The notes below the pieces were generated by a model, which searched no databases, had not been told where the DNA came from, and worked only from the letters and a program-made list of their open reading frames with translations. This document shows, one piece after another, positions 1 through 37,764 of a stretch of DNA of 37,764 nucleotides (within the stretch, counting starts at the first letter, position 1; the number at the start of each line of letters is the position of its first letter). The stretch is from an uncultured bacterium. GTDB lineage: Bacteria > Planctomycetota > UBA1135. A program made the position numbers and the translations under genes. The stretch is taken from the NCBI GenBank assembly GCA_964011335.1, contig CAXGOF010000001.1, forward strand, positions 1 through 37,764, given 5' to 3'.

Positions 1-77
1 TGTTTCTCTAGCCACGGATAAAAACCTTTGCGTTCGGCGGCACGAATGCCGTTCATATTTAAACTGATAATGCGCAT
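1..77 (-). CDS. xthA: exodeoxyribonuclease III / AP endonuclease (ExoIII-EEP family), N-terminal 25 codons only; gene runs off the window start
   Basis: Minus-strand ATG at 77..75 followed by MRIISLNMNGIRAAERKGFYPWLEK, which matches the ExoIII N-terminus (M-x-I-I-S-W-N-V-N-G-I-R-A). It starts 1 nt after the stop of the upstream glycosylase gene. Too short to appear in the ORF track. Confidence 0.55.
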   Translation of the reverse strand, partial: MRIISLNMNGIRAAERKGFYPWLEK

Positions 78-78
78 G

Positions 79-789
79 TTAATTTGGTAAATCGAGGGCG
101 GTTAATTGTTTTTCTATGTGTGGTTGCCATCCGCGGTTGGCCATGGGGCTAGCAGGGGAGGGATGCAGGATAGTACTGATTTTGACGTCGTAGTCCGTCA
201 AAGTTTTTGCCGCGCGCGATTCTGCGAACTTGCCAATGCCGATAACCCATTCAGGTTTTAAATAGTCGACTGTTTTACGCAAGGCATCGTCGCAAATCGC
301 AAACAGCTCATTGCGTTTTGCGGCTTTGAATTTGTCAGGAGTAAAATTACGGCCGCCTTCTTCCATGAAGACGAGTGGGCAGTAATTGCATACATAATAG
401 TAATCAGCAAAGGCGTCGGCGGATTCGAAACGATCGGCAACCCATCCCCATAAGCGGCGTCCGCTAACTTCACTACGTTGACAGTCGAAGCCTTCAATCG
501 GGCGTTTAGGATGAATAAAGTCAGGCTGTTTGACGCGGCCGGTGACGTTAAGGAAATCGCGGGCGGCAGCAATTTCGCCAAAAGGCACTCCGGTTTGCGC
601 CATGCCCCAGGGCCCGGGATTCATCCCCAACAAAATCGCCGATGGATTCTTGCGCCCGTATTTGCCTAAGAATTTTTCATGTGGCGCGCGGGCGTATTGC
701 AGTGGATTGTATACATGCGTGACGGGCTCGGGAAAATCGAGTTGGTCGCAAGCTGCAGCTAAATCGCGAGAGATGGTGACTAGTTTCAT
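79..789 (-). CDS. single-strand-selective monofunctional uracil-DNA glycosylase (SMUG1, UDG family 3)
   Basis: Contains GMNPGPWGMAQTGVPFG and HPSPASPMANRGW, matching SMUG1 motifs GMNPGP(F/W)GMxQTGVPF and HPSPxNPxANxGW. I trimmed the track ORF (79..876) to the ATG at 789..787 (MKLVTISRDL...), because the upstream 29 codons look like read-through of the divergent promoter region. Confidence 0.85.
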   Translation of the reverse strand: MKLVTISRDLAAACDQLDFPEPVTHVYNPLQYARAPHEKFLGKYGRKNPSAILLGMNPGPWGMAQTGVPFGEIAAARDFLNVTGRVKQPDFIHPKRPIEGFDCQRSEVSGRRLWGWVADRFESADAFADYYYVCNYCPLVFMEEGGRNFTPDKFKAAKRNELFAICDDALRKTVDYLKPEWVIGIGKFAESRAAKTLTDYDVKISTILHPSPASPMANRGWQPHIEKQLTALDLPN

Positions 790-817
790 CGTTCTAAGTG
801 CGGGGGAACAGTATTCT

Positions 818-1483
818 ATGCTCATGCAACGCGTACTTGAACCCGAAGTTATGGATACTGCAGAAGACGCAGCCACTTATGACGCCATGGACCACAGCGC
901 GGTGAATGATTTGTTCATTGCACGCTTAAAAGCACTGGGCGTGGCTGGCTTGTGCCTTGATATAGGTTGTGGACCAGGTCATATTCCGCTGCAATTAGTG
1001 ACCGAATGTCCACAGGTTGATGTAGTGGCACTCGATCTTTCGAAGAACATGCTCTTGGTTGCTCTTGAACATCAAAAAGAGTGCGCCAATGGTGAGCAGG
1101 TCGAGTTCGTGCATGCTGACGCCAAAGGTCTCGGCTCCGATGACCACAGTTTTGACAGTGTGTTCTCTAATTCTATTTTGCATCATATCCCAGAGCCAAT
1201 CGATTTTTTGCGCGAAGCATGGCGCGTGTTAAAGCCAGGGGGAATGCTATTGATTCGAGATTTGTTTCGCCCCGATAGCGAAGAACGGGCCCGCGAATTG
1301 GTCGCTATGTATGCTAGCGAAGAATCGCAACACGCTCAAGATTTGTTTTACGACTCGTTGTGTGCCGCTCTCCGTCCGTGCGAGCTTGATGCGCTTGCAA
1401 AAGAAATCGGAATCCGTAATTACAAAATTATTACAGATTCCGATCGGCACATGTCATTGCAGATTAAAGCAAAGACCTATTAG
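818..1483 (+). CDS. class I SAM-dependent methyltransferase
   Basis: Motif I LDIGCGPGHIP, then acidic VALDLS, post-I HADA and ILHHI; N-terminus RVLEPEVMDTAEDAATYDAMDH is typical of this group. Start set at the ATG at 818 (MLMQRVLEPE...). The track ORF from 530 overlaps the SMUG1 gene antisense. Confidence 0.85.
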   Translation: MLMQRVLEPEVMDTAEDAATYDAMDHSAVNDLFIARLKALGVAGLCLDIGCGPGHIPLQLVTECPQVDVVALDLSKNMLLVALEHQKECANGEQVEFVHADAKGLGSDDHSFDSVFSNSILHHIPEPIDFLREAWRVLKPGGMLLIRDLFRPDSEERARELVAMYASEESQHAQDLFYDSLCAALRPCELDALAKEIGIRNYKIITDSDRHMSLQIKAKTY

Positions 1484-4404
1484 TAGATTACTTCGGATAC
1501 TAAGTTAGACTTGACCGAGTCAGTGCCGCCCACGCCACGCTTGGCAACTACCTGCACATAAGCTGTTGCGCCAACAGGCGCATTGGATGGGATGCTAACA
1601 TTAATGCCGGCTGTGCCAAAAGCGTTTACGCTAGCTGTGCCAACATGATAAATCGGTTGCGCCAGGTCAAGAGCTAGGCCGCCGAGTTGTGGCGGGGGAT
1701 AAGCACCAGAATTGAGCGACACTAAGAAGTAAATGTTTTCTCCAACAGTGCCATTGGTGGCTGTGAAGCCAGATAGTCCGCCAGCTACTATTGGAGCAAC
1801 ACTTAAATTTAAGTCGTGCGGTAATTCAAATTCACCAATCCAAGTGAGCCATCCTGATGTCCTGAATTCGTTATGGCTCCAATATTTGCCTGGGGCAACG
1901 GGATCTTCTTCGAGTCCGGAATAATCTCCCCAGCGATTGCCCGTTTCTGGCGAAGTACTAGATTGCAAAAGTTCTGGCGAGCGGAAAGTTCCAGTTGGGT
2001 CAGAAGCAGTGCGGAGGGCTGATTCAATGCTAATGTATTGTGACGATGATGAGCGTGAGAATGAAATCGCCGCGGTACCACTTGCGCTAACGTTGATGTC
2101 GCCAAACCAAGTGTGTTGCCCACTGCCATAATCTAGGGTCCCAGATTGTGCCAATGCCGGAGATGACCCTGATGTCGGCCAACCGTTTAAGTCGATTTCA
2201 TACCATCTTACTTGGCAAGCATTATTGTTGCCAGTGTTGTGACACAACCACAATTTGCCGTTGCGCACCACACCGTTCTTGATGCGGTAGTCGATGGTTG
2301 CAGCTTGATTAGAAGTGCCCATTTGGCTGGCATTTGGCGGAAAGCTATATGGCGGCACCGATAGGTATTGGCTGTGCAAAACCGGGCTACCATTTGGGTC
2401 GGTAATTGCTCGCAACATGATTTGAGTTGAGCTGCCAGCATAGGTTGTGCCAAAGTAAGCCGCGCTACTTGTCGCGTCGTAATTTTTTGTTGCGCCAAGC
2501 GATTGCGTGCTAGTGGAACACTGTTTTTGCTTCATTGTGACCGAAGCGCCGTTGATGAGTTTACTCATATCCCACATGAAAATTCTGTTGCCGCCACCGC
2601 TAAAGCAATCACCTGCTAAGAATAAAGCATCTTTGTTAATGCCCATATTCGGAAAATCAAGGAACACGCAAGTCGAAGTTACCGGGAAGCGGTATTTGTG
2701 CCATGTGCCATTTGGATCGTTGTCGTCCGATACCGCAATACAAATCGCATCGTTATTTCCGGCGCCATCAGCTGCAGCGACGACATAACGTTCAGTATGC
2801 GGATCGTATAAAGCGACCGGGTCAAAAACGAAACCGCCCGCACCTACGGAGCTCCAGAAACTTACAAGGCTATCGGAATAACTTTGATTGCCGCCCTTGT
2901 CAAAAATACGGATGCCGCCATTTACTACAGCAACGATGTGGTTGGGGCCAACGGCTAAATCAGGGTCAGGTGGTGTCCAGCCTGTTGAGCTAAATGCTTG
3001 GAAACCGCTGATACCGCCTAGAGCCATTGGTGGGGTCGTCGGCGCTGGCGCGACAAAGAATGGGTCGTAAACAGGTTTTGCCTCATTGCCATAAACATCG
3101 CTGAGCTCTAGGCCGGAGCCGGCGGCGCGAGCAACGACGGCTTCAGGCTTTTCTGGCTGTAGTGATTCTGGTACTAGAAAGCTGAGCCCCACTGCGCGAT
3201 GGTCGGTGCCGGTGTTACCGTGCCACGCCGCGATGATTTGATCTTGCGATGACCAAAGTAGATGCTTGCCGTTGTGTCCGACTTGCAAATTTTGCTCGCC
3301 CTCATCAAAAATGTTTAGGCGCAGTACTTCGCCATTCAGCTCGCCTTCGGCGGAATACTTTTGCGCAAAAACAGAAGTCATTTCATCCGGACGGTGTCCT
3401 GGGCCGCGCCAGAGTTTGTTTTGATGAGCGGTGTAGGCAACAATAAATTCGCCGTTGTCAGCAACCGCAACTTGTCCGCCTGAGCGCATGTCACTGTTCG
3501 CTTGTGGTACGATGAACTCATCAGCGACAGGGCTGAGGTCGCTATTAAAGCGACGTGCGGTGACATCGAACTGGCTGCCGTCGAGAGTGCTCATCCAGCT
3601 AACCACGAAAGACCCGTCATTCGCAGAGTCGATAGACGGCTCAAAAGCTAAAGATGCGGCGCCATCGTGCGCTAAAAACAATTCTTGAGACTTGTTCATT
3701 TGCTCATCGAAGCCTATAAGGCTGCCTTGGATGCCCTCTGGCGATCCGCTCAAATCCGTGCAGGCCCATGCGGCAAGAATGCCCTGTGGGTGAGGAGCTA
3801 GAGAAATGAGATTAAAGCCGCGTTCATCACTTGCATGGAGAATAAAATCTTCAGTCAAGGCTCGCCCTTGCTGATTGAAAACGCGCCCAAAAAGAGCGTT
3901 AACGTTATTTTTTTCGCTTACCCAGGCAGCCATGATGTTGCCGTTAGGTAGTGCGCAACAGACACCATCGCGCTGATTGCCAACGATGTCGCTATTCACG
4001 CGAAACTCGTCAGACTGTGCGGTGCATGTGCGATTTCGCACATCGAAACGGCGTCCGTAAACTTCAGTGCCAGCACCATCTTGCCCGATTGAGCGCCAAA
4101 AAACCCAAGCCACGTCGTTGTCATCAATAAAAACAGATGGCTTGGTCTGCTCGCGCGGAAGGTACTGATTGACGTGAATTTCAGTGCCGATTGGGCGGCC
4201 TAGCGGGTCGAGGTATTGTGCAAATACACCAAAAGATCCTTGTTCTTGGCGCCTTGAGCCCCATACAGCCAATATATTGCCTTGTGAATTGGTGGCGATG
4301 CTCGCCTCTGTTTGGCGGTTGTTGGTGAAAGTATTGGCCTGAACGTCAAATTGAGCGCTACCAGGAAGCTGTGTCGCAGCAAGGAAAATGAGTGTTAGTA
4401 TCAT
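1480..4404 (-). CDS. large secreted repeat protein: signal peptide, 7 x ~55-aa propeller-like repeats, sialidase/BNR-like beta-rich middle domain, ~110-aa C-terminal module
   Basis: Long uninterrupted ORF. The track start at 4425 is a TTG, so I prefer the in-frame ATG at 4404 (MILTLIFLAATQLPGSAQ, a signal peptide). Repeats carry hydrophobic-x-[AV]-W-x-S ... G-[VI]-[FY]-[AG]-x-[RKY]-[FLY]. No confident family name. Confidence 0.8.
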   Translation of the reverse strand: MILTLIFLAATQLPGSAQFDVQANTFTNNRQTEASIATNSQGNILAVWGSRRQEQGSFGVFAQYLDPLGRPIGTEIHVNQYLPREQTKPSVFIDDNDVAWVFWRSIGQDGAGTEVYGRRFDVRNRTCTAQSDEFRVNSDIVGNQRDGVCCALPNGNIMAAWVSEKNNVNALFGRVFNQQGRALTEDFILHASDERGFNLISLAPHPQGILAAWACTDLSGSPEGIQGSLIGFDEQMNKSQELFLAHDGAASLAFEPSIDSANDGSFVVSWMSTLDGSQFDVTARRFNSDLSPVADEFIVPQANSDMRSGGQVAVADNGEFIVAYTAHQNKLWRGPGHRPDEMTSVFAQKYSAEGELNGEVLRLNIFDEGEQNLQVGHNGKHLLWSSQDQIIAAWHGNTGTDHRAVGLSFLVPESLQPEKPEAVVARAAGSGLELSDVYGNEAKPVYDPFFVAPAPTTPPMALGGISGFQAFSSTGWTPPDPDLAVGPNHIVAVVNGGIRIFDKGGNQSYSDSLVSFWSSVGAGGFVFDPVALYDPHTERYVVAAADGAGNNDAICIAVSDDNDPNGTWHKYRFPVTSTCVFLDFPNMGINKDALFLAGDCFSGGGNRIFMWDMSKLINGASVTMKQKQCSTSTQSLGATKNYDATSSAAYFGTTYAGSSTQIMLRAITDPNGSPVLHSQYLSVPPYSFPPNASQMGTSNQAATIDYRIKNGVVRNGKLWLCHNTGNNNACQVRWYEIDLNGWPTSGSSPALAQSGTLDYGSGQHTWFGDINVSASGTAAISFSRSSSSQYISIESALRTASDPTGTFRSPELLQSSTSPETGNRWGDYSGLEEDPVAPGKYWSHNEFRTSGWLTWIGEFELPHDLNLSVAPIVAGGLSGFTATNGTVGENIYFLVSLNSGAYPPPQLGGLALDLAQPIYHVGTASVNAFGTAGINVSIPSNAPVGATAYVQVVAKRGVGGTDSVKSNLVSEVIY

Positions 4405-4448
4405 GCTATTGACTATAACATGCAACTTATGCTGTTGTTGTCCGATGT

Positions 4449-4464
4449 TGGCACGTTTTTTGCC
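4449..4464 (+). promoter_or_regulatory. candidate sigma-54 (RpoN) -24/-12 promoter for the 4527..8030 gene
   Basis: TGGCACGTTTTTTGCC matches the consensus TGGCACG-N4-TTGCW at every position but the last. The GG (4450-4451) and GC (4462-4463) have the canonical 12-nt offset. It lies 63-78 nt upstream of the ATG at 4527 and is embedded in the inverted repeat TTGGCA-N7-TGCCAA (4448..4466). Confidence 0.5.
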
Positions 4465-4526
4465 AATTTATACATGCTACATGGCCTAAATCTAATACAA
4501 TTAAGGCCCTTAGACTTACCGATAAG

Positions 4527-7500
4527 ATGATAGTCCAGATAAAAAAAATAACCCTTGCATTGCTAATCAGCTGCGTAGCTGCTTTAGTCGGATGTGTTCC
4601 TGCTTCGTCTACCGCCTCTGCGACTGGCGCATTCAGTGTAGTTAGCGTAAATATTCTTGAAGGGCAAACATGGGCACTTAATCGCCCTATACAAATTAAA
4701 TTCAATCACGCGGTTGATTTTAGTTCCGTCAGCTTGCAGGCCGTTTCGTTTCGTTCGACGGATCTTCTTGGTTCTCCTGTAACCGGCCAATTCGAGATTG
4801 ACCCAGCCGACGATACCACTCTTATCTTTAATCCGGCTTGTCCTACCAACGAAGCTCAAGATAACGGCGCTTTTGTCCCTGGTGGCATCAGCTATGTTCT
4901 TGAAATCCCTATTGCATCGGAATCCGTTTCCGTCCTGCGGGACACCGATGGTCGATTGCTTAGCTCAGGCTTGCAGCGTAGTTTCATTACGCGCCCGTCT
5001 TCCCAGCCTTTTGACGATTTTGTTCCCGGTGCTCCAGTAGTGGTTGACCCAGCGAACGATGTTTCTTTCCCAACCGGCGTGAACTTTTGGGCGAACAGCG
5101 AAGGTGACATTTCGATTCGCTTTAATCAATCGATTGATGCGCGTCCAACGAACTTAAATTCTGACCGCCTTTTAGTCTTATATTCAAACAGCGAGATAGG
5201 GGTAGCTGGAGAAAACGATTACGATTTAACAAATAAAGTACCAGGCGAATGGGTGCTTATTGAGAATTGTTCTAATGGTGGTTCTTTAGTTGAATTCCAC
5301 ATCACCGGGGTGATGCCAATTAATCGCAACCTCGCGATTAGCATGACACCATCGTTTACTGACATCGTTGGTCAAAGCAATAGCGCAACAACAACCTTGG
5401 CGACCCACCAGGTTCCAAGATTGAGCGATGTTTACGGCACAAATATCGGTACATGGCTGGACGCCAACGAAACTGTTGATGAATTCACCGATAGTTTTGA
5501 TGATCAAAACTATCTTGACCTCGATCAACAATTACCTTTACCACTTGCGACAGTTAACGACGGATTCATAGCAGCGAGTTTCGATTATCCTGGCACATAC
5601 GTCTCGGAAGACAAAAATTTTCACATTGACGATACGGCCCCACGTGATATTTATACGGACTCAACGACGGCATTTTCCGACTCCGATGGTACCGTACATA
5701 TCCCGCAGTCTGGTGTTCTAAATGTTCATGACTTTACAATCGATTCCGGGGCCACTCTTCGTGGTCGCGGTGTAAATCCTTTAGTCATTTACGCTACAGG
5801 TACTGTAACGATTAACGGTGAAATAAATGTTTCTGGCAATAACGCTGTATGGCCGTCCGGATTGAACTCACCGCAGTTCATCGAAGGTGGCGCTCTAGGC
5901 GAATGCGGCGGCGGTCAAGGTGGCGATGCTTCGCAAATTGGTCTTGCTGAAACTCCGCGTGCTGAATCTGGTGATGGCCCATTCGGTATCGAAGGCATTG
6001 GTGGCCAAGGTGGCGAAGGTATTTTTAACGGTAGAACTGCTAGCACAGGTCTTGCTGGGCAAACGGCTCGCTCTGCTGCAGGTGGAGGCGGTGGTGGCTT
6101 TGCGCTTACTGAAAACCAGTCCGTACTGTGGCCTAACTGGAAAACCGCAGGTAACTGGGCGCCTTCGTACTTCATTTATACTGGGCCCGACCATAAAATC
6201 TCGCGTCACACCGCGGCTGTGGGCGTTAATGGTATTTTTGGATCAGAAGCAGGTGTCCGGGGCGTTTCAGCAGGTTCATTGTTGCCGGGTGGATGGGGTG
6301 TCGGTATTCCATTTGGGATGGAAGACGCGATGCAAGACAGCTTTGTTACCGAAGCTATTAATGGCACTAATGCGCCTGACTACGACCCTGCCTGGACGAC
6401 GGGGCCGGTTCCACCATTTAACTTCGGCCACCCGACCCAGGGCGCCGACCCAGGGGCTGGGGGACAAGCCATTTTTGCCAATGATAACGATCTAGCGAAC
6501 GATTTCTACGGCACACGCCTGACGATAGACGGTTCCGTTCGGCAAGGAGAGTTGCTGGCGCCATGGGCTGGCTCCGGAGGCGGAGGGGGTGGCGACTCGA
6601 TGATGATTAACGTTTGGGATGCCGACGGTGACGGTGATCCCTCGAATGATGCTGTTGAAAGCTTTTATCCGGTGGTCCCCTTTGCGCGTAACCAAGGAGG
6701 CACTGGCAATGGGTGGTACGCTTACCAAAAAGGTGCCGGCGGCGGTGGCGGTGGTGGCCAACTGATAATCATGTCAATTGGCATGATCGTTATCGGCAAC
6801 AACGCTGAGATTAAAGCGAACGGTGGTATTGGTTATTCGGGTGAGTCACTAATTTATACAGACCAAGGCGTTTCTGGTTCAGGCGGTGGCTCAGGTGGTC
6901 ACATTATTCTTCATTCTTCTGCCGGAGTAGACTTTTCAGCGGTGTCCATTGGCACAGCTGCAAGCTCTGCAGAGATAGGTAACTTGACCGACAATGGTGT
7001 GGTCCAAGCTTTTGGCGGACGTCGCGGCCAATGTGGCGGCGAATGGACTAACCCATCCAATGGTGGTGGTACGGGCACTTACGCGTTCGGTCGTGGTGGT
7101 GCCGGAGCAAATGGGGTCATTCAAATTCACGTGCCGGATCCCGCAGAAGACATCGTCTGGCATCCATCAGCTGCAACTGGCATTGCTGAATACCTAGGTG
7201 AAGTTCCGATCCCTACCGATCGTGTCGAAGAGATTTTGTCGCACGTTTCGTTTCCGCAGTCTTACGCATTGATCCCGTTTTATTCGGCTTCATCGATGGT
7301 GGCTTCAGAATGGATTGACACCGGTTTGGCAGAACTACGTTTGCAAGACCCAAGCACTTACCCGGATTGGGCGAACGGCAATGCCGAATTGATGGGCTTT
7401 GCGGGTATCAGCGCCACCGATGGCAAAGTTAACCGTCAGGGAAGTCAGTCAAAGGTCGGCCAACTAAGCCCAATCGTTGGTGGCCCAGTAGATGTCGCAA

Positions 7501-8030
7501 ATGTTGGTCTTTATGAGATGACTATCTCTGATGCATCAAGTGTATTTTCAACCCAAACGCAATTTTTGCGCCTGCCAGAATTGTTGTTGGGTTACGATAT
7601 TAGGCCTAACGCCTCTGGTTCCAGCGCATTCGAAATCATCGATGTGGTTTACAATAATTCCACAGACGAAATGACGTTTAGTACGCCAAACTCAGATGGC
7701 GGCATGTCTTTTGTTGTCAATCCAGGCGGCAACTGGTCAATCGTGCCTAAGTTCTTTCGCGTTGATGCTAATGGTGTTAAGAATAGATTACCAAGCAGTT
7801 CTGACATATACTTCGAGTTCCAGGGCGCTGACGAAAGTGCGCCTGGCCTGAACATTCCTGGAACACCGCTACTTGGCGATAATGTCTGGACGTCAGATTT
7901 AAGCCTCTTGGCTGGTGCTCGGTTCTTGCGTTACCGCATTCGTTTCGATGCTGATGCGCAAAACGCAGGTATTGACCTGAGCACACCACTGACGGTTATC
8001 AGCTACATTAAGATTCCTTACGTCTTTTAA
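4527..8030 (+). CDS. giant surface lipoprotein: lipobox, SbsA/Big_5-like Ig domains, central parallel beta-helix-like region with poly-Gly turns
   Basis: ATG start. N-terminus MIVQIKKITLALLISCVAALVGC has the lipobox L-V-G-C (Cys23). N-terminal segments resemble bacterial Ig-like (SbsA_Ig) domains. The centre has runs such as GGGGGGFAL, GSGGGGGGDSMMI, GAGGGGGGGQLIIMSIGMIVIGNNAEIKANGGIG and GSGGGSGGHIILHS. Confidence 0.8.
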   Translation: MIVQIKKITLALLISCVAALVGCVPASSTASATGAFSVVSVNILEGQTWALNRPIQIKFNHAVDFSSVSLQAVSFRSTDLLGSPVTGQFEIDPADDTTLIFNPACPTNEAQDNGAFVPGGISYVLEIPIASESVSVLRDTDGRLLSSGLQRSFITRPSSQPFDDFVPGAPVVVDPANDVSFPTGVNFWANSEGDISIRFNQSIDARPTNLNSDRLLVLYSNSEIGVAGENDYDLTNKVPGEWVLIENCSNGGSLVEFHITGVMPINRNLAISMTPSFTDIVGQSNSATTTLATHQVPRLSDVYGTNIGTWLDANETVDEFTDSFDDQNYLDLDQQLPLPLATVNDGFIAASFDYPGTYVSEDKNFHIDDTAPRDIYTDSTTAFSDSDGTVHIPQSGVLNVHDFTIDSGATLRGRGVNPLVIYATGTVTINGEINVSGNNAVWPSGLNSPQFIEGGALGECGGGQGGDASQIGLAETPRAESGDGPFGIEGIGGQGGEGIFNGRTASTGLAGQTARSAAGGGGGGFALTENQSVLWPNWKTAGNWAPSYFIYTGPDHKISRHTAAVGVNGIFGSEAGVRGVSAGSLLPGGWGVGIPFGMEDAMQDSFVTEAINGTNAPDYDPAWTTGPVPPFNFGHPTQGADPGAGGQAIFANDNDLANDFYGTRLTIDGSVRQGELLAPWAGSGGGGGGDSMMINVWDADGDGDPSNDAVESFYPVVPFARNQGGTGNGWYAYQKGAGGGGGGGQLIIMSIGMIVIGNNAEIKANGGIGYSGESLIYTDQGVSGSGGGSGGHIILHSSAGVDFSAVSIGTAASSAEIGNLTDNGVVQAFGGRRGQCGGEWTNPSNGGGTGTYAFGRGGAGANGVIQIHVPDPAEDIVWHPSAATGIAEYLGEVPIPTDRVEEILSHVSFPQSYALIPFYSASSMVASEWIDTGLAELRLQDPSTYPDWANGNAELMGFAGISATDGKVNRQGSQSKVGQLSPIVGGPVDVANVGLYEMTISDASSVFSTQTQFLRLPELLLGYDIRPNASGSSAFEIIDVVYNNSTDEMTFSTPNSDGGMSFVVNPGGNWSIVPKFFRVDANGVKNRLPSSSDIYFEFQGADESAPGLNIPGTPLLGDNVWTSDLSLLAGARFLRYRIRFDADAQNAGIDLSTPLTVISYIKIPYVF

Positions 8031-8047
8031 TTTCGTAAACGAAAATT

Positions 8048-11000
8048 TTACATGCCGCGTCGGTACTGACCGCCAACTCGGTATAGCTCATCGCTAATTT
8101 GGCCTAGCGTACAATGCTTAGCACACTCCATTAGTTCGGTGAACACATTGTCTTTACGCAGTGCAACTTCGCGCAATCGCGACAAGCTTTCGCCCGCGGC
8201 ATCCGCTTTACGTCGATGAATGGCCGCAACCTGCTGAACTTGCGACTGCTTTTCTTCGTCCGAAGAACGAATGAGGTCGACACGCACAACTTCGCCTTCA
8301 ACGGCGTTAGGGTTAATGAAAGTGTTAACGCCAATAATCGGTAATTCTCCAGAATGCTTTTGCGATTCGTAGAGCATGGACTCTTCTTGAATCTTCCCGC
8401 GCTGATACATGGTTTCCATTGCACCAAGTACGCCTCCGCGATCGCTTAAGCGTTCAAATTCAGAGAGAACAGCTTCCTCAACTAACTCAGTTAGCTCTTC
8501 GATGATGAACGAACCCTGTAATGGGTTTTCGTTCTTCGCTTGGCCGAGTTCTTTATTGATAATCATTTGAATCGCTAGGGCGCGGCGCACCGAGTCCTCT
8601 GTTGGAGTCGTAATGGCCTCGTCATAGGCATTCGTGTGCAAGCTTTGGCAGTTGTCGTATATCGCATAAAGAGCTTGTAGGGTGGTGCGAATGTCATTGA
8701 AGTCAATCTCTTGAGCATGCAACGAACGACCACTTGTCTGAATGTGGTACTTAAGTTTTTGTGAGCGTTCACTCGCGGAGTAACAGTCGCGCAATGCAAT
8801 CGACCAAATGCGTCGCGCAACGCGTCCGATGACACTGTATTCTGCATCGATGCCATTCGAAAAGAAAAACGAAAGGTTATGCGCGAAGCTATCGACTTCC
8901 ATGCCGCGAGAGCGATAGTACTCGACGAATGTGAAACCGTTTGATAAGGTAAAGGCAAGCTGTGAAATTGGATTCGCTCCTGCCTCGGCAATGTGATATC
9001 CCGAAATGGACACGGAGTAAAAATTGCGAACCTTTTCGTCAACAAAGTACTGCTGAATATCGCCCATCACTTTTAGCGCGAACTCGGTGCTAAAAATACA
9101 AGTGTTCTGCGCTTGATCTTCTTTGAGAATGTCAGCTTGAACCGTCCCGCGTACTGCTTGCAGAGTAGTGTTTTTGATTTCTAAGTATTCATCCGCATCG
9201 ATGAGTTCATCGCCTGTTACACCGAGTAAGCCAAGACCGAAGCCGTCATGCCCCTCGGGCAAATCGCCACGGTATTGTGGTTGCTCGCCATCGCACAGCT
9301 CATTAATTTTTTTCTGCGCATCTAGCCAGCGACTCGTTTCTTTCAGGCGCCGCTCGACTTGCTGGTCGATGGCGGTATTCAAAAAGAAGGCAAGCATCAT
9401 CGGCGCAGGACCGTTGATGGTCATGGACACCGATGTCGACGGTGCACATAAATCAAAGCCAGAGTACAGACGCTTGGCATCATCAAGTGAGCAAATGGAC
9501 ACACCAGAGTTGCCGACTTTTCCGTAGATGTCCGGGCGCGAATCGGGGTCTTCGCCGTACAGTGTCACCGAGTCGAATGCCGTAGACAAACGCACAGCAG
9601 CTTGACCACGGCTTACATAATGGAAACGACGGTTAGTGCGCTCGGCTGTTCCTTCCCCAGCAAACATACGAGCGGGGTCTTCGCCAGTGCGCTTAAACGG
9701 GAATACTCCAGCGGTGTAGGGGAATTCTCCAGGAAGGTTCTCATGAGAAAACCACAAAATGAGGTCGTCCCAATTGTTGGTTTTTGGCAAAGCAACTTTT
9801 GGTACGCGCAAACCAGATAAGGTCATTATTGACGCTGGCACGGTAATATCGCGTCCGCGAACTTGGTATGTGAACGCATCTTGACAGTACCGCGCACGAA
9901 TTTGTGGCCAGTTGTAAAGTTGCTCGCGAATACGGGAATCCATCTCGCGAATTAACTCTTGGTATCTTTGGCGTAAAACCAAAATTCCAGCGTCGACGGT
10001 ATCGTCTACTATCTGGTCGGCAGTGTATTCAGAGTTAATCGGAGGGACATCATCGCCAAGTTCAGCTAACGTGCGTGCCAGCGCCTGCGCGCGACATGCC
10101 GTTTCGGCATCGCTGACACTACGTGATTTATGATTACGCACGGCGTTGGCAATGTCAGAAAGGTAATGCACTCGATCAGCAGGGATTACTGTCGGAATAT
10201 CTTTGCGCCCTCCGCTGAGTCCTTCCGTTACCCAGTCTTGATTGCTAAAAGCATTAATCTGGGGCATGAGCCAATTAAACAATTTATCAACGCCATCATC
10301 ACCGAAGCGTGATGCCGAACATAAGAACACGGGCATTTCCTCTAGGTCGGTTTCAAATAAGTTGTGATTGCGTTGATATGTTTTTGCAACTTCACGCTTG
10401 GCGTCTAGCGCCCCTTTTTTGTCGGCTTTATTCAGAACGACACAGTTAGCGAAGTCGAGCATGTCTATTTTTTCTAACTGAGTTGGCGCGCCAAATTCGG
10501 GCGTCATCACATAAAGAGAAAAATCGCACAAATCAGTGACGGCCGAATCGCTTTGACCGATACCAGCGGTCTCTAAAATAATGCAATCGAACCCAAAAGC
10601 GCGCATCGCATTCAAAGAGTCGCATACAGACTCTGAGGTTGCCAGGTTTGCACGTCGTGTCGCCATTGAACGCATGAACACACGTTCATCTTGCACCGAG
10701 TTCATGCGAATGCGATCTCCGAGTAAAGCACCACCAGTGCGGCGACTAGAGGGGTCTACAGACAAAATCGCGATGTTACGCGTTGGGTATGAAATTAAAT
10801 AGCGGCGCACCAGCTCGTCAGTTAGCGAAGATTTGCCAGCGCCACCGGTTCCAGTAACACCAATGATTGGCGTGATATCATCGCAATGCGTGGCTGCGAG
10901 CTTGCCATGCGAATTTTCAATAACACTAATCGCTTGCGCAAGCTGCTCGGGCTTACCGCTCGCTATTGCAGCATCGACGTCGTTAATCTCAACTTTGGGG

Positions 11001-11419
11001 CTTGCCAAAGTTAGGTCAATCATGTTTTGAATCATTCCGACCAAGCCCATTAAGCGTCCGTCTTCAACAGAGTATATTTTTTCTATACCGTAATCGTTTA
11101 GTTCGGAACACTCTTCATCGGTAATAGTGCCACCACCGCCACCAAATACTTTGATATGCGAGCAGTTATTCTCAGCAAGTAGATCGACCATGAATTTAAA
11201 ATACTCAATGTGCCCACCCTGGTATGAAGAAATTGCAATACCATCGGCGTTTTCTTCGATAGCGGCTTTGACAATCTCTTGCACGCCACGGTTGTGACCG
11301 AGGTGTATTACCTCGACACCTTCTTGCTGTAGAACGCGACGCATAATGTTAATTGCTGCATCGTGGCCATCGAAGAGGGCAGCAGATGTTACGAATCGGA
11401 GTTTGCGGGGTTCAGTCAT
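8048..11419 (-). CDS. icmF: fused isobutyryl-CoA mutase IcmF (B12-binding domain + MeaB-like GTPase + acyl-CoA mutase catalytic domain)
   Basis: N-terminal RFVTSAALFDGHDAAINIMRR (B12 DxHxxG-type motif), P-loop GVTGTGGAGKSSL and NKADK G-domain motifs, and a long C-terminal mutase domain. The length and domain order are those of IcmF. The track start at 11446 is a GTG, so I prefer the ATG at 11419 (MTEPRKLRFV...), 2 nt after the merR-like stop. Confidence 0.9.
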   Translation of the reverse strand: MTEPRKLRFVTSAALFDGHDAAINIMRRVLQQEGVEVIHLGHNRGVQEIVKAAIEENADGIAISSYQGGHIEYFKFMVDLLAENNCSHIKVFGGGGGTITDEECSELNDYGIEKIYSVEDGRLMGLVGMIQNMIDLTLASPKVEINDVDAAIASGKPEQLAQAISVIENSHGKLAATHCDDITPIIGVTGTGGAGKSSLTDELVRRYLISYPTRNIAILSVDPSSRRTGGALLGDRIRMNSVQDERVFMRSMATRRANLATSESVCDSLNAMRAFGFDCIILETAGIGQSDSAVTDLCDFSLYVMTPEFGAPTQLEKIDMLDFANCVVLNKADKKGALDAKREVAKTYQRNHNLFETDLEEMPVFLCSASRFGDDGVDKLFNWLMPQINAFSNQDWVTEGLSGGRKDIPTVIPADRVHYLSDIANAVRNHKSRSVSDAETACRAQALARTLAELGDDVPPINSEYTADQIVDDTVDAGILVLRQRYQELIREMDSRIREQLYNWPQIRARYCQDAFTYQVRGRDITVPASIMTLSGLRVPKVALPKTNNWDDLILWFSHENLPGEFPYTAGVFPFKRTGEDPARMFAGEGTAERTNRRFHYVSRGQAAVRLSTAFDSVTLYGEDPDSRPDIYGKVGNSGVSICSLDDAKRLYSGFDLCAPSTSVSMTINGPAPMMLAFFLNTAIDQQVERRLKETSRWLDAQKKINELCDGEQPQYRGDLPEGHDGFGLGLLGVTGDELIDADEYLEIKNTTLQAVRGTVQADILKEDQAQNTCIFSTEFALKVMGDIQQYFVDEKVRNFYSVSISGYHIAEAGANPISQLAFTLSNGFTFVEYYRSRGMEVDSFAHNLSFFFSNGIDAEYSVIGRVARRIWSIALRDCYSASERSQKLKYHIQTSGRSLHAQEIDFNDIRTTLQALYAIYDNCQSLHTNAYDEAITTPTEDSVRRALAIQMIINKELGQAKNENPLQGSFIIEELTELVEEAVLSEFERLSDRGGVLGAMETMYQRGKIQEESMLYESQKHSGELPIIGVNTFINPNAVEGEVVRVDLIRSSDEEKQSQVQQVAAIHRRKADAAGESLSRLREVALRKDNVFTELMECAKHCTLGQISDELYRVGGQYRRGM

Positions 11420-11804
11420 GTTGTTGTTTATAGATGATGCGTTCACGATATTTATTTAATTCTTCAAGTAGCTGATTTAATTCGAGAATGCGCTCAGAAA
11501 CTTGCGCAGTGCGAACCGCTAACAATTGTTCGAGTTGCTGCAGCATCGCAGGGGTAGCGCCACTGACGAAGCTGTCATTGAGTTCGCCAATTTCACCTAG
11601 TGAAAGTCCCAGGTGCTTGAGGCGTGAGATGAAGCGCAGTCTCTCGATGGCGTCATTGCTGTACAGACGGCGCCCGCCAGGACCGCGATCGGTGGCTGGG
11701 AGTAGCTTTAGCTCGCCGTAATAGCGAATGGTGCGGGTGCTAACACCCGCCAATTTTGACAATTCAGAAATGTCGTAGTTGTGTGCTGCCGACGCCATAT
11801 ACAT
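11412..11804 (-). CDS. MerR-family transcriptional regulator (LiuR-like by context)
   Basis: N-terminal HTH YDISELSKLAGVSTRTIRYYGELKLLP...R.Y followed by a C-terminal coiled-coil, the MerR architecture. It sits immediately upstream of icmF and is translationally coupled to it. A second in-frame ATG at 11798 is an alternative start. Confidence 0.9.
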   Translation of the reverse strand: MYMASAAHNYDISELSKLAGVSTRTIRYYGELKLLPATDRGPGGRRLYSNDAIERLRFISRLKHLGLSLGEIGELNDSFVSGATPAMLQQLEQLLAVRTAQVSERILELNQLLEELNKYRERIIYKQQHD

Positions 11805-11839
11805 ATCTTATCATATAGATGACAGTTAGCGTCAACTGT
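11805..11839 (-). promoter_or_regulatory. candidate MerR-type promoter/operator: inverted repeat ACAGTT-N6-AACTGT overlapping a -35-like TTGACG, with a 19-nt spacer to TAAGAT
   Basis: Perfect 6-bp inverted-repeat arms at 11822..11827 and 11834..11839. On the minus strand, TTGACG (11835..11830) is followed by 19 nt and then TAAGAT (11810..11805), which abuts the ATG. A 19-nt spacer is the hallmark of MerR-family promoters. Confidence 0.3.
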
Positions 11840-11915
11840 AATCATGGGAAATATTTAATAAATAAAGCGCCGAGAACCACGGCTAGCAGCATTTTTTTTA
11901 GGAAATCGCAATATG

Positions 11916-11951
11916 GTAAAGAAAAATCTAAAGAAAAAGCTAAAGAAAAAT
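11916..11951. repeat. 3 x 12-bp tandem A-tract repeat (gtaaagaaaaat / ctaaagaaaaag / ctaaagaaaaat)
   Basis: Read directly from the sequence in the 278-bp merR/msrB intergenic region. The A5 tracts are phased at 12 bp. Confidence 0.7.
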
Positions 11952-12082
11952 AAATATCAAGCCGATTAAATAAAAGCTACAAGAGGTGCAAGCCTATTCT
12001 GACTGCAGGGGATGGCAGAACGAATTTTACGAGTGGCGAAGGGGAAAGGAGACCAATGATTGGCAACAGTCGTTGGTTTTTC

Positions 12083-12559
12083 CTATTTATCGCTTCTTAC
12101 TAGGGTTAAAGCTGCTGAATTCATGCAGTAGCGCTTTCCTGTTGGCTGTGGGCCATCGTCAAACACGTGCCCTAAGTGTGCATCACACTCTCCACAACGC
12201 ACCTCAGTGCGTTCGCGAAACAGCTTGCGATCAGAGTGCAGGCTCACAGCGCTATCGTCTATAGGTTGCCAATAGCTGGGCCAACCTGTGCCCGACTCGT
12301 ATTTGCTATCAGAGGAGAACAGTGGGTTAGAACAACATACGCACTTGTAGTAACCATCCGCCTTCTCGTCCCAGTACTCGCCGCTGAAAGCTGGCTCAGT
12401 TCCGCCTTTTTGAGTAACTTCGTACTGTATGTCACTCAAAACTGGCTTGGTTCGACCTTCTGGACTCATTTTATCGGGTATTTCGTTCAAACTTTCGTTT
12501 TTACTGCACCCTAATATCAGAAAAGCGCATAAAGGCAGCATATATTCGGTTATTCCCAT
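12083..12559 (-). CDS. msrB: peptide-methionine (R)-S-oxide reductase MsrB, lipoprotein-type signal
   Basis: Two CxxC zinc motifs (CVCCSNPLF and CGECDAHLGHVF), GTGWPS, and the catalytic RYCMNS. N-terminus LPLCAFLILGCS has a lipobox. Confidence 0.9.
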   Translation of the reverse strand: MGITEYMLPLCAFLILGCSKNESLNEIPDKMSPEGRTKPVLSDIQYEVTQKGGTEPAFSGEYWDEKADGYYKCVCCSNPLFSSDSKYESGTGWPSYWQPIDDSAVSLHSDRKLFRERTEVRCGECDAHLGHVFDDGPQPTGKRYCMNSAALTLVRSDK

Positions 12560-12603
12560 AATATTATCGTAATCTAACGCAAGATTATATGTAAGCTATA
12601 TTC

Positions 12604-14064
12604 ATGAAGATTTTCCGCATCACCCTTGTGCTAAGCCTTTTGAGCTTGGCAATGAACTCGGCCGCAGCGCAAACCAAGCTTAAACTTGAGCAGGTTGGTG
12701 GCAACTTTAGCAAGCCACTGTTGGTTACTAGTGCTCCTGGCGAGACGAACCGAATGTTCGTTGTTGACCAAAACGGTAAAATATTCGTTGTTAAAGATGG
12801 AATACAGTTAAATACGCCATTCCTGGATGTAAGCGCACTTAACTCAAGCGGTGGCGAGCGCGGGTTGCTCGGTTTGGCTTTTCATCCGCAGTATGCGTCG
12901 AATGGATACTTCTTTATTAACTTCACCGATAACTCTGGGGATACACAAGTTTCAAGATACCAAGTGAGTGCTGGTAATCCCAACGTCGCAAATCCTAGTA
13001 GTCGCTCTGATATCCTTTTTATTGATCAGCCCTATAGTAATCACAACGGTGGATGTATTCGCTTTGGTCCAGATGGTTATTTGTACATAGCCACAGGTGA
13101 TGGCGGTTCAGCCAACGATCCGGGGAACCGTGCACAAAATGGTTCTTCACTGCTTGGGAAGATGCTACGCATCGATATTGACGGCGCATCACCTTACGCT
13201 ATTCCACCGAGTAATCCTTTTGTAACCAATTCAAGCGTGCGCGATGAAATTTGGGCTTTAGGCCTTCGTAATCCATGGCGTTTTAATTTTGATTCGGCCA
13301 CTGGCGATATGTATATATCCGACGTTGGGCAAAACGATTGGGAGTACATTCACTTCGAGCCGGCTGGCGATGCTGGTGGCCGCAATTACGGCTGGAAAAT
13401 ACTTGAAGGTTCGCATTGTTTTTCACCTTCAAATAACTGTAATACAGCTGGTCTAGAGATGCCAATTTTTGAATATGGTCACTCTTTTTGGCCGACAGCT
13501 AATTATTGCATTATTGGTTCTGAAATTTATCGCGGTAAGGCAATGGCGCGAATGAGCGGGCGTTATTTTTTCAGCGATGCCGGTAGTCAAGATTTGTTGT
13601 CATTTCGCTATAACAGTACAACCAATACTGTAAGCAATTATGTTGATCACACAGCGGAAACTAATGTCTCAGGTTCAGCGTCATCGCTTGGCATGGATGG
13701 TAACGGTGAAATTTATGTTTGTCGTACCCCAAACATCTATAAAATTGTTCCTGCCGAGATGCGCCTGCTTGTTCCTAGTCTAACGACTGGGACCCAAGCT
13801 GTTATTTACGTGACAGCAGCGTCGTCTAATTCGCCGACCTATCTCGCCTACTCATTTCAAGGTTTAGGTAACACACCAGTTTCGCAATTGAGCGTGGTGT
13901 TGTCATTGAGTAGTCCACAATTGGCTGCAACAGCAACTTCTAATGCTGGCGGTATCGCCTCCTACTCGGTAGTGCCGCCAGCAAGACTGTTCGGCCGTAC
14001 AATTTGGCTACAAGCAGCTCAGCAGGGTCAGACGTCGAACGTATTTGAAGCTACGTTTAATTAA
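12604..14064 (+). CDS. PQQ-dependent sugar (glucose/sorbosone) dehydrogenase family beta-propeller with an extra ~100-aa C-terminal module
   Basis: Signal peptide, then ERGLLGLAFHPQY, YSNHNGGCIRFGPDGYLYIATGDGG and WALGLRNPWRF, which are signatures of soluble GSDH-type dehydrogenases. Confidence 0.85.
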   Translation: MKIFRITLVLSLLSLAMNSAAAQTKLKLEQVGGNFSKPLLVTSAPGETNRMFVVDQNGKIFVVKDGIQLNTPFLDVSALNSSGGERGLLGLAFHPQYASNGYFFINFTDNSGDTQVSRYQVSAGNPNVANPSSRSDILFIDQPYSNHNGGCIRFGPDGYLYIATGDGGSANDPGNRAQNGSSLLGKMLRIDIDGASPYAIPPSNPFVTNSSVRDEIWALGLRNPWRFNFDSATGDMYISDVGQNDWEYIHFEPAGDAGGRNYGWKILEGSHCFSPSNNCNTAGLEMPIFEYGHSFWPTANYCIIGSEIYRGKAMARMSGRYFFSDAGSQDLLSFRYNSTTNTVSNYVDHTAETNVSGSASSLGMDGNGEIYVCRTPNIYKIVPAEMRLLVPSLTTGTQAVIYVTAASSNSPTYLAYSFQGLGNTPVSQLSVVLSLSSPQLAATATSNAGGIASYSVVPPARLFGRTIWLQAAQQGQTSNVFEATFN

Positions 14065-14777
14065 TGACACGAGTGTTGTTGGGTAGTGGCGGCTTTCGTG
14101 GAGAAGCGCGCCGCGACTTTCTGTGCGCGGAAATGCGGGAATTCTTTGGCGATATCCAGCAGTTGCTGTTCGTGCCTTATGCCGGTGGCGACTACGACAA
14201 GTATGTCAATCTAATGATTGACGCTGGGTTTCACGCGGGCTACGACTTAGTTGGCATTCACACTTTCGATGATGCTGCGGCAGCTGTAGAAAATGCTGAA
14301 GCCGTTTACGTTGGCGGGGGTAATACTTTTCGCTTAATAGACAAACTGCACAGCAATGGGACATTGCAGGCCTTAAAACAACGCGTCGCAGGCGGTATGC
14401 CTTACATGGGAGTGAGCGCTGGTTCAAACGTGGCCTGTCCAACCATGCAAACCACTAACGATATGCCGATTGTTTACCCACCATCGTTTGACAGCTTACA
14501 TATAGTTCCATATCAACTAAACGCACATTACTTTGATGGCGCAACATTTGTTAAGCATAACGACGCATTCGAACAGCACTTCGGAGAAACGCGGTTAGAT
14601 CGTATTCGCGAGTTTCATGAGTGTAATGACGCACCAGTTATAGGGCTGCGCGAGGGTAGTATTATCGTTCATGAACACGGTAAAGCGTTGCTGCGAGGTA
14701 ATAGCTGCGCTATATTCTTGAAAGGGAAGAAGGCCAAAGAAGTTGCCGACGGTAGCGACCTTTTTGACTATCTATAG
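14064..14777 (+). CDS. pepE: dipeptidase E (peptidase family S51)
   Basis: YVGGGNTFRLIDKL...MPYMGVSAGSNVACPTMQTTNDMPIV matches the PepE Ser-nucleophile region. The start overlaps the upstream stop (TAATG). Confidence 0.85.
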   Translation: MTRVLLGSGGFRGEARRDFLCAEMREFFGDIQQLLFVPYAGGDYDKYVNLMIDAGFHAGYDLVGIHTFDDAAAAVENAEAVYVGGGNTFRLIDKLHSNGTLQALKQRVAGGMPYMGVSAGSNVACPTMQTTNDMPIVYPPSFDSLHIVPYQLNAHYFDGATFVKHNDAFEQHFGETRLDRIREFHECNDAPVIGLREGSIIVHEHGKALLRGNSCAIFLKGKKAKEVADGSDLFDYL

Positions 14778-14799
14778 CATCTTCTAAGAAGGCAGTGCT

Positions 14800-15723
14800 T
14801 CACTTTACAACGCGTTCTACTTCATAGCCCATGCCTTTGAGCAATGCGCCGACCCCATGAGGTCCGGCAAAGTGCAATGCTCCAAAGGCATAGAAAGTCA
14901 CAGACTCTGGATTGGCTTTGATGCGCTTGTTGATACGGTCAGCCATGTTGTCATTGCGCACAGTGAGCAAGGCATCGAAGGCATCCTTTTCTAGTTGGCT
15001 AGCGTCAAGCAGGTTGGCATTGGCGAGTTCCCATAGGCCATCGATGTCACCTTCAAGGTAGTCATTAAGCATTAACTCGGTATCCGAAATTTCGTTGTCG
15101 GCTTTTTCAATCATGCTGTCAACGGCTATACCTAACAATTTAATTTGATCTTCTTCGCTGCCGAAGGCGAGTACCGCAAGTTGCTCATCGATGGTTTCGA
15201 TTCCACCTACTTCTTTGCCTTCTTCGCGTGCGCGATTATTCAGTTGCATGTCCAATGCAACACCTTGCATATAAGGCATCGCTTCAATCATCTGCAAATA
15301 CATGCCCACCATCCAGGGGCGCCATTTATTCACCATATTCATGACCATTTTGTCTGATTTAACCAATTCATTTATTTTGGCATACATGTCGGCAGATATC
15401 AGATCGCTCAGGTAGGTGCCCTCAGGCAACATGGACTCTACGTTGACCCTCGCTGACAATTCAATTTGAGACTCTTTAAGCTCGGTAAAGATGGCGTCGG
15501 AATCGGTAAAAGCAGCTTCAACGGCAGGTGCCAAGGTCGTAACCCGCGGATCGGCAACGTGCATAGTGCCAAATAGGTACGAGGTGTTGTTCTCGCTAGT
15601 GACCTTCCAGAGCAAGGGGTTCTGCCCGGTGACGCTTGGCGTCGGTGCTCCCTCAGAGCATGATATGAAGACACTTCCGATTGTCAGCGCAGTAATTACG
15701 CAATATTTAATCCACTTATTCAT
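14800..15723 (-). CDS. TraB/GumN family protein (lipoprotein signal)
   Basis: PLLWKVTSENNTSYLFGTMHVADPR and C-terminal FYAFGALHFAGPHGV are TraB/GumN family signatures. N-terminal lipobox FISC. Confidence 0.8.
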   Translation of the reverse strand: MNKWIKYCVITALTIGSVFISCSEGAPTPSVTGQNPLLWKVTSENNTSYLFGTMHVADPRVTTLAPAVEAAFTDSDAIFTELKESQIELSARVNVESMLPEGTYLSDLISADMYAKINELVKSDKMVMNMVNKWRPWMVGMYLQMIEAMPYMQGVALDMQLNNRAREEGKEVGGIETIDEQLAVLAFGSEEDQIKLLGIAVDSMIEKADNEISDTELMLNDYLEGDIDGLWELANANLLDASQLEKDAFDALLTVRNDNMADRINKRIKANPESVTFYAFGALHFAGPHGVGALLKGMGYEVERVVK

Positions 15724-15760
15724 TTGTTAAGTATAACCAAGCGTACTAGTCTAGTGTTTA

Positions 15761-16792
15761 ATGGATACTGCCAACCGTACCTTTGTCGCGCTACTCGCAA
15801 TCATCACTACTATTCTTGTGGGCTGGGTGTTACATGTCGGGGCCAGCATTTTGCAGCCGCTGGTTATCGCTTTTTTACTTGCCTCAATGTTGCAGCCAGT
15901 TATTGTTAGGCTTGCACGGCTGAAAATTCCGCCAACGATTGCAGTCGTGTTCTTAGTGGCGCTGATTGGTTTAGGCTTGGCTCAGGGCGGTTTGATGCTG
16001 CAGTCGTCTATCGAAGATTTCTTTACTAACTCAGGTGCAGAAACATTAGTCGACGGCGTGCATGACCAATTGGTGAAGTCGTCCATTCCTGAGAGAGTGC
16101 AAAACTTAATCGTGGACTCTCTTAAAAAATCCGACTTGCAGGGAGTCGCTAGTGAGCTGATTGGCGGCGGCGTTGGGTTTGCAAAAGGTTTGATGTTAAT
16201 AATGATTTACATGAGCTTTATCTTTGCTGAGCAAAAAATATTCAGGCGTAAAATTTTGTCCATTGCCGGAGATCGTGAAGCAGAAGCTTCGCAGATGCTA
16301 GAAAAAATGGCGCGTGGCATTCAACGCTATCTTTCTGTGAAAACGGTCGTGTCGTTGCTGACGGGTTCACTGTGCTACGTCGTGCTTGTAAGCCTCGATG
16401 TGCCATATGCTTTGTTGTTTAGCCTGTTAACTTTCCTGCTGAACTTCATCCCAACTTTCGGCTCAATTATCGCAGGATTCTTCCCGACCATTACAGCGCT
16501 AGGTAGTGGCGCACCATGGTCAACAGCACTCACCGTGATGGGGGCCTATTTGGTAATCAATTTGACGCTAGGCTCATATATCGAACCTAAAATACTCGGA
16601 CGCGAACTCAATCTCTCACCACTAGTCGTCGTGGTGTCCGTTGTGGTGTGGGCTGGAATATGGGGAGTTGTCGGCGCGTTTTTGGCAGTGCCTCTGACTT
16701 CAGCCATTCAGATTATGCTGCTCAGCTCTGAGCGTACACGACCAGTGGCGATATTACTTAGCATCGGACCCGGCGAAAAGAGTAAAGGCTAA
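15761..16792 (+). CDS. AI-2E family transporter (PerM/UPF0118)
   Basis: Multi-pass membrane protein with NFIPTFGSIIAGFFP and LSPLVVVVSVVVWAGIWGVVGAFLAVPL, typical of AI-2E/PerM permeases. Confidence 0.85.
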   Translation: MDTANRTFVALLAIITTILVGWVLHVGASILQPLVIAFLLASMLQPVIVRLARLKIPPTIAVVFLVALIGLGLAQGGLMLQSSIEDFFTNSGAETLVDGVHDQLVKSSIPERVQNLIVDSLKKSDLQGVASELIGGGVGFAKGLMLIMIYMSFIFAEQKIFRRKILSIAGDREAEASQMLEKMARGIQRYLSVKTVVSLLTGSLCYVVLVSLDVPYALLFSLLTFLLNFIPTFGSIIAGFFPTITALGSGAPWSTALTVMGAYLVINLTLGSYIEPKILGRELNLSPLVVVVSVVVWAGIWGVVGAFLAVPLTSAIQIMLLSSERTRPVAILLSIGPGEKSKG

Positions 16793-17250
16793 TCGTCGTC
16801 TTCAGGATCGTATATCTCATGCGAGCTTTCTTTGGCATTACGCAAACTCTTATAGTGTGCGTTAGCCGCCTCGATGTCGCCTTTATGCAATGCTAACTCT
16901 AGCTCAAGCAGAGTGTCGGCTACAGTCAAGAGTTGCCGCTTGAAATTAATTTCGTACTTAGCTTTTTCAACGCCTGCCTCCCCAGGATAATCGGGGCAAT
17001 ACGGCAGCGCATCAATCGCGAGTTGCTGCATTGCTTGGATGTCTTTAATGCACTTGGCGTGTTGCTCGACTTCGGGAATAGACTTACGCACTGCGCGCAT
17101 GTGGTCTTTCATTTGCTCCATAATCTCTTCGAGCGGCGAGTCGCTATGTTCATAACCTGAATCTCGAGCAAGGTCTTGAGAGAAGGTCATTACGGTAAAG
17201 CCGGCAGCAATTAGGCCAGCAATAAAGAGAGTAGAGAAGAGTTTTGTCAT
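16789..17250 (-). CDS. secreted four-helix-bundle protein, cytochrome b562-like
   Basis: ATG at 17250 gives the signal peptide MTKLFSTLFIAGLIAAGFTVMTFS (the track start at 17313 is a TTG). LEEIMEQMKDHM aligns with the b562 N-terminus LEDNMETLNDNL (Met ligand). C-terminal AHYKSLRNAKESSHEIY aligns with LKTTRNAYHQKY (His ligand). Confidence 0.5.
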   Translation of the reverse strand: MTKLFSTLFIAGLIAAGFTVMTFSQDLARDSGYEHSDSPLEEIMEQMKDHMRAVRKSIPEVEQHAKCIKDIQAMQQLAIDALPYCPDYPGEAGVEKAKYEINFKRQLLTVADTLLELELALHKGDIEAANAHYKSLRNAKESSHEIYDPEDDD

Positions 17251-17415
17251 ACTGAAAAAGGCCGCCAAAGGTTCGCCGCTTATCAAGTTCAACCCCCACG
17301 GTGTCCATGACAAACTAGAATCTTTGACGGGCCAGAATTGCTGATTATCAGCACTCTGGTGTAACCCTTATTGTATCAGTTCTCGGGCGCTTGCGCTCAG
17401 CATATATGCGATGCG

Positions 17416-17453
17416 AAAAAAAGGTTAGAGTGGCCTTTGAGTCCGCTCTAACC
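17416..17453 (-). terminator. rho-independent terminator downstream of the selenoprotein gene
   Basis: An 11-bp stem GGTTAGAG(C/T)GG pairs 17423..17433 with 17443..17453 (one G-U pair) around a 9-nt loop. On the minus strand it is followed by TTTTTTT (17422..17416). Confidence 0.6.
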
Positions 17454-17489
17454 TTATATCTCGGTGGCGCCTGGACGCGCCAAATCTTT

Positions 17490-18512
17490 TTAGAAGTCCG
17501 ACTCTGCTTCGCCAGCTTCTTCAAGAATTCCGTCAACAACTTCTTGCATGCGTTCGTCGAGTCCGCCTAAATCAGTTGCACGTTGCGCCCACACTTTGGC
17601 GTTGGCTTCGTCCTCTAAGTACTGGGCACAAAAGAATGCACATGTAATATAAATGGAGCGTGAGTCTTCATCTGCAGTAACGTTGCCCGTGGCATGCAGC
17701 TTTTCTGCAAGATCCACAAAGACAGGCAGGTCTTCTATCGAACCCAAAGAGTTCATCTTGCTAATGACAACCATCACCATCAATCCGTGTTCGTTTTTCG
17801 GATCCCAATCCGCGACAAGTTTAATGTCGTCTTCATTAGCGCCTGTCGCCATAACGGCAGCTCGAAGAAGATCGATCTTTACCGCAGGCTCTTGAGTCAG
17901 TGCAATACCTTGACGGACGATAGCAGCATATCCAGCAATTGCTGGTGAGCCGGCTTCCATCTTGCTAAGTTCGCCAGCGGCGCGAACGGCAACAGCAACC
18001 TTGTCTTCTGCAGCAGCAAACTCGGCCTCGAGTTCGCGCACAGCTACCAGTGCTTTTTTGCCTGTATCACGAATGGCGGCAACATCAGCCAAATAGTCGG
18101 CAGGGTCGAGGTCTTTGTAGCCTGTTTGGCCATAAGCCTCGCCTATAGCACTGACAATCATTACGGTGGGGAAGCCCTGAACACCATATTTCGCCATTAA
18201 CTCGTCGTTGCGCTGTGGGTTTGGCACAGCCGCCTTGGCCTCTTCTCCTTGTGGGAAATCAAGTGAAACCAAAACAAAATCATTCTGGGCTGCAGTGTAA
18301 AATTCACTGTGCACGAAAACACGTTCATGCAGTTTTGTGCACCAACTTCACCAGTCTGAGCCGGTAAAATCGACAATCATGTCGCGGCCAGTTTCGGCAG
18401 CGACGGCAGCTGCTTCATCGAAGTCAGCATACCATTTGGCGCCATGCTCTTCTTGAGCTATGGCAGCGGATGAGCCTGCAACTAGCAGGGCAAGGGTGAG
18501 AATTTTTTTCAT
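17490..18512 (-). CDS. secreted thioredoxin-fold protein with predicted selenocysteine (U-S-W-C active site; TGA at 18348..18350 recoded), plus ~230-aa acidic helical C-terminal extension
   Basis: The frame of track ORF 17490..18314 stays open upstream through a single TGA to the ATG at 18512..18510. Translation: MKKILTLALLVAGSSAAIAQEEHGAKWYADFDEAAAVAAETGRDMIVDFTGSDW[TGA]SWCTKLHERVFVHSEFY... It has a signal peptide. The TGA occupies the first Cys of the Thioredoxin_7/DUF255-type ...DW-C-x-W-C-x-x-L... motif, and a hairpin follows immediately downstream. Confidence 0.7.
18309..18342 (-). promoter_or_regulatory. candidate bacterial SECIS hairpin
   Basis: mRNA positions +9..+42 from the U of UGA read GUGCACAAAAC-UGCAUGAACGU-GUUUU-C-GUGCAC. 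That gives 6 bp + 5 bp of stem with one bulged C, possibly extended by a U-G and a G-C pair with a bulged U. The apical loop lies about 20-27 nt after the UGA. Confidence 0.45.
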
Positions 18513-18581
18513 GTTAGTTTTACAAGGGCACAGCGCCCGATTGCAATAGATACGCTAAGAAATCCGGCATGTTAGCGCAAT

Positions 18582-18610
18582 AAAAAAAGCCACTAGCCGT
18601 GAGGCTAGTG
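18582..18610 (-). terminator. rho-independent terminator after tRNA-Asn
   Basis: An 8-bp stem CACTAGCC/GGCTAGTG (18591..18598 with 18603..18610) has a 4-nt loop. On the minus strand it is followed by GCTTTTTTT (18590..18582). Confidence 0.6.
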
Positions 18611-18620
18611 ACTTTTGATT

Positions 18621-18696
18621 TGGCTCCTCGAACAGGACTTGAACCTGTGACAAGCTGATTAACAGTCAGCTGCTCTACCAACTGAGCTATCGAGGA
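18621..18696 (-). tRNA. tRNA-Asn (anticodon GTT), CCA encoded
   Basis: The reverse complement is TCCTCGATAGCTCAGTTGGTAGAGCAGCTGACTGTTAATCAGCTTGTCACAGGTTCAAGTCCTGTTCGAGGAGCCA. It folds as a cloverleaf: acceptor TCCTCGA/TCGAGGA, D stem GCTC/GAGC, anticodon stem GCTGA/TCAGC with loop CTGTTAA, and T stem ACAGG/CCTGT with TTCAAGT. Confidence 0.95.
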
Positions 18697-18745
18697 ATTA
18701 TGGAGGCGAAGTATAGCGGAAAATGCGCCCCTTGACTACAGGAAA

Positions 18746-19246
18746 TTATGCAGACAGACGAATAATTGAGTTTAGCAAGCGTTTCAGGTTAGGAGTCGAG
18801 GCATCCGGAGCTAGGATGGCATCTACACCGCTTTTATTGAGGCCGCTGAATGTGAAGCCATGTGTCGCATCAGCCATCAGGATTACCTTTGGCGGATGAA
18901 TTAAATGCAAGCACAGCGCAGAGCTAATGTTCAAGCAGTTACGGCTGTTGCCGTTTGACTCGACTAGCAGTAAATCGAACGCCAGGCCGCTTCCTTCCGC
19001 GTGGTGCAGCATGGCTGCTGCTCCCGAAGCGCATTGGCTGAATTGCGCCTCTATTCGTAATTCACGCAATTGCTGCGGAAGAGAGGTGCAACCCCATGCA
19101 TGCTCGCGCAAAACTAGCGCGCGCATTCCTGAAAAATTGGGGAACAGCAAGCCCGTTGCAAGGCTTTTTGAACTCGAGGCATTATCGCCTGCGGGTGTAT
19201 TGTTGAAGAGTGTATCCATTGGGCTCCTCTTTATCGGCCAGCCCAC
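18746..19246 (-). CDS. hypothetical protein, possibly a degenerate CheY-like receiver domain
   Basis: GTG-initiated ORF (an ATG at codon 10 is an alternative) co-directional with accD. Its beta-alpha pattern MRALVLRE / FDLLLVESNG / PKVILMAD / GVDAILAPD resembles a receiver domain, but the phospho-acceptor Asp column is Glu and the conserved Lys is absent. Confidence 0.35.
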   Translation of the reverse strand: MGWPIKRSPMDTLFNNTPAGDNASSSKSLATGLLFPNFSGMRALVLREHAWGCTSLPQQLRELRIEAQFSQCASGAAAMLHHAEGSGLAFDLLLVESNGNSRNCLNISSALCLHLIHPPKVILMADATHGFTFSGLNKSGVDAILAPDASTPNLKRLLNSIIRLSA

Positions 19247-19262
19247 CGGAATACTTGAATTT

Positions 19263-20090
19263 TTATGCGCGACGCTTGGCGCCTATGTATTCGAGCAGTA
19301 AAGCTAGTTTGGCGCGCATTTCAGAACGTGAGACAATACAGTCGACTTGACCGTGTTCTAGCAGAAACTCGGAACGCTGGAAGCCCTCAGGCAAATCTTG
19401 GCGAATCGTGTTTTGAATGACTCTCGGACCCGCAAAGCCTATTAGAGCTTCGGGTTCGGCGATAGTGAAGTCGCAAACCATAGCGAACGAGGCAGTCACT
19501 CCACCTGTAGTCGGGTTTGTCAGCACAGAAATGGACAGCCCGCCAGCCTCTGAAAACTTCTTTAATGCACCACAAGTCTTCGCCATTTGCATCAACGAAA
19601 TAGCCCCTTCGTGCATGCGTGCGCCACCAGATGCCGAGTAGATAATCATTGGGCAATTGTTCTCGGTAGCAAGTTCAACAGTGCGTGTGATTTTTTCGCC
19701 TACAACCTCTCCCATAGATCCACCCATGAAAGTGAAATCGAGAACGGCCATGGCGACCTGCTTGCCGCCAATCTCGCATAGCCCTGCTAGGCATGCATCA
19801 GAGTTACCAGTGCGCTCTTGAGCCTTAGCGATTTTCTCGGAGTAGGGGACGCTGTCGACAAAGTCGAGGCGATCTTCTGGTTTAAGCTCTGTGAAATGCT
19901 CGTTGAAAGTTCCTGGGTCGACAGTTATTTCAATACGCTTGCGCGCGCTGATAGTACTATGAAAATTACATTCGGTGCACACATACAAATTCTGCTCGAG
20001 TTCTTTCGAGTAAATCATCTTGCCACACGACTTGCACTTGCTGAACAAGCCACCCGGTACGTCTTTCTTCTTACGAATGCGAAATGCCAT
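19263..20090 (-). CDS. accD: acetyl-CoA carboxylase carboxyltransferase subunit beta
   Basis: N-terminal zinc ribbon CKSCGKMIYSKELEQNLYVCTECNFH followed by the carboxyltransferase domain (FMGGSMG, SGGARMHEG). Confidence 0.92.
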   Translation of the reverse strand: MAFRIRKKKDVPGGLFSKCKSCGKMIYSKELEQNLYVCTECNFHSTISARKRIEITVDPGTFNEHFTELKPEDRLDFVDSVPYSEKIAKAQERTGNSDACLAGLCEIGGKQVAMAVLDFTFMGGSMGEVVGEKITRTVELATENNCPMIIYSASGGARMHEGAISLMQMAKTCGALKKFSEAGGLSISVLTNPTTGGVTASFAMVCDFTIAEPEALIGFAGPRVIQNTIRQDLPEGFQRSEFLLEHGQVDCIVSRSEMRAKLALLLEYIGAKRRA

Positions 20091-20748
20091 CTTTATATTC
20101 TACCTTATTGTGTAGTTCTTGGAGCGCCTCTGGCATGGAATCAGCACCATAGAGGTAGCTTCCAGCGACAAACACATTGGCGCCGGCCGCGAGGCATGGG
20201 CCAATCGTTTTATTGCTAATACCACCATCGATTTGGATATCGCCATCGTATCCCCATTCGCGCAGTTGACTGATTTTGCTGAGGACTTCTGGCATAAAGC
20301 TTTGACCGCCGAAACCAGCGTTGACTGACATGATTAACACCATGTCGATGTCTTTGAGGTATGATTTTAGAACTTTAACACCGCAAGGTGGATTTAAGGC
20401 TACGCCTACTTTGCAGCCAGTATCTTTGAACTGGTTTAAGGTAGCCTCAAAGTTGTCGGCCGCCGCTTCGTAGTGAAAGCTGAGGATGTCTGCGCCTGCT
20501 TTGGCGTAGATGTCTGCCCATTCACCAGGATTCTCGATCATCAGATGAACGTCGAGCGGGATGCCCGCCACTTTCTTTATGGATTGAACGACGGGAGGAC
20601 CAATCGACAAATTCGGTACGAAGTGGCCGTCCATCACGTCGACGTGATGCCAGTCAGCTCCCGCAGCTTCGGCGCGCGCCAGCTCGGACTTCAGGTTAGT
20701 GAAATCGGAGGCTAACAGAGAAGGGGCGACGCGAATCGGTAATAGCAT
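20071..20748 (-). CDS. rpe: ribulose-phosphate 3-epimerase
   Basis: APSLLASDF, HVDVMDGHFVPN, DVHLMI, MSVNAGFGGQSF and QIDGGI are Rpe signatures. The 3' end overlaps accD by 20 nt. Confidence 0.92.
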   Translation of the reverse strand: MLLPIRVAPSLLASDFTNLKSELARAEAAGADWHHVDVMDGHFVPNLSIGPPVVQSIKKVAGIPLDVHLMIENPGEWADIYAKAGADILSFHYEAAADNFEATLNQFKDTGCKVGVALNPPCGVKVLKSYLKDIDMVLIMSVNAGFGGQSFMPEVLSKISQLREWGYDGDIQIDGGISNKTIGPCLAAGANVFVAGSYLYGADSMPEALQELHNKVEYKDGISHS

Positions 20749-20784
20749 TGTAAAAGTTTAGCAGAGACGGTTACTCTATAGGGG

Positions 20785-21072
20785 ATGAATTGGTTGATAC
20801 CATCGTTGTTTGAGCGCTACCTGGCCTTTTTTGATGCTAGTCCTGCCTGGGCTGTGCTGGCGGCGATTGTCGTTATTTTCGCTTTGCTCATGCTAATGAG
20901 AGTTGCAATCAAGTTGTTTCTACTGCTGTTGGCAATAGTTGCGCTGGTACTCGTTGCTTCATATTTTATTAACGGTGAAGATCAGACCAACGATGCCATA
21001 CGCCAAGGTGCTGGCCAATCATCAGAAATGATCAATAAGCACCTTGATAAAGCTGAGCCTAAAGGCGGTTAA
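20785..21072 (+). CDS. small hypothetical membrane protein (two predicted TM helices)
   Basis: ATG ORF with hydrophobic segments AWAVLAAIVVIFALLMLM and LFLLLLAIVALVLVASYF and a hydrophilic tail. No recognised family. Confidence 0.45.
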   Translation: MNWLIPSLFERYLAFFDASPAWAVLAAIVVIFALLMLMRVAIKLFLLLLAIVALVLVASYFINGEDQTNDAIRQGAGQSSEMINKHLDKAEPKGG

Positions 21073-22083
21073 TTAAAACGCCTCGTCGAAAGCGACATCA
21101 CCTTCGACTCCAACTTGGTAAGCCGAGACACGGCGCTCAAAGAAGTTGGATAGCTCTTGAACGTCTTGCAACTCCATGAACTTGAAAGGATTCTTGCTGC
21201 CGTAGTGGTGCTTCATGCCGAGGTTTTGTAAACGCTGGTCAGCGCAGAACTCGAGGTAAGTACGCATATCAGCGATAGATAAACCAGGGACTCCCTCTTG
21301 GAGGAGGTCGGTAGCGAATGTCATCTCACACTCAAGCGCTTCCTCCATCATTTCGATTACTTGAAGACGCATTTCGTCATCAAACAAGTGCGGGTATTCT
21401 TCGCGCACTGTTGCAACGACTTCAAAAGCAAACTCCATATGACAAGACTCGTCGCGGAATACCCAGTTGGTGCCTGAGGCAAGACCGTTAAGAAGTCCCT
21501 TGGAGCGCAAGAAGTAAACATAGGCGAAAGCGGCGAAGAAGAACATCCCTTCAATGCAACCGGCGAAACAGATCAGATTCAACAAGAAAGAGCGGCGGTC
21601 GTCGTCATTCTTGATCTCTTCAAGCTCGCTGATAGACCCCATCCATTTGAAGCAGAAGTCGGCCTTCTTCTTAATGGAAGGGATGTTGTGAATCGCGGCA
21701 AACGCTTCATTGCGCTCTTCAGGCTCGGGGATGTAAGTATCTAGAAGAGTCAGGTAAAATTGCACATGCAACGCCTCTTCGTAAAGTTGGCGCGACAGGT
21801 ACAGGCGACCTTCCGGAGAGTTGATGTGCTTGTAAAGATTCAGCACAAGATTATTAGAGACGATTGCATCGCCAGTCGCAAAGAATGCAACCAAGCGTTG
21901 AATCAAATGACGCTCGCTTTCAGAAACTTTTTCGCGCAGGTCAACGATGTCTGTTGAGAAATCGACTTCGTCAACCGTCCACGTATTTTTGATAGCATCT
22001 TTGTACATGTCGTAGAACAAAGGATAGCGCATTGGGCGAAGGGTTAATTCGAAGCCCGGATCAAGGATTGAGTTTTTACGCAT
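21073..22083 (-). CDS. nrdB: class I ribonucleotide reductase small (beta) subunit
   Basis: Di-iron ligand motifs EALHVQFY and ESCHMEF, plus the conserved C-terminal tail. It lies directly downstream of nrdA. Confidence 0.9.
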   Translation of the reverse strand: MRKNSILDPGFELTLRPMRYPLFYDMYKDAIKNTWTVDEVDFSTDIVDLREKVSESERHLIQRLVAFFATGDAIVSNNLVLNLYKHINSPEGRLYLSRQLYEEALHVQFYLTLLDTYIPEPEERNEAFAAIHNIPSIKKKADFCFKWMGSISELEEIKNDDDRRSFLLNLICFAGCIEGMFFFAAFAYVYFLRSKGLLNGLASGTNWVFRDESCHMEFAFEVVATVREEYPHLFDDEMRLQVIEMMEEALECEMTFATDLLQEGVPGLSIADMRTYLEFCADQRLQNLGMKHHYGSKNPFKFMELQDVQELSNFFERRVSAYQVGVEGDVAFDEAF

Positions 22084-22088
22084 AACTG

Positions 22089-24491
22089 TTATTGGCAGGC
22101 GTCGCAGGATTCAGGGTTTTCTAAAGAGCAAGCCAGTGCTTCGTCGGCAGTGTATTGCTTGACTGGTTCAGCCGCATTACCCGCGTCACTGCCATCGGTC
22201 TGGCGAATGCGCGTCGCTGGGCGCGAACGCAAATAGTAGGTAGTTTTGACTCCTTGCTCCCAGGCATACATGTACATCGAAGACATTTTACCTATGCTTG
22301 GTGACTCCATGAACAAGTTCAGTGATTGAGACTGATCAATGTAAGCGCCGCGGTCGGCAGCCATGTCAATTAGAGACTTCATGGGGATTTCCCAGGCGGT
22401 GCGGTAAAGCTGTTTCATCTCGTCAGGGATGACATCAACATCCTGAATGGAGCCTTCGGCTTTCTTGATTGCTGCACGAACTTCTTCGGTCCAGAGACCT
22501 TTTTCCTGAAGATCGGCGACAAGGTAGTTATTGATTTGGATGAAATCACCAGACAAAGTTTCGCGCTTAAACAAGTTTGAAACTTGTGGCTCAACGCATT
22601 CGTAACAGCCACTAATTGTAGCGATTGTCGCAGTTGGCGCAATCGCAATCATTAGTGAGTTGCGCAGCCCGTGCTCGACGATGCTCTTGCGTAGTTCTTC
22701 GAAACGACCATTGTCGCTCGGAGTCACGCCCCACAGATCAAATTGCAAATCTCCTTTAGCGGCGCGAGTCTCGGCAAAAGCTTCGTGCGCCCCGTTTTTG
22801 ATGGCCAATTCGTTAGAAGCCTTAAGAGCGTGGTAGTAAATATGCTCTTGTATGCGCTTTGACAAATCTTTAGCCTCAGGACTATCGAATGGCATGCGCA
22901 GCTTAAAGTAAGCGTCTTGCAGGCCCATCATGCCGAAACCAACTGGTCGCCAGCGTGAGTTTGAGGCTGCCGCGTCTTCTGTTGGGTAGAAGTTGATGTC
23001 GATAACGCGGTCAAGAAAAGTAACTGCGCGCTCAACGATTTGGCCGATGCGGTCGAAATCGACAGCGCCATTCTTAACCATGCGGCCCAGATTGATTGAT
23101 CCAAGATTGCATACCGCGGTTTCTTTCTCTGAGGTTACTTCAAGAATCTCAGTGCACAAGTTGGAGAGGTGAATAGTGTTGTTTGGCTGGCCTGTTTGGT
23201 TCGCTTTAGTATTACAGCTATCTTTAAATGTCATCCAGCCATTGCCCGTTTGTGCCAAGGTGCGCATCATGCGGGAGTACAGGTCGCGAGCTGGAATAAC
23301 TTCTCGAGCGAGTCCAGCCTCTTCGGCGCGGGCGTACTCTTTGTCGAACTCTTCACCGAAAATATCTACAAAGTGCGGCACATCTTTAGGGTCGAACAAC
23401 GACCATTCTCCTCCGTCCTTAACACGTTGCATGAATAAGTCCGGCACCCAGTTTGCAAGGTTGAGATTGTGCGTGCGGCGCATTTCATCACCAGTGTTAT
23501 CTCGCAGCTCTAAGAATTCAAGAATGTCAGCGTGCCATGTCTCGAGGTAAACACATGCCGCGCCCTTGCGGCGCCCGCCTTGATTGACTGCAGCGATTGA
23601 TGCGTCGAGTGTGTTCAAAAACGGGATGATTCCGTTTGATTTGCCGTTCGTTCCGCGAATCAAGGAACCTTTAGCGCGTACGCGTGAGTAAGACAAGCCG
23701 ATGCCGCCCGCATATTTTGATAGACGCGCGATGTCTTTGTAGCGATTGTAGATAGAATCGAGACTGTCTTGTGGAGAGTCAAGTAAGTAGCAAGAGCTTA
23801 GCTGAGTACGACAAGTAGCCGAGTTGAACAAAGTAGGGGAGGAAGGCATATACTCGAGCGAGCTAATCAAGTTGTAAAACTCAATCGCCTCATTTGGAGT
23901 TTCGGCCAAGCCACAAGCAACACGCATAAAGAAGTACTGAGGAATTTCTGTTACCATGCGCGTGTGCGGATCTTTAAGCAGGTAGCGATCGTAAACCGTA
24001 CGCAGCCCGAAATACTGAAACAACTTACCACGCTCTTTGTCGATAGCGTCATTAAGTTTGCGGCGATTAGCGCGGACGAAATCAAAAACGTGATCGTTGA
24101 CTAACCCTTGTTCGTGACCATAACGAATAGACTGAGAGAAGGATTGAATATCTCTGTTACGCACCTCTTTGCCGATAAAAGTATTAAACATGCGTGCTGC
24201 TAATTGCGAATATTCAGGTTCTGTCGCAATATAAGAAGCAGCGGTTTGAATAGCCAGTTGGTCGAGCTCGGCAGTGGTGGCGCCATCGTAGATGCCAGAT
24301 ATTGTGCGTGTTGCAACAATCATCGGGTCGACTTTTGTTAGGTCGTTGCTGTGTAGCTGAATAGCGCGTACGATTTTGTTGAGGTCGACGGGTTCAAAGC
24401 TGCCGTTGCGCTTTTCGATGCGCATTCCTACGCTTGAACCAGTGTCTTCGGCTGTTTTTTGCTCAGCCACTGCAGTTTCGGTCTCGTGCAT
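22089..24491 (-). CDS. nrdA: class I ribonucleoside-diphosphate reductase large (alpha) subunit
   Basis: N-terminal ATP-cone (RIEKRNGSFEPVDLNKIVRAI), active-site NLCTEI, TIATISG, and a C-terminal Cys pair (CDAC). Confidence 0.95.
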   Translation of the reverse strand: MHETETAVAEQKTAEDTGSSVGMRIEKRNGSFEPVDLNKIVRAIQLHSNDLTKVDPMIVATRTISGIYDGATTAELDQLAIQTAASYIATEPEYSQLAARMFNTFIGKEVRNRDIQSFSQSIRYGHEQGLVNDHVFDFVRANRRKLNDAIDKERGKLFQYFGLRTVYDRYLLKDPHTRMVTEIPQYFFMRVACGLAETPNEAIEFYNLISSLEYMPSSPTLFNSATCRTQLSSCYLLDSPQDSLDSIYNRYKDIARLSKYAGGIGLSYSRVRAKGSLIRGTNGKSNGIIPFLNTLDASIAAVNQGGRRKGAACVYLETWHADILEFLELRDNTGDEMRRTHNLNLANWVPDLFMQRVKDGGEWSLFDPKDVPHFVDIFGEEFDKEYARAEEAGLAREVIPARDLYSRMMRTLAQTGNGWMTFKDSCNTKANQTGQPNNTIHLSNLCTEILEVTSEKETAVCNLGSINLGRMVKNGAVDFDRIGQIVERAVTFLDRVIDINFYPTEDAAASNSRWRPVGFGMMGLQDAYFKLRMPFDSPEAKDLSKRIQEHIYYHALKASNELAIKNGAHEAFAETRAAKGDLQFDLWGVTPSDNGRFEELRKSIVEHGLRNSLMIAIAPTATIATISGCYECVEPQVSNLFKRETLSGDFIQINNYLVADLQEKGLWTEEVRAAIKKAEGSIQDVDVIPDEMKQLYRTAWEIPMKSLIDMAADRGAYIDQSQSLNLFMESPSIGKMSSMYMYAWEQGVKTTYYLRSRPATRIRQTDGSDAGNAAEPVKQYTADEALACSLENPESCDACQ

Positions 24492-24552
24492 TATTGTTCT
24501 CGTATAAGAGTGAATTATTAGTTAGAAGGGGGGCGATAGTAGCCGTCATGAA

Positions 24553-24599
24553 CCACAATATGTAGTGCGCGAGCTATATGCAAACACATTTTATAGTGT
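24553..24599. promoter_or_regulatory. tandem NrdR boxes upstream of nrdA
   Basis: cCACAATATGTAGTGc (24553..24568) and ACACATTTTATAGTGT (24584..24599) both fit the 16-bp NrdR palindrome acaCwAtATaTwGtgt. Their starts are 31 bp apart (about three helical turns), as is typical. A TATACT -10-like hexamer (minus strand, 24627..24622) lies just upstream. Confidence 0.7.
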
Positions 24600-24685
24600 T
24601 TTTTAGGACAAGTCGCAAGCCTAGTATACGGGCAAAGCGCCAGGGGGGGCTTGGGGCTATTCTTTCGCTGGGTGCTCGGGAAAAA

Positions 24686-26608
24686 CTAGTGATTTTCGTG
24701 TGAATCAGCATATCCTAGCTCGTCTAGCGCAGCATTTTGCTCGGCTGATAAATTGCCGTCACCCCCTTCAAAGGTGTCGCGCTGTAATTCTTCGCTGAGA
24801 GCATCGAGGAGCTCTTCTTGCATTGCGCTGCGTCCAAGTAAATTATCGAGCTCGTCCGGGTCTTCGGCAAGATTGTAAACGTGGGTGGCCTTTATCGAAT
24901 CACCGTCGCGGACCGCGATTAACTTGTAGTTCGCCATGCGTAGCATGAGGCGCACGTCATCGGTGACAACATGCAGCTTCGGCGGCAAATCGTGATTGTC
25001 TAAGAGTGAGCGGCCGTTCATGGTTTGCGGTATTGCAATGCCGGCGTACTCAAGCAAGGTAGGTCCGATATCAGCGACATCAGGTATTCCGCTGCGGCGC
25101 ATATTTTCATCAATGCCGGGCCCAGCAAGGATAAATGGTACGCGAATCGAATCTTGAAACATATGGTTGCCGTGCAAGATGACATTATTCTCAGCGAAAT
25201 GTTCGCCATGGTCGGCAGTGATGACCCATAGAGTAGGTCTTTGAGATTTCTCAACATAGCTACGAATCTCTTCGAGTAGGCTGTCGAGGAATAGCAAGTT
25301 CTCTAAATATACTTGGTGGTAGTAATCTGCTGCCGCGAGGGCTTCGCCGTGAATTTGCAGATCATCACTTTTCAGCTCTGCACGGAGGACATCGAGCTGA
25401 TCGAGGGTGATCATGCCGTCAAGCCTTTCATTTGGTTGGTAGCGATCTGGCAAAGGGGTAAGCCCCTTCGTTAACAAGCCATCAAAAGGTTGCGGCGCGC
25501 CGTACGGATGGTGAACATCAATATAATGCAAAAAGAAGAAAAACGGCTGCTCGTTTTCATAAAGTTGGTCTAAAGCACTAACGGCTTGCTCATTGATTAC
25601 TTTACCGCGCTCACGCATGTTGTAGGCACCCATGCCACGCGGTGGTTTTTGCAAGGCGCGAAAACTTGTTTTTGACAATAATGATGAAACGAATTTCCCT
25701 GGAACCAGTATCCCGAGCCAACTAGCCTGAGATAAGTAATTCTCGCAAGCTGTGCGCAACCCAAAACGAGGAGTGGTGATGTCGTCATATAAATCAAAGC
25801 CTCGGCTGAAGCCCATGTTGCCGGCAATTAACGCATTGGAAATGACCCCTGCTGTTTTATAGCCGGCCTTTTTGAAATATTCAGATATCAAGTGCAGCTT
25901 ATCCGGCCCTGGCAACTGATTAAAGTTATAGCGGACGCCACTAGCCAAGGCATCCTTGCCTGACAACATCGACGCGTGTCCTGGTAAAGTCTGATTACTT
26001 GATGAATACGCATAGTCCCACCATTCACCGCGATTGCGCATACCATCAAAAAACGGTAAGTCATAATGTGGGCTTCGCTCTCCGACAATGGCGTCCGCAC
26101 GCAAAGTGTCAAGTGAAACGAGAATGATGTCCGGCGCTATGAGCCCCGTGCTTGCAGATTTCGCTAACTGCGGAACACTGAGCGCCTTATTAACGCTCTT
26201 TAAGTGTAGGTGGTTTTTGTAGCTACCTCCAATTACAGCGCATAAGGCAATAATAATAATAATGCCGTTGCTTCGCCCAGAAATAGTCGGTAGGGAATGA
26301 AACTTAAGGGCCAATATGGCGAGCGTGATGAGGCTGATTACGGCCAAAAAGCTTGGTGTTACACCGATGGCGCCTAGACTCGGTACTAAACAAACCATAA
26401 ACGAAAACTTTACCCAGGAATGACTTTTGGTACGTGAAAATGGCATCAAAACTAGCGAAAGAATCGCCGCTACGGCAATATTCCCAAGAACTAAAGGGAA
26501 TATTAGGGCATACCAGGAGTGATTCTCACCACCGAGAAAAGACGCAATAAAGCTAGCTAAACAGGCACCGCCAATCAGCTCCCACAACCGTTGAGACCAG
26601 GTGTACAT
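24686..26608 (-). CDS. membrane-anchored sulfatase-fold (alkaline phosphatase superfamily) enzyme, LtaS/EptA-like with a Thr nucleophile
   Basis: About 130 aa of N-terminal TM helices, then DIILVSLDTLRAD (metal ligand) and QTLPGHASMLSGK, which aligns with the sulfatase C-T-P-S-R-A-S-L-L-T-G-R with Cys replaced by Thr and Arg by His. Also ITADHGEHF later in the protein. Confidence 0.8.
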   Translation of the reverse strand: MYTWSQRLWELIGGACLASFIASFLGGENHSWYALIFPLVLGNIAVAAILSLVLMPFSRTKSHSWVKFSFMVCLVPSLGAIGVTPSFLAVISLITLAILALKFHSLPTISGRSNGIIIIIALCAVIGGSYKNHLHLKSVNKALSVPQLAKSASTGLIAPDIILVSLDTLRADAIVGERSPHYDLPFFDGMRNRGEWWDYAYSSSNQTLPGHASMLSGKDALASGVRYNFNQLPGPDKLHLISEYFKKAGYKTAGVISNALIAGNMGFSRGFDLYDDITTPRFGLRTACENYLSQASWLGILVPGKFVSSLLSKTSFRALQKPPRGMGAYNMRERGKVINEQAVSALDQLYENEQPFFFFLHYIDVHHPYGAPQPFDGLLTKGLTPLPDRYQPNERLDGMITLDQLDVLRAELKSDDLQIHGEALAAADYYHQVYLENLLFLDSLLEEIRSYVEKSQRPTLWVITADHGEHFAENNVILHGNHMFQDSIRVPFILAGPGIDENMRRSGIPDVADIGPTLLEYAGIAIPQTMNGRSLLDNHDLPPKLHVVTDDVRLMLRMANYKLIAVRDGDSIKATHVYNLAEDPDELDNLLGRSAMQEELLDALSEELQRDTFEGGDGNLSAEQNAALDELGYADSHENH

Positions 26609-26617
26609 CCAATTACT

Positions 26618-27784
26618 CTACCTAAGCGCTAGGATACCTGGCAACTGTTTGCCTTCGAGCATTTCTAAGAAAGCTCCACCGCCCGTTGAAATGTGGGAGA
26701 TACGATTTCCTACTTTGTTTTTTTTAATTGCCGCGACAGAATCTCCACCACCGACTACCGACAAGCAATTGCTATTGGCTAGCACCTTGGCAATGGCTGA
26801 CGTGCCGTGGCTAAAAGGCTCGAGTTCGAATACACCCATTGGGCCGTTCCAGACTACGGTAGCCGCGGAGGCCAGTCGTTCCCGGTAAAGCGCAGTCGTC
26901 TCAGGGCCAATATCTAGCCCCATCCATCCGTCAGGGATGCTGCCGCTCACCACCTTTGCATTTGCTATTTCCGAAAAACTATCGGCGACCAGATGATCAT
27001 TGGGCAAAAGTAACTCGACACCCTTGTCGGCGGCCTTGTTGATAACGGCAAGAGCGGTATCAAGGCGGTCGTTCTCGCAGAGGGAAGAGCCTACCGTTTT
27101 GCCTTGCGCTTTTAAGAATGTGTAAGCCATTCCGCCACCAATTAGGACCCCATCTACTTTGTCGAGTAAATTTTCAAGCACTACGATTTTATCAGATACT
27201 TTAGCGCCACCAATAACGGCCACCACCGGGCGCTTGGGGCTTTTAAAGGCGTTAGCGAATGCTTTGATCTCTTTAGCGAGCAACATTCCAGCCAATGCGG
27301 GCTTCAAAATCGCCGGCACTCCGGCAGTGGACGCATGTGCGCGGTGACATGTGCCAAAGGCGTCTTGCACAAACACATCAGCCATCGCGGCTAGCTTCGA
27401 CGCTAATTCGGCATCGTTAGTGATTTCGCCAGCTTCAAAGCGTAAGTTCTCTAAGACCAACACTTCGCCAGCCTCTAGGGCTTCAGCTGCGGCAACGGCA
27501 TCTTCGCCACAAACACTCGTTGCGGTAAGCACGGTGTGTTTGTGGCCAAGCAAGCTTTGTAGATGCTCGGCAACGGGTGCCATACGTAACGCTTCGACAA
27601 CTTGCCCGTTCGGGCGACCTAAGTGACTTGCGCAAATAACCGCGCCGCCATGATTAAGGATGTGTTGAATCGTGGGTAGTGCTGCGCGAATGCGAGTGTC
27701 GTCTCCAATAATGCCATCATTTAATGGCACATTAAAATCTACTCGCACGAAGGCACACTTGCCGTCGAAGTCGTAATCAAGCAT
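26618..27784 (-). CDS. pgk: phosphoglycerate kinase
   Basis: RVDFNVPL, ASHLGRP, GGAKVSDKI, GGGMAYTF and STGGGA are Pgk signatures. Confidence 0.95.
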   Translation of the reverse strand: MLDYDFDGKCAFVRVDFNVPLNDGIIGDDTRIRAALPTIQHILNHGGAVICASHLGRPNGQVVEALRMAPVAEHLQSLLGHKHTVLTATSVCGEDAVAAAEALEAGEVLVLENLRFEAGEITNDAELASKLAAMADVFVQDAFGTCHRAHASTAGVPAILKPALAGMLLAKEIKAFANAFKSPKRPVVAVIGGAKVSDKIVVLENLLDKVDGVLIGGGMAYTFLKAQGKTVGSSLCENDRLDTALAVINKAADKGVELLLPNDHLVADSFSEIANAKVVSGSIPDGWMGLDIGPETTALYRERLASAATVVWNGPMGVFELEPFSHGTSAIAKVLANSNCLSVVGGGDSVAAIKKNKVGNRISHISTGGGAFLEMLEGKQLPGILALR

Positions 27785-27793
27785 GCTGATTCT

Positions 27794-28801
27794 TTAAATG
27801 CTGTGAGCTTTGAAAATCAAATCACATACGCGATTTGAGTAACCCCACTCGTTGTCGTACCAAGATACAACCTTAATCATGTTGCCGTCCATAACCATGG
27901 TCTGACCAGCGTCGAAAATGGAGGAGTGTGGGTTGCGCAAGATGTCAGAAGAAACCAAAGCATCTTCGCTATATTCAAGAACGCCTTTCATCGCGCCCTC
28001 AGCTTCAGCTTTAATGGCCGCATTAATTTCTGCGACGGTGACACTACCTTTCTTGATTTCACAAACCAAGTCAACCACAGACCCACAAGGGACAGGGACG
28101 CGCATGGACATGCCGTCTAGCTTGCCTGCGAGCTCTGGTAGCACCTTGCCAACGGCGCGAGCAGCGCCAGTCGAAGTAGGGATAATGTTGCACGCAGCAG
28201 AGCGCGCGCGACGCAAGTCACTGTGTGGCAAGTCAAGAATACGCTGGTCGTTTGTGTAAGCATGAATCGTGTTCATTAAGCCACGCTTGATGCCAAATGC
28301 ATTGTGCAATACCTTAGCTAGTGGCGCTAGGCAGTTTGTTGTACAAGAAGCATTGGACAGAATGCGTTGATCTGCAGTTAGCGTGTCGTCGTTGACGCCC
28401 ATAACAACCATGTTGTCGATTTCGTCTTTAGGCGGAACGGTTAGCAACACTTTCTTCGCTCCAGCATCGAGGTGCATGGCGCACTGCTCGCGAGTACAGA
28501 AAATGCCTGTCGCTTCAACAACGAAATCGATGTTGTTCTCAGCCCATGGCAAATCGGCAGGGTTACGCTCGGCAATAATTTTTATTGGCGAGCCGTCAAC
28601 AACGATGCTGTCACCGTCGATTTCAACGGTGCCGTCAAAGCGACCACCAACAGTGTCGTACTTAAGTAAGTGCGCGAGAGTCGCTGCATCAGTCAAGTCG
28701 TTAATCGCAATGACTTCGAAATCGTTGGAGCGATCTTGCATGATACGGAAAACGTTACGACCGATGCGGCCGAAACCATTGATTGCTACACGGATAGCCA
28801 T
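27794..28801 (-). CDS. gap: type I glyceraldehyde-3-phosphate dehydrogenase
   Basis: INGFGRIGR, active-site [12 protein letters not shown], and WYDNEWGYS. Confidence 0.95.
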
Positions 28802-28918
28802 AGTTTTTTATTTTGGTTAAAAGGAGTGTGCGGCACGTTGGTGTGCCAACATTCGAGTGACACAGATTTTAGTGTGTTTTTGCCTGAATAGTCCATGGAA
28901 ATGGCATAATCTGCCATC

Positions 28919-29833
28919 ATGATTCCGCAAGTCATAAGTCAAATAATCAGCTTCGGCCCTTACAGTGAAAATTCCAAGGTGGTCTTAGCGTGTTCGGGCG
29001 GAGCAGACTCAACTTTTCTTGCCCATGCTTATAAGAGTGCTTCGCAAACGTCGCTGCTGCCCACTGCAATTGTCGCAGTTATTGACCATGCCCAGCATGA
29101 GCAATCGCGCGAGCAAACCGCGAAAGTTGTCGACGGTTATCACAGGCTAGGTTTCGAGGTGGTCTCGCAGCGCATCTCTTGCGACCGAGGCATCAACGAG
29201 AATGATATGCGCAATCAGCGTTACGCCGCTTTATTAGAGATCGCAAAGCACCATCAGGCTTCGAAAGTTTTCGTTGCTCATCATGCCGAAGACCAAGCCG
29301 AAACCATTTTGCAGCGCATCATGCGCGGAACCGGCATTAACGGCTTGGTCGGCATGCGCCCAAGTCGCGATATGGGCGATGGTATTGAGCTATGTCGTCC
29401 TTTACTGAACATGCGGCGTGACGAAATGCGCGCATATTTGTCGGCAAATAAAATGGAGTGGCTCGAAGACCAGAGTAATTCTGATGTCGAATACGCTACG
29501 CGTAATAAAATTCGCCATCAGTTGTTGCCGCAACTTGGCGAAATCGCGACAGGCGACCCGATTAAGGCTTTGACTAAATTAGCCGGCGAGGCCGCCGATT
29601 GGGAAAGCGCACAGCAGCAATTACTGGGGCAAGACCATGACTTCGCTGAGGTGCCGTCGTACTTACGACGCCAAGCCGTCCGCGCTGAGTTGTTGAAGCT
29701 TGGTGAAAAAGTAACGCCTCAACGCTTGCTTGACATTGAGGGAGCGCTCATTAAAAAAGGCAGAGCGGTAATTAATACAGCGCTGCGTTTTAGTACGAGT
29801 GGCGGTAAATTACTCGTCGTCGCTCGCCGGTGA
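28919..29833 (+). CDS. tilS: tRNA(Ile)-lysidine synthetase, short form
   Basis: PP-loop LACSGGADSTFLAH, AHHAEDQAETILQRIMRG, and RPLL. At 304 aa it lacks the long C-terminal domain of E. coli TilS. Confidence 0.85.
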   Translation: MIPQVISQIISFGPYSENSKVVLACSGGADSTFLAHAYKSASQTSLLPTAIVAVIDHAQHEQSREQTAKVVDGYHRLGFEVVSQRISCDRGINENDMRNQRYAALLEIAKHHQASKVFVAHHAEDQAETILQRIMRGTGINGLVGMRPSRDMGDGIELCRPLLNMRRDEMRAYLSANKMEWLEDQSNSDVEYATRNKIRHQLLPQLGEIATGDPIKALTKLAGEAADWESAQQQLLGQDHDFAEVPSYLRRQAVRAELLKLGEKVTPQRLLDIEGALIKKGRAVINTALRFSTSGGKLLVVARR

Positions 29834-32455
29834 CACTGGCCAGAAAGCCGCATTGGGACGTACAGCAGTGTTCTTAAATAACACTGCTGTATCCTCGGAA
29901 GCGGTTATGGCAAAGCCACCAGTAAGATCGTTTACCGAGAAACCTTCGGGCATCTCTTTCGTAACTCCGTTTAAGGAATAAGAGCCTTGGCCTTCAGCAT
30001 TGAAGTCGAACTGCACAGTAATGGAGTCGGACTCTTCGAAATATCCGCGACCAATTTCTGGAGTTCTGAGCGCGGCTTCCCCTCGCTGCGAATCAACAAT
30101 GTAAGACATTTTTTGGAACTGAACGACTTGCCCATCATTGTCAGTATTTGCGACTACGATTCGCGATTGAGCTTTGCCTGAACGCCCTATGCCAAAAAAG
30201 AAGAAGGCCGCTGTGCCGTCGATTATGATTTCACTACGCAACGAAAATGGCGGAGTTAAATTCATTAAATTTGTAGCGTTGGTGCGCTCTTGGCCAGGTG
30301 TGGCCCATCCATCCGGGTTATAAATAAGGACGCCATCTTTTTCGTATTTCACGACGTCGATTAAGTCGCCATTATCCAAAGTGTCTTTACGGTCTGATGC
30401 CTCAGTCTTGGAAAAAGCACTTTGCCATGCACGTAAATCTTGCTCAGCCAGTTCGCTTAATTCTAAAGACTGCTCTTTTATCGAATCAAACTCGATTTGC
30501 CATGCGCGCATTGCGTGAGTTGCAAACAGTGGACCGCAAATAGGATGCCCATCTTCAAGCGTGGCCTGCATTGCCGCTTCGATTTGATTACGCGCTAGCT
30601 TGGTTGGCTCTAGATAAGAAGCTAGCAAGGACTTACCACCGTTCTCTTTAAGCCACTCTTCGGCAGCGGCAGTAGCTTCAGCATCACCTGCTTCCCACAC
30701 GGTTTCCCAGTGGCGGAACATCCAATAAAGTGCATCGCCCTCAAGGCCCTCGCCCAGGTTAGCCTCTGCAAGCAGGCGGTAAGTCTCAGCATCGAATGGG
30801 CGCTTGTCGTCTGCTTGTTCGGCAGTAACGCGTGCGCGTTCATAGTCGCCAGCAAGAACGTATCCGCGCGAACGCGCCTGAAGTACATCTGCGAATTCGG
30901 GACCTGAAAGCATTTCACCATAAAGTGAATTAGTGAACTTACGCCAGCGCTTCTCAAAAGCATCCCAATTCGGGACATCAGGGTCGCCTACCTCTTCAAC
31001 GAAAAACTTCTTGGCCATTTCAAGCGGCATGAATTGATCGTTATCTACGTTGCCCTTCTTGCTGAAGTACTCTATGTACTTCAGGTACGGTTCACGATAC
31101 ACCAAGCGCCCAGCTTTGCGTACAGATTTATATTCGCTCGGGATGCCCTGACCTGGTGTGATTGGCGGAGCGTAAACACGGCGGTCACCTTCTTCATAGT
31201 TGAGTAAAAAGTAAACAAACGCCCAGCCGTAAGGGTAGAAGTCTCCTTCGTAACTTAGAGTGCCGTTGAGTGGCCCGGTGTTACGCGGATGTGCAATCAA
31301 TTCTTCAAGAGTATGGCTCATCCCCTCCATATGTTCGAGGTACCACCAAGAGCGCAAGCGGCCTTCAGCGACGTTGTTCTTGAGAATAGTACCGTTTGCA
31401 GTAATTTTGCAACCTTCAAAATAGCTTGCAGTACCCTCATCTAGCCATGCCGGTGTGTAAATTCCACGACGCTCATTTTTCTCCATCTTGATGGACATAA
31501 ACTGGTGACTAGCCTCGTGAAAGAGTGTGTTCCATAGGTCGTCTTTAGTTTTGTTAGGATCTCCCATTGAGCGGTCGAAGGCAGCTACTGTGCTACGTGT
31601 TGAAACCCAATAGCCACCAACAGATTCAGATTCAATCGCGCGCCCGAGTAGTTCCATTGAGAAGCGATCGAAGTCTGTTCGCTTGGCACCAATTTGCAAG
31701 GTAACATGTTTGGCTTTTTTCCTGCCGTAATCGTAAACCGAACGATAGAACTCGTTCATCTGTGTCATCGCTGCGCAAACCGTTTCGAAGAATTCGTAAT
31801 CGAGATTAGTATTAATGTCGTAATACTTTGTTTTACGCTGCCAGCGATTTTCCCAATCGCTGTGCTTGGCATTGTTTTTCTCTAACCACTCAGGTGACTT
31901 GCGGCGTACTTTATCTGAAACAAATGCGCCACCCGAGACTTCGTTTCCGGCATCGTCAGCAAGCTTCTCCCACAACTTATTGAGTTTTTTGTCGCGTGGA
32001 TTGATGTCGAGTAACTTGCTAAGAAGGTGACCGGCTAAACGATATTGTTTACCACTCGCGGCTTTCTTTGCAGCTTTGGCGGTACTGTCTTGCCACTGCT
32101 CAAGAATGATGCCGTCGGCATTCCAGTGTTCGTATATTTCGGTAAGCTCGGTGCTAATGTCCTCCAGTTCGCTCTTGTTGCCGGATGCCGTGTAAGACCA
32201 AGCAAGCCATTTGCCCCAGCGTATTTGCTCTTCATAGCTGGCCTCTTTTTTGGCGATGTCGTACATCAGCTGGTATCCTTCTGTTGAATAAGGATTAACA
32301 CTCAGGCCGTCGGTGACGGATATTTTGGCTTCATCAAACTTGCCGGCGCTAACCAAAGTGCGGGCTTTGTCGAAAAGCGGGTCTTCGCCAAGCGGTGCGA
32401 CAAATGCACTGACGGGTAATAAAAAAGCGAGAAGTAGTGATGCGAGTTTTAACAT
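29810..32455 (-). CDS. secreted putative zinc metallopeptidase (HExxH; DUF1570-like) with N-terminal TPR-like helices and a C-terminal beta-sandwich domain
   Basis: Signal peptide MLKLASLLLAFLLPVSAFVA. LFHEASHQF has the HExxH at 31505..31519. Helical repeats flank the catalytic core. The C-terminal ~180 aa are beta-rich. Confidence 0.7.
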   Translation of the reverse strand: MLKLASLLLAFLLPVSAFVAPLGEDPLFDKARTLVSAGKFDEAKISVTDGLSVNPYSTEGYQLMYDIAKKEASYEEQIRWGKWLAWSYTASGNKSELEDISTELTEIYEHWNADGIILEQWQDSTAKAAKKAASGKQYRLAGHLLSKLLDINPRDKKLNKLWEKLADDAGNEVSGGAFVSDKVRRKSPEWLEKNNAKHSDWENRWQRKTKYYDINTNLDYEFFETVCAAMTQMNEFYRSVYDYGRKKAKHVTLQIGAKRTDFDRFSMELLGRAIESESVGGYWVSTRSTVAAFDRSMGDPNKTKDDLWNTLFHEASHQFMSIKMEKNERRGIYTPAWLDEGTASYFEGCKITANGTILKNNVAEGRLRSWWYLEHMEGMSHTLEELIAHPRNTGPLNGTLSYEGDFYPYGWAFVYFLLNYEEGDRRVYAPPITPGQGIPSEYKSVRKAGRLVYREPYLKYIEYFSKKGNVDNDQFMPLEMAKKFFVEEVGDPDVPNWDAFEKRWRKFTNSLYGEMLSGPEFADVLQARSRGYVLAGDYERARVTAEQADDKRPFDAETYRLLAEANLGEGLEGDALYWMFRHWETVWEAGDAEATAAAEEWLKENGGKSLLASYLEPTKLARNQIEAAMQATLEDGHPICGPLFATHAMRAWQIEFDSIKEQSLELSELAEQDLRAWQSAFSKTEASDRKDTLDNGDLIDVVKYEKDGVLIYNPDGWATPGQERTNATNLMNLTPPFSLRSEIIIDGTAAFFFFGIGRSGKAQSRIVVANTDNDGQVVQFQKMSYIVDSQRGEAALRTPEIGRGYFEESDSITVQFDFNAEGQGSYSLNGVTKEMPEGFSVNDLTGGFAITASEDTAVLFKNTAVRPNAAFWPVSPASDDE

Positions 32456-32494
32456 GGTTTTGCAACCATTAGTTTAGCTTCGCTTTAACTCTAT

Positions 32495-33355
32495 TTACCG
32501 CTTACTTAGGTCAAAACCTATCCCATCCAGCCAGTCGTGGATGATATCGATGGGCACAGCAAGCCCCATGTGTGTAATGACTTGGGGCTGGTAAGCACCG
32601 TGAGTGTAGATTTTACTGAAGATGCCGATGAGCTCGCATGTCTCAGCAAGGAAAACGCCGCCGCCAGAGTTGCCGAAATAAGCCGGGGTTGAAACCATCC
32701 AGTAATCTTCATCTTCCATAGTCCAGTCCTCGCGGCTTATTTCGCCTGAAGTCGCCTGTACCGGAGTGCCGAGAGGGCATCCAACTGTGTAAATCTCTGT
32801 AAAAGTGTCGATGACTTTGTCCCGCGTCCGTGGCGCGAGGCTTGCTACTCTCCCTAGATCGAGTTCCGTGTCGATGCGGAGCAGTGCTAAATCTACTTGA
32901 GCGTCATATGCAATCATGGTGCCGCTCAAGAACAGAGCTTGTTCACGGTTTTGCTCGAAGATGCTCTCAATCTCAGTGCCATCCTGCTCTTCGAGGATAT
33001 CACGGATCACATGGTAGCAGCTCAGGGCTATGTAATACGATTCATCTTCAGTGACGACATGTTTCACCAAAACTGCCGAACCAACAGCGCTGTCTCCAGT
33101 GATCTGAAAGACAGGGTTAAGGATGTTATCGCGTTTGCGCTGAGATTTGTAAGAGGCGTTTTGTCGCGAGATTTGCGCTGCTTGAATGCGCTGGCCGAGG
33201 CGCAAAGATTCAATTTCGTTAGACAGCGCGCTTAGTCGCTGGTTTTTTTCTTTGAATTTGTTCTTCAAAGTGCTTACTTTTGGCAAGCCTACGAGAGCTG
33301 TGGCGCACAGAAAGGCTACTAAAGCGAGGAATGATGGGTTTTTGAGTAATCGCAC
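32495..33355 (-). CDS. trypsin-like (S1/chymotrypsin fold) serine peptidase with N-terminal anchor and coiled coil
   Basis: GTG start. TM/signal segment FLALVAFLCATALVGL. Catalytic triad contexts SCYHVI (His), DLALLRI (Asp) and GNSGGGVF (Ser). It ends 39 nt upstream of the HExxH gene. Confidence 0.8.
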   Translation of the reverse strand: MRLLKNPSFLALVAFLCATALVGLPKVSTLKNKFKEKNQRLSALSNEIESLRLGQRIQAAQISRQNASYKSQRKRDNILNPVFQITGDSAVGSAVLVKHVVTEDESYYIALSCYHVIRDILEEQDGTEIESIFEQNREQALFLSGTMIAYDAQVDLALLRIDTELDLGRVASLAPRTRDKVIDTFTEIYTVGCPLGTPVQATSGEISREDWTMEDEDYWMVSTPAYFGNSGGGVFLAETCELIGIFSKIYTHGAYQPQVITHMGLAVPIDIIHDWLDGIGFDLSKR

Positions 33356-33424
33356 CCTTATATATCGGTTATAGCTACTTATTTATTAAGTATTCGGTAA
33401 AATAAGGTCGAGGACACTCTGAAC

Positions 33425-34660
33425 ATGACTTTCGCAACAGTAGAAGAGGCTATCGAGGCAATTGCCGCAGGCAAAATGATCATTCTTGTAGACGACCCGC
33501 GTCGCGAAAATGAAGGTGATTTGGTAATGGCAGCCGAGCATATCACGGCTGACGGCATCAATTTTATGCGTAAAGAGGGCGGAGGGCTTATTTGTCTCAC
33601 GCTCGAGGGCGATTTGTGCGACCAATTAGACTTACGCCCGCAGGTGGCGAATAATACATCGAGTATGGGCACGGCCTTTCTCGAGTCGATTGAGGCTAAG
33701 GAGGGTGTGACAACCGGTATTTCCGCAGCTGACCGGGCGACAACAATTTTGGCGGCAGTCGCCGATGGCGCTCGTCCAAGTGATTTGGCTCGTCCGGGGC
33801 ATATTTTCCCGTTGCGCGCCAGAAAGGGTGGTGTCTTGAGGCGCCCAGGCCAGACTGAGGGCTCTGTAGACCTAGCACGTATGGCTAATGTGAAAGGCGC
33901 AGGCGTGATTTGCGAAATAATGAATGATGACGGAACCATGGCTCGCATGCCAGATCTCGAAATATTCGCCAAAAAGCACGAACTTATGATTATTACGGTC
34001 GAGGATCTGGTTAAATACCGCCACGAACGTGAGAAGCTCATCACTCGCGAAGTCAGCGGCACGCCACTGCCGACTAAATTTGGTGATTTTAGCATGCATC
34101 TTTACAAGTCGCATCTAGACGGCAAAGAGCATTTCGCCTTGTGCTATAACTGGGGCGATTCCCCTGTCGATGACGAGCAGGGTTTTGATGCTGTCGATGA
34201 AGACGTTTTAGTACGTGTTCACTCTGAATGCCTAACGGGTGATTTGCTAGGCAGCTTACGCTGCGATTGTGGCCCCCAACTCCATACTGCTCTCCGCGAA
34301 ATATCTTCTGCTGGCAAGGGAGTTTTGCTGTATATTCGCCAAGAGGGCCGTGGGATTGGTTTGCCTAACAAGCTTCGGGCATACAAATTACAAGACGAGG
34401 GTCTTGATACTGTCGAGGCCAATGAGAAATTGGGCTACCCGGCGGATATGCGAGATTATGGGATAGGAGCACAAATTTTACACGATCTTGGTCTCCGTAG
34501 AATGAAACTGCTTACCAATAATCCTAAAAAGATGACGGGCTTGGCCGGGTATGGGCTTGAGATAATGGCGCAAATCCCTCTTTCGCCTGATGTACAAGAG
34601 CACAACGCCGCATATTTGAAGACAAAGCGTGACAAAATGGGTCACTGTATCGAATTGTAG
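33425..34660 (+). CDS. ribBA: bifunctional 3,4-dihydroxy-2-butanone-4-phosphate synthase / GTP cyclohydrolase II
   Basis: RibB half: DDPRRENEGDLV and GHIFPL. RibA half: VRVHSECLTGDLLGSLRCDCG and LLTNNPKK. Confidence 0.95.
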   Translation: MTFATVEEAIEAIAAGKMIILVDDPRRENEGDLVMAAEHITADGINFMRKEGGGLICLTLEGDLCDQLDLRPQVANNTSSMGTAFLESIEAKEGVTTGISAADRATTILAAVADGARPSDLARPGHIFPLRARKGGVLRRPGQTEGSVDLARMANVKGAGVICEIMNDDGTMARMPDLEIFAKKHELMIITVEDLVKYRHEREKLITREVSGTPLPTKFGDFSMHLYKSHLDGKEHFALCYNWGDSPVDDEQGFDAVDEDVLVRVHSECLTGDLLGSLRCDCGPQLHTALREISSAGKGVLLYIRQEGRGIGLPNKLRAYKLQDEGLDTVEANEKLGYPADMRDYGIGAQILHDLGLRRMKLLTNNPKKMTGLAGYGLEIMAQIPLSPDVQEHNAAYLKTKRDKMGHCIEL

Positions 34661-34684
34661 GATAGTCTATTTTGTGCTTTTTGC

Positions 34685-34712
34685 GGGAAGCTTCTGCTGC
34701 TCGCCAACGTCT
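34685..34712 (+). promoter_or_regulatory. candidate autoregulated ECF-type promoter (GGGAAG-N17-CGTCT)
   Basis: -35-like GGGAAG (34685..34690), a 17-nt spacer, then -10-like CGTCT (34708..34712), which ends 15 nt upstream of the sigma-factor ATG. This resembles the GGAAC-N16/17-CGTC pattern of many ECF promoters. Confidence 0.3.
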
Positions 34713-34727
34713 GTATTATGAAAGCCA

Positions 34728-35294
34728 ATGACACTCTCTAAGCCTACGCCCCAACCGATACCTCGGCAGTCTGCTGAAGACTTATTCGAGTTGTATTCAG
34801 CCAAGATATATGGTTTGGCACTGAAGTGTGGTTTGTCGGCAAAAGACGCTGAAGACGGTGTGCAAGAGGTTTTTATTAAAGTACAGCGTAAGCTCGATAC
34901 CTTTCGTGGAGAATCGGCCTTGTCCACTTGGCTTTATCGAGTGGCCATCAATACTTTACGCGACCATCGACGCAAGGTGACGCGTTACTCGAGGTCTCAG
35001 TCTCTCAATGAATACTCAGATTCGAATGTGGCGCCAGCCTGTAACCGTACTTACTCTAATCCGAGCCTCGATGCCGAACGCAACGAGCGCCGTCTGTTAG
35101 TGCGTAATGCTTTGCAGCAATTACCAGAAAAATTCCGTGAGGTGCTGGTGTTGCGCGAGCTAGAGGGCATGTCCTATCGTGACATTTCTCGCATTCTCGA
35201 AGTGAAGCAGGGGACTATCGAGTCGCGTATTTATCGTGCGCGTACCCGCTTGGCACTAGAAATATCAAATCTTGAAGGTGATCTAAATGATTAA
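34728..35294 (+). CDS. ECF (group 4) RNA polymerase sigma-70 family factor
   Basis: Region 2 (LFELYSAKIYGLAL...WLYRVAINTLRDHRRK) and region 4 (FREVLVLRELEGMSYRDISRILEVKQGTIESRIYRARTRL). Confidence 0.9.
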   Translation: MTLSKPTPQPIPRQSAEDLFELYSAKIYGLALKCGLSAKDAEDGVQEVFIKVQRKLDTFRGESALSTWLYRVAINTLRDHRRKVTRYSRSQSLNEYSDSNVAPACNRTYSNPSLDAERNERRLLVRNALQQLPEKFREVLVLRELEGMSYRDISRILEVKQGTIESRIYRARTRLALEISNLEGDLND

Positions 35295-35706
35295 TAATAA
35301 GCAATGGAAATTACGCACTAGCGCCTGGTTCGATGGCGAATGTTCGGATATTGATTCAGCAGAAGTGCGCTCATATCTGCTCGAAGATAACAGCGCTCGA
35401 CTAGAAGTGCAGCAGTGGCGCGATTTGCGTGCCGATTTACAGTTGTTGCAGCCAGAAGCAGCTAGCGATGGGTGCGTAAAGCGCATGAAAAAACGCTTCC
35501 AAGATGGGCTGTCGCACGAGATTTACACTCACGCAAAGGCGGTACAATGGTTGAATATCGCCGCGGCATTATTGCTTGCGCTAAGCATCGGCGGATGGAT
35601 TGTTGTCAACAGCAAAGCGTCGGGCATTGAAGTTTACGCTCAAGAATCTAATCAGCTTGATCAGGCGATTCACGATTTCTTATCACGCCCAGCGTCTAAC
35701 GATTAA
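35287..35706 (+). CDS. putative single-pass anti-sigma factor
   Basis: Overlaps the sigma-gene stop by 8 nt. The N-terminus SAWFDGEC is RseA-like (LSALMDGE). One TM helix, WLNIAAALLLALSIGGWIVV. The call rests on position and topology. Confidence 0.55.
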   Translation: MINNKQWKLRTSAWFDGECSDIDSAEVRSYLLEDNSARLEVQQWRDLRADLQLLQPEAASDGCVKRMKKRFQDGLSHEIYTHAKAVQWLNIAAALLLALSIGGWIVVNSKASGIEVYAQESNQLDQAIHDFLSRPASND

Positions 35707-36098
35707 TGACGACCTCAGCTTTGCGCTTGTTGGTGCCGTCTTTGCTGATTTTACTGGCCGGATTCGTCGGTGGGGTAGCATGGCAGACTTATACCGGCGG
35801 CGAAAAGACGGTTCGTGGTCTAGATAGCGATCTCGCCAGTTATTTGTCGGCGCTTGGCGGTGTGCTCGATCTCAACGACACCCAGCAGCAAGACTTGAGG
35901 CTAGCTCTTTATTACTACCAACAGCAGCGCGATGATTTGTTCGCTGAAAGTTTGTCGAAGGTCGACGGCCAATGGCTAGAGCTAGACCGGCGATTCGAGT
36001 CGCTGATCTTCAGTAGAGTTCTCAACGAGTCCCAGCGCGTGAAGTTGGCTGATTTAAGACAGCCTCAGCAACTAGATTTTACTACGGTGCAACGTTAA
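35706..36098 (+). CDS. periplasmic LTXXQ-motif (Spy/CpxP-like) protein
   Basis: The start overlaps the anti-sigma stop (TAATG). N-terminal anchor/signal LLVPSLLILLAGFVGGVAW. Two LxxxQ motifs (LNDTQQQDL, LNESQRVKL) in a helical protein. Confidence 0.45.
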   Translation: MTTSALRLLVPSLLILLAGFVGGVAWQTYTGGEKTVRGLDSDLASYLSALGGVLDLNDTQQQDLRLALYYYQQQRDDLFAESLSKVDGQWLELDRRFESLIFSRVLNESQRVKLADLRQPQQLDFTTVQR

Positions 36099-36113
36099 TC
36101 TGATACACAAGTT

Positions 36114-37764
36114 ATGGCAAACAGCCTCGGTATTCATCTTTACTCTCATGGCTTCGATTACGTTGTTCTCGAAGGCACAGCTAAGCGCTATTCCGTTAGT
36201 GATTCTGGCAGCGTTTGCTTTTCGGCAGCCGATGTCAAAGATGTCAAGAATGTGGCAAAGCGCATTGCCGAAACAAGCAAAGGCTTTAAAGGTAATCAAA
36301 TATGTCTAAGTTTGTCTTCGTCTGCGGTTCTAAACCGCGAGCTTGGATTGCCCTTTAACAATCGCGACAAAGTGGCGCAGGTTATTAAATTTGAAGTCGA
36401 ATCTGAGCTTTACCATCTAAATGTTGATGATGTAATAGTAGATTTTTTCGAACTTGATGACGGCCGAGCGACCTCAACGATGTCGGTTAACGCTCTTGAT
36501 AAATCGCGACTGGCTACTGCTCTAGAAATTTGCGAGGCTGCCAGCTTTGATCCCCCAATCGTCGATTTATCGATTGCGTCATTGTTCAATGCTATTAAGG
36601 TTTTGCCTGGAAGTAGTCGGACGGATCACGAAGCTTATCTTCATGTCGGGTCCGAAAGCTCGCAATTGGTTGTGCTGTCAGCTGCAGGTATGGTTAGCGC
36701 AACCCGCACTATCCCACTCGGATGGCTAGAGCTAGCACGCAATTTCGCTGTAAATGACGATGAGGCTACAGTTGCTGATAGTGAAGATCTCGATTCAGAG
36801 GTATTCGACGCTGACGCTGACCCAGCCGATGATTCTGTCGGCGGCTTCGAGCTAGGCGGCGACACTTCCATCCCGTTCGGTAATGATTTTGAAACGGTGA
36901 TGAATAATTGTTCCCACGCCGAACAACAATCTTTTTCTCGAGCTCTTGAATCAGAGTTGCGCCGCGCTCTTACCGCGCTTAATTATGCGGGATCGCCTCT
37001 GTATTTACTCGGTGCGCAAATAGATGGTTTAGCCGATGACTTGTCCGCTGGCTTAAGCATTCAGGTTGCACCACTCGATTTAGGCCTAACGGGACCCAAT
37101 GATTCCGTGCCACATGCGATAGCCTTAGGTGCTGCGTTACGCGCCATTGGCGCCGAATCTCTCGAAATGAATTTCCGCCAAGAAGAGTATCGTTATGCTC
37201 GCGGCGTAGAGAGAATTGAAGGCCCATTAACTTGGGCTATGGTCGGCCTGGTGTTCTACTTTGCATTTGGTATGGCGATTGATATAAAGTTAAGTCAGCA
37301 AATATCAGCAGATACGGCGGTGATGTACAGTCGTGCGCGACAAAAAGTGCAACGCTTGAACGAGCAGGTTGGCAACATCGAAGACTACCCCGATTCGTGG
37401 GTAATCAAAAACGATTTCTCTGCTAACGATGTGCCGCAAGAAGAGCATATCTATCTTTTGAAGCGTTCGGTTGATAAGGCCAAGAAAGATCTCGATCAGC
37501 TAATGGGTGAAGATGAGGTAGAAATGCCGCAATCCTGCCTCGAGGCATGGCGTTTATTAATGAACTACCTCGAAGTTGAGATGGCTGATTATACTGGCAA
37601 ATGGATGATTGAATCCTTCGAATTTACTTCGTTCAATAAATCTGCAAATGAACCAGCGCATGTTGGCGCTAAGTTCGGCATTACTATTTTCCCTGATAGT
37701 AATGGTCAGTTAATTGGCAGATTCGATCGTTTGCAACGTAATTTGCAGGCGCAAGATTTCACCG
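36114..37764 (+). CDS. GspL/PilM-like secretion or pilus assembly platform protein (actin-like cytoplasmic domain, TM helix, periplasmic domain); 3' end outside the window
   Basis: I checked by hand that the frame from the ATG at 36114 is open for 550 codons to the window end; it is not in the ORF track. The cytoplasmic domain carries an acidic insert (DSEDLDSEVFDADADPADD). LNFRQEEYRY precedes the TM helix WAMVGLVFYFAFGMAIDI, as in GspL/PilN-type proteins. Confidence 0.5.
   Translation, partial: MANSLGIHLYSHGFDYVVLEGTAKRYSVSDSGSVCFSAADVKDVKNVAKRIAETSKGFKGNQICLSLSSSAVLNRELGLPFNNRDKVAQVIKFEVESELYHLNVDDVIVDFFELDDGRATSTMSVNALDKSRLATALEICEAASFDPPIVDLSIASLFNAIKVLPGSSRTDHEAYLHVGSESSQLVVLSAAGMVSATRTIPLGWLELARNFAVNDDEATVADSEDLDSEVFDADADPADDSVGGFELGGDTSIPFGNDFETVMNNCSHAEQQSFSRALESELRRALTALNYAGSPLYLLGAQIDGLADDLSAGLSIQVAPLDLGLTGPNDSVPHAIALGAALRAIGAESLEMNFRQEEYRYARGVERIEGPLTWAMVGLVFYFAFGMAIDIKLSQQISADTAVMYSRARQKVQRLNEQVGNIEDYPDSWVIKNDFSANDVPQEEHIYLLKRSVDKAKKDLDQLMGEDEVEMPQSCLEAWRLLMNYLEVEMADYTGKWMIESFEFTSFNKSANEPAHVGAKFGITIFPDSNGQLIGRFDRLQRNLQAQDFT

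Follow-up and report, generated by a model that had tools for sequence, protein, structure and literature searches.

The stretch of DNA analysed here, the window (37,764 nucleotides from an uncultured planctomycete), carries a gene interrupted by a single in-frame TGA, which almost certainly encodes selenocysteine in the active site of a secreted redox enzyme of the thioredoxin type. An earlier note had read this TGA as selenocysteine in a U-S-W-C motif, and the reading is supported by the cysteine column with which the codon aligns, by the conservation of the TGA, and by a SECIS-type hairpin that is specific to the selenocysteine forms. The features of the locus are:

17490..18512, minus strand: whole selenoprotein gene (340 codons and the TAA stop), a single TGA in frame at codon 55 (putative selenocysteine)
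18456..18512, minus strand: predicted Sec-type signal peptide, residues 1-19, MKKILTLALLVAGSSAAIA, with cleavage before QEE
18150..18434, minus strand: thioredoxin-fold domain (Thioredoxin_7, PF13899), residues 27-121, DsbH-like
18348..18350, minus strand: TGA codon 55, putative selenocysteine, aligned with the invariant first Cys of CxxC; TGA kept in at least 31 same-architecture sequences
18339..18350, minus strand: redox motif U-S-W-C, codons 55-58, read from the sequence
18310..18331, minus strand: bacterial SECIS-type hairpin, stem U20-A41 (8 bp, one G.U), numbered from the U of UGA
17493..18110, minus strand: family-specific all-helical C-terminal domain, residues 135-340, predicted by AF2
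18621-18696, minus strand: tRNA-Asn(GTT) upstream of the gene (ARAGORN, Rfam)
18585-18616, minus strand: terminator hairpin of the tRNA-Asn (terminator scan)
17415..17453, minus strand: terminator-like hairpin past the stop codon, GGTTAGAG, 15-nt loop, CTCTAACC, T run (read by eye)

Reading frame and the TGA column

The frame runs on the minus strand from the ATG at 18512..18510 to the TAA at 17492..17490 (341 codons). Its sole internal stop is the TGA at 18350..18348, and no other stop or frameshift is present. The single frame from ATG 18512 to 17490, broken by one TGA, had been described in the earlier note and is exact in both coordinates and translation: the product starts with MKKILTLALLVAGSSAAIAQEE, and the stop lies within DMIVDFTGSDW*SWCTKLHERVF. 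The program-made list of open reading frames splits the gene, as the note had pointed out, into 17490..18314 (274 aa, GTG start) and a separate upstream piece of 54 codons, 18348..18512 (54 aa, ATG start). Gene callers were expected to truncate the product in the same way, and database matches of 45-96% identity are without exception 266-281 aa long, which corresponds to the downstream piece alone.

A six-frame read-through scan of the window yielded no other credible TGA-joined gene, the seven other candidates being antisense to long real genes; the in-frame TGA is therefore no general trait of the window. Since TGA is the ordinary terminator of three of the 26 other genes in the window, the code has not been reassigned.

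In alignment A1 of the family, column 55 holds Cys in all 17 full-length database homologues, exactly where the earlier note had placed the active-site residue, and TGA in the window gene and six orthologues. The Cys homologues read DFTGSDW-C-G-W-C-(I/K)-(K/R)-L, and C55 and C58 are invariant in A1. Six related loci (L001, L003, L005, L006, L007 and L008), at identities from 72% down to about 36%, conserve the frame through a TGA in that column. Of the 57 metagenomic matches to the motif, 55 are likewise intact read-through genes with the TGA in this column, about 30 of which share the architecture, and at least 31 distinct same-architecture genes, 30-96% identical, keep the TGA at the codon-55 column. 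Orthologues broken at varying positions, which the note had named as the mark of a pseudogene, were not found among the six loci or these 55 matches. The motif itself varies among the selenocysteine orthologues (U-SW-C, U-GW-C, U-PY-C, U-HY-C, U-SF-C, U-GG-C and U-GA-C), and the Cys forms have C-GW-C.

Purifying selection is shown to act across the TGA. In the 54 codons upstream of it, the window gene and L003 differ by 19 synonymous versus 7 non-synonymous changes; among the closer orthologues, this region has 14-19 synonymous versus 6-10 non-synonymous codons, and synonymous changes also exceed non-synonymous ones downstream. A rough neighbour-joining tree of the selenocysteine and Cys forms suggests switches between the two residues.

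The hairpin downstream of the UGA

A SECIS element after the TGA had been suggested, and a hairpin of that type is present and specific to the selenocysteine forms. Its apical loop consists of C28-G29-U30-G31-U32-U33 at 18323..18318 (CGUGUU, 6 nt). Published criteria for bacterial SECIS elements (bSECIS) are an apical loop of 3-9 nt, an upper stem of 4-16 bp, a G within the first two nucleotides of the loop (G[G|U]), a distance of 16-37 nt from the UGA, and a minimum free energy (MFE) of -7.5 kcal/mol or lower (PMC13188914). The window hairpin agrees with all of them (a 6-nt loop with G as its second nucleotide and U after it, an 8-bp stem, a spacing of 24 nt and -8.7 kcal/mol). It is both the MFE and the centroid fold once nt 1-15 after the UGA are left out; with these 15 nt included, it is outcompeted by a more stable hairpin (nt 9-42, -12.8 kcal/mol). 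The folding z-scores are not significant (-0.1 to -1.2 for folding windows of 41-74 nt), so stability alone was not used as evidence. An Rfam search around the TGA returned no SECIS family at E<=10.

Cys forms from a profile search of genome contigs, with a pattern that required a Cys codon, served as negative control, and hairpins were enumerated with a purpose-written script. In these two phylogenetically non-independent sequence sets, the best hairpin in the SECIS window had a median of -10.5 kcal/mol in 31 selenocysteine forms versus -3.9 kcal/mol in 37 same-architecture Cys forms (Mann-Whitney p 6e-10), and a strong hairpin with GU at the start of the loop was found in 27 of the former versus none of the latter. 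In the structural register, seven stem pairs are 95% paired, versus 32-60% when the register is slid; four pairs have double compensatory changes, and the loop start CGUG is invariant. Covariation was counted directly in this register, as a MAFFT alignment of the hairpin segments misplaced clade A.

The window gene belongs to clade A, with loop G29/U30, and clade B has the loop G and U at nt 23/24; some other architectures that share the protein motif have GGUCU loops. The SECIS element of Escherichia coli fdhF is likewise a hairpin that directly follows the UGA and has G and U in its apical loop, and clade B places these nucleotides at nt 23/24 as fdhF does. The window hairpin differs from that of fdhF in that its loop lies 6 nt further downstream, in that it has no equivalent of the bulged U17, and in its loop sequence (CGUGNN in clade A, GGUC in fdhF).

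Protein domains, relatives and genomic context

The N-terminal signal peptide, which had also been claimed, shows a basic n-region, a hydrophobic core and an A-x-A cleavage motif without a lipobox Cys (read from the sequence), and the same type of N-terminus is common to all 23 family members of A1. The full-length fold was modelled with AF2 on P0020, a Cys homologue 42% identical to the window protein, and the C-terminal domain was modelled from the window sequence itself. The equivalent of the signal peptide in P0020 (residues 1-22) has a pLDDT below 50.

With U read as C, PF13899 matched residues 27-121 across the TGA codon (E 2.1e-14, 53.9 bits; gathering threshold 27), in line with the Thioredoxin_7-type protein proposed in the note, and the P0020 model predicts the thioredoxin domain as one compact fold. 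PF13098, a broad thioredoxin model that overlaps PF13899, also scored (43.9 bits; cutoff 27; UxxC motif), PF13899 being the best model. Regarding the C-terminal extension, the note was right about its helical nature and in recognising no family in it, but not about its size: the TPR-like helical repeats span about 206 aa instead of ~230 aa. The model predicts about 10 helices that form a TPR-like solenoid with an acidic tail (pLDDT 94.5). Residues 135-340 matched no Pfam family and no TPR model, and a Foldseek search of the domain against the PDB gave nothing at E<=1e-3, the best weak matches (E 0.019; TMq up to 0.47) being TPR domains and 14-3-3. Among 1.84e9 proteins the domain occurs in only 56 representative clusters, always C-terminal to a thioredoxin domain.

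The nearest solved structure is that of DsbH from Chlamydia pneumoniae (2ju5; sequence E 2.4e-27; fold E 8e-7, TM 0.70 on target), which is described as a periplasmic reducing dithiol oxidoreductase similar to thioredoxin and DsbD-gamma, its type of reductase having been reported only from chlamydiae (PMC5193440). The two proteins have in common the active-site context FTGSDW-C-x-W-C-I-K, secretion to the periplasm (predicted for the window protein), and a source organism in the PVC group. DsbH, however, is a stand-alone Cys protein of about 150 aa, whereas the window protein has selenocysteine at the first active-site position and an additional ~206-aa helical domain. Because its score with the NCBIfam equivalog model NF043050 ('disulfide reductase DsbH', for stand-alone proteins of about 160 aa) is 83.4 bits, below the cutoff of 190, the window protein is DsbH-like by sequence and fold and not a DsbH orthologue.

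The window protein resembles catalogued thioredoxin-fold UxxC selenoproteins in having selenocysteine in place of the N-terminal Cys of CxxC, Cys homologues, and a bSECIS just after the UGA. It may also belong with the PF13098 UxxC thiol:disulfide interchange selenoprotein (PMC13188914; exemplar WP_011366075.1), a comparison made by domain model and motif. The only catalogued selenoprotein family on a Thioredoxin_7 domain is the Trx7/PDZ (seleno)protein NF041199, which combines CxxU with a PDZ domain, whereas the window protein combines UxxC with a helical domain. Membership in this family was rejected by score (18.7 bits; cutoff 300), by motif, and by the lack of a PDZ domain. The window family is not named in two selenoprotein catalogues, which contain no entry mentioning a DsbH-like domain or a helical C-terminal domain, and a literature search for a DsbH-type selenoprotein found nothing relevant.

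The CnoX/YbbN 'chaperedoxins', of which CnoX is cytoplasmic, follow the same logic as the window protein: a thioredoxin-fold domain is followed by a TPR-like helical domain, which in their case binds clients. Membership among TPR proteins or CnoX-type chaperedoxins was rejected, as residues 135-340 have no TPR match in Pfam and only weak TPR/14-3-3 fold similarity, and the CnoX structure was not among the sequence or fold matches. Distant Thioredoxin_7 relatives in Verrucomicrobiota (P0100, P0104 and P0107) have recognisable TPR repeats at the same place.

The tRNA-Asn and its terminator lie upstream, so that a separate transcription unit begins with the selenoprotein gene; L001, L003 and L005 have this tRNA-Asn in front of the gene as well. 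The terminator scan made no call at the hairpin past the stop codon because its 15-nt loop exceeds the 8-nt limit of the scan. An ECF sigma factor follows the gene in L001, L003, L005 and L007 and was rejected as a functional partner, being absent in the window, L006 and L008; Pfam searches of the open reading frames in the window found no redox partner of the DsbD/CcdA type.

Searches for the selenocysteine machinery covered the window and all 146 fetched sequences (ARAGORN, for tRNA-Sec), the window (Rfam), and the open reading frames of the window (Pfam). Neither the window nor ~950 kb of related loci yielded selA, selB, selD or tRNA-Sec; the flanks concerned are short, which makes this result uninformative. 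The Pfam match 'SelR' at 12083-12559 is MsrB and was rejected as part of the machinery. A search for a second selenoprotein gene on the same or related contigs found none, and a TIGR04167-type radical-SAM gene just beyond the window is a Cys form.

Mechanism, alternatives and significance

Very probably, a single gene here encodes an exported selenoprotein of 340 residues, a periplasmic thiol-disulfide oxidoreductase with a TPR-like domain, into which selenocysteine is inserted under the direction of the hairpin. Translation would start at ATG 18512. At the UGA (18350..18348), the hairpin 20-41 nt downstream (18331..18310, loop CGUGUU) would recruit SelB.GTP.Sec-tRNA(Sec), so that, by analogy with the known bacterial mechanism, selenocysteine would be inserted in place of termination. 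The N-terminal signal peptide would export the product, which would act in the periplasm as a thiol-disulfide oxidoreductase with a U-S-W-C centre on a DsbH/DsbD-gamma-type thioredoxin fold. Because of this placement of the centre, and by analogy with DsbH, the protein is most likely a disulfide reductase with the selenolate as attacking nucleophile. The TPR-like helical domain probably holds a client or partner protein.

Read-through of the UGA could also occur without selenocysteine, with a near-cognate tRNA (Trp, Cys or Arg) inserting an ordinary residue at position 55, perhaps stimulated by the hairpin. A stable hairpin near a stop codon can in principle promote such read-through, and the failure to find the selenocysteine machinery in the window or the related flanks would fit it. 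We nevertheless consider it improbable: the hairpin has SelB-type features (GU starting a small apical loop, correct spacing), the catalytic Cys occupies position 55, at which no residue other than Cys or selenocysteine would function, and the lineage could use TGY, as many relatives do, rather than keep a leaky stop over such divergence. That a nonsense mutation killed a Cys-type thioredoxin-family gene, of which fragments or nothing would be made, is very unlikely, although public gene calls show only a 274-aa C-terminal piece and a 54-aa piece. Against such a pseudogene stand the TGA column shared by at least 31 distinct sequences, 30-96% identical, without other stops or frameshifts and the excess of synonymous changes on both sides of the TGA. 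Moreover, the annotated starts of the downstream pieces vary between orthologues and fall inside the thioredoxin fold, which would be non-functional without its first strand, first helix and CxxC.

Both pieces are open and conserved, as they would be if they encoded two functional products, a secreted peptide of 54 residues and an independently initiated cytoplasmic protein of 274 residues. This arrangement is scarcely credible, as the pieces jointly form one thioredoxin domain, Cys-form relatives encode a single chain, and there is no conserved internal start (GTG, ATG or none, at differing positions). A change of code across the whole genome, with TGA read as Trp or Gly (genetic codes 4 and 25), or an error of sequencing or assembly, would have nothing in its favour beyond the bare in-frame TGA and is next to inconceivable; TGA ends other genes of the window, none of which needs read-through, and dozens of assemblies made independently contain the identical feature.

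No class of bacterial selenoprotein is commoner than the thioredoxin-fold UxxC proteins; the principle of a selenocysteine-containing gene of this kind is therefore not new, and the gene is a solid, unsurprising addition to the class. A wider proposal is tentative and, in our judgement, somewhat less likely than not: the DFTGSDW-(U/C)-x-x-C proteins may be DsbH-type periplasmic reductases that together form an uncatalogued superfamily of selenoproteins, so far mainly from Planctomycetota and Verrucomicrobiota, with at least four architectures, repeated exchange of selenocysteine and Cys, and a SECIS element rebuilt in two codon registers (loop at nt 22 or nt 28) with the same CGUG loop. The form with thioredoxin and helical domains might then represent a novel type of periplasmic 'chaperedoxin' that depends on selenium.

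The public gene calls found for the selenocysteine forms of the family are all truncated (to a 'hypothetical' or 'thioredoxin family' protein without signal peptide and active site), so that the annotation can be corrected. DsbH-type reductases here form what appears to be a broad selenocysteine/Cys family in planctomycete and verrucomicrobial metagenome-assembled genomes, and this extends a poorly known periplasmic reducing pathway. The matched selenocysteine and Cys forms, with two SECIS registers and one loop motif, provide a natural experiment that may be useful for studying the evolution of SECIS elements inside constrained coding sequence and for training selenoprotein finders.

Reading frame and conservation of the in-frame TGA

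The gene of the selenoprotein candidate occupies a single minus-strand frame of 341 codons, and its product begins with MKKILTLALLVAGSSAAIAQEE. Re-translation of this strand reproduced exactly the frame, the TGA position and the context that the earlier note had given. The features concerned are:

18512..17490, minus strand: selenoprotein candidate gene (ATG 18512..18510 to TAA 17492..17490)
18350..18348, minus strand: TGA, codon 55, sole internal stop of the gene, in the context DMIVDFTGSDW-TGA-SWCTKLHERVF
18348..18512, minus strand: upstream part as split by the mechanical ORF list (54 aa)
17490..18314, minus strand: downstream part as split by the same list (274 aa, GTG start)
18331..18310, minus strand: SECIS-type hairpin
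18309-18342, minus strand: competing hairpin

TGA ends 3 of the 26 ordinary genes in the window (TAA 17, TAG 6) and is thus a normal stop in this organism, which makes the event at codon 55 site-specific. A six-frame scan of the window found no second credible ORF pair joined by one TGA; the other candidates were antisense to long genes.

In a search of 5.8 billion proteins, all matches of 45–96% identity were just 266–281 aa long and covered ~80% of the query, which is the truncation of gene calls that the earlier note had predicted. Matches of 33–42% identity were full length (~330–360 aa) with an intact Thioredoxin_7 domain and read DFTGSDW-C-G-W-C-(I/K)-(K/R)-L; no sequence in the alignment departs from Cys at C55 or C58, so that the TGA column is indeed the cysteine column proposed in that note. 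The note had also considered breaks at varying positions; in the DNA fetched for six truncated homologues, the upstream frame was open in all six, encoded a similar signal peptide and was joined by a single TGA in the C55 column. The 54 codons before the TGA differ among the window and its orthologues L001, L003 and L005 by 14–19 synonymous and 6–10 non-synonymous changes (6–12 and 2–6 in the mature part), a synonymous excess which indicates that the region is translated in the frame of the gene. Cys and Sec forms, i.e., genes with a Cys codon or TGA in column 55, occur mainly in Planctomycetota according to database records, and the thioredoxin domain alone also in Verrucomicrobiota. A rough neighbor-joining tree (no support values) divides the Sec forms among two or more clades, with Cys forms interspersed between them.

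The DNA pattern for D-F-[TS]-G-S-D-W-TGA-x-x-Cys, scanned once against 241 million metagenome records, yielded 57 stretches, of which 55 are intact read-through Thioredoxin_7 genes; about 30 share the 335–342-aa architecture and are 30–97% identical to the window protein. Neither a pseudogene nor a split gene, nor an error of assembly, can give rise to this conservation pattern. Among the rival readings, a pseudogene is very unlikely, two separate products extremely so, and recoding or error hardly credible. Read-through of the UGA without selenocysteine is improbable, and UGA 55 is very probably decoded as selenocysteine. Among bacterial selenoproteins, the classic type carries Sec instead of the first Cys of CxxC within a thioredoxin fold.

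SECIS-type hairpin downstream of the UGA

Bacterial SECIS elements have an apical loop of 3–9 nt with a G within its two leading bases (usually G[G|U]), an upper stem of 4–16 bp, a minimum free energy of -7.5 kcal/mol or lower and a UGA-to-loop distance of 16–37 nt (PMC13188914). The window hairpin (U20–A41, counted from the U of UGA; 8 bp including one G.U; loop C28-G29-U30-G31-U32-U33; -8.7 kcal/mol; spacing 24 nt) agrees with this consensus in every respect. The best hairpin lying where a SECIS is allowed was enumerated for each unique sequence; among sequences of the same architecture, its median was -10.5 kcal/mol in 31 Sec forms vs -3.9 kcal/mol in 37 Cys forms (Mann-Whitney p 6e-10, which overstates independence because the sequences are interrelated). 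Hairpins of -8 kcal/mol or lower with GU at the loop start were present in 27 of the 31 Sec forms and in none of the 37 Cys forms.

Two hairpin types were distinguished: UGCAYGAA-CGUGUU-UUCGUGCA with the loop at nt 28 (clade A, including the window), and (R)CGCCUC-CGUGNN-GAGGUGU or GACCUC…GAGGUC with the loop at nt 22 (clade B). With the hairpins placed in structural register, pairing across seven stem pairs reaches 95% vs 32–60% with the 3' arm slid by 1–3 nt, double compensatory changes occur at four pairs (A-U/C-G, A-U/U-A, G-C/C-G, C-G/G-C), and the first four loop bases, CGUG, are invariant. The loop G and U of clade B (nt 23 and 24) have the nucleotide positions of loop bases G23 and U24 of the E. 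coli SECIS, for which contacts with SelB are described at G23 and at the bulged U17 (PMC8659212). The window hairpin has no bulged U. Some Cys-form genes (L020, L025 and others) retain the clade B stem CGCCUC…GAGGUG (-10 to -12 kcal/mol) with an ACAA loop without GU, which might be what remains of a SECIS since lost, or the codon-determined precursor of one.

The folding energies of stretches of 41–74 nt lie within the usual range of shuffles (z -0.1 to -1.2), and Rfam gave no SECIS family match for the window or the TGA region, as expected for such short, gene-specific elements. In the window sequence, an overlapping hairpin at nt 9–42 (GUGCACAAAAC…GUUUU-C-GUGCAC, -12.8 kcal/mol) is more stable than the SECIS-type hairpin. 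The latter is both the minimum-energy and the centroid structure when the first 15 nt after UGA are left out; these would sit in the mRNA channel of the ribosome with UGA in the A site. In L001, L003 and L005, the 5' arm reads GUGUAC where the window has GUGCAC, and the minimum-energy fold is the SECIS-type hairpin.

Domain architecture and relatives

With codon 55 read as Cys, PF13899 (Thioredoxin_7), the family named in the earlier note, covers residues 27–121 across the TGA (E 2e-14), and Thioredoxin_2 also exceeds its own Pfam threshold. The top NCBIfam model is 'disulfide reductase DsbH' (NF043050; 83 bits, far below the equivalog cutoff of 190 bits); the thioredoxin-type selenoprotein models Trx7/PDZ, VPGUxxT and TsoB match weakly or only in the generic thioredoxin part. 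A family profile search identified the DsbH oxidoreductase (PDB 2ju5; E 2.4e-27) as by far the closest solved relative, with the same active-site context, FTGSDWCxWCIK. The AlphaFold model of P0020, a full-length Cys homologue (42% identical), is confident (pLDDT 91.6, pTM 0.83): residues 1–22 are disordered, and the thioredoxin fold behind them is linked by a long helix to a helix bundle. In Foldseek, DsbH was again the top hit (E 8e-7), ahead of a Thioredox_DsbH-domain protein and of DsbD-gamma domains. DsbH is a periplasmic reducing dithiol oxidoreductase that resembles thioredoxin and DsbD-gamma and has been stated to be unreported beyond chlamydiae (PMC5193440).

The C-terminal extension, to which the earlier note could assign no family, has no Pfam match (residues 135–340) and gave no PDB fold hit at E<=1e-3. 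The window's own domain was modelled with ~10 helices (pLDDT 94.5) and weakly resembles TPR domains (LapB, TMq 0.47; KLC2, 0.39) and 14-3-3 proteins; more distant Thioredoxin_7 proteins carry recognisable TPR repeats at the corresponding place. Searched exhaustively with phmmer, 1.84 billion representative proteins contained the domain in only 56 clusters, always at the C-terminus. The proteins concerned measure ~330–370 aa or ~250–280 aa; those of the shorter class are truncated calls of Sec forms. The region is a small, family-specific TPR-like solenoid, which may bind a client or partner, as such domains usually do.

The motif DFTGSDW-TGA-x-x-Cys is present in no fewer than three other architectures among the metagenome loci (L090, L094, L095, L104, L105, L110, L115, L117, L128, L130, L134, L136, L142), several of which have GGUCU SECIS loops: a stand-alone DsbH-like protein (148 aa), forms with an N-terminal extension (~175–230 aa), and tandem proteins whose first thioredoxin-like domain lacks CxxC (L095, L128); L142 has a long low-complexity N-terminus. 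For all five proteins tested (L105, L136, L090, L128 and P0020), DsbH was the best NCBIfam model, below cutoff.

Proposed mechanism and genomic context

From a single mRNA, SelB would insert Sec at UGA 55, directed by the U20–A41 hairpin, and a 19-residue signal peptide would export the protein via the Sec pathway. The mature periplasmic enzyme would perform thiol-disulfide exchange with the selenolate/thiol pair U-S-W-C on a DsbH/DsbD-gamma-like fold, probably as a reductase by analogy with DsbH, its client probably positioned by the TPR-like domain. Two selenoprotein catalogues list a PF13098 'thiol:disulfide interchange protein', a Thioredoxin_8 'thiol-disulfide isomerase-like' family and Trx7/PDZ (CxxU); neither has a DsbH-like or PF13899 UxxC family or the two-domain architecture of thioredoxin and helical domain, and a full-text literature search for a DsbH selenoprotein returned nothing relevant. 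The Sec-form family is a genuine one; its genes are widespread across marine metagenomes and are systematically annotated wrongly, and its mechanism is of a conventional kind.

The window matches the Tara Oceans scaffold TARA_SAMEA2619548 scaffold_756 (37,803 bp), and its locus is also present on a 203-kb contig. The window contains no sel genes, no tRNA-Sec was found in it or in ~950 kb of related loci, and a search of the same contigs for a second selenoprotein gene gave none. Despite its Pfam name, the window's 'SelR' gene (12083-12559, minus strand) does not belong to the selenocysteine machinery; it encodes methionine sulfoxide reductase B (E 2e-50) and lacks an in-frame TGA. A radical-SAM/DUF3641 gene on the same contig (L146 14485-15447, 2.4 kb past the window's right end) belongs to TIGR04167, listed as a GxxU selenoprotein family; it ends in …AGAGSSCGGSLVQEV-TAA and is hence a Cys form.

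The window, L003 and L005 are extensively syntenic, with GAPDH, PGK, sulfatase, ribonucleotide reductase, Rpe, AccD, one hypothetical gene and tRNA-Asn before the selenoprotein gene, and cytochrome b562, AI-2E transporter, TraB, peptidase S51, GSDH, MsrB, MerR and IcmF after it. Adjacent features are:

18621-18696, minus strand: tRNA-Asn(GTT), the window's only tRNA, directly upstream of the gene, with its own strong terminator
17415-17453: terminator-like hairpin after the stop codon of the gene (read by eye)
16789-17313: cytochrome b562 gene, next after this hairpin

Sec motifs and adjacent genes in loci with Sec-form orthologues
L001: U-SW-C; tRNA-Asn(GTT) 994-1069; ECF sigma gene 2201-3001
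L003: U-SW-C; tRNA-Asn(GTT) 9624-9699; ECF sigma gene 10829-11629
L005: U-SW-C; tRNA-Asn(GTT) 9642-9717; ECF sigma gene 10851-11651
L006: U-HY-C
L007: U-PY-C; ECF sigma gene 1357-2157
L008: U-GG-C (~36% identity)

The upstream tRNA position is thus kept in the closer loci. The ECF-type sigma-70 gene (266 aa) lies 0–90 nt after the selenoprotein gene in four loci; it is missing there from the window (17313-17490), L006 and L008 and is therefore not an obligate partner.

Elsewhere in the window, Pfam gives no match at E<=1e-4 for two very large divergent ORFs (1480-4425, minus strand, 981 aa; 4527-8030, plus strand, 1167 aa). A UDG-superfamily ORF (79-876, minus strand) and a methyltransferase ORF (530-1483, plus strand) overlap by ~350 nt as listed, most likely because one GTG or TTG start is over-extended.
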